From the NCBI GenBank assembly GCA_963769025.1, contig CAVYKI010000012.1, forward strand, positions 128,001-192,000: 64,000 bases of DNA, given 5' to 3'. This stretch comes from an uncultured Verrucomicrobiae bacterium (GTDB lineage: Bacteria > Verrucomicrobiota > Verrucomicrobiia > Chthoniobacterales > Chthoniobacteraceae). The notes under the pieces were generated by a model. It saw only the letters and a program-made list of their open reading frames with translations. It was not told the origin of the DNA and searched no databases. The translations under genes and the position numbers were made by a program. Positions 1 through 64,000 of the stretch are shown one piece after another; the first letter of the stretch is position 1, and each line of letters begins with the position of its first letter.

Positions 1-1
1 C

Positions 2-160
2 AAGTCGCCCATCGCCATGGGACCCGGCAAAGACCACAAAGCCCTGAGCGACCCGCCAATCGTCGCCCAAGGTCCCCGTGGTTACGACCCCGGCGTCCTC
101 GGCTTCCCGCCGAACCTCCCCGGCCCGCGCCCGAACATCCCGACGCCGCTCAGCCAGTAA
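2..160 (+). CDS. 3' end of a CDS running in from upstream; Pro-rich C-terminus, product unknown
   Basis: Open frame KSPIAMGPGKDHKALSDPPIVAQGPRGYDPGVLGFPPNLPGPRPNIPTPLSQ* ending in TAA at 158-160, with GC3-rich codons. Confidence 0.6.
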   Translation, partial: KSPIAMGPGKDHKALSDPPIVAQGPRGYDPGVLGFPPNLPGPRPNIPTPLSQ

Positions 161-258
161 TCGGCAACGGCCACTGATTCCCTGCTAACGCAGCGCGCGA
201 GAGTCCGCTCTCGCGCGTTTTGCTGTACAGCGACCACGTTTTGCGCCCTCGCCCCGCG

Positions 259-2106
259 TCAGAGCTCCACCTCGACACGCGCGCCGCCCTTGCCGAGCTT
301 TGCACGCACGGTCTTCGTCTTCGATCCGCTGCGGACCTCGACCGTATATTCGCCGAGGAAGCCGCGCACCTTGGCCACGCCATTTCGGGACGTCGACGTG
401 TTCACGCTCGTCCACCATTTTTTGAAAACGAGATCGTACCACACCTTCCCGTGCCCGCGCAGGCCCCATGCACCCGTCCACTGCGACGCATTCGGGATCC
501 AGTGCCGCTTTTCCCAAAATCCCCAGGTAATGAATCCTGTTGTCGCCGTGTGGGCGAACACCGCCGTCATGAAATCCCGCGTGTAATCCGCCATCACCTC
601 CTCGTCCCACGCGTTGATGTCGTGCTCGGTGATTTGAATCGGCAGCCCCAGCGCGCCGAAGCGGTTCAGGATTTCCCACACCTTCACCGGGGGCGTGAGC
701 TGCTCGTTGAAGTGCCCCTGCATCCCGATCCCCTGCACGGGAGCCTTCGCATCGAGCAGCTCGCGGATCGTGCGAAAATAAGCGTCCTGATGCTCCGTGT
801 CGGTCCCGCCGTGCGAGAGAATGCCGTAGTCATTGATGAACAGCCGCGCCTGCGGGTCCGCCTCGCGCGCGGCCTTGAACACCTCCGCGAGGATCCCGTT
901 TCCGAGCACGCGCTGCACATCCGTGTTCGTCACCGGCTCGTTCACCACATCCCACTCCGCGATCTGCCCCTTGAACGCCGACACCTCTTCGCGCACGTGA
1001 TCCAGGATTCGCTTCCGCAATGCCTCGGGCTTGTCCGCCAGCGCCGGCACGTCCTTGGGCAGCCGCGTCCAGCCCGGCCACAGCAGCGTGTGCCCGCGCA
1101 CCGCGATGCCCGCATCGCGCAGCCACTTCACCGTGTCCAGAGCGCGCTGCCGGTCCGCCTCAAACTCAGGCCACTTCAGATCATTCTCGATCGTCACGCG
1201 GTTGAAGGACCGCACCGCGACGTCGCGATACATGTCGGCATCCGCGCCCTCATCCAGTAAAGGCGACGCAGCCACCGCGCTTCCAAATCCGTACGCATGC
1301 CGCTGCTGCCGTACGCGAACCTCCGCCCAAGGCAGCGGCTTGCCGCTCACTTTCGTGACCACGATGAGCAACTGCGCCTTCCGCTCCTTTTCGATGCTCG
1401 CCGCGGCCTCCGCGCGCCATGCCGCATCCGCCGCGCGGCCCTTGTAAGTCAGCGGCGTGTACGGCAGCTGGCCGAGCACCATGTCCTTCCCAAAACCCGT
1501 CACGCGCAGCCCGCCAATCTCGATCGTCTGCCGCGCGGCACCGGCTTGGAAATGCAGCGCGATGTCATCCGCCCCGTAGTCGATCGCCGCGACGAACGGC
1601 ACGTAATACTTCGACCATGTCTTGCCGCACTCGAAACGGAAGTTTGCCGACTTCGTGTACGGCGCGCGCGCGAACTCGAAGACGAAATTGGCCTCCGCCT
1701 CGTCGCTCAGACCCGCGGCGCGCGCCCAGAATACCGCCAGCAGCACCTCCCCCTTTTTCACCGGCACCGAGCACTTCGCGTGCGACTGAAATCCCCACGG
1801 GTTCTCCGGCACGATCTTCGTCGTCATCCGCAGCGCCTTGTCGAAGCCGGGCGCATCCTTCACTTCGACATACGTCGCGGTGCCGTGCGGGTTCGTCTTG
1901 CCGAGCGCCAGCGCCATTCCCTCCAGCGCCCGCGGAGGGCTGATTTCACGTCCCGCAGGCAGCTTCTTGAAACGCGCATCCTGCGCTGCCATGTCCGCAA
2001 AGGCAGGCGCGACGGCGGAAAACGCGAGAAAAAGGGAAATGCACCGCAACACGTCCGCGCTTCTACGACATTGCGAAGCTGACGCAAGCAGGACTCTGCA
2101 ACGCAT
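259..2106 (-). CDS. Secreted GH10 endo-1,4-beta-xylanase with an N-terminal CBM4/9/22-like module; start uncertain
   Basis: GH10 motifs ENDLKW, RGHTLLW, WDVVNEP (acid/base), LFINDY, GIGMQGH, IQITEHD (nucleophile); signal-like segment ISLFLAFSAVAPAFA. Confidence 0.9.
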   Translation of the reverse strand: MRCRVLLASASQCRRSADVLRCISLFLAFSAVAPAFADMAAQDARFKKLPAGREISPPRALEGMALALGKTNPHGTATYVEVKDAPGFDKALRMTTKIVPENPWGFQSHAKCSVPVKKGEVLLAVFWARAAGLSDEAEANFVFEFARAPYTKSANFRFECGKTWSKYYVPFVAAIDYGADDIALHFQAGAARQTIEIGGLRVTGFGKDMVLGQLPYTPLTYKGRAADAAWRAEAAASIEKERKAQLLIVVTKVSGKPLPWAEVRVRQQRHAYGFGSAVAASPLLDEGADADMYRDVAVRSFNRVTIENDLKWPEFEADRQRALDTVKWLRDAGIAVRGHTLLWPGWTRLPKDVPALADKPEALRKRILDHVREEVSAFKGQIAEWDVVNEPVTNTDVQRVLGNGILAEVFKAAREADPQARLFINDYGILSHGGTDTEHQDAYFRTIRELLDAKAPVQGIGMQGHFNEQLTPPVKVWEILNRFGALGLPIQITEHDINAWDEEVMADYTRDFMTAVFAHTATTGFITWGFWEKRHWIPNASQWTGAWGLRGHGKVWYDLVFKKWWTSVNTSTSRNGVAKVRGFLGEYTVEVRSGSKTKTVRAKLGKGGARVEVEL

Positions 2107-2165
2107 CACCGGCGAACGGCGGAAGCGCTGGAATTTTTCCGCCGCATGCTGCATCGTCTGCACAC

Positions 2166-3662
2166 ATGAGACGCGTCTTCGGCCTTGAAACCGAGTATGG
2201 AATCACCGTGGACGGGATGGCCGACGTGGATGTCGTGCGCGAGAGCATCGCCATCGTCCGCAGCTACACCGAGCACGGCGCGCTCCTGAAATGGGACTAC
2301 GCCGGCGAGGATCCGCACCAGGACGCACGCGGCTTCCGCGCACCCGAGCTGCGCCAGGACACCGACGAGGCCGCCTACTACGAACTCGACAAGCACCGCA
2401 ACCTCACCTTTGAGGAAATCAAAAGCGATCTCGTGCTCTCGAACGGCGCGCGGTTTTACAACGACCACGCGCACCCCGAATACTCCACGCCCGAGTGCGC
2501 CACGCTCCGCGACATCGTCGCGCAGGACAAGGCCGGCGAACGCGTGCTCGAGGAATGCATGCGCCGCCGCAACGCGCACCTCCCCGAGGGACAGCGTTGC
2601 CGGCTCTACAAAAACAACACCGACTTCCAGGGCCACAGCTACGGCTGCCACGACAATTTCCTCATGCGCCGCGAAGTCCCGTGGGAGCGCATCGTGCGCG
2701 ACAGCGTCTCGTTCCTCGCCACGCGGCAGCTCTTCGCCGGCGCCGGCAAGCTCGGCATCGAGGGCGAGGATGAGAAGACGCAGCCCGGCACGTATCAGCT
2801 CGCGCAGCGCAGCGACTTCTTCGAGGTGCTCACGAGCATCGACACGATGAACCGCCGCCCCATCGTGAACACGCGCGACGAGCCCCACGCTGCGAGCGAA
2901 CTTTACCGCCGCTTCCACGTCATCGTCGGCGACGCGAACATGTCCGAGTGGGCCACCGCGATGAAGATGGGCACCACCGCCCTCGCGCTCGAACTCATCG
3001 AGAAGGATCACGCCCCGCGCATCGCCCTCGCCGATCCGATCCTCGCCACGCGCCTCATCAGCCGCGATCCGCATTGGAAATGGCACGTCACCCGCGAAGG
3101 CGGAAGCACCGCCAGCGCACTCGATATCCAGCATGAATGGCTCGACGCGGCCCGCATGCATTGCGATCGCGACGACGAGACCGCGTGGCTTTTCACCGAA
3201 TGGGAACACGTCCTCGCCGACCTCGCGCGCGACCCGATGAGCACGCGCGACCGCTGCGACTGGGCTGCAAAGCGCTTCCTGCTCGAGACCTTCCGCGAAG
3301 CCGAGGGCATCCCATGGGAGCACCCGTGGCTCCAGGCCCTCGACCTCGAATACCACGACGTCTCCCTCGACAACGGCCTCTACTACGAACTCGCCCGCAC
3401 CGGCCAGATCCGTCGCGTCGTCACCGAGGAAGCCATCCGACAGGCCATCTTCTTCCCGCCGGAGCGCACCCGCGCATTTTTCCGCGGCCGCGCCGTCGCG
3501 AAATTCAACGCGCAGATATCCTCGCTGCAATGGGACGCGCTCACCTTCGGCGCGAATGCGGATGCGATTACGTTCACCTTCCCCCACCCCGCCTTCGACC
3601 CGGAACTCGACCGCCTCAATTCGCTGATCCGCAAGGCCCGGGCAGTGGACGAACTCCGCTAG
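2166..3662 (+). CDS. dop: Pup/UBact depupylase/deamidase Dop (PafA/Dop family)
   Basis: GLETEYGI; Dop-loop WDYAGEDPHQDARGF; NGARFYNDHAHPEYSTPEC; LYKNNTD..GHSYGCHDN; RPIVNTRDEPHA; RRFHVIVGDANMSE. Confidence 0.9.
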   Translation: MRRVFGLETEYGITVDGMADVDVVRESIAIVRSYTEHGALLKWDYAGEDPHQDARGFRAPELRQDTDEAAYYELDKHRNLTFEEIKSDLVLSNGARFYNDHAHPEYSTPECATLRDIVAQDKAGERVLEECMRRRNAHLPEGQRCRLYKNNTDFQGHSYGCHDNFLMRREVPWERIVRDSVSFLATRQLFAGAGKLGIEGEDEKTQPGTYQLAQRSDFFEVLTSIDTMNRRPIVNTRDEPHAASELYRRFHVIVGDANMSEWATAMKMGTTALALELIEKDHAPRIALADPILATRLISRDPHWKWHVTREGGSTASALDIQHEWLDAARMHCDRDDETAWLFTEWEHVLADLARDPMSTRDRCDWAAKRFLLETFREAEGIPWEHPWLQALDLEYHDVSLDNGLYYELARTGQIRRVVTEEAIRQAIFFPPERTRAFFRGRAVAKFNAQISSLQWDALTFGANADAITFTFPHPAFDPELDRLNSLIRKARAVDELR

Positions 3663-3700
3663 CGCGCCCGATCTGCCAAGCGAGACGAGGCTCCCTCGCG

Positions 3701-5398
3701 CTACCGCTTGGTCCCGGCGAGCTTCGCGACGAGCGCTCGGCTTTCCGCCGAAAGTGACGCGACGGGATACGGCACGCGCCGGCCATCGGGCAGGATGAAC
3801 GTGACGCTTGCGCCACTGAGTCCGCCAAACTTCGCGTCGAACGCCTGGCCCGCGGCGTTCGTCCAGCGCTGCACGGTGGCGCTGCTCGCGCCGCCCGATG
3901 CGAGGCGCCTTTCGACCTGCGCGAGGTGCAGGTTCGGGGGCTCGAGTGTCGCCGAACTGATCGTTTCGTAGTGCCATCCTTCGCTTCGGTCGGGTTTGCG
4001 GGCCGCGCCCTTGATCCCGATGAACACGAGCCCCGGCGGGCCCCAGCCAGCGGGCGGGAGGCCGATGTCCTTTTTGCCGCGAATATTCCAAAACGTGGCG
4101 CCCGCCGCCGAGTGCCGCCCCACTCCGGGCGGGCCGCCGGAATTCCACGCCTCCGCGCCGCTCGCGCCGGTGTCGAGGTTCGTGAAAAGGTTCTCGTATG
4201 GCCCGGCCTTATGGTGATCGAGCGTGAGGTAGTCGCCGCCTCCATCGGAGAACACATTGCCGAGTGAATGCGCGACGGTGAGCTCGTGAAAATAACGCGT
4301 CTTGAACTGGAAGCGCGTGACGAGGTTGTCCACGCCCTCGGCCTGAATGCCGTGATGGCCCGTGTGTCCCTTCGCCTCGGGTTTGCGATTCGCGGTGAAG
4401 TTCACATCGCTCACCGTGCAGAAAAAGCCCTTCGCGTAGATGCCGCTGTCCGCATTGTGAATGACCAGCCGCCGTGCCCAGCAGTGCGCGAGATTGTCGA
4501 ACTGAACCGCATTGAAGCCATCCTCCTCCCAATGCCCGCGGTACGGCTGCCGGGGAAAATCAAACGTGAGGTCCTCGATCCCCGAATGCTGGAGCTTCGG
4601 CGAGAAGCCGCGCAGCGATGCAGTCCACTCGGGCCGCAAATCAAACCGCAGCGGACGGTCGAGCACGACGTCCTTGCCCCGGATCTCCCGGATGCGGGCG
4701 GCATACCGATACGCCAGCTTGCCGGTGAGCTTCGCCGAGTCCTCCGGGTTGTCGCGGAAAATGTGCTTCACCAGCGAGCCCGCGGAGTCGTCCTTCACTT
4801 CGATGGCGACTTCCTGCCCGACGGCAAGCTTCGCCACGTCTTCCACCGGGACACTCGTCGCGCCGCGCTTCGCACCCGGCGCGGCGACGGTTGCGAGTAC
4901 GGCACCCACGGGATTCGCGCCCTTGAACCACACGAGTCCGCCGCTCCACGACCAAGCCGTGGTCGGTTTGCCGCCGCCAGTCTCCGCGGCTTTCGGGCGC
5001 AACGTCTCGAGCCCCTTGGTGAAGACGAGCGTCGTCTTCCCCGTGCCCACGCCCTTCAGCACCGTGTCCGACGTTCCGACTTCGATCACATCGGAGAGGA
5101 TGTAGCGTCCCGCGGGGATGCCGATGCATTTGCCCGCGGCTTCCTTCACCGCGCGTTGGAATGCCGCGGTGTCATCGGACTTCCCGTCGCCGAGCGCACC
5201 GAAGTCCTTCACCGATACCTCCGCCGCACGTTCCGGGATCGGCTTCTCCCCGCGCTCGTAGCCGGCGAATGAAAAATCCGGCAGCAGTCCGGCCGGGTCG
5301 TGACTTTCCCCGCGCTCGCCCCAAAGCACCGAAGGCCGCGCCGCTGCGCAATCCCCAAGTGCCAGCAAAACGGCAACGATCGGAAAGGGGAAACGCAT
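3701..5398 (-). CDS. Secreted right-handed beta-helix glycanase (Pectate_lyase_3-like) with a C-terminal SHD1-like domain
   Basis: Signal peptide MRFPFPIVAVLLALG; LPDFSFAGY; VSVKDFGALGDGKSDDTAAFQRA; IPAGRY; C-terminal RWTNAAGQAFDAKF...PVASLSAESRALV. Confidence 0.8.
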   Translation of the reverse strand: MRFPFPIVAVLLALGDCAAARPSVLWGERGESHDPAGLLPDFSFAGYERGEKPIPERAAEVSVKDFGALGDGKSDDTAAFQRAVKEAAGKCIGIPAGRYILSDVIEVGTSDTVLKGVGTGKTTLVFTKGLETLRPKAAETGGGKPTTAWSWSGGLVWFKGANPVGAVLATVAAPGAKRGATSVPVEDVAKLAVGQEVAIEVKDDSAGSLVKHIFRDNPEDSAKLTGKLAYRYAARIREIRGKDVVLDRPLRFDLRPEWTASLRGFSPKLQHSGIEDLTFDFPRQPYRGHWEEDGFNAVQFDNLAHCWARRLVIHNADSGIYAKGFFCTVSDVNFTANRKPEAKGHTGHHGIQAEGVDNLVTRFQFKTRYFHELTVAHSLGNVFSDGGGDYLTLDHHKAGPYENLFTNLDTGASGAEAWNSGGPPGVGRHSAAGATFWNIRGKKDIGLPPAGWGPPGLVFIGIKGAARKPDRSEGWHYETISSATLEPPNLHLAQVERRLASGGASSATVQRWTNAAGQAFDAKFGGLSGASVTFILPDGRRVPYPVASLSAESRALVAKLAGTKR

Positions 5399-5442
5399 CC
5401 ATCGCGAATACCGGGGCGGCACCTTGAACTCAATCCCCATGT

Positions 5443-5542
5443 GCGCGCAGCTTCCAGCTTGCCGACTGCGGGCACGGCTCACATTTTCCGCGCCCTGATG
5501 ATCGATCGCTACGCGCTGCCCGAGATGGCGGCGCTGCTTTGA
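5443..5542 (+). repeat. Truncated duplicate of the purB promoter and first codons (mini-ORF MIDRYALPEMAALL*, 5498-5542)
   Basis: Aligns with 15759-15850: ggctcacattttccgcgccctgATGatcgatcgctacgcgctgcccgagatggcggc vs ggctcacacattccgcgccctcATGattgatcgatacacgctgcccgagatggcggc. Confidence 0.85.
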
Positions 5543-5647
5543 AAAATCTGCGCATTGCGGCGTGACGGGAGCGATTCCCCGCTTGACCGCCGACGCCCCA
5601 CCCGGGCTAACCTTGCTCCACGCGGGCAAAGACCCCGCGCAGTTTCC

Positions 5648-7315
5648 ATGAAGCCCCGCCACAGCATCCGGCCCGCGCGCTTCGCGACGGTGCTCGCATC
5701 GCTCGCCACGCTCCTGCTCGGCGCACGGCAGCAGTGCCCCGCGGCGGTGGGCGGCGGCGGCGGTGGCACCATCACCACCACCACCTCGACGACGCAGAGC
5801 GAGACCCACACTCCGTTCACCGTGGACAACCGCACGAGCAGCGGTGTGATCCAGAACATCCTCAATGGCGGGGACAGGATTCAACTCGGCTTTTCGCCCG
5901 GCACTTCGCTCGCCAATCCCAGGGTGCAGGCCGCGCTGCAGGCCGCGCTGCGGGCGCTCCCGCCCTTCCCGCAGGGCGCGTCGCTGCAACTGCTCAGCCG
6001 CACTCCCGGCTCCGGCGGCACCAGCGCCCTCTCCATCCAGCTCGACCATACCGAGACTTCCGTCACCACAACGACGGCTATCGGCCCCGGCACCATCATG
6101 ATCGGCCCCGACCAGTCGCAGACTTTCTTCGTCGCCCCCGGCACGACGAACATCAACACGAACACGCACACGCAGTCCTTCTTCAACGACATCACCACGC
6201 TGAGCGGCGGCGCGCCCACGGTGGAGAACTACCTCCAGCAGCGCATCATCACGATCGATCTCGGCTCCGTGTTCTCCGCGCTGGACAGCGGCCTGCCCGT
6301 CGCCCTCGCGCTGCGCGACTCGCTGCTGGCCGCGCACGCCGGCGGCATCGGCGATGTCAACGACCGCATCCTCCGCGCGTGGCTCGGCCCGAACGAGACC
6401 GGCGCGCCGCAGGGCGACAAGTCCGACGTGCCCGGCGCGGGCGACGGCAACATGCGCCTCTTCGCCAACATCGGCGCCGGCTGGCTCAGCCTGGGCGGGC
6501 GCGACGGTGCGACCGGCCTGCTCGACACGCGCGAGTCCGCCAGCGCCGGCGCGGAGTGGAAGCTGCGCGGGAAATTCCGCGTCGGCGTCTCCGCGACCTA
6601 CGTCCACAGCGACACGGATTTTTCCGGCGGCCTCGGCAGCCAGCACATTGATGGCGGCGCGCTCAGCGCCTACGTGACATGGCGCTCCGACCCGTGCTCG
6701 CCGTGCTACGCCGACCTGCTCTACAGCGCCGGCCTTTTCCGCGACACACTGCGGCGCAACACGCTCACCGGCGCCACCGCCCGCAGCACCGCGGACGACT
6801 GGAGCCACCTCGTGAGCCTCAACGCGGGCTACGTCTTCAAGGTCGGCGACACCTTCGCCACCGGCCCCTACGCGAGCCTCACCTACGTCCACGGCCGGCT
6901 CGACGGCAGCACCGAGAGCGGCGGCGGCGCGGCCTCGCTCACCTACGGCGCGCAGGAATACGACTCGCTCGTGAGCACGCTCGGCTGGCAGGCCAACTGG
7001 AAGCTGCACCGCCCGTGGGGCGCGCTCACTCCGCTCGTCCACATCGGCTGGGAGCGCGAAAACCTGAGCGACGGCGGCGCCGTCAGCGCCACGCTCCTGC
7101 AGTCGCCCTTCTCCGCCGCGGGCGCCGGGCTCATCGGCGGCTTCCGCGCCAGCTCCAGCCGCGCCGACGCGCGCTACGACGCGCTGGTGATCGGCGCCGC
7201 CGTGAGCGCCGACATCGGCGAAAACTGGACCTTCACGCTCAGCGCCGCCGAGCGCACCGACTTCGGCCCGCGCAACGACGTCTCCCTCTCCCTCCGCGCG
7301 CAGCGGAGGTTCTGA
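5648..7315 (+). CDS. Autotransporter beta-barrel protein, copy 1, with a short Thr/Ser-rich passenger
   Basis: Signal peptide; Thr-rich N-terminus; barrel strands (GPYASLTYVHGRLDG, YDSLVSTLGWQA, PLVHIGWERE); terminal Phe (LRAQRRF). Confidence 0.85.
   Translation: MKPRHSIRPARFATVLASLATLLLGARQQCPAAVGGGGGGTITTTTSTTQSETHTPFTVDNRTSSGVIQNILNGGDRIQLGFSPGTSLANPRVQAALQAALRALPPFPQGASLQLLSRTPGSGGTSALSIQLDHTETSVTTTTAIGPGTIMIGPDQSQTFFVAPGTTNINTNTHTQSFFNDITTLSGGAPTVENYLQQRIITIDLGSVFSALDSGLPVALALRDSLLAAHAGGIGDVNDRILRAWLGPNETGAPQGDKSDVPGAGDGNMRLFANIGAGWLSLGGRDGATGLLDTRESASAGAEWKLRGKFRVGVSATYVHSDTDFSGGLGSQHIDGGALSAYVTWRSDPCSPCYADLLYSAGLFRDTLRRNTLTGATARSTADDWSHLVSLNAGYVFKVGDTFATGPYASLTYVHGRLDGSTESGGGAASLTYGAQEYDSLVSTLGWQANWKLHRPWGALTPLVHIGWERENLSDGGAVSATLLQSPFSAAGAGLIGGFRASSSRADARYDALVIGAAVSADIGENWTFTLSAAERTDFGPRNDVSLSLRAQRRF
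5710..7315 (+). repeat. Long direct repeat, copy A (partner 14102-15758)
   Basis: Long identical nucleotide blocks from gctcctgctcggcgcacggcagcag through gcgcagcggaggttctga. Confidence 0.95.
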
Positions 7316-7391
7316 TCCCGTAGCCGCCGTCGGCAGGAGGCGGGCGCAGAATGATTGAGCACTACCGCGCGGGATGTCATCATCACCGGGC

Positions 7392-8072
7392 ATGGAGCGC
7401 ATGAACCAACCCGCCATCCACGCCAACCGGCCCATCGTGCCCGACCCGCAGGATGAGCTGGAACGCGCCGAAACTTTCCGCCGCTCAAAAACGCCGGAGC
7501 AATTGATGGCGATGCTCGACCTCTGTGCGCACGGCTCGACGGAGGCGGATGCCACCGCGCGCCGCGTGCTCTGGCGCGCGCTCGTGGGGCGGATGGGCGA
7601 CGGCGTGCAGATTGGCCGCGGCGTGCTCCTGAAACACGCGGAGACCTTCGAGATCGGCGACGGCGTCTTCATCGGCGATCAGGCGATCCTCCAGGGCCGC
7701 TGCGGCGGCTCGTGCGTCATCGGCAGCCGCGCGTGGATCGGGCCGCAGTGTTTTCTCGATGCGCGCGCGCTGCACATCGGCGAATGCAGCGGCCTCGGCC
7801 CCGGCGTGCGCATCCTGTGCTCCGAGCACAGCGGCGAGCCGGTGGATGCACCCGTGATCTCTACGCCGCAAAACGTCGCGCCGGTGCGCATCGGCCGCGG
7901 CGTGGACGTGGGGATGGGCGCGCACATCCTGCCCGGCGTCACGCTCGGCGAGGGCTGCATTATCGGCGCGGGTGCGGTGGTGGTGAATGACGTGCCGCCG
8001 TTTGCCGTCGCCGCCGGCGTGCCCGCGCGCGTGGTGCGCAACCGGAGGGCCTCCGCCCCGCTCGAAAAATGA
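7392..8072 (+). CDS. Hexapeptide-repeat (LbH) sugar acyltransferase
   Basis: Hexapeptide repeats and ILPGVTLGEGCIIGAGAVVVNDVPPFAVAAGVPARV. Confidence 0.85.
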   Translation: MERMNQPAIHANRPIVPDPQDELERAETFRRSKTPEQLMAMLDLCAHGSTEADATARRVLWRALVGRMGDGVQIGRGVLLKHAETFEIGDGVFIGDQAILQGRCGGSCVIGSRAWIGPQCFLDARALHIGECSGLGPGVRILCSEHSGEPVDAPVISTPQNVAPVRIGRGVDVGMGAHILPGVTLGEGCIIGAGAVVVNDVPPFAVAAGVPARVVRNRRASAPLEK

Positions 8073-9100
8073 ACCTCGCGGGCGCAAAAGTCGTGGTCAC
8101 CGGCGGCGCGGGCTTCATCGGAAGCGAGCTTACGCGCCAGCTCTGCCGCGCCGGCGCGGAAGTCCGCGTGCTCGACAATCTCGCCACCGGCTCGGAGGCA
8201 AACCTCGCGCCCCTCATCGTGGCGGGAAAGGCAACGCTCGTGCGCGGCGACGTGCGCGACGCGGATCTGCTGCGCTCGCTGCTGCGCGGCTGCGACGCTG
8301 TCTTCCACCTTGCCTGCCTCGGCGTGCGGCACTCGCTCGGGCATCCCTTGGAGAATCACGACGTGAACGCAACCGGCGCGCTGCGCGTCCTCGAAGCCGC
8401 ACTCGCCGCCCGCGTTCCCCGCGCCGTGCATGTCTCCACCTCGGAAATCTACGGCGACGCGCGGACCGTCCCGATGACCGAGGAGCATCCCGCGTCGCCG
8501 AAGACCATCTACGGCGCGTCAAAGCTCGCCGGGGAAAATTATGCCCGCGCATTTTTCCACACGCACGGCCTGCCGGTCGCCGTGGTGCGCCCGTTCAACA
8601 GCTTCGGCCCTCGCAGCCACGCTGAGGGCGAGGCGGGCGAGGTGATCCCACGCTTCCTCCGCCGGCTGCGCCGCGGCGAAACGCTGCCCGTCTTCGGCGA
8701 CGGCGCGCAGACGCGCGACTTCACTTTCGTGTCCGACACGGCCCGCGGGATATTGCTCGCGGCAATCTCCCCCGCTGCGATCGGACGCACGATGAACCTC
8801 GGCTCGGGCCGCGAGATTTCCGTGCTCGCGCTCGGCCGCGCGCTCGCGCGGGTGCTCGGGCTCGCCGCGCCGAAATTCGAGCACCACGACGCGCGCCCCG
8901 GAGACGTGCGGAAGCTCGTCGCGGATGCGTCGCTCGCGCGCGCGCTGCTCGGCTGGGAGCCGCAGGTCACATTCGGCGAGGGGCTTCGGGCGACGGTGGA
9001 TTGGTTTGAAAAAAATCCCGGCGCGGAAAAACCCGGCGCCGACGAGCCGGAGCAAAACTGGCGCGAGCATTCCGCGCCCACCGAAGCCGCACGCCCATGA
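8069..9100 (+). CDS. NAD-dependent nucleotide-sugar epimerase/dehydratase (extended SDR)
   Basis: VTGGAGFIGS, STSEIYG, YGASK, RPFNSFGP, GDGAQTRDFTFV. Confidence 0.92.
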   Translation: MNLAGAKVVVTGGAGFIGSELTRQLCRAGAEVRVLDNLATGSEANLAPLIVAGKATLVRGDVRDADLLRSLLRGCDAVFHLACLGVRHSLGHPLENHDVNATGALRVLEAALAARVPRAVHVSTSEIYGDARTVPMTEEHPASPKTIYGASKLAGENYARAFFHTHGLPVAVVRPFNSFGPRSHAEGEAGEVIPRFLRRLRRGETLPVFGDGAQTRDFTFVSDTARGILLAAISPAAIGRTMNLGSGREISVLALGRALARVLGLAAPKFEHHDARPGDVRKLVADASLARALLGWEPQVTFGEGLRATVDWFEKNPGAEKPGADEPEQNWREHSAPTEAARP

Positions 9101-10260
9101 TCCCGGCGCAGGAACGCATCCCGCTCACACGCCCCTTCACCGGCGAGGAGGAAATCGCCGGCGTGCGCCGCGTGCTGGAATCCGGCTGGCTCACAATGGG
9201 ACCGGAAGTCGCTGCCTTTGAGGAGGAGTTCGCCGCCGCCGTGGGCGCGCCGCACACGTGCGCGGTGTCGAGCGGCACCGCGGCGCTGCACCTCGCGCTG
9301 CGCGCCGCCGGCATCGGCGCGGGCGACGAGGTCGTCACCGTCAGCCACACGTTCATCGCCACAGCGGATGCCATCCGCCTCTGCGGCGCGCTGCCGGTCT
9401 TCGTGGACATCGAGCCGGGCACTTTCAACATGGCGCCGGATCAGATAACGCGCGCGTTGGGCGGGCGCTCGAAGGCGATCCTGTGCGTCCACCAAATCGG
9501 CGTTCCTGCCGACCTGACGAAGATTCTCGCGATCGCGCGCGAACACGGCCTGCCGGTGATCGAGGACGCCGCCTGCGCGCTCGGCAGCGAAATCTGCCTC
9601 GGCGAAAACTGGGAGCGCATCGGCCGCCCGCACGGCGACGCCGCGTGCTTTTCACTGCACCCGCGCAAGGCGATCACCACCGGCGACGGCGGCATGATCA
9701 CCACGCGCCACGCGGAATGGGACCGCCGCTTCCGCCTGCTGCGCCAGCACGGCATGAGCGCCCAGCCGCACGACCGTCATCGCGCGGACAGCGTCATCTT
9801 CGAGCGATACATTGAGCCGGGGTTCAATTTCCGCCTCACCGACTTGCAGGCCGCCGTGGGCCGCGCGCAGCTCGCGCGGCTCGATGAAATCGTCGCGCGC
9901 CGCCGCAGGCTCGCCGCTCGCTACGGCGAACTCCTGCGCGGCGTGCCTGCCGTCGAGCTGGCAAAGGAGCCGCCGTGGGCGCGCGGCAACTGGCAGAGCT
10001 GCGCCGTTCGGCTCGGCGCGGGGATCGATCAGCGTGCCGTGATGGAGCGGATGCTCGCCGCGGGAGTCTCCACGCAGCGCGGCATCATGTGCATCCACCG
10101 CGAGCCAGCGTATCCGCCCGGCACCTGGCGGAGCGCTGGCGGGCTTGGCGAAAGCGAACGCGCGCAGGATTCCACCATACTTCTGCCGCTTTTCCCTGCG
10201 ATGACGGACGCCGTGCAGGATCGCGTCGTCGAGGCGCTGAGGGAAGCGTGCTGCGCATGA
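9097..10260 (+). CDS. DegT/DnrJ/EryC1/StrS PLP-dependent sugar aminotransferase
   Basis: SSGTAALHLAL, IEDAACALG, FSLHPRKAITTGDGGM (PLP Lys), GFNFRLTDLQAAVG. Confidence 0.93.
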   Translation: MIPAQERIPLTRPFTGEEEIAGVRRVLESGWLTMGPEVAAFEEEFAAAVGAPHTCAVSSGTAALHLALRAAGIGAGDEVVTVSHTFIATADAIRLCGALPVFVDIEPGTFNMAPDQITRALGGRSKAILCVHQIGVPADLTKILAIAREHGLPVIEDAACALGSEICLGENWERIGRPHGDAACFSLHPRKAITTGDGGMITTRHAEWDRRFRLLRQHGMSAQPHDRHRADSVIFERYIEPGFNFRLTDLQAAVGRAQLARLDEIVARRRRLAARYGELLRGVPAVELAKEPPWARGNWQSCAVRLGAGIDQRAVMERMLAAGVSTQRGIMCIHREPAYPPGTWRSAGGLGESERAQDSTILLPLFPAMTDAVQDRVVEALREACCA

Positions 10261-11582
10261 GCGGGCCGTTCGTCTCCGTTGTCACCCCGGTTTTCAACGA
10301 AGCCGGAAATCTCGCGGAATTTCACGCACAGCTGAGGGGCTGCCTCGATTCGCTGCGGCTGCGCTGGGAATGGATCGCGGTGGATGACTGCTCGACGGAC
10401 GATTCCGCCGCCGTGCTCCGCAGGATCGGGGATGGGGAGGAAAACCTGCGCGTCTTCACGCACGGGCGGAACCTCGGCTCGCACGCCGCAATCCTGCGCG
10501 GGCTCCACGAAGCGCGCGGCGGCGCGGCGGTGGCGCTCGCGGCGGATCTCCAGGACCCGCCGGAGATCATCGCGAAGCTCCTCGAAGCGTGGCGCGGCGG
10601 CGCGGCGCTCGTGTGGGCGGCGCGCACGCGGGCGAGCGGCGGGAATGCGCGGGATCGTTTTTGCTCCTCGGCGTTTCACCTCGCGGTGCGGCTGTGGACC
10701 GGCCTGCCCGCGCCGCGCTATGGTGCGGACTGCTTCCTCGCCGACCGGCGCGTGCTCGACGAGGCCGCGCGATGGCGCGACCCCGGGCCAAATCTGTTTT
10801 TCCGCCTGCTCGCGCTGCCAGTCCCGCAGCGCCACGTCCCGCACGACCGGCAGCCGCGCGCGCACGGTCGCTCGGGCTGGACGATGACGCGGAAGCTGAG
10901 GCTCGCGATCACTTCGCTGCTCGCGTTCACAAGTCCGAAGTCGTGGCTGCTGCGGGCGCGCGGCATCCTGTGGCGCGCAGGCCAGGCGCTAGCCGCGCCC
11001 GGCGGTGCGCTCGCGATCACGGGGCTCGTGCGCGAATGGCTCGCGACGCACGCCGTCACCGGCGGGCACCTCGATGTCGGCTGCGGCGCGCGCTCGCGGC
11101 TCGCCGCGGCGGGCGTGCAGCCCGTGGGCGTTGACAGCGATGCGGCGCGCGTCGCTGCCATCATACGCGACGGCGGAACCGCGCTGGTCGCGCCATCCAC
11201 ACGGCTGCCGTTCGCGGACGGCGCGTTCGGCGCGGTGTGGAGCTTCGGCCTGCTGCATCACCTCGATGACGCTGAGCTGGAGCAATCGCTCGGCGAAATG
11301 GAACGTGTCGCAAAACCAGGCGGATGGATCGTCGTCTTCGACGCCGTGCCGCCGCGCTCGGGCTGGCGGCGTCCGCTAGCCGCGCTCGTGCGCGCGCTCG
11401 ACAAGGGCCGGCACATGCGCACGGAAGAAAAACTCCGCGCGGCGCTCGCGACGCATGGCGAATGGGAATGCCGGCGCGTGACGTATGCGTTGAATGGACT
11501 CGAAGCGCTGTTCTGCTGCCGCCATAAGCCGTCGGAACAAACCCAACCCGCACCATGCCCATCGCCGCCGACGTCGAACTAG
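10257..11582 (+). CDS. GT2 glycosyltransferase (GtrB/ArnC/DPM-like) fused to a class I SAM methyltransferase
   Basis: VSVVTPVFNE, VDDCSTDDS, RNLGSHAA, ADLQDPPE, RAHGRSGW; then LDVGCG, LPFADGAF, LLHHL, RVAKPGG. Confidence 0.85.
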   Translation: MSGPFVSVVTPVFNEAGNLAEFHAQLRGCLDSLRLRWEWIAVDDCSTDDSAAVLRRIGDGEENLRVFTHGRNLGSHAAILRGLHEARGGAAVALAADLQDPPEIIAKLLEAWRGGAALVWAARTRASGGNARDRFCSSAFHLAVRLWTGLPAPRYGADCFLADRRVLDEAARWRDPGPNLFFRLLALPVPQRHVPHDRQPRAHGRSGWTMTRKLRLAITSLLAFTSPKSWLLRARGILWRAGQALAAPGGALAITGLVREWLATHAVTGGHLDVGCGARSRLAAAGVQPVGVDSDAARVAAIIRDGGTALVAPSTRLPFADGAFGAVWSFGLLHHLDDAELEQSLGEMERVAKPGGWIVVFDAVPPRSGWRRPLAALVRALDKGRHMRTEEKLRAALATHGEWECRRVTYALNGLEALFCCRHKPSEQTQPAPCPSPPTSN

Positions 11583-12025
11583 CCGCGGGAGTCCGCATCC
11601 CGCACCCGGAACTGGTGAACCTCTACGGCTGCGCGATCGGCGCGGACAGCTCGGTGGGCCCGTTCGTGGAAATCCAGCGCGGCGCGCGCGTCGGTCGGCT
11701 GTGCAAAATCTCATCGCACAGTTTTCTCTGCGAGGGCGTGACGCTGGAGGACGAAGTTTTCGTCGGCCACGGCGTGATGTTCACCAACGACCGCCATCCG
11801 CGCGCCGCGCAGGACGGGCACCTGCTGCGCGACGATGAGTGGCGGGCGATCCCGACGCTCGTGAAGCGCGGCGCGTCCATCGGCAGCGGCGCGGTGATCC
11901 TGTGCGGAGTCACCATCGGCGAAGGCGCGCACATCGGCGCGGGCGCGGTGGTGACGCGCGACGTGCCGCCGGGTGCGACGGTCGCGGGCGTGCCCGCGCG
12001 GCTGCTGCACGGCTCCGGCGGATGA
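11555..12025 (+). CDS. LbH sugar N-acetyltransferase (WbpD/WxcM-like)
   Basis: LVNLYGCAIG, GPFVEIQ, SHSFLCEGV, VFVGHGVMFTND, GASIGSGAVILCGVTIG. Confidence 0.9.
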   Translation: MPIAADVELAAGVRIPHPELVNLYGCAIGADSSVGPFVEIQRGARVGRLCKISSHSFLCEGVTLEDEVFVGHGVMFTNDRHPRAAQDGHLLRDDEWRAIPTLVKRGASIGSGAVILCGVTIGEGAHIGAGAVVTRDVPPGATVAGVPARLLHGSGG

Positions 12026-13981
12026 AAGGCGCGCAAGCACAACGCACGCGATCCTCCGCCGTGGCACGGCTTTTCACCAGCGACGTCGCGCTCGCGTGTG
12101 TGCTGCTCGCGGTGATCGCCGTGCGCTTCGCGGAGCCGGTGCTGGACGGCGATCTCTTCTGGCACATGGCCTATGCGAAGCAGATGCTCGCACACCACAC
12201 GCTCGTGCCGGACCACTCGATCTACTCGTGGACGCCCGCGGGCAACGACATGATCTACTGCACGTGGCTCGCGGATTTTGCATTCCTGCGGCTTTACGAA
12301 ATAGGCGGGCTCGCGGCGGTGTTCGCGCTGCGCTACGTGGCCGTGCTCGCCGTGGCCGCGATGCAGTTTGATCTCGCGCGCCGGTGCCGCGTCGGCGGGC
12401 CGCTGCGCTGGCTCGTGCTGCTCATCGCCGTCGTGTCGTCCTACGTCGGCACGATCACGAAGCCGGAGATTTTCTCCCTCGTGTTTTTCAACGCGCTCGC
12501 TTGGCTCCTCTTCCGTGCGAAGCTCGCCGCGTCGCTCGGAAAAAATCCCGCCCCGTGGCTGTGCGCGCTGCCGCCGCTCTTCCTCGTGTGGGTGAACACG
12601 CACGGCGCGTTCATCCTCGCCGCGCCGCTCATGCTGGCGTTCCTCGCCGGCGAGCTCATCCACGCGCGGCGCGGCGCGGCGGGCCGGCTCCCGCTGCGCG
12701 CCTTGCTCGCGTGCCTCGCGCTCTGCGCGCTCGCGACGCTCGCCACGCCCTACGGCTGGCGATACCCGGCGCAGCTTTTCGCGGACTACGTCCTGCAAAG
12801 CACGCCGCGGCCGGATGCCGCATGGAATTCCGCCTACCAGTCCATCTTCTCACCGGCCTCGTGGGTCATCCCCTTCCCCCTGCTGCTGCTTGCGATGCTC
12901 GCCGTCTTCGGCGCCGCGTGGCGGCGCTGGTCGCGCATCGGAAAGCAGCATACCGACTGGAGCGTCGTGCTCGCGTTCGCGGCGTATGTGCCGCTGTTCA
13001 TGCTCTGGCTGCGCGCGACGTTCTGCCTGCCCGCGGTCTTCGCAGCGGGCACATTTTTCCTTTTGAAAGGCGGGCGCGATGCGGCGGCGCCGGCGGCGGC
13101 CAGCGGTGGAAAGCTCCGCATCGCCGCGCTTGCCGCGTTCCTCGTGCTCGCGGCGCACACGCTGCACCAGAGTTTCTTCCGGCCTGCCTTCAACTCCTGG
13201 TGCGGCTTTGGCATCGGCGGCGCGAATCCGGTGGACGAGACGGAGTTCCTCGCGCGGCAGAAGCCCGCGGGCGCCGCGCCTCGTGAATCTCTTCAACACC
13301 GGCGGCTATCTCCTATGGCGGCTCTGGCCGCAATACGAGGTCATGGTGGACTCGCGCTCGTTCCCGTATCTTGGCTGGTTCGACGAGCAACACCGCTTCG
13401 GCACGGGGAAGGACTTCGACGGCTTCCTGGAAAAATATCCGGCGCCCGTCGCGGTGATCGATCTCGACCGCATCGAGGTCTGGCAAAATTTCCTGCGCTC
13501 GCCGGGCTGGCGTCCCGTGTTCTACGGCCCCGCGGCCATCGTGTTCCGGCGCGCGGACGCGGCGGGCGATGCGCCAGTGCAGACGCTCCCGCCCGAGCGG
13601 CTCCGCGCACTGCGCAACGCGGACTCCGCGCGTGCCATGTTCACCTTCGCACGCTTCATCGCCGACTGGCGCACCGCGTGGATCATCGGGGAGCGATTGC
13701 GCGCGCCGATGCTGCGCTGGCAGATGAGCGCCGCGGAGCGGGAAGGCGTGCGCGCCTATCGCGGGGCGCACGATGCGCTGGGTGCCGGGCGCTTCGACGA
13801 GGCGGAGCGCCTCTTCCATGCGGCGCTGAAAGACGAGCCCGCCTCGGATCGCGAAAAGCTCATCCTCTCTCTCCTTCTCGCGCGCCGCGCCGCGCGGGAC
13901 GCATCCTCGTCCTCCGATCGCGCCACCATCGAGGACGGCCTGCGCGAACTGGCTGCCCCGCCGTGGCGCGATTCGCCTTGA
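12022..13981 (+). CDS. Polytopic membrane protein, probable GT-C-fold glycosyltransferase; one frameshift near 13270-13285
   Basis: DGDLFWHM..AKQM motif after TM1; KPEIFS; WVNTHGAF; many TM segments; second frame continues NLFNTGGYLLWRLWPQYEVMVDSR. Confidence 0.65.
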
Positions 13982-14036
13982 ACCACATGAACGCCCTGCC
14001 ACACGATGCCGCCGGCAAAAGCACCCCGTTACTTCC

Positions 14037-15758
14037 ATGACGCATCACGCTTTCTCCTGTGCCCGGCTTCGCCAGGCGATGGTTTCGTTTTTCCTCGCCG
14101 TGCTCCTGCTCGGCGCACGGCAGCAGTGCCCCGCGGCGGTGGGCGGCGGCGTCGTCAACACCACCTTCACCACCTCGACGTCGCATCACGAGACCCATGT
14201 GCCGCTCACCGTGGACCAGCGCACGAGCAGCGGGGTGATCCAGAACGTCCTCAATGGCGGGGACAGGATTCAGCTCGGTTTTTCGCCCGGCACTTCGCTC
14301 GCCAGTCCCAGGGTGCAGGCGGCCCTGCAGGCCGCGCTGCGGGCGCTCCCGCCCTTCCCGCAGGGCGCGTCGCTGCAACTGCTCAGCCGAACTCCCGGTT
14401 CCGGCGGCTCCAGCAGCAAAACCACACAGTTTGTTGGCACGAATACCAGCGTCACCACAACGACGACCTTCGGCCCCGCCACCATCTTGATCGGTCCCGA
14501 CCAGTCGCAGACTTTCTTCGTCGCCGCCGGCACGTTGAACATCAACACGAACACGCACACGCAGTCCTTCTTCAACGACATCACCACGCTGAGCGGCGGC
14601 GCGCCCACGGTGGAGAACTACCTCCAGCAGCGCATCATCACGATCGATCTCGGCTCCGTGTTCTCCGCACTGGACAGCGGCCTGCCCGTCGCCCTCGCGC
14701 TGCGCGACTCGCTGCTGGCCGCGCACGCCGGCGGCATCGGCGATGTCAACGACCGCATCCTCCGCGCCTGGCTCGGGCCGAACGAGACCGGCGCGCCGCA
14801 GGGCGACAAGTCCGACGTGCCCGGCGCGGGCGACGGCAACATACGCCTTTTCGCAAACATCAGCGCCGGCTGGCTCAGCCAGGGCGGGCGCAACGGAACG
14901 GCCGGCCTGCTCGACACGCGCGAGTCCGCCAGCGCCGGCGCGGAGTGGAAGCTGCGCGGAAAATTCCGCCTCGGCGTCTCCGCGAGCCAGGTGCACAGCG
15001 AAACCGATTTCTCCGGCGGCCTCGGCAGCCAGCACATTGATGGCGGCGCGCTCAGCGCCTACGTGACATGGCGCTCCGACGCCAGCGCTCTGCCGCCATC
15101 CACGGGCAAGGACGGCAAGACGCCGGCCGGCAATCCCTCCGGCTACTGCTACGCCGACCTGCTCTACAGCGCCGGCCTTTTCAGCGACACACTGCGGCGC
15201 AACACCCTCACCGGCGCCACCGCCCGCAGCACCGCGGACGACTGGAGCCACCTCGTGAGCCTCAACGCGGGCTACGTCTTCAAGGTCGGCGACACCTTCG
15301 CCACCGGCCCCTACGCCAGCCTCACCTACGTCCACGGCCGACTCGACGGCAGCACCGAGAGCGGCGGCGGCGCGGCCTCGCTCACCTACGGCGCGCAGGA
15401 ATACGACTCGCTCGTGAGCACGCTCGGCTGGCAGGCCAACTGGAAGCTGCACCGCCCGTGGGGCGCGCTCACTCCGCTCGTCCACATCGGCTGGGAGCGC
15501 GAAAACCTGAGCGACGGCGGCGCGGTCAGCGCCACGCTCCTGCAGTCGCCCTTCTCCGCCGCGGGCGCCGGGCTCATCGGCGGCTTCCGCGCCAGCTCCA
15601 GCCGCGCCGACGCGCGCTACGACGCGCTGGTCATCGGTGCAGCCGTGAGCGCCGACATCGGCGAAAACTGGACCTTCACGCTCAGCGCCGCCGAGCGCAC
15701 CGACTTCGGCCCGCGCAACGACGTCTCCCTCTCCCTCCGCGCGCAGCGGAGGTTCTGA
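14037..15758 (+). CDS. Autotransporter beta-barrel protein, copy 2 (alternative start 14079)
   Basis: Near-identical to 5648-7315 over most of its length; terminal Phe. Confidence 0.85.
   Translation: MTHHAFSCARLRQAMVSFFLAVLLLGARQQCPAAVGGGVVNTTFTTSTSHHETHVPLTVDQRTSSGVIQNVLNGGDRIQLGFSPGTSLASPRVQAALQAALRALPPFPQGASLQLLSRTPGSGGSSSKTTQFVGTNTSVTTTTTFGPATILIGPDQSQTFFVAAGTLNINTNTHTQSFFNDITTLSGGAPTVENYLQQRIITIDLGSVFSALDSGLPVALALRDSLLAAHAGGIGDVNDRILRAWLGPNETGAPQGDKSDVPGAGDGNIRLFANISAGWLSQGGRNGTAGLLDTRESASAGAEWKLRGKFRLGVSASQVHSETDFSGGLGSQHIDGGALSAYVTWRSDASALPPSTGKDGKTPAGNPSGYCYADLLYSAGLFSDTLRRNTLTGATARSTADDWSHLVSLNAGYVFKVGDTFATGPYASLTYVHGRLDGSTESGGGAASLTYGAQEYDSLVSTLGWQANWKLHRPWGALTPLVHIGWERENLSDGGAVSATLLQSPFSAAGAGLIGGFRASSSRADARYDALVIGAAVSADIGENWTFTLSAAERTDFGPRNDVSLSLRAQRRF
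14102..15758 (+). repeat. Long direct repeat, copy B (partner 5710-7315)
   Basis: Same blocks as copy A; differences cluster in a few patches. Confidence 0.95.
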
Positions 15759-15776
15759 GCGCGCGAGCATCCGGGC

Positions 15777-15805
15777 TTGCCCGCCGCGCGCGCGGCTCAC
15801 ACATT
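15777..15805 (+). promoter_or_regulatory. Putative sigma70-type promoter of purB (TTGCCC-N17-CACATT), 10 nt upstream of the ATG
   Basis: Spacing is conserved in the duplicate at 5459-5487 (TTGCCG-N17-CATTTT). Confidence 0.45.
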
Positions 15806-15815
15806 CCGCGCCCTC

Positions 15816-17113
15816 ATGATTGATCGATACACGCTGCCCGAGATGGCGGCCATCTGGACAGAGCAACGCAAATACGAAATCTGGCTCGAAATCGAGACGC
15901 TCGCCTGCGAGGCGCAGGCGGAACTCGGCCACATCCCGAAGGAGGACGCGCAGACCATCCGCGCGAAGGCGAAATTCGAACTCGCCGAGATCATGGAGAT
16001 CGAAAAGCGCACGAACCATGACGTGATCGCATTCCTCGAAAACGTCGCGAGCTACGTCGGCCCCGCGTGCCGCTGGATGCACCAGGGCATGACGAGCAGC
16101 GACGTGCTCGACACCACGCTCGCCGTGCAGACCGCGCAGGCGTCGGACATTTTGCTGAAGGATCTCCGGGAACTGCGCGAGGTGATCGCGAAGCGCGCGA
16201 AGGAATTCAAGATGACGCCGATGATCGGCCGCAGCCACGGCATCCACGCGGAGCCGATCACGTTCGGGCTGAAGCTCGCGCTGATGTACGATGAATTCGG
16301 CCGCGCGCTGGAGCGGCTGGAGCAGGTGCAGCCGCGCATCCGCGTGGGGAAAATCAGCGGCGCAGTCGGCACGCACGCGCATCTCGATCCGCACGTGGAA
16401 TCGCAAGGTCTGCAAGACGCTCGGCCTCACCCCCGCGACGCTCGCGCACGCAGGTCGTGCAGCGCGACCGGCACGCGGAATTCCACACCGTGCTCGCGCT
16501 CATCGCGTCTTCGATCGATCGCTGGGCCACGGAGTTCCGGCACCTGCAACGCACCGAGGTGCTCGAAGTGGAGGAATACTTTTCCGCAGGGCAGAAGGGC
16601 AGCTCGGCGATGCCGCACAAGCGCAATCCGATCACCGGCGAAAAGCTCAGCGGCCTCGCGCGCCTCGTCCGCAGCAACGCGGTCGCTGCGCTGGAGAATG
16701 TGGCGCTGTGGCACGAGCGCGACATCAGCCATTCGTCTGTCGAGCGCGTCATTTTCCCCGACTCGTGCATTCTCGTGAACTACATGCTCACGCTGCTGCG
16801 CAAGCTCGTGGACCGGCTCATCGTGTATCCCGAGAACATGAAGCGGAACCTCGAGATCACGCGCGGCCTCTACCATTCGCAGACGATCCTGCTGAAGCTC
16901 ACCGAGCGCGGTCTCGAACGGAAGACCGCCTATGAAGCCGTCCAGCGCGCCGCGATGAAGACGTGGCAGGGCGACAAGCCGCTGCTCGAAAACCTCTTCG
17001 CCGAGGAGGAAATCACCGCGAAGATTCCGCCGGATGAAATCGCGAAGCTGTGCTCGCTGGACCACCACTTCCGATGGGTGGAAGACACCTTCCGCCGCCT
17101 CGGATTGGCGTAG
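15816..17113 (+). CDS. purB: Adenylosuccinate lyase; two apparent frameshifts near 16401 and 16447
   Basis: MIDRYTLPEM, RTNHDVIAF, HQGMTSSDVLDT, GRSHGIHAEPITFG, GKISGAVG, QRDRHAE, signature GSSAMPHKRNP, LWHERDISHSSVER. Confidence 0.95.
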
Positions 17114-17209
17114 CCAGCACGGGAGGGACACGCTCCGTCGGGTCCTTCATCGGAACGAAACGCTGACCGCCTGCGCTCCCGTTTGGCTCCCGCCGCGGGC
17201 GCTCCTGCG

Positions 17210-18064
17210 CTACTTCTTCGGCTTGTAGTTACGGACGAACTCGACGCACTTCTTCGCGTCCTCGTGGTTCGCGTCCCAGTTGTATTCGTATTCGACCGAG
17301 ATCGGACCGACGAAACCCTGCGCGGCGAACTCGTCGAGAATGGCCGGCACGTCGCTCACGCCCGTGCCGTACGGCACGTCGTGTCCGCTCGGCAGCGGCG
17401 CATGCAGATCTTTCAAATGGCTGCTCACGATGCGGCCCTTGAGGATACGGAGGCAGTCCACGGGCTTCAGCCCTGAGCGCACCCAGTGGCCGGTGTCCGC
17501 GCAGGAGCCGATGCGCGCATCGCGATCCTTGCAGACTTCGAGGATGTAGTTCGGATCCCACATGCGGTACTCGGGGTGGTCGGGACGCTTCGGGTGATCG
17601 TGGAAGCCGACCTTGATGTCGTATTCCTTCACGAGCTTCTCGAACGTATCAATCGCGTCCACCGACTCCGTGTTGATGACACCGATGCCGAAGGCCTTCG
17701 CAAACTCGAACACCTTGCGCGAAGCAGCCTCGTCCTTCGACAGTCCGACGACTCCGTACGCCACCGGCGTGATGCCGTGCTCCTTCAGCTTGGCCTTCAC
17801 CTTGTCCCACACCTCGGGCGTCGCCTCATGGCCGAACTTCACGTCCTTCTGATCCGGCGACAGCTTCTGGCCGGGGAAAAACTCGATCGTCTTTGCGCCC
17901 GTGCCCGCCGTTTTCTCGATGGCTTCGAAGACGGTGAAGCGGTTGAACGTCCAAGCCTGGCAGCCGATGACGAACTGGCCTTGCTTGAGGCTGTCGGGCA
18001 ACGGCTGGGCGGCAAACAATGGCAGCGACGCTGCAAAAAGCGCGAGGGAGAGGAGGAGTTTCAT
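17210..18064 (-). CDS. Secreted sugar phosphate isomerase/epimerase (xylose-isomerase-like TIM barrel)
   Basis: Signal peptide; IEFFPGQ, FHDH, CADTGHW, HLKD, SVEYE. Confidence 0.85.
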   Translation of the reverse strand: MKLLLSLALFAASLPLFAAQPLPDSLKQGQFVIGCQAWTFNRFTVFEAIEKTAGTGAKTIEFFPGQKLSPDQKDVKFGHEATPEVWDKVKAKLKEHGITPVAYGVVGLSKDEAASRKVFEFAKAFGIGVINTESVDAIDTFEKLVKEYDIKVGFHDHPKRPDHPEYRMWDPNYILEVCKDRDARIGSCADTGHWVRSGLKPVDCLRILKGRIVSSHLKDLHAPLPSGHDVPYGTGVSDVPAILDEFAAQGFVGPISVEYEYNWDANHEDAKKCVEFVRNYKPKK

Positions 18065-18233
18065 GGGATGGCCATTGGCAGGGACGCCGCATGCGAAGTC
18101 AAGCCATCGCCCGGAGCGGTGGCGTCTTGTGTTGAGGAATATCGAAGGTTTTAACCACCGAGGACACGGAGAGCACGGAGCGCACCCATGTAATCATTTC
18201 CCATTCGTCGCAAACTGCGGTATCGCCACGCCC

Positions 18234-19310
18234 GTGCTTCGCCGACTGCTCCCCCTATTCTCCCTCGCCGCGTCCGCGCTCGCCGCGGAGCCGCGAGACA
18301 TTTCCGCCGCGCTCGAGCCCATCCGCGCGAAATACAAAATCCCCGCCTGCGCCTCCGCGGTGATCGAAGACGGGCGCATCACCGCCATCGGCGCGACCGG
18401 CGTGCGGCGCATTGACAGCGATGTGCGCGTGACCGTGGCCGACATCTGGCACATCGGCTCCTGCACAAAGAGCATGACCGCCATTCTCGTCGGCGTGCTC
18501 GTGGATGCCGGCAAACTGCGCTGGGACATGCCTCTGCCCGACGCGCTGCCCGGCGTCCCGTGTGACCCCGGCTGGCGCGCCGTCACCCTCGACCATCTTG
18601 TCACGCAGCGCAGCGGCATCGCCCCGATGAGCCGCGCTGAATGGCGCAGCCTCGATGTCGGCGGCGGCACCCCCCGCGAACAGCGCGCAGCCTTAGCCCG
18701 CAAACTCCTCTCGGTCCCACCCGCAAAGCCGCCCGGGAAATTCGACTACAGCAACTCCGGCTACGGCCTGCTCGGTGCCATCATCGAACGCGCCGGGGAC
18801 GCCAGCTACGAAGACCTGCTCCGCAAGCACATCTTCGAACCGCTGCACCTCAAGACCGCCGGCTTCGGCGCACCCGCCACGCCCGGCAAAACCGATCAGC
18901 CCTGGGGCCACTACCGCAAAGGCGAGCAACTCATCCCCGCCGCGCCGTCCCCGGAAAACCAATTCCCGCCCGCCCTCGCACCCGCCGCTTCCGTCCACAT
19001 GTCGCTCCAGGATTTCGCCCGCTACGCCTGGTGGCTCTCCACAGGCGAGCCACGGCTGGTAAAGGCGGAGACCTTCGCGCATCTCCAAACACCGCCCGAG
19101 GGCAGCGGCTACGCCGGCGGCCTTTGGAAGACGGAACTCCCCGGAATCGGCGGCGCCGCCGTCTGCCACACCGGCCACATGGGAGGCCTCTTCGGAGTCT
19201 TCCACGCCGGCCGCAGGATCGCCTGCGTCACCGTCTTCAACACCGAAGGCAGCGGCTGGGAATGGCTGGGCGAAGAACTCGCCGCCGCCGCGCTGAAGGC
19301 GGGGCGGTAG
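18234..19310 (+). CDS. Serine hydrolase, beta-lactamase (AmpC-like) family, secreted
   Basis: SxxK in IGSCTKSMTA; YSNSGYGLLG; HTG; signal-like N-terminus from GTG at 18234. Confidence 0.88.
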   Translation: MLRRLLPLFSLAASALAAEPRDISAALEPIRAKYKIPACASAVIEDGRITAIGATGVRRIDSDVRVTVADIWHIGSCTKSMTAILVGVLVDAGKLRWDMPLPDALPGVPCDPGWRAVTLDHLVTQRSGIAPMSRAEWRSLDVGGGTPREQRAALARKLLSVPPAKPPGKFDYSNSGYGLLGAIIERAGDASYEDLLRKHIFEPLHLKTAGFGAPATPGKTDQPWGHYRKGEQLIPAAPSPENQFPPALAPAASVHMSLQDFARYAWWLSTGEPRLVKAETFAHLQTPPEGSGYAGGLWKTELPGIGGAAVCHTGHMGGLFGVFHAGRRIACVTVFNTEGSGWEWLGEELAAAALKAGR

Positions 19311-19353
19311 AGGCACCGGTTGGTCCCATTTCGACGAGGCCCCACGGCGGCGC

Positions 19354-20487
19354 TCAGAGGCTGAACTCCGCCCAAACCGCCGCGTGATCGCTCGCGGCGT
19401 CCTTGTCGCCTGTCACCGTCGGAAACCGCGTGTTCGCCGGCGTGTTCCTGCGGAACACGCCGCGGCGCTCGATCTCCACCTTGCTGCACGCGGTGAATAG
19501 CGGTTTCGAGACGAGCAAATAATCGATCGGCTGGTTCGCGGCGGCATCGTCGCGGTGCGTCCAGCGATCCGCACCAGTGGGCAGTTTCTCGAAAACACTC
19601 CGCAGATTCGGCATGCCGGCGAGCAGCGGGGCGAGCGAGGCCGAAGCCGGCAGCTCATTGAAATCCCCGCACACCGCCACGAGATCCTTCGTCAGGTCGA
19701 ACCGTCCCAGGATTTTCTTCACCTGCGCCGACTCGCGCTCCCGCTTCCGGTCATTGCCCGCCTTGCTCCCAAAGCCGCGGCTCTTGAAATGATTGCACAG
19801 CACCCACAGCACCTTTCCACCCGGCAATTGCACGGCAAACTCCGCGCAGTCGCGCGAAAACCGCGCCTTCGATGCCACGTTCGGCTGCGCCGCAGACTTC
19901 GGCAGCGCGTCATCGACATGGCTGCGCATGTCGCCGATGGCAAAATGGCTGAACAGCCCCACATCGATCCCTCGCGGGTCATTCCCATCGATCAGCATCT
20001 TGTGCCGGTAGCGCTTTGCCGGCTTGAGGAACCGCTCGTTGAATTCCATCAACGCCGGACGGCTCTCCACCTCCACGGCGCAGAGCACATCCGCATTCAC
20101 CGCCTCGATCACCCGCGCCGTGTTCTCGATCGCAGCCGTCGAGACCAGTTCCCGCTCCAGTTCGATCCATCCGGCCCAATCTGCGCGCCCGCCCGCCTTG
20201 ATCTGCGAGATATTCGTCGTCCCGAGCGGCGTGCCCTGCCGCTGCGAATACAGCTTTCCGCGCACCTGCTGGATGAAGAACGGCCGCTTCGCCTCATTCT
20301 CCACATCATGCTTCGTGAGCAGAGCCATGATGTCCGCCTTATCCTGCGCGGCATAAACCGGCTTCGCAAAAAGCTCATTCAGCCGCTGCACGTCCTCCAG
20401 AATCGCCTTCGCAGCCGCAGTGGTCGCGAGGTTCAGGACCTTCGCCCGACGGAAAAGATTTTGGACGTTGTAGGTGGCGAGGCGCAT
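19354..20487 (-). CDS. Endonuclease/exonuclease/phosphatase (EEP) family protein
   Basis: ATYNVQNLF, VEVE, DGNDPRGIDVG, FSRDC, NHFKS, GDFNE, IDYLL, ASDHAAV; ATG overlaps the upstream TGA. Confidence 0.9.
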   Translation of the reverse strand: MRLATYNVQNLFRRAKVLNLATTAAAKAILEDVQRLNELFAKPVYAAQDKADIMALLTKHDVENEAKRPFFIQQVRGKLYSQRQGTPLGTTNISQIKAGGRADWAGWIELERELVSTAAIENTARVIEAVNADVLCAVEVESRPALMEFNERFLKPAKRYRHKMLIDGNDPRGIDVGLFSHFAIGDMRSHVDDALPKSAAQPNVASKARFSRDCAEFAVQLPGGKVLWVLCNHFKSRGFGSKAGNDRKRERESAQVKKILGRFDLTKDLVAVCGDFNELPASASLAPLLAGMPNLRSVFEKLPTGADRWTHRDDAAANQPIDYLLVSKPLFTACSKVEIERRGVFRRNTPANTRFPTVTGDKDAASDHAAVWAEFSL

Positions 20488-23400
20488 CAGGACGGGCGCG
20501 GTTTCAGCACGAAATTCGGAGACCCGTAGTGGAGATAGTCGGCCCAGTCGGCGCTGCCGGATTCCTGCACAACGCGTCGCGCGCCAGTCACGCAAGGCCC
20601 GAGCGGCTGGCCGGCGAGCAGACCTTGGTAAAAGGATTCGGCGAATTTGCATGCCGGGCCGTCGCCGACGGGCCAGTAGGTCCCGAGGAAATTTGCGACG
20701 CCGCCACGCATGAACGCCTCGGCCACGCTGACGAGACCGAGCAGCCGATCGGGATGGGACTTCGCGGTTCCACCCCGCGCCACACCGCGGACACGCGCGG
20801 ATTCGCAGGCATTGAAAAATACAAGCAAGGGGAGCTGGCCCAGCCCTGCAACGTCGGCTCCGCTGAGGACTGACGGATTGTCCGGGCTCGGCGGCGCGCA
20901 GATGAGGCCGCTTTGCGCGGGCGCATCCGGGTCGAAAAACGCGTGTCCGGCGTAGTGGACCACGTCGAACTCGCCGGAACGGAAGTGATCGAGCAGCCGC
21001 GGGCGCGTCGCTTCGGCCTCCCGCAGCTCGGTCAGGACAATGTCGCGCCGTTCCGTGAACAGCGCGCGGATGCGTTCCCCTTCCTCGACGGCGCCTTCGA
21101 GGTCGCCGGTGGGATTGACGACGAGGAGCACGCGGAGCTTTTCATCGCGGCGCCGGGCCTCGACCCATTTTGCCACGGAAAGATTCGCCGCGGCGTACTG
21201 CCGCGAGAGGCCCGGTCCGCGCGCTGGCGCATACTCGCCCGCAGGTCCGAGACGGAGGGTTTCCCACGGGATGCGCGAGGCTTCCTCGTCGTGAACAAGG
21301 ATGATCGGCGTCTCGCGGTCATTGAGAAGCAGGTCGCGATGGGTCGGATGGAGCAGCAGCTCGGCGATGCGTTCGCCGCTTTGTCCGACCTCGTCGGCGC
21401 TGACATCGTCGCCCCAACTCGTCGGCTTCACCGGGTCGAGGATGGACTGCAGTTCGGCCTTGGACACCGTCTGGACTTCACGAGGCGTGGCGGATCGGCC
21501 GCCCGGGGAAATGAGCGTGGTTTCAAATTTCAAGGCGGCGGTCTCGTGCGTGACACGCACAAACAGGTAGGCCGGATCGCGCCCCATCTTGCCCGCATTG
21601 GCAGCGGAGACCGTGCGGTGCTCCAGGATGGCGGGCGGCGGCAGCGTGCGTTCGTCGAGCCGCACCTGCACGGAGTCGAAGAGCGGCGTGGGCAGCAGAT
21701 CGAGCAGGGCTTGGCGCAGCGTCGCGAAACGGACCGGGTCCGCCTCGCAGAGAGTGACGCGGCGGAAACGCCGGCGGTGGGGCGAGTCGGCGAGGCCGCG
21801 CAGGAAACCCCGCATGAAGTGCGTGAGCCCCTGGCGCATGAGCGCCGGGCCCGCCTCGGCGAGATTGCCAAAGAGCAGCGTCGCAAACTCCGAAACACCC
21901 GCGCCGAGCAGAGTGCGCAGGGTGTTCTCCGCGACCAGTTCGAGCGTGTCCCACGCGAGTTCGCCGGAGGCTTTCAGGAAGCTGTCCATCGGGCCGAGGC
22001 CGGCGACAGCCACGATGTCGCTGCGCAGAGGATGGCGCCCGGTCGGCAGGACGAACATCCCACCCACGTTCGAGCTAAACATGCGGCGCTGGATCATATC
22101 GGCGAGCACGCCGTCCATCTTCGCATCCACGGCCTGGCCGGCGCGGCCGAGATCCATGTTTTGGAATCTGGCGAGGACGATGGCCTCGGAATCGACCTCC
22201 GCGATGTCGCCTTGGGCAAGCTCGATCTCGAGGTATAGCTGGGTCTCCCGCGAGACGACGAAACCATGCAGCGGAGCCGCTTCGGCCGGTGCGGGCGCCG
22301 CTCCGGCGGCGGGCAGCGCGACGCCGAGGCCGAGGGGCGCATCGAGCACCCCGCGCAGGCGGGCCGCGGCTTCGCTCACGCTCGAGGGGCCCGGGATGGA
22401 ACGTACGCGCGCTGCGCTGCGCGAGCGGCTGCCCATCTGTTCGTCAGTCACCCAATCCACCGGCGCGGGCCGCACGATGGGGAGCGCGTTGGGGAGCGCG
22501 GTGACGGCCTCGCCTTTGAAAAGCTGGACGACCGCCTGCTTCACGGAGTCATTCATCGTCAGCGTTCCGTGGCCGTGCTTCACGTAGAAGACCTGTGCAT
22601 CCTTCAACTCCGGAAGCCGCGCGGAGGCGAGCGGCACGGTGCCATCGCCCACAAAACTGCGCTGGTAGCGCATGCCGCCCCCGGGGATGCGCTCGCCGCG
22701 GACAATCGTCTCCTGGTCGATCCCGGCGATGAGCCGCCAGTCGGCCGGAGCCGGCGCGAGCAGCGAGCCGACCGACGCGGCTTCCGCGAGCACGTCGGCA
22801 ACGACCCGCGGCGATGCGGGCCAGAGGGAAGGATCGTGCCAGTTGAGGCCATTGGCGATCGGCCCGAGCGGAAGCATTTGCGCGAGCCCCGGAAAGGTGG
22901 CGAACACCTTCTCGGTAAGCTCGACATTGCTGTCCGCCAGGTCGAGCCCGCTGATTTTTGAGGCGAGATCATGCACGCCACGCAGGGCTAGCACGGGCGA
23001 GTAGGAGCCGAAATTCGGCGTGCCCATCATCACCACCGTGCCGATGTTCGCCGCGCCTTGCTTGAGCGCAGCCCTGGCGACGAGCCCGCCCATGCTGTGG
23101 GCGGCGAGATGCACCTTGCCCGGGCCGAGCGACGCGAGCCTGGCCTTCAGTGCGGCGCCGAGTTCACGCAGGTTCAGCCGCCAGTCGAACGGAAAATAGT
23201 CCGCATCGAAGCCCGCAGCCTGAAGCGTCAGCTTCAAGCCCAGATAGACCAGCGGGAACGGATCGAGCGCGATGATCTTTTTCTTCGAGGGGATGGCCAG
23301 CAGTTTGAGCCGGCCGATGAGCACATCGAGCGGATCGATCCACAGGGTGTCGTGGAAGAACGAGAGGATCGGCCGCCTGTATCCGAGCGTGGAGCCCATG

Positions 23401-23666
23401 ATGCCCGGCAGCACGAGCGCCTTGGGCCGCACGGCGCGCGTCCCGCGCGTGGTGGACTGCGCCGCACGCGCCAGGCGCAGCATCTCCGGGAGCTGCGGGC
23501 CAAAGTAGAGTTCCATCTCCGCATCGACCTCGCCGGCAGCCAGTCGCCGCTCGATCTCGTCGATCGTCATGGTGAATATGCTCGGGGGCGGCGGCGGTGC
23601 GGACCGCGGCTTTCGCCCGCGGACACGCTTGGGAGCACGACCGGTGGGTTTGCGTCGGGTCTTCAT
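20487..23666 (-). CDS. Multidomain protein: alpha/beta-hydrolase lipase/acyltransferase, macro/M17-N-like domain and CHAT protease (alternative start 23570)
   Basis: LPGIMGS, YFPFDWR, AHSMGG, GTPNFGS, GDGTVP, HGTL; central IELAQGDIAEVDSEAIV; IPWETL, NPTGDL, VVHYAGH, FFNACES, FLGTYWPVGD, DWADYLHYG. Confidence 0.88.
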   Translation of the reverse strand: MKTRRKPTGRAPKRVRGRKPRSAPPPPPSIFTMTIDEIERRLAAGEVDAEMELYFGPQLPEMLRLARAAQSTTRGTRAVRPKALVLPGIMGSTLGYRRPILSFFHDTLWIDPLDVLIGRLKLLAIPSKKKIIALDPFPLVYLGLKLTLQAAGFDADYFPFDWRLNLRELGAALKARLASLGPGKVHLAAHSMGGLVARAALKQGAANIGTVVMMGTPNFGSYSPVLALRGVHDLASKISGLDLADSNVELTEKVFATFPGLAQMLPLGPIANGLNWHDPSLWPASPRVVADVLAEAASVGSLLAPAPADWRLIAGIDQETIVRGERIPGGGMRYQRSFVGDGTVPLASARLPELKDAQVFYVKHGHGTLTMNDSVKQAVVQLFKGEAVTALPNALPIVRPAPVDWVTDEQMGSRSRSAARVRSIPGPSSVSEAAARLRGVLDAPLGLGVALPAAGAAPAPAEAAPLHGFVVSRETQLYLEIELAQGDIAEVDSEAIVLARFQNMDLGRAGQAVDAKMDGVLADMIQRRMFSSNVGGMFVLPTGRHPLRSDIVAVAGLGPMDSFLKASGELAWDTLELVAENTLRTLLGAGVSEFATLLFGNLAEAGPALMRQGLTHFMRGFLRGLADSPHRRRFRRVTLCEADPVRFATLRQALLDLLPTPLFDSVQVRLDERTLPPPAILEHRTVSAANAGKMGRDPAYLFVRVTHETAALKFETTLISPGGRSATPREVQTVSKAELQSILDPVKPTSWGDDVSADEVGQSGERIAELLLHPTHRDLLLNDRETPIILVHDEEASRIPWETLRLGPAGEYAPARGPGLSRQYAAANLSVAKWVEARRRDEKLRVLLVVNPTGDLEGAVEEGERIRALFTERRDIVLTELREAEATRPRLLDHFRSGEFDVVHYAGHAFFDPDAPAQSGLICAPPSPDNPSVLSGADVAGLGQLPLLVFFNACESARVRGVARGGTAKSHPDRLLGLVSVAEAFMRGGVANFLGTYWPVGDGPACKFAESFYQGLLAGQPLGPCVTGARRVVQESGSADWADYLHYGSPNFVLKPRPS

Positions 23667-23679
23667 GACAGGGGCGGAG

Positions 23680-25035
23680 CTAGGTGTTTTCGAGCAGCAC
23701 GTAGGGGATCACCACCCGCTTCCACTTGTCGCCGTGATACCGGCGGGCGAGATCGGTCGCGAGTGCGATGAAGCTGCCCCATTGGTCCGGATGCAGCGTC
23801 TGGCAACCGAGGCTCGACGTGCCGTGGTAGCTGCCGCAATGGATGTTGATTCCGAAATTTCCGGTGTCCTTGTAGTTCTCCCTCTTGCCGTCGCGCGTGA
23901 CGGTCACCTTCCCCGCACGCTGGCAGAGCGCGAGGTACTTGCCGTTGTGGATGTCGAACCGATGGACGAACCACGCACCGGGATCGAGCGAGGCGATGCC
24001 CTTGGTGTCCTCCGCGAAGCCCTGCCCCGGCCGGATTCTCGATGGGTCCGTGTTTCCATTGAAGTTCGCAAAGCTGTCCGGCGAATCGATGAAGATCGCG
24101 TCGTCGTACATCCCGCGATCGTTCACCCCCGGCGCGCCCATGGTGTCACGGTAGTAGCCGCGGATGCCGACGACGATGAGCGGATGCGTTGCGCGATCGA
24201 TGGCGAATGGCGCGAGCTTCGCCGAGAGTTCCTGCTGGCTCATGTTCGGCTTCGCGCCCGGCAGCTCGCCGCCGCGCGTGCGCACAGGCGCCGTTCCTCG
24301 GGAACGGGTTGCGAGCAGCACCGCATCGGGTTCTGGACGTTTCGATTTCTTGCGGGCTTTCGGGCGCCTGGCTTTGCCGCGACTCCGCGGCGCGCCCATC
24401 GCGTCGATCTCCACCTGGGCTGCGGGCGTGAATTGCTTCACGTTGTCGCGGTAGTTCCGCGCAGCCTGTCCGCCGCCATTGTACGCGCGCACCGCCTCCC
24501 ATAGGTTTCCCCCGTTGCTCCGGTAATTGCCTTTGAGTTCGCCGATGACGCGGCGCAGGCACACCTCGAAGTCGTACCACTGCCGGAACCGGAAGTACGC
24601 CTCGTCCTCGATCACGAATTGCAGGTCGTATTGGAAGATGCCGTAGCCTTTGTAGATCCAGTGCTTCGGACCCATCCCGCGCATTGCGCGCGTGGCATTG
24701 GCCTCCTCGACGAGCATTTCGCCAAAGGCGCGATCGTAACGGTCGTAGAACGCCTCGGTGTTCCGTGGAAACGCACTGCGGCTCGTGCCGGCAACCTCGC
24801 CGGACGCATCGAGGACGCAACGCGCGACGACTTCGTCCGGCGAAATTTTGCTGCCCGGCTTGGTGACCAGCGGCAACCAAAAATAGGCTGTCTCCTGGCA
24901 GACGATCCCGCAGAGCAGCGCGGGGCTGAATGGCGTCCCATCCGTCGCGGCGCGGATGCTTCCGCCGAAGTGGGTCATGAGCCAGTTGGTGGCTTTGCGG
25001 GCACTGTTGAGGGAGATAGGCAGGTCTTCGGGCAT
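23680..25035 (-). CDS. Putative bifunctional peptidoglycan enzyme: lysozyme/SLT-like N-domain and L,D-transpeptidase-like C-domain
   Basis: GIVCQET, GYGIFQYD, AVRAYNG; basic linker; VVGIRGYY, YDDAIF, NTDPS, GINIHCGSYHGTSSLGCQT (His..Cys). Confidence 0.7.
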   Translation of the reverse strand: MPEDLPISLNSARKATNWLMTHFGGSIRAATDGTPFSPALLCGIVCQETAYFWLPLVTKPGSKISPDEVVARCVLDASGEVAGTSRSAFPRNTEAFYDRYDRAFGEMLVEEANATRAMRGMGPKHWIYKGYGIFQYDLQFVIEDEAYFRFRQWYDFEVCLRRVIGELKGNYRSNGGNLWEAVRAYNGGGQAARNYRDNVKQFTPAAQVEIDAMGAPRSRGKARRPKARKKSKRPEPDAVLLATRSRGTAPVRTRGGELPGAKPNMSQQELSAKLAPFAIDRATHPLIVVGIRGYYRDTMGAPGVNDRGMYDDAIFIDSPDSFANFNGNTDPSRIRPGQGFAEDTKGIASLDPGAWFVHRFDIHNGKYLALCQRAGKVTVTRDGKRENYKDTGNFGINIHCGSYHGTSSLGCQTLHPDQWGSFIALATDLARRYHGDKWKRVVIPYVLLENT

Positions 25036-25139
25036 GGTTTGGATGGGTTGGGTTGGTCAGCGGAAAAGGCGCAGTCAGGCATTGGCCGCCGCGAATCCAC
25101 GGACCGGGTCGGTTCCGCGACGCGGCGAACCGAATTGCT

Positions 25140-26018
25140 TCATCGGGATGCGGTGGTGGCCGGACGCTCCTTCGAGCCGGCCTTCGGTCTGGCGTTCCTG
25201 ATCTCGAGGGTGAAAGGCGGTTCGTTCTCGAACGCCTTGTTCGGCGCGCCGATCACGAAGTAGTTGGGAGTCTGATCCCTCGACATGCGCGCGGCGATAT
25301 GGTCGCGGAAGTTCCTGTAGTTCCCACGAAACCGGCCGTCGGCCCAGACCTGCTTCAAGGCGCCGGTGAAAGCCCCGTTGAAGTCGCCATCCCGCGAGAG
25401 CTGCCGGTCCTGACAGCCGGAAATCAGAAGGACGGTGGCTTTGACATCCTGCTGTTCCGCTCCGGTCACACGTCGCTGGATTGCATCGTATCGGGTCTTG
25501 TTTTTTTCATAGACCTCCTTTGCCTTGGCCGGCGGGAGGAGGCGCGCCCGCCCTTTGGGCATTCGCTCGAACGCGCGCGTCACAGAGCCGCTGTGGCAGC
25601 TGTCCGACAGGACGAGAATGCGCACCCCCGCCCTGAACCGCGCATACAGCGCGGCGAGTTCGTCATCGATCAGTTCCCGATCAAAAAGACACCATGTCTC
25701 GTCCATGCCGTCCGCCGTATCGCCGAAGCGCCCTTCATCGCCATTCGTATCGGGCACCTGCCCGCCGTGGCCGGAGTAGGTGAGGAAGAAAGTGTCGCCG
25801 CTTTTCAACGACTTCGCCGCACTCAGTATCGCCTGCTGCACCGCCTTGGCAGTGACTTGCTTTCGCAACAGCGTCCGCGGCTTGAAACCGCAGGATTTCG
25901 CGAGCGCCGTCATGTCTTTCGCGTCAGCTTCGCAGGCGAATAGTTCACCGTCCCAGCCCGCGTAGTGCTTGGGATCGACATAGTTGAGCCCGAGGTGGAG
26001 TGAGATTCCTATTTTCAT
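25140..26018 (-). CDS. Metacaspase (peptidase C14)
   Basis: LGLNY, CEADAKDM, TYSGHGGQVPD, DGMDETWC, DDEL, SDSCHSGS, ISGCQDRQLSRD, GAFT, QTPNY. Confidence 0.93.
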   Translation of the reverse strand: MKIGISLHLGLNYVDPKHYAGWDGELFACEADAKDMTALAKSCGFKPRTLLRKQVTAKAVQQAILSAAKSLKSGDTFFLTYSGHGGQVPDTNGDEGRFGDTADGMDETWCLFDRELIDDELAALYARFRAGVRILVLSDSCHSGSVTRAFERMPKGRARLLPPAKAKEVYEKNKTRYDAIQRRVTGAEQQDVKATVLLISGCQDRQLSRDGDFNGAFTGALKQVWADGRFRGNYRNFRDHIAARMSRDQTPNYFVIGAPNKAFENEPPFTLEIRNARPKAGSKERPATTASR

Positions 26019-26240
26019 GGGATGGACGTGCGTTGATTTGTTGTTCGAAAATCGATGACCGGCGTCAGGTCGCGGACTCCATCAGCCTCGGCCCTGCATT
26101 CCTCCGGCAATTGCGCCCGGCGGTGGGGATGATGCAATCCTCGCTCACAGCAAAAGGGATGCGGAACGCCAACCGCATCGTGCTTCGAAAGTTCATCCTC
26201 AGCTTCAAAGGGCTCATCGCTGGCTTGGAGGGTGGCATGG

Positions 26241-27341
26241 CTAATTGAAATCGATCGAGAAACCGGCGCCGATGATGTTTCCCTGTTTGTAAGTCGGAGC
26301 CAGCTCGCCCACGGTGTATTTGATGGCAAAACTGGTTTTCGCACCGGGTTTGTCCAAGAGCAGGTGAAGGTATTTCGCCTCAAAGAAAGGGTGGAAGCCC
26401 CGGTCGGAACCATCAATGTCGTAGTGGCCGTTGAATACAAATGCGATGCGATCGTTCTTAAAGATGCCGGTCTCCCATTCCGCTCGGATTGCGATCCGGT
26501 TCTTGTCATTACCACTTGCCGCGCCCGAGACCTTGCGGGCGGTGACATAGCCATAGCCCGCGGATACATCAAGGTGGCGCGCGTTATTGGTATTCTGTTG
26601 GCCAAAGCGGAGCACCTTGAAGGGAGCATCAAGGATCGGATTCAGGAAGCTGGTGGTGGCCGCTAGGGACGCTCCGACCGCGAGATCCTGATCCTTGCCA
26701 TCCTGCGTGGTCTCCCACTTTGCGCTGGCTTTCGCATAGATCCACAATGGGGACTGAACTTGTGCCGCCAGGTTTCGGCCTAGTGGAATGTCAGGATTGA
26801 GTTTCCGATCGCTGCCGGTGCCCGTGCTCCAGATATTGCCGGTTGCCTGGGCGGGTGCCGGCCTCTCGAGTATCCATAGTGGGTCGAATTTCAACGCCGC
26901 CTCGGTCGTAATGCTGTCGAGTTGGTTTTTGCTCGGATCGGTGACCAAGAAACCCTCTCCCTTTAGCGATGCCTTCCATGTTCGCTCAAGGGCCGCGCTT
27001 GTCCGCGCCGCATCCGATGTCAGATTCTGTTCGAAATGGAACTTGTACTCGATTCCAAACTCACCCTTTGATGCCTCAATTGCCCGGAAATCAATCTGAA
27101 CATTCTCCGTGTCCAGAAGGCCGAATATCTTTTCCCCACGCCCATCCTCTTTGCCTTTCTCTTTCGTGCCTGCCGAGTCCTTTCCAACTCCCGTTTTCGC
27201 GGAAGCTGCGCCTTCCTCACTCGGCTCGCCTGTCTTTGGCAGCTTTCCGTCTGGAGTCCCGCCTTTCTTCGTCGGCGGATTGGCTGCGGCATCGAGAACC
27301 GCCAACGCAAGCGCTGCGATTATCGAAATGGTCGCTTTCAT
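26241..27341 (-). CDS. Secreted hypothetical protein, possibly an outer-membrane beta-barrel (alternative start 27362)
   Basis: Signal peptide MKATISIIAALALAVLDAAA; amphipathic beta-strand pattern; C-terminal IIGAGFSIDFN. Confidence 0.65.
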   Translation of the reverse strand: MKATISIIAALALAVLDAAANPPTKKGGTPDGKLPKTGEPSEEGAASAKTGVGKDSAGTKEKGKEDGRGEKIFGLLDTENVQIDFRAIEASKGEFGIEYKFHFEQNLTSDAARTSAALERTWKASLKGEGFLVTDPSKNQLDSITTEAALKFDPLWILERPAPAQATGNIWSTGTGSDRKLNPDIPLGRNLAAQVQSPLWIYAKASAKWETTQDGKDQDLAVGASLAATTSFLNPILDAPFKVLRFGQQNTNNARHLDVSAGYGYVTARKVSGAASGNDKNRIAIRAEWETGIFKNDRIAFVFNGHYDIDGSDRGFHPFFEAKYLHLLLDKPGAKTSFAIKYTVGELAPTYKQGNIIGAGFSIDFN

Positions 27342-27368
27342 TGAGGGCGGATAGGTTTGCATCCGGGT

Positions 27369-27716
27369 TCAGGGGAGAAAGGGTGGGAACACCGCCTTCT
27401 TGGCCCAGTTGGCAGCCACCTTGGAGTTTTTGACGTCGTCATCTGCTAGTTCAGAGAGGACGTTGCTCATGCTCAAAGTTACCCCCAAGGAAGCGAGCAC
27501 ACGGCTGAAATTGTAGGCAAATCTCTGCTTGCTGCGGTTACGCACCTCGGAATTCTCCCCCCAGCGAAGGTTGCCGACATTGCTCTCCAGAAAATTTTCA
27601 AACCCGCTGTCTGTCTCGGGATAAGGATTCACATCATCGAGAGGGTTATCGCTCACTCCGAAGTAGAGGGACTCCATCTTTCGGGTTTTTTGATCCAAGT
27701 TAGGCTGTGTTGGCAT
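27369..27716 (-). CDS. Small hypothetical protein (115 aa)
   Basis: Clean ORF with protein-like composition, co-oriented and closely spaced with the next gene. Confidence 0.65.
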   Translation of the reverse strand: MPTQPNLDQKTRKMESLYFGVSDNPLDDVNPYPETDSGFENFLESNVGNLRWGENSEVRNRSKQRFAYNFSRVLASLGVTLSMSNVLSELADDDVKNSKVAANWAKKAVFPPFLP

Positions 27717-28080
27717 TGGTACGGGTGTTATGTTTTTTTTGTGATCGCCCGCATTTCCGGGCCTCCGTTCTCAGGAAATGCCCGCGTTGCTGGAAGCAAT
27801 GGGGCGGTCGTGGCCACGGAGGATTTGACGCATCAGATCAATGGCCCCCTGCGTCCAAAAGTAGGCACTCTGGATATCGCTTTCCTTTCCGTGGCGCTTG
27901 CGGTTCGTAATCATCCGGAACTTCGGCATGTCGCAGAGGAGAGCAGGAACCGTTTAGGGTTCGCAATCGGGTGAACTCCTGAATTTTACGGGGTGTTCCC
28001 CCTATTCTCCAGAAGGCTGAATTCAGTGGCACAAAATGGCCGTTTTCACTCGGTGAACGCCCCGGTGTTTTACGGGTAGC

Positions 28081-28108
28081 TTGACAAATCCGGCATGGGC
28101 AATACACC
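28081..28108 (+). promoter_or_regulatory. Putative sigma70 promoter (TTGACA-N16-TACACC) of the response regulator
   Basis: Perfect -35 hexamer at 28081; weak -10; ATG at 28112. Confidence 0.4.
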
Positions 28109-28111
28109 CGC

Positions 28112-28837
28112 ATGAGCATTCATTCCGCAGCGGGCGCGGCCTGCGGGAATGAGGAAATCTTCACCAATCCCAGACTCGTTATGAAGGCGGCCTCTGTTTC
28201 GGAATCGCTCTGTTCACGGACCCGTGTCGTGGTGGTGGATGACCACGCTTCGCTGCGGGAGATGCTGGTGATGATCCTGAAGCTCGAAGGCTGCTACGAG
28301 GTGGTGGGTGAGGCGTCGGGCGGCATGGAGGCGATGAAGGTGTGCCGGGCCACGCAGCCGGAATTGGTGATTCTCGATCTCGCGCTGCCGGAATTGAGCG
28401 GTTCGCATTTGATCCGCCTGCTCCTGCACGAATCCTGGCCGGTCCGGGTGGTGGTGTACAGCGGCGCGATGGACGAATCACTGCTGCGCGAGGCGTTGGC
28501 GGAAGGGCCGCACGGGTTCGTGCGCAAGGAGGATTCGCTGCCGGAACTGCGCACCGCGTTGAAGGCGGTGGTTTCCGGTTCGCGGCACGTTTCGAGGTGC
28601 TCGGAGCACCTGGTGCCGAGACGCGGCGGGGATGAAATCCAACTGCTCACGACCCAGGAATGCGCGGTGCTGCAGATGATCGCGGAGGGCAGGCACACGA
28701 AGGAAATCGCAAAGGCCCTCGGGACGTCGGACAAGACCGTGGAGCACCACCGGCAGAATGTGATGAAAAAGCTGAGGCTGCATGATGTCGCCGGGATTAC
28801 GCGATATGCGATCCGGCACCGGATGGTGCAGGCGTAA
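28112..28837 (+). CDS. NarL/LuxR-family response regulator (alternative start 28181)
   Basis: VVVDDH, ILDLALPELSG, FVRKED; HTH LTTQECAVLQMIAEG..TKEIAKAL..SDKTVEHHRQNVMKKL. Confidence 0.92.
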   Translation: MSIHSAAGAACGNEEIFTNPRLVMKAASVSESLCSRTRVVVVDDHASLREMLVMILKLEGCYEVVGEASGGMEAMKVCRATQPELVILDLALPELSGSHLIRLLLHESWPVRVVVYSGAMDESLLREALAEGPHGFVRKEDSLPELRTALKAVVSGSRHVSRCSEHLVPRRGGDEIQLLTTQECAVLQMIAEGRHTKEIAKALGTSDKTVEHHRQNVMKKLRLHDVAGITRYAIRHRMVQA

Positions 28838-28893
28838 GGGCTCGAAGCGGAGTGGACGGGTGCGGCCGGGTGGGCGAGGCTGCGCGGGTGCAA

Positions 28894-29586
28894 ATGACGG
28901 ATACCGAGAAGGCCCTGCGGGCGCATTTGCGTTCGCACAATCACAGCGTGTTCGCGGCGTCGGGCATTGCGCTGGTCTTTTCCGCCATCGGCTGGGCGGT
29001 GCTCTACGGGGCCTCGTTTTGGCTGACGATATTCTGGCTGACGATCATGAACCAGGGCGAGGTCGTGATGCCTGCGGCGTTCAATGTGGTGTTCTTCGGC
29101 ACCGCAGCGGTGCTCATGCTGGCGGCGCGGGTGGACCAATACTTTTTCCCGAGCGAGCGCGCGGTCGATGAACGTCCGCCCGTGGAGCATCTCGCGGATC
29201 TGTTGTTCTTCGTGCCGAGGTTCACGATGTCGTGCTGGCAGAATCTCGGCGCGCTCGCATGGCTCTCGCGCGACGAGCTGCCGCACGCGGCGCGGCTGAT
29301 GGATGCGCTGAGATTCGACGGGCGCGTGTCGATCCAGGAATTGCCCGCGATGTTTCCGGATGTGCGGAGAACGGAGCGGACGCTCGATGCGTTACTCGTC
29401 GCGGGGCTGATCGATCAACGCAGGGAGAAAAACCTCACCTGGCTCCATCTCGGCGCGCTCGCACCGGATGTCTTCCGCGGCGGGCCGGCGAATCTGGCCG
29501 CGCCGGACGATCCGCTCGCAGGAGTCCCGCATGCAAAAATCCGACCCCGCGCGCAATTGCCACCGTCGGCGATGGACGGCGAGTAA
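28894..29586 (+). CDS. Hypothetical membrane protein
   Basis: Two to three hydrophobic segments and typical codon usage. Confidence 0.7.
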   Translation: MTDTEKALRAHLRSHNHSVFAASGIALVFSAIGWAVLYGASFWLTIFWLTIMNQGEVVMPAAFNVVFFGTAAVLMLAARVDQYFFPSERAVDERPPVEHLADLLFFVPRFTMSCWQNLGALAWLSRDELPHAARLMDALRFDGRVSIQELPAMFPDVRRTERTLDALLVAGLIDQRREKNLTWLHLGALAPDVFRGGPANLAAPDDPLAGVPHAKIRPRAQLPPSAMDGE

Positions 29587-29601
29587 GACCGGCGCGCTCC
29601 G

Positions 29602-30021
29602 CTAGTTTCCGATCACGGAAACGCTGAGTTCCCGCCGGTGCGCCGCGGCGCGGTGCTCGAAAACGAAGATGCCCTGCCACGTGCCGAGCGTCATGCGTCC
29701 ATCGGCGATGGGGATGGTTTCGCTCGTGCGCGTGAGCACCATGCGGATGTGCGAAGGCATGTCGTCCGGCCCCTCGGCGGTGTGGATGAAGTAGTCGCTG
29801 TCCTCCGGCACGAGGCGCTCGAAGAACTCGTGCAGGTCGGTGCGCGCGGAGGGATCCGCATTTTCGTAAATGATGAGCGACGCGCTCGTGTGCTGGATGA
29901 AGACCGTGGCGGTGCCGGTGGTGACGCCGCTGGCGCGGACAATGCGGGCCACTTCACCCGTGACTTCATAGGTTCCCTTCCCCTTTGTCGAAACGGAGAA
30001 GGTGGCGGTGTGGGCTTTCAT
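29602..30021 (-). CDS. yjbQ: YjbQ/UPF0047 family protein
   Basis: QHTSASLIIYENADP, HTAEGPDDMPSHIR, LGTWQGIFVFEHR. Confidence 0.92.
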   Translation of the reverse strand: MKAHTATFSVSTKGKGTYEVTGEVARIVRASGVTTGTATVFIQHTSASLIIYENADPSARTDLHEFFERLVPEDSDYFIHTAEGPDDMPSHIRMVLTRTSETIPIADGRMTLGTWQGIFVFEHRAAAHRRELSVSVIGN

Positions 30022-30061
30022 CGGAGACTGTGGACAAAACTCGGGGCGGCTCCCCCAGTCA

Positions 30062-30368
30062 ACGCAGGGTACCAGGCGAGGGGCCATGAGGTTCAAGTCC
30101 TTCAAACGAAACTCCAGTCACCCGCTCACCCGCAAGCCAGCCCTGTAAAGCAAGTGCGTCACCAGACAGTTTGGGTAGCCGCCTTGGTCCACGGCGGCGG
30201 ACAAAATCCGCGTCTGCGTCACGCTCCGGCTACCAACATGTTCCTTGTGTCGCGCCCGCGCTGCGGCAAGATCACCCAATGGTTACCCCAGCACCGATTG
30301 GCCGAAAAATCCGGGTGCATTCAGCGCCTGATTCTTGGTGCTGGCCGGAACGCGCCGCCGGGGTTCAT
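30062..30368 (-). pseudogene. Degraded fragment of an integron-integrase-like tyrosine recombinase
   Basis: Manual minus-strand translation: RRVPASTKNQALNAPGFFGQSVLG*PLGDLAAARAR...VDQGGYPNCLVTHLLYRAGLRVSG*LEFRLKDLNL. This matches the IntI-type ASTQNQALNA and LLYGxGLRxxE.L.LRxKD motifs; two in-frame stops. Confidence 0.75.
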
Positions 30369-30544
30369 GGGACAATCATTCTTAAACGAGACGCGGAACT
30401 TCAGAAGGCTCGCGAGGTGGTGAAGGAGATCATCGGGTGAAACCGAAAATGAAATTCACCACCCATACTGCCGCCCGCGTCATCCCCGAAAACTCGTGGG
30501 TCGCGCCAAAGGGCTGCGCCGGCTATGTATTGTTCTCAGACCTC

Positions 30545-32989
30545 ATGACCCGTTTCGTTTTCCGCCTCTCAGCCATCCTCGTCGCCAGCCTCGGCCTGGC
30601 CGGTGCCGTCCGCGCAGCCGAGCCGTTTGAGGCCTTCCTGGAGAAGCACTGCATCCGCTGTCATGGCCCCAAGAAGGAGAAGGGCGACTTGCGGATCGAC
30701 CGGCTCTCGCGCGATTTCAAGTTGGGCGCGGATACGCATCACTGGGCGGAGGTGATCGAGCAGGTCAACTCCGGCGAGATGCCTCCGAAGAAGGAGAAGC
30801 AGCCGACGCAGGAGGAGATCGCGGCGTTCGTCACGAGTCTCGACTCGCGGCTCAAGGAGGGCCGGGCGGCGCGGATGGCGGCGCGGCCGGCGGTGTCGCA
30901 TTATCGGCTGAGCCGGAAGGAGTATCAGAACACGGTCTATGACCTGCTCGGCGTGCGCTACGATCCGGCCAAGCCGGGGGAGCTGAACGAAGACACGCTG
31001 TGGCACGGTTTCGAGCGCATCGGGTCGGAGCTGTCGCTCTCGCCGTCGCATGTCGATCGCTATTACCGCGCGGCGGAGACTCGTGCTCGACCGCGCCTTT
31101 CCCGCCGCGTCCGGCGAGGCTCGCAAAGTCCGCAAGACCGCGGCCGAGCTGCGTTACGGCGGCGGGAAGACCAGCAGGAGGCGCTGGACCGCTTCGGCAT
31201 CAAGCGGCCGCTGCGTTATCTCCTCTTTCCCGGCACCGTCCAGAACGCGCTCTCACCCAACTGGTTCGGAAAGACGGGGCCGGAGCACAGCGGGCTCTAC
31301 AAAGTCCGCATCCAGGCCAGCGGAATCCGCCCGCCCGGCGGCCAGCCCGCGCACTTGAGCATCGGCAAGCGGACCGGCGAGGAGACGGTGGATGGCCTCA
31401 TCGAGTTCGACCTCACGGCACCGGAGGACAAGTCCGCAGGTTTATGAGTTCGAGGTGTTTCTCGAGATGCCCGCGACGCTGGACTTCTGCGTGGTGGCCA
31501 CCGATGTGGTGGACCGAAGGAGCGGCGCGGCCTTCCGCAATGCGCTCGGCAGCCGGGGCGGATATATTTTCACGCACAGCAGCGAGACCCTGCTCCTGAA
31601 CCCGAACGCCCCGCAGATGTTCGATGACAAGGGGAACGGCCTCTTCTCGACGGTGCTCCTCGATTGGATCGAATGGGAAGGACCGCTGGAGACGGACGCG
31701 GAAAAGTCCCGGCGCACGGGTCTGGTGCCGCCCGATGACGCGACGCCCGAGGTGGTCGCGGAGCATCTGCAACGCTTCGCCGAACGCGCCTGGCGGCGGC
31801 CGGTCAAGCAGGAGGAGTTGGCGGACTATCTGAAATCCTACCGCGCCGAACGCGAGGCGGGCGAAAAGACGGCCGACGCCTATCGCGTGGCGATGCAGGG
31901 CGTGCTGACCTCCCGGCACTTCCTCTACCTCGTCGAGGGCGACCCGGTGGCCCGCGAACGTCTCACCGACTGGGAACTCGCCTCGCGGCTCTCGTATTTT
32001 CTGTGGAGTTCGATGCCGGACGACGCCCTCTTCGCCGCGGCCAAAGGCGGCACCCTGAACGGCGAGGGTCTGAAGAAGGAGGTGGACCGGCTGCTGACGG
32101 ACAGCCGGATCAACCGCTTCATCGACGACTTCTCGCGGCAGTGGCTGCAACTGCACCGCGTGGGCATGTTCCCGCCGGACAAGAAGCTCTACCCGAGCTA
32201 CGACGCGTGGCTCGAGACGAGCATGCGGGCCGAGCCGGTGGAGTTTTTCCGCGAGATGTTCGCGAAGAACCTGCCCATCGACGGCTTCATCGATTCCGAC
32301 TGGACCATGGCCAATGCCCGGCTCTGCGATTTCTACGGACTGCCGGAGCCGAAGACGGGCGGCTTCCAGCGCGTCTCGCTCAAGCCCGAGGATCATCGCG
32401 GCGGTCTGCTGACGATGGGCGCGGCGCTCGGGCTGACCTCGGACGGCACGCGCCATCGCCCGGTGCATCGCGGCGTCTGGCTCAGCGAAGTGATCTTCGG
32501 CAAGACGCCCCCGCCGCCGCCGGCGAACGTGCCCGCCATCGAACCCAACCCGCCGGAAAGCCCCAAGGCCACCCTCCGCCAGAAAATCGAGGCGCACCGC
32601 AACAACGCGAACTGCGCCGCCTGCCACGCGAAGATCGACCCGCTCGGACTCGCCTGGGACAACTACGATGCCATCGGCCAATGGCGCACCCGCGAGAAGG
32701 TCGCCGACGGGAGTCGGCGAGGATCCCGTTGGTCAATCCCTCCGGCGTGATGCCCGACGGCCGCCCGTTCAAGGATTCCGTCGAATTCAAACGCCTGCTG
32801 CTCGAGGACCGCGACAAGTTCGCGCGCGCCTTCATCGAGCATCTCTGCACCTACGCCCTCCGCCGCGTGCTCACCGTCGACGACCAGGACGACATCAAGG
32901 CCATCGCGGCCGAAGCGAAGAAAAACGAATACGGGGTCAAGGACATCGTCCGCGCCGTGGCCCTGTCCGACCTCATGCGCAAACGCTGA
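30545..32989 (+). CDS. PVC-type cytochrome c protein with DUF1587/1595/1592/1588/1585 domains; about 4 frameshifts
   Basis: [76 protein letters not shown]. Confidence 0.85.
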
Positions 32990-33018
32990 CAAGCCCACCA
33001 ATCCACCAACTCCATCCT

Positions 33019-34399
33019 ATGAGCAACTACCTTTCCCAATCCTGGCTGATCGACCGCCGTCATGCCCTCCGTGCGCTTGGGCACGTTGCATCTCGCTGCC
33101 GTTGCTGGAATGCATGGTCCCGCTCCGGGCGGCGGAGGCAGCAAACCGCCACGCCGCGGCGCAGCGCCTTCATCTACCTCGCGAACGGCGTCCATTCGCT
33201 GAACTACCAGATCACCACGCCGGGCAAGGACTACCAGTTCTCCCGGTCGCTCAAGCCGCTGGAGAAGCACCGCGAGGTGATCACGCCGATCAGCGGTCTG
33301 CATCACCCGGGAAGCCTCAGCCATCACCACAACTGCATCACCGTCTGGCTGACCGGCGGAAAGCTCGGCCCTTCGGATCGCAACACCATCTCGGTGGACC
33401 AGAAGATGGCCGAGATCACCGCGCAGCACACCCGCTACCCGTCGCTGGAGGTCGCCCTCACGCAGGAGTCCCTCGCCTGGACCGCCGACGGGGTCCGGCT
33501 GCCCGCGATGCGTCGTTGCAGCGAGATCTTCGCGTCGATGTTCGAGGAACCGAAAGGCGGCACCGCGGCCCAGCGGCGGGCCTTGCGCCGCAAAGGCAGC
33601 GTCCTCGACGCCAACCTCGCCGAAGTGCGCCGGCTCGAGCAGAAAATGGGCATCCGCGGACAAAGGACGCATGGATCAATACCTCACCTCCGTTCGCGAG
33701 GCGGAGATCCGCACGCGGCGGGCCGATGCGTGGCTCGATACGCCGCTGCCCGCCGTCTCCGACGCCGATCGCAAACGCACCAACCGCGACATCGCCGACA
33801 CCATGGCGGGCGATTATTTCCGCACGGTCTATGACCTGATGGTGCTCGCGTTTCAGACGGATGTGACGCGCGTGGCCACCTTCAGCCTGGGCGGCGAGGG
33901 CGAGGCCATTCGCCATTCCCGAGATCGGCATCACCGAGTCGCGCCATCAGCTCAGCCACCACGGCGGCGATCCGGGCTACATGGAAAAGCTCACCAACTA
34001 CGACACCTTCGCCATCGAGCAGTTCAGCTACTTCCTCACCCGGCTCGCGGAGACGAAGGACCTCAACGGCAAGCCGCTCCTCGGCTCGACGATGGCGCTC
34101 TTCGGCAGCGGCATGTCCTACGGCCACAGCCACGGCAACGCCAACCTCCCGCTGGTGCTCGCCGGCGGCTCGGACCTCGGCCTGAAGCACGGCAGCATCT
34201 CGATTTCAACAAGAGGCCACAAGATTTCCAAGGCTACGCGCTCGGCGCGGACGGAGCGCTCACCACCGCGCATTACCAGCTCTGCAGCCGCCCCGCGAAC
34301 ACCGACGCCCACATGAGCAACCTGCTCCTCCTGATGGCCCAGCGCATGGGCGTGGAGACCGACAAGTTTGGCGACAGCAACAAGGTGATCGCACTGTAA
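33019..34399 (+). CDS. DUF1552 (HXXSHH) protein; several frameshifts
   Basis: Tat-like [55 protein letters not shown]. Confidence 0.85.
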
Positions 34400-35715
34400 T
34401 GAAGCGGTTCTTAGTTCCTCGTTCTTGGTTCTTGGTTTGTTCCTGCTCGGTCGCGCTTGTTGGTTCGTTGGTCGTTCAAGCGACCGCTGCCAACGAAGAA
34501 CCAAGAACAAAGAACCAGGAACGAAGCCTTTCCGCCCCGAGGCGGGGAAGTTTCCCCCTCTGGAAAAGGCGCACTCCTACCGGGGCGAACTCGTGTTCGT
34601 GGATCATGCCAACCGCCGCGGCAGCATCCGCGTGCAAGCGGCGGGCACGTTTTTCCGCAACGCCCCGCATCCCTTCGCCATGCTCCCCTACGGCATCGTC
34701 CGCTATCACGGCGCACCGGCGGATCTCCGGGACATCCCGCTCGGCACCGTGCTGCACGTCCGGGCCTTTCTCCCGCCGGACCCGAAGATCTCCGCCGTGC
34801 CGGTGTTGCCGGTCAACAACAAGGAGAAGATCGCGGGCTACAGCGGCACCGGCGTCGCACCCGCCGAGAACCACGTCCTCCTCCTCGAAGACGAGCCCAG
34901 CCACTGCCTGCGCGAGGGCAAGGTCTGGAAGCTGAAGGAAGTGGACCTCAAGAACAACGAGGGGATGATCGTCGCCAGCCGCGAACCGAAGGCCGGCGGA
35001 GACGGCAAGGCCAGCGAGGAAAAGCTGACCTTCGACGCCGCCACCCGCATCTGGCGCGGCCGCGAATGCCTCGGCGATCGCCGACTTGATCGCCGAGGGC
35101 ACCTGGCCCGCCGAGCGGGAAGAAATCGCTCGACGGCCAGGCCGTCCTGCTCGGCATCACCTGGAAGCCCACGCCGGATGGCGTGTTCACCCGCTTCCAC
35201 ATCTCGGACATCTGGCTGGATGACACCGCCACGCAACGCGCCGCGCAGATTCAAACCGAGACGCACAAGGCCTTCATCCGCAGCCGCTGGATGCCCGCCT
35301 GGGTCGATGCCGTCGAGTATGGCAAGTTCGGCCGCGCCACCGTGACCGCGACCTTGTTCGGCGGCATGGACGCCTCCCTCTACGCCGATTTCCAGAAAGG
35401 CAGCCAGGTGCTCGATGAATGCGGCCGAGAACACCTTGAAGCACGCCGGCGGCGCCTACGGCCCCGCGCACATGGCCTCCAAAGGCCCCATCCTCGACGT
35501 CACGAAGGCGTCCGGAGATGTCCCTCTGGGCAGCAGCGGCATCCAAATCCGCTTTGAGACGGACCTCATCATCGAAGGCATCCGCCCCACGCAGAGTCGT
35601 CCGCGTCCGCCCCGCGAACTGGCCCCAGGTGCAAGTGCCCCGGGAGGAATACCTGAACGACGGCTCCAACCCCGAAGACCGCTTCCCGACCCCGGCCATC
35701 TTTCCCAAATACTGA
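34399..35715 (+). CDS. Secreted hypothetical protein, copy 1 (paralog of 41761-43017); several frameshifts
   Basis: [33 protein letters not shown]...[12 protein letters not shown] reconstructed across frames. Confidence 0.8.
34414..34522. repeat. Imperfect inverted repeat built from 7-nt units
   Basis: gttcctcgttcttggttcttggtt (34414-34437) pairs with aaccaagaacaaagaaccaggaac (34499-34522). Confidence 0.75.
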
Positions 35716-36069
35716 TGCCTCCTCGTTCTTCGTTTTTTGTTGCCCAGCGAGACGCCGAGAACCGAAGCCGTCATCCGCGCCATCGGGAGCGCACCCGGCA
35801 AGTTCGAGAAGATCAACATCACCACCGAGGCGCTAAAGACGGCGAGAGGCGGTGAACGTCCCGCGCGCCAAGAATCGCGGATGGTTTGTCGAGGTTTGAG
35901 GTGCAATGCGCGTAAACTTCTGCATGCGATTGGAGGCGCGTTTTCGGGTGTGCTTGCTTGGAAAATCAAACTGACAGAGTCACGTTTTCTCCTGCGTTTT
36001 TTGAGTCCCTCATCTTCTCCTCATGTTGTGCGAAGATAATGTGGTCGAGCGTTTCACTCTGCTCCCACC

Positions 36070-36750
36070 ATGCGTGTCCTTTTAGTCGAAGATTCCATTC
36101 ACCTGCGCCAGCCGGTGGCCAAGGCGCTTAAGGCGTCGGGGTTTGCCGTCGATGCGACTGGCGACGGCGCGGAGGGCTGGCAGATGGCGCAGGATCATGA
36201 CTACGACGTGATCGTCCTCGACATCATGCTGCCGGGAATGGATGGCCGCGAAGTGCTCAAGCGGCTGCGGGCGTCGGGGAAGGAAACGCCGGTGCTTTTT
36301 CTCACGGCGAAGGATGCCATTGAAGATCGCGTGGCCGGATTGCGGTGGGGCGCGGACGATTATCTTGTGAAGTCGTTCGCCATCGAGGAACTGATCGCGC
36401 GGGTGGAAGCGCTGGGGCGGCGGAAGTATGCGCAGCGGTCGCCGAAGCTGGCGGTGGCGGATTTGGAGCTGGACCAGAGTGCGAAGACGGTGCGACGCGG
36501 CGGATGCGACGTGGAACTCGCGCCCCAGTTGTTCGCGCTTCTCGAGTATTTGCTGCTGCGCAAAGGGCAGGTCGTCTCGCGCACGGAGATCGAGGAGCAC
36601 ATTTACGACGAGCAAGTTTCGCCGATGAGCAACGTCGTGGACACCGCGGTATGCGCGCTGCGCCGCGCGATCGCGGTGTCGAATGATAGCGTTCCGCTCA
36701 TTCATACGCGGCGAGGAATGGGCTACGTCATCGAGGAACCGCCGCGGTGA
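36070..36750 (+). CDS. OmpR/PhoB-family response regulator
   Basis: MRVLLVED, LDIMLPGMDG, FLTAKD, GADDYLVK, SNVVDT, IHTRRGMGY. Confidence 0.93.
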   Translation: MRVLLVEDSIHLRQPVAKALKASGFAVDATGDGAEGWQMAQDHDYDVIVLDIMLPGMDGREVLKRLRASGKETPVLFLTAKDAIEDRVAGLRWGADDYLVKSFAIEELIARVEALGRRKYAQRSPKLAVADLELDQSAKTVRRGGCDVELAPQLFALLEYLLLRKGQVVSRTEIEEHIYDEQVSPMSNVVDTAVCALRRAIAVSNDSVPLIHTRRGMGYVIEEPPR

Positions 36751-37165
36751 GAAGCATCCGCACGCAACTGCTCGCGTGGCTGCTCCCTGGCTTCGCCGTC
36801 GTCTGCGTGGCCGCGGGCGTGGGCGTTTATTTTTCGGAGCGGCAGGCGTTCGAGGCGGATCTCGATGCGCGGCTCGGCAAACTCGCCGGTCTCGCGCGGC
36901 TGGCCTTGCGCGCGCAGAGGACCAGTGGTGCGGAGACGACACGCGGACCGACGGTGAGAGTGTTCAGCACGCGCGAGGAGTTCAAAACGCCGGGGCAGTA
37001 TTTCGAGCAATGGACCGCCGCCGGAGCGGTGGAGCGAAAGTCGCCAAATCTCGGGAGTATCGATTTGCCGCGTCCGGCAGAGTTCCCGCGCGACGAACTG
37101 CGCTACAACGGCACCTTGGACAATGGCGATAGGGTTCGGGTGAGCGCCGTGCGGATTCCTCAGAT
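36747..37165 (+). pseudogene. N-terminal fragment of a sensor histidine kinase
   Basis: MRSIRTQLLAWLL TM1 and ADLDARL periplasmic start, overlapping the regulator stop; no second TM, HisKA or HATPase domain follows. Confidence 0.65.
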
Positions 37166-37189
37166 CGGCTCGGCTCGGCCCGCGGATTT

Positions 37190-40004
<2,815 letters not shown>

Positions 40005-40023
40005 CCGCCTGCTTCCCCACCAC

Positions 40024-41460
40024 ATGACAACGCCATTTTCTCCTGATCCCCGCTCGCCGTTTTTCTCCCGCCGCGAGATGCTGAAAACACTCTCCAGCGG
40101 CTTCGGCTACCTCGCCTTCGCGGGCCTCGCCACGCGCGCTGCCGAGCGCCAGCGCCGCGAGGGACCGCTCGCGCCGAAAGCAGCCGCACTTCGCGCCGCG
40201 GGCGAAGCGCGTCATCTTCCTCTGCATGCGCGGCGGGCCGTCGCACGTCGATACCTTCGATTACAAGCCCAAGCTCACGGCCGACACCGGCGCGCCGGCG
40301 ACACGTCCCGGCACCAAGCTGCTCGGCTCGAAATGGAAGTTTGCGCAGCACGGACAGAGCGGACTCTGGATTTCCGAGCTCTTCCCGAATGTCGCGAAGC
40401 CATGCCGACGAGCTCTGCCTGCTGCGCTCGATGCAGACCGACCTGCCCGCGCATCCGCAGGCCTTCCTGCAAATGCACACCGGCTCGTTTCAGTTCGTCC
40501 GGCCGTCACTCGGCGCCTGGACGCTCTACGGCCTCGGCAGCGAAAACGAAAACCTCCCCGGCTTCGTCACGCTGACTCCGCCAGCAGCCTCCGGCGGTGC
40601 GCAGAACTACGGCTCGTCGTTTCTCCCCGCGATCTATCAGGGCACGCGCATCGGCGCCGATAATCGACCCATCGCCGGCGCCGAAATCCGCAACCTCCAC
40701 TCGCCGCTCCGCCCGCGAGGTTCAGCGCGCCGAACTCGATCTGGTGCAGACGCTGAACCGCGAGACGCTGCGGCGCGACGGCTCGAATCCCGACGTCGAG
40801 GGCGTGATCGAGAGCTACGAACTCGCCTTCCGAATGCAGAAGGAAATGCCGCAGGTGATGGACCTCTCGCGGCGAGAGCGAGGCGACGAAAAAGCTGTAT
40901 GGCATCGCCGACTCGCCAAGCGGCGATGGGCGTGGGCAAGGCGCAGCGGCGGAGCACCGACGACTTCGGGCGCAAATGTCTGCTGGCGCGGCGCCTCGTC
41001 GAGGCCGGCGTGCGCTTTGTGGAAATCTCGCACGGAGACTGGGACCAGCACTTCAATCTCACCACTGCGCTCGGAGCCAACTGCCGCTCCGTCGATCAGC
41101 CGATCGCCGGCGCTGCTCACCGATCTCAAGCAGCGCGGCCTGCTCAAGGACACGCTCGTGATCTGGGGCGGCGAATTTGGCCGCACCCCGCACGCGCAGG
41201 GCAACGACGGACGCGACCACAACAACAAAGCCTTCACGATGTGGATGGCCGGCGGCGGCGTGAAAGGCGGCTTCGCCCACGGTCTGACCGACGATTACGG
41301 CTACGAAGCCGTCGAGGACAAAGTCCACGTCCACGACCTCCACGCCACGATCCTGCACCTGCTGGGCCTCGACCACGAGCGCCTCACCTACCGCTACGCC
41401 GGCCGCGACTTCCGGCTCACGGATGTGAAGGGGAATGTGGTGAAGGAGATCATGGCGTAG
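40024..41460 (+). CDS. DUF1501 protein; multiple frameshifts
   Basis: Tat-like [72 protein letters not shown]. Confidence 0.88.
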
Positions 41461-41492
41461 TCGGGGCGATGCAATTTCGAAGGGGCGGGAGG

Positions 41493-41636
41493 ATGCTGCC
41501 GCGTGTCTCCGGCACGTCGAACAACTCGAACTGCGTCTCCACGATCAGCCTCTCCGTAAGCGGTCCGCCGACGCAGGCAGAGATGCAGCAGATGCAAGCG
41601 AAGCTCAACGAGCTGATCGCGGCGCTGCGGCGGTAG
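41493..41636 (+). other. Mini-ORF or gene remnant (47 aa) ending in an amphipathic helix
   Basis: MLPRVSGTSNNSNCVSTISLSVSGPPTQAEMQQMQAKLNELIAALRR*. Confidence 0.45.
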
Positions 41637-41760
41637 TCGGCAGTAATCAGGAAGGCGCCGCGCGTTCGGAATGTGCAGGACTGATCACTGATGGCTGATC
41701 ACTGCTTACTCGCCTTCCAAGCGCGCCGAACTAAGAAACTGGGAAACAAGCACCAATGAC

Positions 41761-43017
41761 ATGAACCCCGCCGCCCCCCTGCTCACCGCTCTCTTGTGCG
41801 TGCTCACCACCGCCGCACCTGCCGCCGACGAGCCGTTCCGTCCCGAGGCGGGGAAGTTTCCCCCTTTGGAAAAAGCGCACTCCTATCGGGGCGAACTCGT
41901 GTTCGTGGATCATGCGAACCGCCGCGGCAGCCTCCGCGTGCAAGGAGAGGGCGTGTTTCGCCGGAACGATCCGCACCCTTTCGCCATGCTCCCCTACGGC
42001 ATCGTTCGCTATCACGGCGCACCGGCGGATCTGCGGGACATCCCGCTCGGCACCGTGCTGCACGTCCGGGCCTTCCTCCCGCCGGACCCGAAGATCTCCG
42101 CCGTGCCGGTGCTGCCGGTCAACAACAAGGAGAAAGGCGCAAGCTATGGTGCTGCCGGGACTGCACCGGCCGAGAACCACGTGCTCCTCCTCGAAGACGA
42201 GCCCAGCCACTGCCAGCGCGAGGGCTTGGTCTGGAAGCTGAAGGAAGTGGAACTCAAGAACAACGAGGGGATGATCGTCGCCAGCCGCGAACCGAAGGCT
42301 GGCGCAGACAGCAACGACAGCCACGAAATGCTGACCTTCGACGCCGCCACCCGCATCTGGCGCGGTCGCGAATGCCTCGCGCCCGCCGACTTGATCGCCG
42401 AGGGCATCTGGCCCGCCAGCGGCAAGAAATCGCTCGGCGGCCAGTCCGTCCTGCTCGGGATCACCTGGAAGCCCACGCCCGGCGGAGTTTTCACCCGCTT
42501 CCACATCTCGGACATCTGGCTGGACGACGCCGCGATGCAACGCGCCGCCCATCACCAGACCGAGACGCACAAGGCTTTCATCCGCAGCCGCTGGATGCCC
42601 GCGTGGGTGGATGCCGTCGAGTATGGCAAGTTCGGCCGCGCGACCGTGACCGCGACCCTGTTCGGCGGCATGGACGCCTCCCTCTACGCCGATTTCAAGA
42701 AGGGCATCCCGGCGCTGATGAATGGGGTCGAGAACACCTTGAAGCATACCGAAGGGGGCACCGCCGGACCCGCGCAAATGGCCGCACGAGGCTCCATCCT
42801 CGACGTCACGAAGACGCCCGGAGACGCCCCTCTGGGCAGCAGCGGCATCCAGATCCGTTTTGAGACGGACCTCATCACCGAAGGCATCCGCCCGACCCGA
42901 GTCGTCCGCATCCGGCCCGCGGCCTGGCCCGATGTCCACATGCCGCGGGAGGAATACCTCAACAGCGGAAGCTTCGAAGACCGCTTCCCGACGCCTGCCA
43001 TTTTTCCCAAGTACTGA
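41761..43017 (+). CDS. Secreted hypothetical protein, copy 2 (intact)
   Basis: Signal peptide [21 protein letters not shown]; high identity to 34399-35715. Confidence 0.85.
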
Positions 43018-43198
43018 TCCCCCCTTGTTCTTCGTTGCCCAGCGAGATACCGAGAGCGACGCTGGAGCGAATGCGATCAAACCGCCGAAGTGCGTATCGA
43101 TCCGGCCCTACAGTGGCTGTCCGCACCGGGCCATCACGGAAGGCGCGCCGCGGCGCACTCCGTCAACGCGCCGTGGGACTTTTCCCGCGGGACGCGCG

Positions 43199-45949
43199 TC
43201 AATTCAGGTAGCGGAAATCCGAGGTCGCGAACAGCGCGCGGCAGAAACTTGTCCACGCGGCCTTCACGTCCTCGGCGTTCTTCATGCCTGGCGATGCCTT
43301 GTCACCCTTGCTCCAGTTGCTCGGGAATTTCTGGAAGAAATTCCACGCGGCGGTGCGCTCGTTCTGCGTCGGCGAACGGCCTAGTGCGATCCAATACGCG
43401 AGTGCCACGCGCTGATCGAGGTTCGCGCCCACGCCGCCATTCGGGCCGGCGGGATACGCCGACATCACGCGCTCCGCGAGCTTCCGCGAGGCGGCTGCGA
43501 CCATGTCGCCATTCAGGAGGAAGAGCGCCTGCGCGGGGACATTCGTCGTGTCGCGCGCGCCGGTGACGAGGCTCGCGTCGCTGAAGTCGAAGACCGCGAG
43601 CGCATCCGGCGGCACATCGCGAGCGATGGGCAGATAGACGCTGCGGACCATCGTCGTGGCGCCGCTGTTGATGAGCATGTCCTCCGAGGCTCCGCCTCGG
43701 CGGAATCCCGGCCCGCCGATGGGACCGTCGCCGGCCTGCGAGAGCAGCGAACCCATCGGCGGGGAAAGCTGAATCTGCTGGCTCGCGGAGAGCATCGCGT
43801 CGCGGATGCATTCCGCGTCGAGCCGGCGCTTGCTCATGCGCCATTGCATCGCGTTCTCCGGATCCGCGGCGAACGCGGCGGGCTCGTAGTCGGAGGAAAG
43901 CTGGTACGCGTGGCTCATCACGATGTCCCTCGCGAGCTTCTTCACGCTCCAGCCGTAGCCGCCGGCGGAGGCGGGCGTCTGGAATTTCACCGCAAGGTAA
44001 TCGAGCAGCGCCTGGTTGCTCGGCTTCTTCCCGGTCGTCCCAAAATTATCCACGCTCTCCACGATTCCGCGGCCGAAGAGCGTGTGCCAGACGCGGTTCG
44101 TCATCACGCGCGACATGAGCGGATTCGAGGGCGAGGTCATCCACTCCGCGAGTTCGCGGCGTCCGCTCTCGCTTCTCGGAATGGCCGTGGCGGTTCCGGG
44201 CGTGAGCACCGCGGGGAAGCTGCGCGGCACTTTCTCCGTCGGCTTGTCGGCCTCGCCGCGGGCATACAGCGCGCTGTCGGCCACCGAGGCAAATTCCGGC
44301 GGGCGGCCCTGCCGTTGAAACGGACCGCGGCGGAGGAATTCGCCGAAACGTCCCCCACCCGGTCCGCCCTTCGCGGCGGGCAAATCCTTCACGCCCATCG
44401 CGAGCGCCTTCGAGCGGCCGTTCTCGTCGAAACCCTTCAACTGCGTCTCCAGCTGGCCGATCTGCGTGGTCACGATCAGGATGCGCTGGAGCTGATTCCC
44501 GGAGGGCGGAGTGCCGCCGTTCGGTCCGCCGGCCATGCGGGCGGCGAAACCCTCGCGCTGCTCCTTCCGCAAATCCTCGAGCCGCTTTTCGATCTGCGCC
44601 CGTTCCGTCGAAGGAAGCGTCTTGTCCGACACCGGCGCGCCCGCAGGCAGCGTGATCAATTCCGTCGAGCGGCGGTTCTGGATGCCGCTCGCGGTGCCGT
44701 ACAGCGTGTCCGTGCTCAGGAAAATCCCGGCCAGCGCGTAATACTCGCGCTGCGAAATCGGATCGAATTTGTGGTCGTGGCAGCGCGCGCAGGAAATCGT
44801 GAGCCCGAGCATCGCCTGCGAGACGGTGTCCACCTGCTCGTCCGCGAGATCGAGGCAGAATTGCCGCGGGTTCTGCTCGTTCAGCCCCTTCGGGCCGATG
44901 GCGAGGAAGCCGGTCGCAACGAGGCGGTCGGCCTTCTGCGATTCGCTCTCGGCCGGCAGCAGATCGCCGGCGAGTTGTTCGCGGACAAATTGATCGTACG
45001 GCTTGTCCTGATTGAACGCATCGATGACGTAGTCGCGATACCGCCAGGCGTGCGGGAAGGCGATGTTCACGTCCTTGCCGCTGCTCTCCGCGTAGCGCGC
45101 GACGTCGAGCCAGTGGCGGCCCCAGCGCTCGCCGAATTGCGACGAGGCAAGCAGCTTGTCCACCCATTTGCCGAGCACGGCCTGCTGCTGCGCCGCGGCC
45201 GTCTGCGGGTTGGCGCCCGCGGCCTTCCAGTCGTTGAAAAACTGCCCGACATCGATCGGCGACGGCGGGAGGCCGGTGAGATCAAAGTAAATCCGGCGCA
45301 GCAAGGTCGCTGGATCGGCATCGCCGACGGGCTTCAGCTTTTTCTCCTCGAGCGCGGAGAGGAGGAAACGGTCGATGTCCCCGCGCGCCCATGCCGCGTT
45401 CTTCGGCTGCGGCACGGCCTGCGCCTTGGGCGGCTGGAAGGACCACCAGTTTTTCGCGTCCTCCTTGCTGTATTTTTTCACCACGGCCGCCGCGCCCGTG
45501 CGCGGGTCGGGGGCGCCCATTTTCACCCACGTTTCAAAATCCTTGATGACCGCATCGGGCAGCTTGCCGCCGCTCTTTTCCGGCGGCATGGCGAAGTCCT
45601 TGTTCGTATAGCGTATCGCCTCGATCAGGATGCTCTCGTCGAGATTGCCGGGCACGACTGCGGGGCCGCTGTCGCCGCCGCGGAGCGTGCCCTCGCGCGT
45701 GTCGAGCACGAGGCCGCCCTTCACTTTCGCCGCCTTTTCCGAGTGGCATTTGTAGCAGCTCTCAGAAAGCACGGGACGGATCTTCTTCTCGAAAAAATCG
45801 ATCTGCTCCGCGGTCGCCTTCGCTTCCGCAGCGGGCAGGAACGCGGGCTCCTCCGTCTTTGCATTCGCGGGTTTCTGTTCCGAGTCGATGGCCGCCCAGA
45901 GCGCGCCCGTGGCGGCGAGGGAGAGTGAGAGGGCGATGCGCAGTTTCAT
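43199..45949 (-). CDS. PSCyt1, DUF1549 and DUF1553 protein (planctomycete cytochrome c / PSD1)
   Basis: Signal peptide; [73 protein letters not shown]. Confidence 0.92.
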   Translation of the reverse strand: MKLRIALSLSLAATGALWAAIDSEQKPANAKTEEPAFLPAAEAKATAEQIDFFEKKIRPVLSESCYKCHSEKAAKVKGGLVLDTREGTLRGGDSGPAVVPGNLDESILIEAIRYTNKDFAMPPEKSGGKLPDAVIKDFETWVKMGAPDPRTGAAAVVKKYSKEDAKNWWSFQPPKAQAVPQPKNAAWARGDIDRFLLSALEEKKLKPVGDADPATLLRRIYFDLTGLPPSPIDVGQFFNDWKAAGANPQTAAAQQQAVLGKWVDKLLASSQFGERWGRHWLDVARYAESSGKDVNIAFPHAWRYRDYVIDAFNQDKPYDQFVREQLAGDLLPAESESQKADRLVATGFLAIGPKGLNEQNPRQFCLDLADEQVDTVSQAMLGLTISCARCHDHKFDPISQREYYALAGIFLSTDTLYGTASGIQNRRSTELITLPAGAPVSDKTLPSTERAQIEKRLEDLRKEQREGFAARMAGGPNGGTPPSGNQLQRILIVTTQIGQLETQLKGFDENGRSKALAMGVKDLPAAKGGPGGGRFGEFLRRGPFQRQGRPPEFASVADSALYARGEADKPTEKVPRSFPAVLTPGTATAIPRSESGRRELAEWMTSPSNPLMSRVMTNRVWHTLFGRGIVESVDNFGTTGKKPSNQALLDYLAVKFQTPASAGGYGWSVKKLARDIVMSHAYQLSSDYEPAAFAADPENAMQWRMSKRRLDAECIRDAMLSASQQIQLSPPMGSLLSQAGDGPIGGPGFRRGGASEDMLINSGATTMVRSVYLPIARDVPPDALAVFDFSDASLVTGARDTTNVPAQALFLLNGDMVAAASRKLAERVMSAYPAGPNGGVGANLDQRVALAYWIALGRSPTQNERTAAWNFFQKFPSNWSKGDKASPGMKNAEDVKAAWTSFCRALFATSDFRYLN

Positions 45950-46025
45950 GACGATGTCGTTCTTGAACCTCTCCAGACGCGACAAGTTGCTCGCAAATTA
46001 CATCCCATTGCAGCACAGCACGCCC

Positions 46026-48755
46026 ATGATTTCCGCCGATCATGGGCCTGATGTTCACTCGACACTGACGCCGGAGCACCGGCGCATGAGCGAGGAGGCG
46101 CACCGCGAGGAAAACTGGAAGCGGTGGGGGCCTTACCTGAGCGAACGGCAGTGGGGCACGGTGCGCGAGGACTACTCGGCGGATGGCGATGCGTGGCGCT
46201 ACTTCCCTTTCGACCAGGCGCGCTCGCGCGCCTACCGCTGGGGCGAGGACGGACTCATGGGCATCTGCGATCGGCAGGCGCGGCTGTGCTTCGCGCTCGC
46301 GCTGTGGAACGGACGCGATCCGATCCTGAAGGAACGACTCTTCGGCCTCACGAACGGCGAAGGCGCGCACGGCGAGGACGTGAAGGAATGCTACTGGTAT
46401 CTCGACGCGACGCCGACCTCGTCCTACTTGCGCGCGCTCTACAAGTATCCGCAGGCGGAGTTCCCGTACGCGCGTCTGCGCCAGGAAAATGCCGGGCGCG
46501 CGGCGACGCTGCCGGAGTTCGAGCTGGCGGACACGGGCATTTTCGACGGCGACCGCTACTTCGACGTCGCCGCGGAATATGCGAAGGGCGGGCCGGAGGA
46601 CATTTTGATCCGCATCACGCTCGAAAACCGCGGCCCGGACGCCGCGAAGCTGCATGTGCTGCCGACGCTGTGGTTCCGCAACACGTGGAGCTGGTGCCCG
46701 GATGTCGAGCGTCCCCTGCTCCGCCAGATCGGCGTGCATTGCATCGAGGCCGCGCACACGACGCTCGGCGATTACCGCTGGGTGCTCGAAGAGGAGGCGC
46801 CGGTGCTTTTCACGGAGAACGACACGAACACCGCGCGCGTTTTCGGCGCGCCGAATGTGCAGCCGTTCGTGAAGGACTCGATCCACGACCACGTCATCCA
46901 CGGCACGTCCGGCGCCGTGAACCCCGCGCAGACCGGCACGAAATGCGCCGCGCATTACATCCTCGATGTGCCGCCCGGCGGGCGGAAGGTGCTGCGCTTC
47001 CGGCTCGGCGACACGTTCGATCTGCCGCCGGGCGCGTTTGCGGATTTCGACACCGTCTTCGCCGCACGCCGCGACGAAGCGCACCGCTTCTACGCCACGA
47101 AATGCGCACCGGCGCTCGGCGACGAGGAGCGCAACGTGATGCACCAGGCCTACGCGGGCCTGCTGTGGTCGAAGCAATTCTACTACTACGATGTCCGCCG
47201 CTGGCTCGCCGGAGATCCGACCCAGCCGCGCCCGCCCGCCCACCACGCGCAGACGCGCAACGCCGACTGGCCGCACCTTTACAACGCCGACATCCTCAGC
47301 ATGCCGGACAAGTGGGAATACCCGTGGTACGCCGCGTGGGATCTCGCCTTCCACATGATCCCCATGTGCCGGATCGATCCGTATTTTGCAAAGGGCCAGC
47401 TCCTGCTGCTGCTGCGCGAGTGGTATCTGCGGCCCGACGGCGCGCTGCCGGCGTACGAGTGGAACTTCTCCGACGTGAACCCGCCCGTGCATGCGTGGGC
47501 CTGCTGGCGCGTGTACAAAATCACGGGCGAGCGCGGGCAGCGCGACACCTTCTTCCTCGAACGCTGCTTCCAGAAGCTGCTGCTGAACTTCACGTGGTGG
47601 GTGAACCGCAAGGACGCGCGCGGGAAGCATCTCTTCGGCGGCGGCTTCCTCGGCATGGATAACATCGGCCTCTTCGACCGCTCGCGGCCGCTCCCGAATG
47701 GCAGCACGCTCGAGCAGGCCGACGGCACGGCCTGGATGGCATTTTACTGCCTCACGATGCTCTCGATGGCGCTCGAACTCGCCAAGACGCGCCCCGCGTA
47801 CGAGGACATCGCGAGCAAGTTCTTCGAGCACTTCGTGGACATCGCGGAGGCCATCAACACGCTCGACGGCACCGGCCTTTGGGACGAGGAGGACGGCTTT
47901 TACTACGACCACATCCGGCAGAGCGGCGGCGCATCGTCGCCGTTGAAAGTGCGCTCGCTTGTCGGCCTCGTGCCGCTGCTCGCCGTCGAGGTGCTCGACC
48001 AGAATGTCATCCGCTCGCTGCCGGGCTTCCGGAAACGGATGCACTGGTTCCTCGAGAACCGCCCGGAGATCGCGAAGCACGCGAGCTACATGGAGCGCGA
48101 CGGCGCGGATGGCGGCGAGATGCGCCTGCTCGCCATCCCGAGCAAGCAACGCCTGCTGCGCGTGCTCCGCCGGCTGCTCGATGACGCGGAATTCCTGTCG
48201 CCGCACGGCATCCGCTCGCTCTCCCGCGCGCACCGCGACGCCGCATTTTGCTTTTTCGCGGAAGGTGGCCACGTATGCATCCAGTACGAGCCCGGCGAGA
48301 GCACCGACGGCATGTGGGGCGGCAACTCGAACTGGCGCGGCCCGATCTGGTTTCCGCTCAATTACCTGCTGCTCGAGGCGCTCGAGCGCTACGACCACTT
48401 CTACGGCGACACCGTGCAGCTCGAGTTCCCGCTCGGCTCCGGAAAAATGCTGAACCTCACGCAAATCTCCGCCGAACTCGCGGGCCGGCTCACGCATCTT
48501 TTCCTGCCGGACAAAAACGGACGCCGCCCCTGCCACGGCGACGACGCACTTTCCGAGCGCCTCGCCACCGACCCGCACTGGCGCGACCTCGTGTGGTTCC
48601 ACGAATACTTCGACGGCGACACCGGCCGCGGCCTCGGTGCCAGCCACCAGACCGGCTGGACTGCCCTCGTCACCCGCTGCCTGAACACGGTGGGACGGCT
48701 GGCCAGCTTTGATTCGCACGGCGAGGCATCCGGCTCCCGCCGTGGCCGCGATTAG
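46026..48755 (+). CDS. GH63 (MGH1-like) glycoside hydrolase
   Basis: WGPYLSERQWGTVREDYS, SRAYRWGEDG, SMPDKWEYPWYAAWDLAFH, NSNWRGPIWFP, EYFDGDTGRGLGASHQTGWT. Confidence 0.92.
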   Translation: MISADHGPDVHSTLTPEHRRMSEEAHREENWKRWGPYLSERQWGTVREDYSADGDAWRYFPFDQARSRAYRWGEDGLMGICDRQARLCFALALWNGRDPILKERLFGLTNGEGAHGEDVKECYWYLDATPTSSYLRALYKYPQAEFPYARLRQENAGRAATLPEFELADTGIFDGDRYFDVAAEYAKGGPEDILIRITLENRGPDAAKLHVLPTLWFRNTWSWCPDVERPLLRQIGVHCIEAAHTTLGDYRWVLEEEAPVLFTENDTNTARVFGAPNVQPFVKDSIHDHVIHGTSGAVNPAQTGTKCAAHYILDVPPGGRKVLRFRLGDTFDLPPGAFADFDTVFAARRDEAHRFYATKCAPALGDEERNVMHQAYAGLLWSKQFYYYDVRRWLAGDPTQPRPPAHHAQTRNADWPHLYNADILSMPDKWEYPWYAAWDLAFHMIPMCRIDPYFAKGQLLLLLREWYLRPDGALPAYEWNFSDVNPPVHAWACWRVYKITGERGQRDTFFLERCFQKLLLNFTWWVNRKDARGKHLFGGGFLGMDNIGLFDRSRPLPNGSTLEQADGTAWMAFYCLTMLSMALELAKTRPAYEDIASKFFEHFVDIAEAINTLDGTGLWDEEDGFYYDHIRQSGGASSPLKVRSLVGLVPLLAVEVLDQNVIRSLPGFRKRMHWFLENRPEIAKHASYMERDGADGGEMRLLAIPSKQRLLRVLRRLLDDAEFLSPHGIRSLSRAHRDAAFCFFAEGGHVCIQYEPGESTDGMWGGNSNWRGPIWFPLNYLLLEALERYDHFYGDTVQLEFPLGSGKMLNLTQISAELAGRLTHLFLPDKNGRRPCHGDDALSERLATDPHWRDLVWFHEYFDGDTGRGLGASHQTGWTALVTRCLNTVGRLASFDSHGEASGSRRGRD

Positions 48756-48913
48756 CAAAGAGTCCTACCCGAAGTCCGTCTGGAATTCGTTGTTGGCAGC
48801 CTTTGCAAAAGCGGGCCTCATGCCGGGCATAGAAACCGCCCGCCAGCGCGAGAAAAACCGCGTGGCCGGAGCCATCGCACGACCCGAACCGACACGAAGA
48901 GCACGACCGAACA

Positions 48914-51900
48914 GTGAAATTACCTCAAGAGATCATCGTCGTGCTGGGGATGCACCGGAGCGGCACATCCCTCATCGGACAGATGCTGAACAACCTGGGA
49001 TTTGCGCTCGGCAAACACCCGATGCCGGCGGGGACGGAGAACGAGAAGGGGTACTTCGAGAACACGAAGCTGATGGAGTTTCACGACTTCGTGCTGGAGG
49101 AGGCTGGCTCCAATTGGAACGACCCGCATCCCATCCCGGAGGAATGGTGGACGGATGCGCGCCTGCGGCATTTTTCCGCGAAGCTCGCGACGCTGATCGC
49201 GGATGAGTTCGAGGGCTGCGAAAAAGTGCTCATCAAGGACCCCCGCATGTGCCGGCTGCTGCCCTTGTGGCGCGCGTACTTTGCGACCGCGGGCATCCGG
49301 CATCGCTGGTTGCTGCTGCTGAGGCATCCTGTTTCCGTCGCGAAATCGCTCGAGCGCAGGGACGGCTTCAGCAGGGGCTACGGATTTCTCCTCTGGGTGC
49401 AGCATGTCCTCGACGCCGAGCGGCAGACGCGCGCCACAGACCGGCTGCTGCTCACCCACGAGGAGGTGATCGACGGGACTTACGCGGCGCCGCTCGCCCG
49501 GCTTCTGGAGATGGCTCCCGATGCCGTGCGCGAATCCGGCAGGAAAGCCGTGGAGCCAAGCCTCGTGCATCACCACGGCACCGAGCAGGAATTTGGCAAG
49601 GATCGCGTCGCCGAACTGGCCAGGCGTTCGTGGGACGAGCTCACGCGCCCGGATGAGAATGGCGGTCCGCGGCGGGATGCGCTGGACGCGCTCTGGAACG
49701 AGTTCGCGTCGCTGCAGGCGGTGATTCCCAGCGAGTTTGCAGGGATCTCGACGGCGGGAACCGATCGGCTCGGCAAACGGACATCGCTGTATTGCGACAT
49801 CGGCGGCGGATTTTCGGAATCGGCGAAATGCGAGGCCGATTATGTATTGAGAGCGGGCGTCCTGATCGCGCAGTTCAAGATTCCTCCCGCGTGGAACGGG
49901 CGGATCAAGGCGTGGCGGTGGGATCCCGTCGAGGGGAGTTTTCTCGCGTGCCGCGACCTGGAGGCCACGGACAACCAGGGCCGCGCGTATCAGCTCGAAC
50001 CGCAGGGCACGATGGGAACGTCCGACGGTTGGGTGATGTTCGCGACGCGGGATCCCATGGTGAAAATAACGCCGGCCCCGCTGGGGAGCGTTTCGTCGCT
50101 CACGGTGAGCGCGCGCCTGCGGCCGATTCTGCTGTCGGAAACCACCGATGCCCAGCGTGGCGACGCAGAAAATGTGCGGGAGGCGCGTCAACTTCCGCCA
50201 GGCCACGATTCGGCGCGCATCGCGGTGGACGTCGCGACAAGGGCCCGGACGCGAGCGGTGCACCGCGCCATCAAGTATTCCCTCATGTCGCGGCTTTCCG
50301 CGCTGCTGCCGTTTCTCTTCACGCTGCGTGCGAAGACGCGGCGCGCCGTCCGGAACCTCCGGCAGTTGGGCGCCTTTGACGCGAAATTCTACGAAGCCCA
50401 GTTGCCGTCCGGTTTCTGGATTTACCGGCCAATCGTCCACTACTGGGTCTTCGGGCGGACGCTCGGCCTGAAGCCGTATCCATACACCGGCGGCGGCGAC
50501 GGAATCACGGCCAGGAAACGGGTCGTCTTCTATTCCGCCGAACCGCTCACGCCGGGACATGCCTACCGCGTGCGGATGTATTCCGAGGCGCTCGCCTCGA
50601 GGGGATACGATGTCCACATCTGCGTCCCCGGCAAACTCGGTGCCGGGGTTTCCATGCTCGAACGCAACGGTGCGCTGGTGATCTGGCGGGCCGCGTGGGA
50701 CAAAAACATCGCGGCGCTCATGGATGCCGCGCGTTCCGCGGGCACCCGGATTATTTTCGATGTCGATGACCTGATGTTCGAGCCGAGCCTCGCGAAGGTC
50801 GAAGTGATCGACGGCATCCGCACCGAGGGCTTTCAGGAGGATAGCATCGCGGAGTACTACCGGCGCGTGCGGCGCACGTTGCTCGCCGCAGATTTCTGCA
50901 CGTGCCCGACCCAGTCGCTCTCCACGGCGATGCGGCGCTTCAGCAAGCCGACAATGGTTCTGCCCAACGGCTTCGACGAACCGACGCTTCTCCGAAGCCG
51001 CAAGGTTGCGGCAAGCCGCCGGACGCAGCCCGGAGACGGCCGCATCCGGCTCGGCTATGCCGGCGGTTCGCGGACGCACCAGCGCGATTTCGCCCGCGCC
51101 GCGGGCGCCGTCGCACGCGTGCTGCGCGAGCATCCCGAGTGCCTGCTCGTCGCCTTCCGCCTCCGCAAGCCGGAGGGCGACATCCCGTACCTGAACATCG
51201 CGGAATTTCCCGAACTCCTCGGGCTCGAATCCCAGATCGAATGGCGGAACTTCGTCCCGCTCGAGGAAGTGCCGGATGAACTCGCGCGCTTCGACATCAA
51301 CCTCGCGCCGCTGGAAACGGGCAACCCTTTCTGCGAGGCGAAAAGCGAGCTGAAGTATTTCGAAGCCGCGCTGGTGGACGTTCCCACGGTGGCATCGCCC
51401 ACCGCCCCTTTTGCCGCCACGATCCGGCACGGCGAAACCGGCTTCCTCGCCGCGGACGAGGCGGAGTGGCACGCGTCGCTCAAGCGCCTCGTGACGGAGC
51501 CGGAACTCCGCGCCTTGATCGCGCGAAACGCGTTTTTCGACGTGCTGTGGCGTTACGGTCCGGAACGCAGGGCGGAGATGGCCGAGGCGTGCATCGAGCA
51601 GGTGCTGGGTGATGCGCGGACGGCGGCCCGCTTCTACGAGCTCGAAGTGCGGCGCAAGGTCGCGCCGCGCCGGCCGCTGCCCGAGATTCCGGAGTTTGAA
51701 ATCGTCGCCGAGTACGGGATCCGAGCGCAGAGCGACGTGGCGGTCGTCATCCCGCTCTACAACTACGCGCAGTTTCTGGAGGAGGCGCTCGAATCCGTGC
51801 GCCTCCAGACGCTCCGCTCGAAGGAACTGATCGTGATCGACGATTGCTCGACGGACGATTCGCTCGCCGTCGCGAAGCGGTGGATGGAGCAGCACGGCCA

Positions 51901-54289
51901 TGAATTTACCCACGCCGCCCTGCTGCGGAACCGCCGGAACTCCGGGCTCGCCCTCACGCGCAACGCCGGGTTCTCGTTTTCCGAGGCGCGCTACATCATG
52001 CCGCTCGATGCGGATAACATGATCGAACCCGAGTGCCTCGAACGCTGCCTGTCGGCCATCGTCGAGACCGGCGCCGCCGTGGCGTTCCCCGCCATCCAGC
52101 AATTTGGCGACGCAACGGGGATCCTGAGCGCGAGCCTCTGGCGCCCGGCGCGGCTCGCCGGCGGCAATTACATCGACGCGATGGCGCTCGTGCGACGGAG
52201 CGCGTGGAGCGCCGTCGGCGGATACCGCCGCATGAAGACGATGGGCTGGGAGGACTTCGAGATGTGGTGCCGTTTCGTCGAGGAGGGCTTCTGGGGCGCA
52301 TGGGTGCCCGACCGTCTCGCGCTCTATCGCGTCCATGGTGTCTCGATGATCCAGGTCGCCCGCAACGCGGACGAAAAGCGCACAAATCTCATCGCCGAAA
52401 TGCGCGAGATCCATCCTTGGGTGGATGACGCCGCGCTGGCGATGACCTGGCTGGATCGCTCCGCGCTCGACGACCCGGCCGCGAAGAATCCCGCGACGGA
52501 TCGCAGCGGTCCCGCATCGCCATCCGCGGCGCGTCCGCGAACCCGCGAGCGGCTGTTGGAGTTGCTGCCGCTGCTGCGCTGCCCAGAAACGGGGAAGCCG
52601 CTGCGGATCGTGTCGGACGAATGGATCGAAACGGAGGACGGATCCAAGCGCTGGCCGGTGAAGGACTGGCACCCGGTTTTCGTCGGCGATGCGGCGCAGA
52701 CTCGCGTCTTCCCGGACACGCACCTGAGCAATCCCGTGCCTGCAAAGGCGCTCGAACTGGCGGAGGATGCGACCGGCCCGGTGCTGAACATCAGCGCGGG
52801 CGGCTCGCAGACGTGGCTGCCGAATTTGATCGAGGTCGAGATGGCGATCTTCCGCAACACCGACGTGGTCGGCGACGGCCACGCGCTTCCTTTCGCCGAC
52901 GGTGTCTTCGACGCCGTGCTCGCGATCAATGCCTTCGAGCATTACCGCGATCCGCACAAGGCCGTGGCGGAGATCCTGCGCGTGCTGAAGCCCGGTGGAA
53001 AGGTGTTCATCCACTCCGCATTCACGCAGCCGCTGCACGAGCCGCCGTGGCATTTTTTCAACTGCACCAAGTTCGGCCTGCTGCGCTGGTTCGAGCCGTT
53101 CGAGGTCGTGGAGATCGGTGTGTCGGAAAACTTCAACCCGATCTACGCGCTCTCGTGGCAGGCGTCCGAACTGCTGGCGCTCGTGAAGGCCGAGTGCGGG
53201 GAGCGTTCGGCGAAGCGCGTGGGATCGATGACGCTCGCGAAGGTCGCGGAATTTTGGCGCGAGCCAAAGGCGCGGGAGGATCGCTGCTGGGAGGATTTCC
53301 GCATGCTCTCGCAGGAGGCCCAGGAACGGCTCGCCGCGGGCTTCGAGTTTGTCGGCAAAAAGCCGGGCGCGCTGCAGGCCGGGCCCGCGCCGGCCGGGAA
53401 CGTTCGCGCGAACGCCCCGTCCGCGCGCAACAGTTCGGATTCCCCGCGGCCTCGCAGCCGCGAGCGGCTCATGGAATTGGTGCCGCTGCTGCGCTGCCCC
53501 GAGACAGGGCAGAAGCTGCGTCTGGTGTCCGCCGAACGTCTGGAAACGGAAGATGGATCCAAGCGCTGGCCGGTGCAGGACTGGCATCCGGTGTTCTTCG
53601 GCGCGGAAGGCCAGACACGCGTCTTCCCCGACACGCACCTGAGCAATGCCGTGCCCCCGAAGGCACTCGATCTCGTGAGGAATGCCGCCGGCCCGGTGCT
53701 CAACATCAGCGCGGGTGGCTCGCACACGTGGCTGCCGAATTTGATCGAGCTGGAGACGGCGATTTTCCGGAACACCGACGTGGTCGGTGACGGCCATGCG
53801 CTGCCATTCGCCGACGGCGTTTTCGATGCCGTGCTCGCGATCAATGCATTCGAGCACTACCACGATCCGGACAAGGCGGTCGCCGAGATCCTTCGCGTGC
53901 TGAAGCCGGGCGGAAAGGTGTTCATCCACACCGCATTCCTCCAGCCGTTGCACGAACCGCCGTGGCATTTTTTCAACTGCACCAAATTTGGCCTGCTGCG
54001 CTGGTTCGAGCCGTTCGAGGTCGTGGAGGCGGGCGTGTCGGACAACTTCAACCCCATCTACTCCCTTGCCTGGCAGGCCTCGGAGATTCTCACGGTGATG
54101 CAGGACGAACGCGGGTCCGGCACGGCGAAGAAGACGGGCGCGCTCACGCTGGAGAGGCTGGCGGGATTTTGGCGCGAGCCGAAGGTACGCGAGGAGCGGA
54201 CCTGGGAGGACTTCCGCCTGCTCTCGCAACCGGCGCAGGAGCGCTTCGCCGCCGGGTTTGAGCTGATCGGAAAAAAGCGCCGGGAATGA
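48914..54289 (+). CDS. 1791-aa glycan enzyme: sulfotransferase-like, GT4-like, GT2 and two tandem Trm112-like/SAM methyltransferase modules
   Basis: LGMHRSGTS, KDPR, RHP..VAKSL; DINLAPLE..NPFCEAKSELKYFEA; VVIPLYNY..IDDCSTD..PLDADN..GWEDFEMW; twice LRCPETG..LNISAGG..LPFADGVFD..RVLKPGG. Confidence 0.9.
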   Translation: MKLPQEIIVVLGMHRSGTSLIGQMLNNLGFALGKHPMPAGTENEKGYFENTKLMEFHDFVLEEAGSNWNDPHPIPEEWWTDARLRHFSAKLATLIADEFEGCEKVLIKDPRMCRLLPLWRAYFATAGIRHRWLLLLRHPVSVAKSLERRDGFSRGYGFLLWVQHVLDAERQTRATDRLLLTHEEVIDGTYAAPLARLLEMAPDAVRESGRKAVEPSLVHHHGTEQEFGKDRVAELARRSWDELTRPDENGGPRRDALDALWNEFASLQAVIPSEFAGISTAGTDRLGKRTSLYCDIGGGFSESAKCEADYVLRAGVLIAQFKIPPAWNGRIKAWRWDPVEGSFLACRDLEATDNQGRAYQLEPQGTMGTSDGWVMFATRDPMVKITPAPLGSVSSLTVSARLRPILLSETTDAQRGDAENVREARQLPPGHDSARIAVDVATRARTRAVHRAIKYSLMSRLSALLPFLFTLRAKTRRAVRNLRQLGAFDAKFYEAQLPSGFWIYRPIVHYWVFGRTLGLKPYPYTGGGDGITARKRVVFYSAEPLTPGHAYRVRMYSEALASRGYDVHICVPGKLGAGVSMLERNGALVIWRAAWDKNIAALMDAARSAGTRIIFDVDDLMFEPSLAKVEVIDGIRTEGFQEDSIAEYYRRVRRTLLAADFCTCPTQSLSTAMRRFSKPTMVLPNGFDEPTLLRSRKVAASRRTQPGDGRIRLGYAGGSRTHQRDFARAAGAVARVLREHPECLLVAFRLRKPEGDIPYLNIAEFPELLGLESQIEWRNFVPLEEVPDELARFDINLAPLETGNPFCEAKSELKYFEAALVDVPTVASPTAPFAATIRHGETGFLAADEAEWHASLKRLVTEPELRALIARNAFFDVLWRYGPERRAEMAEACIEQVLGDARTAARFYELEVRRKVAPRRPLPEIPEFEIVAEYGIRAQSDVAVVIPLYNYAQFLEEALESVRLQTLRSKELIVIDDCSTDDSLAVAKRWMEQHGHEFTHAALLRNRRNSGLALTRNAGFSFSEARYIMPLDADNMIEPECLERCLSAIVETGAAVAFPAIQQFGDATGILSASLWRPARLAGGNYIDAMALVRRSAWSAVGGYRRMKTMGWEDFEMWCRFVEEGFWGAWVPDRLALYRVHGVSMIQVARNADEKRTNLIAEMREIHPWVDDAALAMTWLDRSALDDPAAKNPATDRSGPASPSAARPRTRERLLELLPLLRCPETGKPLRIVSDEWIETEDGSKRWPVKDWHPVFVGDAAQTRVFPDTHLSNPVPAKALELAEDATGPVLNISAGGSQTWLPNLIEVEMAIFRNTDVVGDGHALPFADGVFDAVLAINAFEHYRDPHKAVAEILRVLKPGGKVFIHSAFTQPLHEPPWHFFNCTKFGLLRWFEPFEVVEIGVSENFNPIYALSWQASELLALVKAECGERSAKRVGSMTLAKVAEFWREPKAREDRCWEDFRMLSQEAQERLAAGFEFVGKKPGALQAGPAPAGNVRANAPSARNSSDSPRPRSRERLMELVPLLRCPETGQKLRLVSAERLETEDGSKRWPVQDWHPVFFGAEGQTRVFPDTHLSNAVPPKALDLVRNAAGPVLNISAGGSHTWLPNLIELETAIFRNTDVVGDGHALPFADGVFDAVLAINAFEHYHDPDKAVAEILRVLKPGGKVFIHTAFLQPLHEPPWHFFNCTKFGLLRWFEPFEVVEAGVSDNFNPIYSLAWQASEILTVMQDERGSGTAKKTGALTLERLAGFWREPKVREERTWEDFRLLSQPAQERFAAGFELIGKKRRE
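52530..54285 (+). repeat. Intragenic tandem duplication of the methyltransferase module (~52530-53365 and ~53448-54285)
   Basis: RPRTRERLLELLPLLRCPETG...GFEFVGKK vs RPRSRERLMELVPLLRCPETG...GFELIGKK. Confidence 0.9.
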
Positions 54290-55224
54290 TTTCCCCGCGC
54301 GTCAGCGTCCTCATCCCGACGTACCGCTACGCCGGCTACCTGCGGGAGGCGATCGACTCCGTGCTCGCTCAAGACTTCACGGATTTCGAACTGCTGGTGA
54401 GCGACGACTGTTCGGGCGATGGTTCCGCCGAGATCCTTCAGGAATACGCCGCGCGCGACCCGAGGGCCCGCGTGAACATCCACCCGGCGAATGTCGGAAT
54501 GGTGCCGAACTGGAACTGGTGCCTGCGCGGGGCGCGCGGGGAATTTGTGAAGTTCATCTTCGGCGACGACATGCTCGCGCGGCCCGACGCGCTCGGGAAA
54601 ATGGTCGCGATGCTCGACGCGCACCCGGAGGCGTCGTTCGCGGCATCTGCGCGGAACGTGATCGATGAAAAATCCCGCGTCACCGGCGTGTGGTCGCACC
54701 TCGGCGAGCCGGGAGTCCACGACAGCGGCGACACGATGTTCCGCTGCCTCGGAGAAGGAAACATGATCGGCGAGCCCACGGCGGTCATGTTCCGCCGCAG
54801 CGCTGCCGGCCGGGGGTTTTCCGAGAGTTACGGGCAGATGGTCGATCTCGAGATGTGGCTGCATCTGCTCGGCCACGGGCCGCTCGTCTATGCGTCGGAG
54901 GCGCTCTGCGCATTCCGCCGCCATCCGCTCCAGCAGACCGAGGTGAACAAGGCCACCGACGTGAACAGCAGCGAGATCCTCCGCCTCATCCTCGACTACG
55001 GCGACAGCCCGGTCCTGCAGGGACGTGATACGCGCGGCGTGGCATTTCGCCGTCTTTACAAAACCCGGAAAGCCGCCGCCGGGAACCCCGCCGTCGCTGC
55101 GGCACGGGAGCAGTTGCTCGGCCGCCTCGGCCGCCCGGCCTATTGCGCGCGCTGGCTCGGGCGAAAGCTCGCGAATCCGTTCACCGCGCTCGCAAAAGCC
55201 CTCTCAAAAACGAAACGGCCATGA
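54286..55224 (+). CDS. GT2 glycosyltransferase
   Basis: VSVLIPTY, SDDCSGD, NVGMVPNWN, FGDD, IGEPTAVMFRR, DLEMW. Confidence 0.9.
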   Translation: MISPRVSVLIPTYRYAGYLREAIDSVLAQDFTDFELLVSDDCSGDGSAEILQEYAARDPRARVNIHPANVGMVPNWNWCLRGARGEFVKFIFGDDMLARPDALGKMVAMLDAHPEASFAASARNVIDEKSRVTGVWSHLGEPGVHDSGDTMFRCLGEGNMIGEPTAVMFRRSAAGRGFSESYGQMVDLEMWLHLLGHGPLVYASEALCAFRRHPLQQTEVNKATDVNSSEILRLILDYGDSPVLQGRDTRGVAFRRLYKTRKAAAGNPAVAAAREQLLGRLGRPAYCARWLGRKLANPFTALAKALSKTKRP

Positions 55225-55398
55225 GCAAGACTGCACGGGGATTTTGCCCGGAAATTTTCTTGAGTTCGAGAAACGGGTCGCGGAGCGTCGCATGAATGTC
55301 ACCACTCCACCGCCACGCGCCGAGGAAGCCGCCGGGCGTTGCGGTACGAAAATTTTCCGCGAAGCCGATTCCTCAAAGCACTGCATGAAGACCCGGGA

Positions 55399-57594
55399 AT
55401 GAGCTCAGCCATCAAGCGGACATGCATCGTCAGTTGCGAGATCGTCGGGCCGCATAAGAATGGCGGCATCGGCACCCATTGTTTCTATCTGGCGAAGTTC
55501 CTGAGCCGGTCGCTGGGGGAGGACGTGACGATCGCCTACACCGGGGCCATCGAGGTCAGGGACGAGGCATACTGGAAGGAGTGGTTTCAGCGCGAAATGG
55601 GAGTCCGCTTCGTCTGGGTTTCCGCGAAGGAAGACGAGTTGCCGCCCGCCGGATGGGGCCCCAGGCAGGCCCGCATCGCGCGGTGCGTGTTCGACTGGGT
55701 GCGCGAGCAGGATTTCGACGTGTGCCACTTTCAGGAGATGCTCGGACACGGCTACCGCTGCTTCCAGGCGAAGCGGCTCGGGCTGGCTTTCCGGGATACG
55801 GTGCTCACCTGCACGCTGCACAGCTCGTGGGACTGGATCTGCCAGGCGATGCAGGTCTTTCCCATGGCCGGGGCGGAAGAACTCCAGACGAAGTACATGG
55901 AGCGCTACTGCATGGAGAATTGCGACATCGCCATGAGCCCGAGCGAATACATGTTCCAATGGGCGAAGGCGAATCGCATCGCGCTTCCGGCGAATCATCA
56001 CGTCCTCCCCTATCTCCTCGACTCGGGTCTTCGCCACTCCGGCTACGAGCCCGCGAACGGAAAGATCATCTTCTTCGGCAGGCTCGAGACGCGCAAGGGG
56101 CTGGTCCTCCTGCTGGAAGCCCTGTGCGAACTTGAGCGGCGGGGAAATTTCTCCGGTCGCCAGTTGGAGGTCACGCTCCTGGGCAAGGTCGCGCAAACGC
56201 CGGACGGGAACGCGACGGTGACCGTCGAAAAGTATCTCCCCCGGTTTTCGAAGGTCATCCGCATCGTGTTCAAGAGCGACCTGGGGCATCAGGAGGCGCA
56301 CGATTACCTCCTCGCCAACCGGGACGCCCTCGTCGTCTGTCCGTCGCTTGTGGATAACTCGCCGTTTGCAGTCATCGAATGCCTGCAACTCGGGGTGAAC
56401 ATCATCGCCGGCAGATCCGGCGGCATCCCCGAGTTGTTTGCGGACGACACGCGGCTGTTCAATCCGGAGCCGGTGGCGTTCGCGGAAAAGATCGAGGCCG
56501 GTCTCCTGAACCGCCTTCCGCCGCCGGTGAAGCGCTACGATTCGGAACGTTCGGCGCAGCTCTGGACCGAATTTTCCCGGAAGACTGTCGCCGATTTTCC
56601 ACAGGGAAAAACGCCCACTGGGGCGCCGCGGGTGCAGGTGATCGTCGGGGTCGATGCGGCGGAATCCGATCTGGAGCCGATCCTGCGCGCAGTGCAGCAA
56701 CAGACGTTGAAGGACCAACCCGTCACGGTCCTGCACCAAAAGACCGCCCACGCTTCCGCTGGCGCATTCGCCGAGGCGAAGAAGAAGTTCGGCGCGCCGA
56801 CTTGGAATTTCATCGAGCTGGACGACCCGTCGGCTCCCGTCCCGGTCGCGGAAGGGGCCGATCTGATCGCCTTTGTCGGCCCGTGCTGCGTGCCGAAGCC
56901 GCAGTGGCTCGAGCGCATGGTGACGGCGATCCATTTTCAGGGCCTCGATGCCCTGACCTGCTGCACCGAGGTCGCTACGGATGTGGATTTCACCCCGCCC
57001 CTTTCCGTGCACGAGGCGCTCGGCGCGTGCCTCGAAGCCGGGGTTTACGCAAACATGTTCGGCCTCGGGTGCGTCGTCATGAAGGCCGGCGTCGCGCCAA
57101 CGACCCCGGGCGGTTTCAGCCAGCTGTTTTCGCGCGAGGGGCTCTGGGCGTTTCTTGCGGACCTTGTGCTTTCCGGCAAGCGATGTGATGCGCATCCCGA
57201 AGTCCTCGCCCACGTGACCAGCACCGATTTCGCGATGACTTTCGGGCGCCCGAACTATGCCGCGCATGCGGAGGTGCTCCGGCATTTTGCGCGCGACTGC
57301 CCCGCGTGGATCGGCCGACTGCTCAACAATGCTGTCGGCTCGGAAATCACCGTCGGTGCGATCACCGCCGAATACCGGCGGGCGGCTGCCGATATCCAGC
57401 GGCTCCTCGCCGAGGTGCAGATGGCGAGGAAACGGCAGAAGGAGGCGGAAGCCACGCCTTCCATCCGGCGGATCGCCTCCAAGCTGAACCGCGAGGCCTC
57501 AAGACTTTTCAAACAGATCAAAAACCTCGGCAAAAAAAACGGCGGCGCGCCATCCCGGCCAGACGCCCAGGACCGAAAGACCAGCAAACCATGA
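55399..57594 (+). CDS. GT4 glycosyltransferase with a degenerate GT2-like C-terminal region
   Basis: KNGGIGT, SPSEY, FFGRLETRKG, PSLVDNSPFAVIECL, SGGIPEL. Confidence 0.85.
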   Translation: MSSAIKRTCIVSCEIVGPHKNGGIGTHCFYLAKFLSRSLGEDVTIAYTGAIEVRDEAYWKEWFQREMGVRFVWVSAKEDELPPAGWGPRQARIARCVFDWVREQDFDVCHFQEMLGHGYRCFQAKRLGLAFRDTVLTCTLHSSWDWICQAMQVFPMAGAEELQTKYMERYCMENCDIAMSPSEYMFQWAKANRIALPANHHVLPYLLDSGLRHSGYEPANGKIIFFGRLETRKGLVLLLEALCELERRGNFSGRQLEVTLLGKVAQTPDGNATVTVEKYLPRFSKVIRIVFKSDLGHQEAHDYLLANRDALVVCPSLVDNSPFAVIECLQLGVNIIAGRSGGIPELFADDTRLFNPEPVAFAEKIEAGLLNRLPPPVKRYDSERSAQLWTEFSRKTVADFPQGKTPTGAPRVQVIVGVDAAESDLEPILRAVQQQTLKDQPVTVLHQKTAHASAGAFAEAKKKFGAPTWNFIELDDPSAPVPVAEGADLIAFVGPCCVPKPQWLERMVTAIHFQGLDALTCCTEVATDVDFTPPLSVHEALGACLEAGVYANMFGLGCVVMKAGVAPTTPGGFSQLFSREGLWAFLADLVLSGKRCDAHPEVLAHVTSTDFAMTFGRPNYAAHAEVLRHFARDCPAWIGRLLNNAVGSEITVGAITAEYRRAAADIQRLLAEVQMARKRQKEAEATPSIRRIASKLNREASRLFKQIKNLGKKNGGAPSRPDAQDRKTSKP

Positions 57595-58325
57595 ACGACG
57601 CCGCCAACACGAAACCCGGGGAATCCACATTTTGGCTGCGCCTCGGCCTGCATCGCTTCGCACCGAAGCTGACTGTGCCCGAAATTTTTCCGCCCATCGA
57701 GGAGGAGTTCAAAAACTACCGCCAGTTTTTCAAGGGGAACGTCCTCAACGCCGGTGCGGGAAGTCGCGACATCCGGCCGCTCATCGAGGGGAAACTCTTC
57801 AATCAGGACCTTCCCACCGGCCTGCATAACGCAAACATCGATATCCTCTCGCCGCTGCATCAAATCCCCGTGAAGGAGGGCTTTTTCGACGCCATCATTT
57901 GCAACGCCGTCCTGGAGCACGTCGAGAATCCCGAGGAAGTAATGGCGGAATTTGCGCGCGTTTGCCGGCCCGGCGGCGTGCTGTTTCTCTGCATCCCGTT
58001 CATGCAGCCCGAGCATTGCGACCCGACCGATTTCCAGCGCTACACGATCGCCGGACTGCGGACTCTCGTGGAGAAACACGGGTTCACCGTCGAGAAAATC
58101 GAGGGCGTCCATTCCGTTTACACGACGCTCGCGTGGATCGTCATGGAGTGGCTCAACTCGAAAAACACCTTCGGGCATTTCCTGCTCAAATTGTTCTTCT
58201 TTCCCTACCTTCGCAGAAAGATCCGCACGTCGAACTTTCACGTCCACTCGCTCGCTTCGGCATTCCGCACGCTGGCCAGACGAAAGGGCGGCCCCGCGCC
58301 CACGCCAAGCGCTCCGGCCAGCTAG
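57591..58325 (+). CDS. Class I SAM methyltransferase (Methyltransf_11-like)
   Basis: VLNAGAG, FDAIICNAVLEHV, RVCRPGG, PFMQPEH..PTDFQRYT. Confidence 0.88.
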   Translation: MNDAANTKPGESTFWLRLGLHRFAPKLTVPEIFPPIEEEFKNYRQFFKGNVLNAGAGSRDIRPLIEGKLFNQDLPTGLHNANIDILSPLHQIPVKEGFFDAIICNAVLEHVENPEEVMAEFARVCRPGGVLFLCIPFMQPEHCDPTDFQRYTIAGLRTLVEKHGFTVEKIEGVHSVYTTLAWIVMEWLNSKNTFGHFLLKLFFFPYLRRKIRTSNFHVHSLASAFRTLARRKGGPAPTPSAPAS

Positions 58326-58428
58326 TCGCGCATGCGCAACCTTCGAGAGTGTCCGCAAACGCGGGGGCTTTCGATTTTCGAGTCTCCCTGCTGCAAAGCC
58401 GTGGCCAGACGGCCGAGCGATCTGCTTT

Positions 58429-59205
58429 TTACGCCTGCCGAGGCTTCCTGGCTTCCATGAACAGGGAATCCGGTTTGCGGACCGAGCGGTCGGGCAAGAC
58501 GTCCAACTGATAGGACTCGAACTCGGGAAGGCCGGATGTGAAGGCATCCACCGCAGTCACATCGACGAAGCCCGCCGCCTCAAGGAGCAGGCGCAGCGAG
58601 TAGGAATCGTACATCCATTGATGCACCTCGCCCGACAGCCTGAAGCTTCCGACTTGTTCGGCCGTTGCCTTGGCACGTTGCCCGTCGATCCACTCGTAGT
58701 TGAGGCCTTCCTCGCAGAGCTTGCGGATCTCTGGCAGTTTGCTGGCCACTTCGTGGCCGAAGCGCTCGATGACGTAGTCCTGCGCCGGAATCGGGTGTTG
58801 GCAGAGATACTTGAACATCTCGCCGCCGTCCGGGTGCTGGCGCCCGACCTGATCGAGCAGCTCGATGACGCTCCACTCGTATCGTTCCTTGCAAACCGGA
58901 TCGCCGGCCCGTGCGCCGCGCAGATTGGCGAGATACAGTTCGGCGACGACCTCCAAGTTTGGAACGGCCACGCGCATCAACCCGCCAGGCGTGAGCACGC
59001 GGAAGCACTCGGCAATGAAAGCGGAAGCCCGCTCGCGGGGAATGTGTTCAAGGACATGGGAGTGATAGATCACCTCCGCGCTACCCGAGTCGAATGGCAG
59101 TGGGTTCCGAAGATCATGTGCGATCACCGACGGATCCGCCGGGGCGACGTCCAGATTGACCCAATCGCGGTGAAAGTTGCGACCGCAGCCGAGATTCAGT
59201 TTCAT
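58429..59205 (-). CDS. Class I SAM methyltransferase-domain protein
   Basis: KLNLGCG, WVNLD, HDLRNPLPF, SHVLEH, RVLTPGG..VPNLE. Confidence 0.88.
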   Translation of the reverse strand: MKLNLGCGRNFHRDWVNLDVAPADPSVIAHDLRNPLPFDSGSAEVIYHSHVLEHIPRERASAFIAECFRVLTPGGLMRVAVPNLEVVAELYLANLRGARAGDPVCKERYEWSVIELLDQVGRQHPDGGEMFKYLCQHPIPAQDYVIERFGHEVASKLPEIRKLCEEGLNYEWIDGQRAKATAEQVGSFRLSGEVHQWMYDSYSLRLLLEAAGFVDVTAVDAFTSGLPEFESYQLDVLPDRSVRKPDSLFMEARKPRQA

Positions 59206-59235
59206 GCGGTCCGGAGGGGGCGCGGCTGCACAAGC

Positions 59236-60180
59236 CTATCGGCGGAACCAGACGCCAGTTTCATCGATGGTGGTGACTTTGAACTGCAGTCCGCGGCGCT
59301 GCTCGAATTCGTTCACCGCCTGCCGGCAGCCTTCCCAGTAACCGTAGTCATCGATCTGGACCCGCCCGCCTGGGACGACCTGGTCGAACAGGTTTTCGAG
59401 GATATCCATCGTCGAAGCGTACCAGTCGGCGTCCATGTGCAGCAACGCGATCGGGCCGACGCGCTCACGCCAGATCGGCAGAGTCTCGGAGAACAACCCT
59501 TTGACCGGTTGGACGAGGCTTTCGACGCCGAGCTTCGTGCAAACCTCGAGGAGCGAGGATTCCGGGGCGGAGCACGTCCCGGTGCCCCAGCCGGTCGCCT
59601 CGGCGTGCTTGCCATACGACAGGTCGCAGTCGGAGGCCTTCGGCATGCCGGCGAATGTGTCGAATGAATAGAGTTTGCGCGGCCGGCGACTGTGCCGGGC
59701 GATGATCGTCGAAAGGAGGCCCGACGATCCGCCCGCCGCCACGCCACATTCTACAAAGTTCCCCGGCAAGTCCTCCTCGCACACAGCCCGGGCCAGAGTA
59801 TGGAGCGAAACGAGCCGCGCCTCACTCAGCATCGTGAAAGAACGGACAATTTCGAACAGCTCGCAAAACTCGGGATCGGTCGATGTGGGCTTTGGAGGAA
59901 CCGGAGCCAGCGCGGCGAGTTGTGACGCGGCGAAGTGATTGTCCGGGAAGTATCGGAGCTCTTCCTTGAGCGCCTCCATGGCCGCGTACGGCTGGCCCAT
60001 TTTGACGAAACAAAGGGCCCGGAGCATGTCCGCGTTGGCGATGGGAACCTGGCGCGCTTTGAGGAGATTCAGGGCCGTGAATACCCCCTCAGTGTTTCCC
60101 GCTTCGATGGCTGCCACCATTTTCTCCAAACCGGTCGGAGACGACGGGTCGATTGTAGTCAGCGATTCGATGGAGCTCAT
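59236..60180 (-). CDS. TylF/MycF/NovP-family O-methyltransferase with an N-terminal helical/TPR-like segment
   Basis: GNFVECGVAAGGS, FDTFAGMP, VKGLFSETLP, IALLHMDADWYAST, DDYGYWEGCRQAV. Confidence 0.9.
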   Translation of the reverse strand: MSSIESLTTIDPSSPTGLEKMVAAIEAGNTEGVFTALNLLKARQVPIANADMLRALCFVKMGQPYAAMEALKEELRYFPDNHFAASQLAALAPVPPKPTSTDPEFCELFEIVRSFTMLSEARLVSLHTLARAVCEEDLPGNFVECGVAAGGSSGLLSTIIARHSRRPRKLYSFDTFAGMPKASDCDLSYGKHAEATGWGTGTCSAPESSLLEVCTKLGVESLVQPVKGLFSETLPIWRERVGPIALLHMDADWYASTMDILENLFDQVVPGGRVQIDDYGYWEGCRQAVNEFEQRRGLQFKVTTIDETGVWFRR

Positions 60181-60335
60181 GCCTTCGGCGAAGCTGTCAG
60201 TTGCCAGTCTCGCGCGGCAAGCCATTTCTCGGCGCGCGATGCGGCGATGGCAGAAAGGGCGACGTCCCTTCATCTCCGCGGTGCGATGCGAGGTCCGCGG
60301 GCTCGTTTCCGCCGCGCTTTTGCGCCCCGCGCGGC

Positions 60336-61352
60336 TCAGGCCGCAGCGTGGCTGGCCTCCGTGTGGGACTGCTCCTCGGCGGTCTTCCGGCGAAGAAAAC
60401 CGTTGGTGCACCAAGTGAAGTTGTGGCCGAAGAAATCACAGTAATTCACATCCATCTCATACTCGTTTGCATGGACGCCGAGGAATTCCTTCAGCGCCTG
60501 ATGCGGCCCCGAGTTGCATCCCGGGATCTCCACCAAATCCGAGATGATTCCATCCTCGACCACGATGTAGTCGCCCGGCTGGAGCCACTGGTGAAAGAAC
60601 CGCAAAGCGGCGATGGAGGTCTCGTACTGGTGGTCCGCGTCTTCGATGACGAGCCACGGCTTCGGAAGCTGCGCCAGGAACGATTCCGAGAGGCATGTGG
60701 CGAGATTCCTGCCATCTCCCGCCATGAATGTCACCCGCGGATGGGAAACCGAGTCCACTTTCACCACGTCGATGGAGTAGATGTGCCCGTCCACGCCGAT
60801 GTTGTTCAGCAAATCCCCGAACCACAACGCGCTGCCGCCCGACTGCGAGCCGATCTCGATGATGGTCATCGGCTTGAGCTGCCAGAGGAGCATCGGATAA
60901 AGCGCGATATCGAAAGGGTTCTTCAGCATCGTGACGCCGCGGTAACGATAGTTGAAGAGGTTCGCCTGAATCGAAATGAGGGTCTCGCGCTGAATCCCTG
61001 TGTTCCAGTTCCGGTCAGCTAGGACGGCGTGGCGGTTCACATGCGGCTTTAAGAACTGGGACATCGCGTTCAGCCGGGCCCTTGCGTTCGCGTGGGATGG
61101 GTCCAGCGCGAGAACCTGTCCGTAGGTCTCGTACGCCTCGACGGAGCGCGCCAGATTTTCGCTGCGAAGACCTTTCTGAAAGAGCGCCTCGGCGGGACTG
61201 GGCTCCGCGGTCTCCGTCGGTCCCGCTGGCGCCGGGTGATCGCCACGCGATGCCGAGGCTCCTGCAAATGGAGCACCGGACCGCTCCGGCACGGGCTGGT
61301 CTTCCCCTTTGACAGGATTCGCACGAGTAAAGAATTGCTTCCACCATTTCAT
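60336..61352 (-). CDS. CmcI (cephalosporin hydroxylase-like) family O-methyltransferase with an N-terminal TPR-like segment
   Basis: YRYRGVTMLKNPFD, IIEIGSQSGGSALW, VIEDADH, GDYIVVED, GP..A; YGQVLALDPSHANA. Confidence 0.85.
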   Translation of the reverse strand: MKWWKQFFTRANPVKGEDQPVPERSGAPFAGASASRGDHPAPAGPTETAEPSPAEALFQKGLRSENLARSVEAYETYGQVLALDPSHANARARLNAMSQFLKPHVNRHAVLADRNWNTGIQRETLISIQANLFNYRYRGVTMLKNPFDIALYPMLLWQLKPMTIIEIGSQSGGSALWFGDLLNNIGVDGHIYSIDVVKVDSVSHPRVTFMAGDGRNLATCLSESFLAQLPKPWLVIEDADHQYETSIAALRFFHQWLQPGDYIVVEDGIISDLVEIPGCNSGPHQALKEFLGVHANEYEMDVNYCDFFGHNFTWCTNGFLRRKTAEEQSHTEASHAAA

Positions 61353-61828
61353 GGGTTTCGGGTCGCAGGAAGTCCCGTCGATTGCAAGGAGCGAAATCAC
61401 CCGACGACACAGCGTCGCGAACCCGGAAATGACGCTGACTTTTGGACGTCACCGTCGGGCCGTCCTCCTCCGCAAACACGGCTGAAACAGCCGGGGAAGC
61501 GCCCAAATACGAAAGGGAAAACAAATGAACGCCTTTCTGCCCTGATTGCTCCACGCCAGCATGACCTTCCTCGTTGACTTGCCCTCCCGGGAGAAAGACA
61601 AGAACGGCATGCACTCCATGTTCACGCGCGTTGATCCCCTTCCGCATCGTCCTTTTTGAATTGTTTTGGAAATTTTGAACATGATTTCTCCGAGTTTCGG
61701 CGGGGAGCGGAACACGGCCGGACACCGGAACCACGAGGCCAGTCGCGTGGTCAAAGCGCCACACACCCGCATGGTCCGCCAACCGCTCGCGGAAGTTGAA
61801 CCGCCCAAAAGTGCCGGAAACACCGCCG

Positions 61829-64000
61829 ATGGACGACGGTAGCAATCCACCCAATGATTCGCAGCCACCGCCCGGCCCGTTGGAGCGGCTGGCCGAGGAC
61901 TTTGAAAAGAGTGCCCAATCGTGCACAGAGCCCGGAAAGGCATGCGCGACGAAAGAACAGCAGGCCGCCGCCTTCCATCGTGCCGCATTGCTGCTTCGAG
62001 CTGAGATAAGCCGGCGCGCGAATCGGGCGCGTTACGTCGGCATTTTCCTGTGCTTCCTGGCCGCGATCTTGGCCGGCCGGTTGATCTACCAGCAGTGGCG
62101 CGCGTCAGAGCCTGATTATTCGAGGACGCTTTCGGTCGAAGTGTCATCCCCCGGACATCGGTATGTGGAGGTCTTCTGGAATGATCCCGATAAGTTTCCA
62201 GACGCGCGAACCGTTCTGACTCAAACCCCAGCCGCACGGCAGGACTGGAAAGTGAAAATTGAACTCCTTGCCGCCAAAAACCCTCGTTCGGCGGGCACCG
62301 TAACCACCCTCACGGGCATTTTCACGCCCGAGCAACACGTCGATCTTTCCGATCCGAAGATTCAGGCGGGCGCGTGGGCGTTTGCCAAGGATCCGTGGGC
62401 GGCATCAGGCCAAAGTCTCAGTGCGGTGCCTGATGGTACACCCCGGAGCATTTCGGCGGAACTCTCAGGTGGTCGGTTGACGATTGAGTTTTGGGAGAGT
62501 CCTTTCGGCGGAAAACTCAGGGTCGAGGCCAACGGACTATTGCACTACGTCGACACCTACAGTGTCGGCTATGCGCTCGGTCAGTTCCGCCTGCTTCCAA
62601 CCGTGCCTGCAGGTCGGGATTTTGTGCAGCATTCCGCGATCGTGAAGCTCGGACCGCAAAACTGGGACAGGCTCACATTTAAGACGGAAGGCGACACGGT
62701 TCCCGAGATCCGGCATGCGTTCATCGACGGGGAGGAATTGCAATCGGCCGGCCCCGGCACCTACCGGCTGCCAAAGCGCCTTCAGAAGGTGCGGCGAGCC
62801 GCGACGATCGCAGGATTCACCGCCGGGATTACTGTCCTGATGGCTGGACTCCTCGTCGTGAGACTATGGACGAACCGAAAGCGTTCCAAATGGGTCACCT
62901 TCAGCCTGCCATTGGTTCTCTCAATCGGAAGCGCCCTCCTGTGGACAGCCATTTTCAATCCCGGAAACGTCGACATCGACTCATGGAACCAATGGCTTCA
63001 AGGCCTGTGGAACAATTACCACACTTGGTACCCGCCGCTCATGGCGATGTTGATGCACGGGGTCCAGACGTTTGGTGGGAGCATGACCACGTATGCATTC
63101 ATTCAATCAGTCTTCCTCTGGCTGCCGATTTTCCTGATTCTTCGGGATACACTCGCCTCCAACCGCGCGTGGATTATCGGTTGCGCCTTATTTCTCCTCA
63201 ACCCCGCGCTTTGGACCTACAGCGTCACGGTCATGAAGGACGTGGGAACCGCTGCCACGGGGCTGTGGTCCATCTGGTTCTTTCTGCGCTATTTCCGGTC
63301 CCGCCGGCCTTGGGATTTTTGGTCGGCGGTATGGTGCTGTTCCCTGATGGTCGCCTTTCGGGTCAATAGCTTGCTGATCGTCATGGTACCCCTCGCCATA
63401 GTGCTCTTGGAAAAGCACCGCGGTATTCTTTGGAAGGCCGCCAAATGCCTCGCCGTGTTAATCCTCTGCCTTACACCAGACTGGCTCGCAAAGAATTCTC
63501 CAGTGGTTCACGGCAAGGCGAGCTTCTTCGGGCCGCTCTTCATGAGCAGTTATACAGGGATCGTCTCGAAACTCCCGGCGGACGGGGCGGAGTTCCGGTC
63601 CGAACAAGAGCGGTTTGACAGGATTTTTGGAGAGGGGAAACTGAGCGAATATATCGCCATCTACGATCCAAGGATTATCGTTGGCATCCTGACACCCTTG
63701 GGCGGGAAGCTGCCCCCGGTCCCGGTCCGGAAATTGGAAGAGGAACGAAGATTTATCCTTACGCGGACAGCATTGCTTGCGCTCCGGCATCCGGCGCTTT
63801 TCCTGACCCATAAATTAACCAATGCACAGGTCCTGTTTCAGTACCCGCAGCCATCTACCGGTGCGTTTGCACGGGGAGTGGTTGAGAACGATTTGGGAAT
63901 AATCGCCAACTCGCGATTCCCAGCATGGCGGCAACGGATCATTGAATTTGGCGTCTGGTGTACACAGCATACTCTGATATTCCATCACTACGTCGCACAG
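61829..64000 (+). CDS. Polytopic membrane protein, probable GT-C-fold transferase; runs off the window end; absent from the ORF track
   Basis: Manual translation shows no stop from 61685 to 64000. N-terminal TM, extracytoplasmic domain, then FNPGNVDIDSWNQWLQG..YHTWYPP, YSVTVMKDV, AFRVN, HPALFLTHK. Confidence 0.75.
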   Translation, partial: MDDGSNPPNDSQPPPGPLERLAEDFEKSAQSCTEPGKACATKEQQAAAFHRAALLLRAEISRRANRARYVGIFLCFLAAILAGRLIYQQWRASEPDYSRTLSVEVSSPGHRYVEVFWNDPDKFPDARTVLTQTPAARQDWKVKIELLAAKNPRSAGTVTTLTGIFTPEQHVDLSDPKIQAGAWAFAKDPWAASGQSLSAVPDGTPRSISAELSGGRLTIEFWESPFGGKLRVEANGLLHYVDTYSVGYALGQFRLLPTVPAGRDFVQHSAIVKLGPQNWDRLTFKTEGDTVPEIRHAFIDGEELQSAGPGTYRLPKRLQKVRRAATIAGFTAGITVLMAGLLVVRLWTNRKRSKWVTFSLPLVLSIGSALLWTAIFNPGNVDIDSWNQWLQGLWNNYHTWYPPLMAMLMHGVQTFGGSMTTYAFIQSVFLWLPIFLILRDTLASNRAWIIGCALFLLNPALWTYSVTVMKDVGTAATGLWSIWFFLRYFRSRRPWDFWSAVWCCSLMVAFRVNSLLIVMVPLAIVLLEKHRGILWKAAKCLAVLILCLTPDWLAKNSPVVHGKASFFGPLFMSSYTGIVSKLPADGAEFRSEQERFDRIFGEGKLSEYIAIYDPRIIVGILTPLGGKLPPVPVRKLEEERRFILTRTALLALRHPALFLTHKLTNAQVLFQYPQPSTGAFARGVVENDLGIIANSRFPAWRQRIIEFGVWCTQHTLIFHHYVAQ

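Follow-up and report, generated by a model that had tools for sequence, protein, structure and literature searches.

A Verrucomicrobiae locus that may merge two recurrent modules of caspase-type proteases and envelope-degrading enzymes

The association of caspase-type proteases with lytic enzymes is already a published theme, in the form of comparative genomics (PMC3501461, PMC7159879). Asplund-Samuelsson et al. (2012, PMC3501461) reported metacaspases fused to peptidoglycan-binding, Amidase_2 or GDSL-lipase domains and read these fusions as autolysis or programmed cell death. Kaur, Burroughs, Iyer and Aravind (2020, PMC7159879) described obligate caspase/alpha-beta-hydrolase pairs that "operate together" in vWA-MoxR (VMAP) ternary conflict systems and noted lysozyme and peptidoglycan-peptidase effectors in related conflict systems. 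Steens et al. (10.1101/2023.06.23.546230) described a type III-B CRISPR-CBASS hybrid in which SAVED-CHAT activates PCaspase, itself a caspase-like protease, by cleaving it. An Arg-specific bacterial caspase is a death effector, and caspase-like proteases act in anti-phage immunity in type IV Thoeris and in bacterial gasdermin systems (10.1101/2024.10.24.620036).

We analyzed six genes, p1 to p6, in a 64,000-nucleotide stretch of DNA from an uncultured Verrucomicrobiae bacterium (the window). A sequence-only reading had listed them as co-oriented, in the order orphan, secreted or outer-membrane protein, metacaspase, lysozyme-like/L,D-peptidase-like fusion, lipase/macro-like/CHAT fusion and EEP enzyme. 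Our ORF calls reproduced this order and the coordinates, with all six genes on the minus strand. PADLOC matched no named defense system at the locus, as that reading had expected; its description of the combination as undescribed was too strong for the theme, which is in print in PMC3501461 and PMC7159879. In the reading that we favor, with a probability of roughly 0.4, a lineage-specific merger has brought two recurrent modules together at this locus; each combines a caspase-type protease and an envelope-degrading enzyme, and their role would be protease-controlled self-lysis. Module A would consist of the C14 metacaspase p3 and the two-domain peptidoglycan enzyme p4. Module B would be p5, in which a CHAT protease follows an LPLA2/LCAT-type phospholipase and a macro-like domain in one chain; in other lineages a C14 gene adjoins p5 relatives.

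Like SAVED-CHAT/PCaspase, the window encodes a CHAT protease together with a separate C14-type protease, and the p5 CHAT domain matches the SAVED-CHAT fold (8tl0_C, E 2.8e-7). Unlike that system, it lacks a SAVED domain, a cyclase and CRISPR: no array was found in the window and no cas genes among the ORFs scanned, and the PADLOC SAVED_CHAT match (E 2e-4) covers the CHAT part only. Instead, CHAT shares its chain with a phospholipase and a macro-like domain, and the C14 protease is linked with a peptidoglycan enzyme. The combination of a caspase-superfamily peptidase with an alpha/beta-hydrolase recalls the vWA-MoxR (VMAP) systems, but vWA, MoxR, VMAP and STAND NTPase genes are absent from the window ORFs scanned. 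Neither the lipase/macro-like/CHAT protein nor the p4 family occurs in the passages of PMC7159879 consulted. The locus shares with the metacaspases of Asplund-Samuelsson the set of caspase homologue, lipase and peptidoglycan hydrolase, and p3 belongs to the same kind of C14 clade; its parts are, however, separate genes, a CHAT protease and an EEP enzyme are added, and the wall enzyme is lysozyme-like with an L,D-transpeptidase fold rather than an amidase. As in bacterial gasdermin systems and type IV Thoeris, a caspase-like protease may be the activator or executioner of cell death, whereas the effectors here would be enzymes attacking lipid and peptidoglycan; neither gasdermin nor TIR genes were found at the locus. 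Finally, the locus resembles phage holin-endolysin cassettes, in which signal-less wall hydrolases need a membrane lesion, and the p4 C-domain matches phage 'Lysin' proteins. No holin, phage gene or tRNA was found in the window, where a phospholipase and proteases would replace the holin and the timing device.

The p3 gene (25140..26018, minus strand) encodes a stand-alone C14 metacaspase/orthocaspase of 292 aa (Pfam Peptidase_C14, 1.9e-22). The metacaspase assignment made earlier is borne out: the SGHG and DSCH motifs are present, and the His84/Cys141 dyad is invariant in the p3 alignment (A4). Relatives number 11,689 at E<=1e-3. Among the 90 longer members of the 150 best representatives of the clade, we counted fusions to PG_binding_1 (16/90), GDSL lipase (4/90), CHAP (1/90) and the p4 N-domain (1/90), which on domain architecture ties the clade to the cell envelope. 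Beside PG_binding_1, CHAP and the lysozyme-like domain, C14 occupies the place of the catalytic domain, a modular wall-hydrolase layout. C14 could thus itself be a peptidoglycan-directed peptidase that serves remodeling or turnover together with p4, and not death. We consider such wall maintenance improbable: wall enzymes must cross the membrane, and p3, p4 and the fusions examined carry no export signals. In the six N-terminal PG_binding_1-C14 fusions that we examined, PG_binding_1 started at residue 3-15 in five and at residue 38 in one. Moreover, p3 retains motifs that we take to be those typical of protein-cleaving metacaspases, and the lipase and CHAT associations fit housekeeping poorly.

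Pfam assigns no family to p4 (23680..25035, minus strand; 451 aa), which has two domains and a linker. Its description as a lysozyme-like plus L,D-peptidase-like protein finds support in fold matches and invariant residues, with all Foldseek E-values against the PDB >1e-3. The N-domain (aa 1-214; 24394..25035) is goose-type-lysozyme/lytic-transglycosylase-like with Glu48 as the putative catalytic residue. AF2 models it as a helical domain at high pLDDT, and Foldseek returned g-type lysozymes and EtgA with probabilities of 0.91-1.0 but E-values of 0.03-0.16, together with weak structural matches to phage LT_GEWL/SLT proteins. C46-Q47-E48-T49, Y131-G132 and G187/G189 are invariant. The C-domain (aa 261-451; 23683..24255) resembles L,D-transpeptidases (YkuD) in fold, with His399 and Cys411 both invariant, and matches the 1,3-L,D-transpeptidase 8qzg (E 0.016, probability 0.96). 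In BFVD it matches uncharacterized and 'Lysin' phage proteins with E-values of 1.6e-11 to 8.8e-8, phrog_3000 matches residues 281-427 (6e-14), and an ORF of Bdellovibrio phage phi1422 is 39% identical to it; elsewhere the domain is fused to PF01832 and PF09374. The linker (aa 215-260; 24256..24393) is disordered, with pLDDT <50 at residues 216-260, and basic (31% K+R). In 37 family members it spans 14-63 aa with a median K+R of 0.18, versus 0.13 elsewhere in the protein, making it a candidate Arg/Lys-specific cleavage site.

Three domains make up p5 (20487..23666, minus strand; 1059 aa; Pfam CHAT 4.9e-30, Abhydrolase_6 1.7e-6, LCAT 2.5e-5), in agreement with the earlier lipase/macro-like/CHAT assignment. 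The LPLA2/LCAT-like alpha/beta-hydrolase (~aa 76-400; 22467..23441) carries an AHSMGG motif, and its triad Ser191-Asp341-His366 is invariant in the p5 alignment (A1). Foldseek matched it to lysosomal phospholipase A2 (4x97/4x90, E ~9e-9, TM 0.55) and also to LCAT, and a profile search of the PDB led to lipases. The macro-like, Peptidase_M17_N-like domain (~aa 465-600; 21867..22274) was recognized by fold and by a Pfam hit below the cut-off: PF02789 scored 20.2 bits (5.9e-4), under the 23.4-bit threshold, and is precomputed on most p5 relatives. The fold matches were to the PepA N-domain (1gyt, 1.5e-7) and TTHA0132 (2dx6, 1.9e-6, TM 0.74), and the Atlas gave a lead to a PF02789 cluster at 0.89. 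This domain is possibly a regulatory or ligand-binding module. The CHAT domain (aa 763-1049; 20520..21380), with an intact His908/Cys954 dyad in HYAGH/NACE, also matches Csx29/TPR-CHAT (7.6e-11) and separase (9.4e-11). H908, C954, R958 and R960 are invariant in A1, and the stretch after the catalytic Cys is a disordered loop that contains Arg (pLDDT <50 at 956-979). Both the p4 and the p5 families are experimentally uncharacterized.

As had been reported, p4, p5 and p6 lie close together: p4 and p5 are 13 bp apart and p5 and p6 overlap by 1 nt (TGATG), versus 104 bp between p3 and p4. The 13-bp gap holds for the long p5 start; with the M33 start, which is the start of a database protein 100% identical to p5, the gap is 109 bp. 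Because of the short gap and the stop/start overlap, the arrangement suggests co-transcription of p4-p5-p6 and translational coupling of p5 and p6.

In other genomes, two links recur, and only two: a C14-p4 fusion and a C14-p5 adjacency. Among the top 120 p4 relatives, 17 also contain C14 within the chain. In twelve of these, which are 738-787 aa long, C14 precedes a full p4; in the other five the p4 N-domain is followed by a C14 domain that is 47-51% identical to p3, so that the association reads as a Rosetta-stone fusion. A quick tree built from 98 C14 domains puts the two fusion types in distinct clades (SH-aLRT 100 and 97) and p3 outside both of them, as well as outside the clade of p5-adjacent C14s; on this tree, the C14-p4 association therefore arose at least three times. 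A p3-type C14 gene directly adjoins a p5 relative in 16/80 fetched loci, from Acidobacteriota, Nitrospirota, Actinomycetota, Chloroflexota, Binatota and Pseudomonadota. All 16 belong to a distant p5 class (25-32% identity). These fusions and adjacencies bear out the tie between caspase-superfamily proteases and lytic enzymes that the sequence-only reading drew on. The p4 N-domain also occurs apart from the C-domain, fused to C14, CHAT (P0217, P0229), S8 peptidase or PF10908.

The genes might nevertheless be chance neighbors: p3 and p4 would be a functional pair, p5 an autonomous device and p6 an ordinary EEP enzyme of the phylum, with no cross-talk implied. The near p5 class (35-42% identity, 16 full-length loci), the closest to the window among the fetched loci, points in this direction: 0/16 loci have a C14, p4-type or p6-type neighbor, and most lie among housekeeping genes. 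Compared by their 'longest contig' values, the top 120 relatives of p5, p4 and p6 had no contig in common apart from the window's own. The comparison extended to p5 relatives with 73-82% identity, whose contigs of 7-397 kb should hold one complete neighbor or more. In addition, the p5 chain holds its own protease, putative sensor and effector, and p5 stands as a single-protein device in most fetched relatives. The tight p4-p5-p6 spacing, the C14 genes beside p5-type proteins and the two p4 N-domain-CHAT fusions argue against chance, and we regard this explanation as rather unlikely.

The size of the p6 family also fits chance placement. The p6 gene (19354..20487, minus strand) encodes a 377-aa EEP-superfamily phosphoesterase, and 3,688 relatives were found among 8,000 scored, mostly from Verrucomicrobiota and carrying PF03372+PF19580. 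The EEP assignment stood (Pfam Exo_endo_phos, 1.3e-11), with the acidic and His residues invariant in the p6 alignment (A3). The claim that the enzyme is nucleic-acid-directed is unproven: its best PDB matches by profile search, all weak, were sphingomyelinase C (0.041) and beta-hemolysin (0.043), followed by L1 endonuclease (0.049) and APE1 (0.3-0.9). The coupling of p6 to p5 is restricted to this genome.

By inspection, p3-p6 carry no export signals, and the N-terminal extensions of p4 relatives are hydrophilic, basic tails only (22/22 in a hydropathy scan). The merged modules are therefore likely to serve self-directed lysis, that is regulated cell death or abortive infection. In the proteolytic cascade that we infer, a trigger would act through the macro-like/CHAT part of p5; no sensor or trigger gene was identified at the locus. 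The CHAT protease and the Arg/Lys-specific C14 protease might then activate each other, or their partners, through cleavage of basic disordered linkers. Once the phospholipase had breached the inner membrane, cytoplasmic p4 could reach and degrade peptidoglycan: the logic of a holin-endolysin pair in which a lipase stands in for the holin. The trigger, the substrates, the order of these events and any participation of p6 are all conjectural.

Signal-less proteins could also be exported antibacterial weapons. The lipase, peptidoglycan enzymes and EEP enzyme would then be delivered independently of a signal and processed by the proteases, with p1/p2 as accessory or immunity proteins. Contact-dependent effector repertoires include lipases, peptidoglycan hydrolases and phosphoesterases, which this trio recalls; the p4 N-domain is fused in P0236 and P0237 to PF10908, which we take to be a Tlde1-type effector domain, and the p2 N-terminus is signal-peptide-like. 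However, the window ORFs scanned yielded no domain of a secretion system, of PAAR/VgrG/Rhs type or for toxin trafficking, and we saw no small immunity-type gene after p4, p5 or p6. Relatives of p1/p2 are absent from the 80 loci around p5 relatives. The neighbors of p5 relatives instead include genes of the intracellular conflict type: TIR (adjoining some distant p5/C14 loci, L058 and L062), patatin+TPR-S, SLATT and DUF4062 proteins, and, on a Rhizobium plasmid, SIR2 and a non-specific endonuclease. TPR-S, presumably a Pfam domain from the line of work on vWA-MoxR (VMAP) conflict systems, is also fused to distant p5 relatives. We therefore give the weapon hypothesis little credence.

The sequence-only reading had proposed a single integrated, conserved and protease-gated system made up of all six genes, which would release lytic effectors of three classes, one of them a nuclease. 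Co-orientation, the close p4-p5-p6 spacing and the intact catalytic motifs of p3, p4, p5 and p6 agree with this, but the neighborhood comparison spoke against it: in 80 loci around p5 relatives, we found no relative of p1 (even at E<=10) or p2, and a profile search found no p4-type or p6-type gene. The nuclease assignment lacks support, and p1 and p2 differ in composition. As noticed earlier, the 5' part is richer in AT: between 25.5 and 28.5 kb, GC is 0.54-0.58, versus 0.65 for the whole window, and GC3 is 0.64-0.65 in p1 and p2 and 0.76-0.82 in p3-p6. The p1-p2 pair, itself separated by only 6 bp, is set off from p3 by 222 bp containing a terminator-like hairpin with a T-rich tail (26158..26179, minus strand; 7-bp stem, 5 G-C pairs). 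Such sites are about as frequent in the region as in shuffled sequence (10 found vs 9.3 expected), so only the position of the hairpin is suggestive. A six-gene system is thus very improbable. The p1-p2 pair looks like a separate transcription unit of different composition, and is most likely an unrelated neighboring unit, distinct from p3-p6.

Neither p1 nor p2 has a family match in Pfam, NCBIfam, PADLOC or PHROGs. The p1 gene (27369..27716, minus strand; 115 aa, GC3 0.65) is probably outside the core. The signal-peptide-like N-terminus of p2 (26241..27362, minus strand; 373 aa) was recognized by inspection, and in the Atlas the protein falls among clusters of hypothetical proteins from Verrucomicrobiota and Bacteroidota. 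Its nearest named clusters, leads only at 0.88-0.89, are the beta-barrel families Phage_OMP and DUF1207, and p2 is possibly an outer-membrane beta-barrel.

The six genes p1–p6 share one orientation, as the sequence-only reading had described, and follow one another on the minus strand. They are the called ORFs p1 (27716–27369, 115 aa), p2 (27362–26241, 373 aa), p3 (26018–25140, 292 aa), p4 (25035–23680, 451 aa), p5 (23666–20487, 1,059 aa), and p6 (20487–19354, 377 aa). Going from p1 to p5, the gaps measure 6, 222, 104, and 13 bp, and p6 overlaps p5 by 1 nt (TGATG). This overlap supports one half of the tight p4-p5-p6 linkage claimed earlier; the other half, the 13-bp gap between p4 and p5, holds only if p5 uses its long start, and a 100%-identical database protein starts at M33. 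The 5' part of the cluster is indeed richer in AT, with a GC content of 0.54–0.58 across 25.5–28.5 kb versus 0.65 for the whole window. Likewise, GC3 is 0.64–0.65 in p1-p2 versus 0.76–0.82 in p3-p6, and the p2-p3 gap holds a terminator-like hairpin. A promoter and terminator scan of the region gave chance-level counts (1 versus 1.5 and 10 versus 9.3), of which only the position of one hairpin was used as evidence.

The domain calls of the sequence-only reading stand, as putative calls at the level of predicted fold in the case of p4. p5 is a member of the CHAT family (PF12770, E = 4.9e-30, 105.4 bits against a cut-off of 24) and also matches Abhydrolase_6 (1.7e-6) and LCAT (2.5e-5, 24.1 bits against a cut-off of 21); a match to Peptidase_M17_N (PF02789, 5.9e-4) falls below the Pfam cut-off. 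We compared an AlphaFold model of p5 (alignment of 22 sequences, pLDDT 80) with solved structures using Foldseek. The N-terminal part resembles lysosomal phospholipase A2 (4x97/4x90) and LCAT (∼9e-9, TM 0.55), the middle part resembles the PepA N-domain (1.5e-7) and the macro-like protein TTHA0132 (1.9e-6, TM 0.74), and the C-terminal part resembles Csx29/TPR-CHAT (7.6e-11), separase (9.4e-11), DdvA, and SAVED-CHAT (2.8e-7). The alignment shows no variation at residues S191, D341, H366, H908, and C954. Sequence and model together indicate that p5 has in its N-terminal part an LCAT/LPLA2-type alpha/beta-hydrolase with a GxSxG elbow and a Ser-Asp-His triad, predicted to act on a lipid, and in its C-terminal part a CHAT protease domain of caspase-like fold with an H908/C954 dyad. 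The three-domain architecture is widespread: of 8,000 scored, 791 matched, and almost every one of the top 120 spans the full length. Residues 1–32 form a basic, proline-rich tail. The lipase part also occurs by itself: stand-alone lipases of ∼425–450 aa (549 aa in L008) that lack the CHAT part and are 36–44% identical to p5 residues 27–411 are found in ten loci (L008, L016, L017, L019, L023, L027, L031, L033, L034, and L040) from Steroidobacteraceae and other Gammaproteobacteria MAGs. On a Qingshengfaniella plasmid, it lies inside a protein annotated as a "trypsin-like peptidase".

p3 belongs to Peptidase_C14 (PF00656, E = 1.9e-22, 80.5 bits against a cut-off of 21.4), and H84 and C141 are invariant in 48 sequences. 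Judged by its sequence, p3 is a C14 peptidase of the metacaspase/orthocaspase type with a His-Cys dyad. It is not an EACC1-associated caspase (NCBIfam NF047832), for which it scored 37 bits against a cut-off of 140. p6 belongs to Exo_endo_phos (PF03372, E = 1.3e-11, 45.1 bits against a cut-off of 24.5), and its invariant residues E139/E141, D275/N277, and H368 clearly mark it as an EEP-superfamily enzyme, which may be a nuclease or sphingomyelinase-like. A search of the PDB with the single p6 sequence gave no match at E ≤ 1; its family profile gave only weak matches, the best being to sphingomyelinase C and beta-hemolysin (0.04), followed by L1 endonuclease and APE1.

No Pfam family was matched by p1, p2, or p4. 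The p4 model (pLDDT 79) shows a helical N-domain (1–214), a disordered basic linker (216–260), and a beta-rich C-domain (261–451). Foldseek found no PDB structure at E ≤ 1e-3. The best PDB match of the C-domain was the 1,3-L,D-transpeptidase 8qzg (E = 0.016, probability 0.96), and the N-domain matched goose-type lysozymes and EtgA (E = 0.03–0.16, probability 0.91–1.0). Sequence searches of the PDB gave no match at E ≤ 1 for p4 alone and one meaningless match (0.99) for its profile. Against predicted viral structures, p4 gave five matches at E ≤ 1e-3, including a marine-phage "Lysin" (4.2e-9) and uncharacterised phage proteins (1.6e-11); the C-domain thus resembles these phage proteins more strongly than it resembles 8qzg. 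It also matches phrog_3000 at 6e-14, the only PHROGs match, and is 39% identical to a Bdellovibrio phage ORF. E48 and H399/C411 do not vary across 37 sequences, and the N-domain motif resembles that of SLT.

We wondered whether the six genes stay together in other genomes. One genome per species was scanned for p5 relatives, which gave 327, and the best 80 loci were analysed. A p3-type C14 gene adjoins the p5 relative in 16 of these 80 loci, with tblastn and a profile search in agreement. By profile search, neither a p4-type nor a p6-type gene lies beside a p5 relative in any of the 80, and relatives of p1 and p2 are absent from all 80 loci even at E ≤ 10. Within this set, the p3-p5 pair of the original six-gene system, itself a rival reading, recurs and the other four genes do not. 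Among these loci, the pairing is confined to distant p5 relatives (25–32% identity): at ≤32% identity, half of the 28 full-length loci (14) are positive, and L064 and L065, which are partial, complete the 16. None of the 16 full-length loci of the near class (35–42% identity) has a C14 neighbour; here the p5 relative is mostly surrounded by housekeeping genes and often follows a LysR regulator. We also listed the longest contig per cluster for the 120 best relatives each of p5, p4, and p6. The contig sizes had none in common except the window's own 601,150 bp (p4 and p6). They include those of p5 relatives with 73–82% identity, on contigs of 7,006 to 397,048 bp, which are long enough to show one or more neighbours in full if gene order were kept. 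This comparison, indirect because it uses top-120 lists and per-cluster maxima, speaks against a conserved p4-p5-p6 unit. The same data would suit a rival reading, in which the window genes are independent neighbours without cross-talk, and the 16 C14-positive loci weigh on the other side.

The distant p5 relatives have surroundings of their own. Many are giants of 1,817–2,048 aa that add an N-terminal DUF7379 hydrolase and a C-terminal TPR-S, and genes nearby include TIR, patatin+TPR-S, SLATT, and DUF4062 proteins. The order in the giants is DUF7379, LCAT-like lipase, macro-like, CHAT, and TPR-S. They occur in L044, L046, L053, L056, L058, L059, L069, L071, L074, L075, and L078, usually directly after a C14 gene (exceptions are L044, L046, and L059), in Pseudomonadota, a Chitinophaga MAG, and a Desulfobulbus MAG. 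A conserved ORF of ∼190 aa (43–63% identity across phyla, no Pfam match) immediately precedes the C14 genes or the giant CHAT genes at five distant loci (L057, 5557–6165; L053, 5436–6005; L069, 6928–7512; L046, 7758–8315; and L075, 6779–7330); it has a weak match in L062 and is absent from the window. Its glycine-rich motifs may reflect a SLOG/LOG-type nucleotide-binding domain. On Rhizobium leguminosarum plasmid p1 (L082, 5866–11328), a full-length p5 relative of 40% identity is followed by genes for a SIR2-family protein and a DNA/RNA non-specific endonuclease. This trio is defence-like, and the nuclease occupies the slot held by the EEP gene in the window.

The second recurrent association joins C14 to p4. 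Among the 120 best of 409 p4 relatives, 12 are fusions of a C14 domain with a full p4 behind it, and five carry the p4 N-domain followed by a C14 domain that is 47–51% identical to p3. Elsewhere, the N-domain is joined to CHAT, PF10908, and S8 peptidases, and the C-domain to PF01832 and PF09374. In L081 (Rhizobium sp. TH2 plasmid pTH2a, 4240–9195), the N-domain lies within a 1,651-aa "S8 family serine peptidase", and Rhizobium plasmid proteins of ∼400 aa with kinship to it are annotated as S8/S53 peptidases. With the S8-type peptidase, the lysozyme-like domain is thus linked to a third kind of protease fold.

The p3 clade itself is large: 1,319 relatives reach E ≤ 1e-30. Of its best 150 representatives, 60 are solo and 90 longer; the longer ones include 16 with PG_binding_1, four with a GDSL lipase, and one each with CHAP, amidohydrolase, TIG, and the p4 N-domain. 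We built a quick tree of 98 C14 domains, which took from the 150 p3 representatives all labelled rows and every third "solo" or "other" row (43) and left out two thirds of the unlabelled ones. The C14-p4 fusions form one clade (support 100), the N-domain-C14 fusions a second (97), and 15 of the 16 p5-adjacent C14s a third (99). p3 falls outside all three and groups with the relatives P0361 and P0460 (98). On this tree, the C14 couplings had several separate origins, which favours a functional link over common ancestry. Wall housekeeping, with the C14 protein as a muropeptidase, is a further rival that the PG_binding_1 fusions would suit; the couplings to GDSL lipases and to p5-type genes would agree with it poorly.

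By inspection, none of p3–p6 has an N-terminal hydrophobic segment. Where p4 relatives carry an N-terminal extension, it is hydrophilic and basic (22/22), and in N-terminal PG_binding_1-C14 fusions the binding domain starts at residue 3–15 in five of six examined and at residue 38 in the sixth. The basic extensions and the position of PG_binding_1 near the N-terminus suggest that these peptidoglycan-directed domains are made without Sec signals, as in phage endolysins. Another rival is that the genes encode exported antibacterial effectors: their predicted wall and lipid targets would fit such a role, and the lack of Sec signals would fit delivery by a signal-independent route. The evidence best supports a merger, specific to this lineage, of two recurrent "caspase-fold protease + envelope-degrading enzyme" modules that would act from inside the cell. 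Many p4 relatives and C14-p4 fusions (P0147–P0186; P0152/P0160) start with K/R/A-rich disordered tails, often with a short conserved Gly-Glu-Ile/Leu-Pro-Trp-type motif between the tail and the lysozyme-like domain. The tails are possibly a pro-peptide or serve membrane or nucleic-acid binding.

How might such a merged locus work? According to Steens et al. (10.1101/2023.06.23.546230), SAVED-CHAT activates PCaspase, and a second study describes bacterial caspases with Arg specificity (10.1101/2024.10.24.620036). By analogy, we infer a relay of three steps. A protease relay between CHAT and C14 would come first, with basic disordered segments as candidate cut sites, namely the p4 linker and p5 loop 956–979, which is disordered and carries invariant R958/R960. 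The p5 phospholipase would then harm the membrane, and the wall would become accessible to p4. The locus may thus encode a self-contained demolition programme, from a macro-like sensor through a CHAT-to-C14 relay to a cytoplasmic phospholipase and endolysin-like hydrolases, that is, holin-free self-lysis; we put the odds of this at roughly one in four. If it is true, two families would form a new class of executioner modules in cell death or immunity: lipase/macro-like/CHAT, which counts at least 791 relatives across many phyla, and p4 with its C14 link. As protease-licensed autolysis modules, the p4 and p5 families would give bacteria a way to lyse under control that relies on enzymes and needs no holin.

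Experiments have established a role of caspase-family proteases in bacterial immunity through gasdermins, Craspase, PCaspase, and type IV Thoeris. To our knowledge, the frequent genomic links of these proteases to lipases and wall hydrolases have been on record since 2012 from computation alone and have never been tested. The locus, with its catalytic sites intact, is a compact test case for this link and draws attention to two large families that are uncharacterised, namely the lipase/macro-like/CHAT proteins (p5) and the lysozyme-like plus L,D-transpeptidase-fold proteins (p4). The theme of caspase plus envelope enzyme is already published as comparative genomics: Asplund-Samuelsson (2012, PMC3501461) reports metacaspases joined to PG-binding, Amidase_2, and GDSL lipase domains, in that paper's words "a highly destructive weapon", and Kaur (2020, PMC7159879) a caspase always paired with an alpha/beta-hydrolase, with lysozyme and peptidase effectors. 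The window shares the caspase and alpha/beta-hydrolase pair with the vWA-MoxR/VMAP ternary system of Kaur but lacks vWA and MoxR genes in the ORFs scanned. We found no published description of the lipase-CHAT or DUF7379 architecture in a search that stopped short of paper supplements.

As the sequence-only reading expected, the locus matches no complete defence system: PADLOC found none and NCBIfam gave no family membership. PADLOC gave a weak "caspase" match and a SAVED_CHAT match to the CHAT part alone (p5 residues 885–1048, E = 2e-4); a SAVED-CHAT/PCaspase system is further rejected because the ORFs scanned include neither a cyclase nor CRISPR genes and there is no array. Neither the six proteins nor their flanks match a gasdermin family. 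Craspase (type III-E) was rejected because p5 has no TPR, the ORFs scanned hold no cas gene, and there is no array, and type IV Thoeris because TIR is found in distant loci L058 and L062 only and not at the window locus.

The remaining window resembles an ordinary Verrucomicrobiota-type chromosome with PSCyt/PSD proteins, GH10, autotransporters, and glycosyltransferases. The ORFs scanned include no vWA/MoxR, STAND, TIR, cas, or phage genes, and the window has neither a tRNA nor a CRISPR-like array as a sign of a mobile island. At 28112–29586 (plus strand), a LuxR-type response regulator is divergent from p1 and is followed by a 244-aa ORF that has no family match; no histidine kinase was seen nearby. 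An adenylosuccinate-lyase-like gene (15777–17113, plus strand) is split across two overlapping ORFs, with the N-part of Lyase_1 in 15777–16778 and its C-part plus ADSL_C in 16457–17113, which points to a frameshift, in a pseudogene or through an assembly error. Further split-looking genes lie at 37487–41460 (plus strand): PSCyt1/PSCyt2 (37487–39367), then PSD1 in another frame (39159–40004), and a partial DUF1501 (40597–41460). Together with the split lyase, they hint at indel errors or gene decay. An intact PSCyt1-PSCyt2-PSD1 gene is present at 43199–45985.
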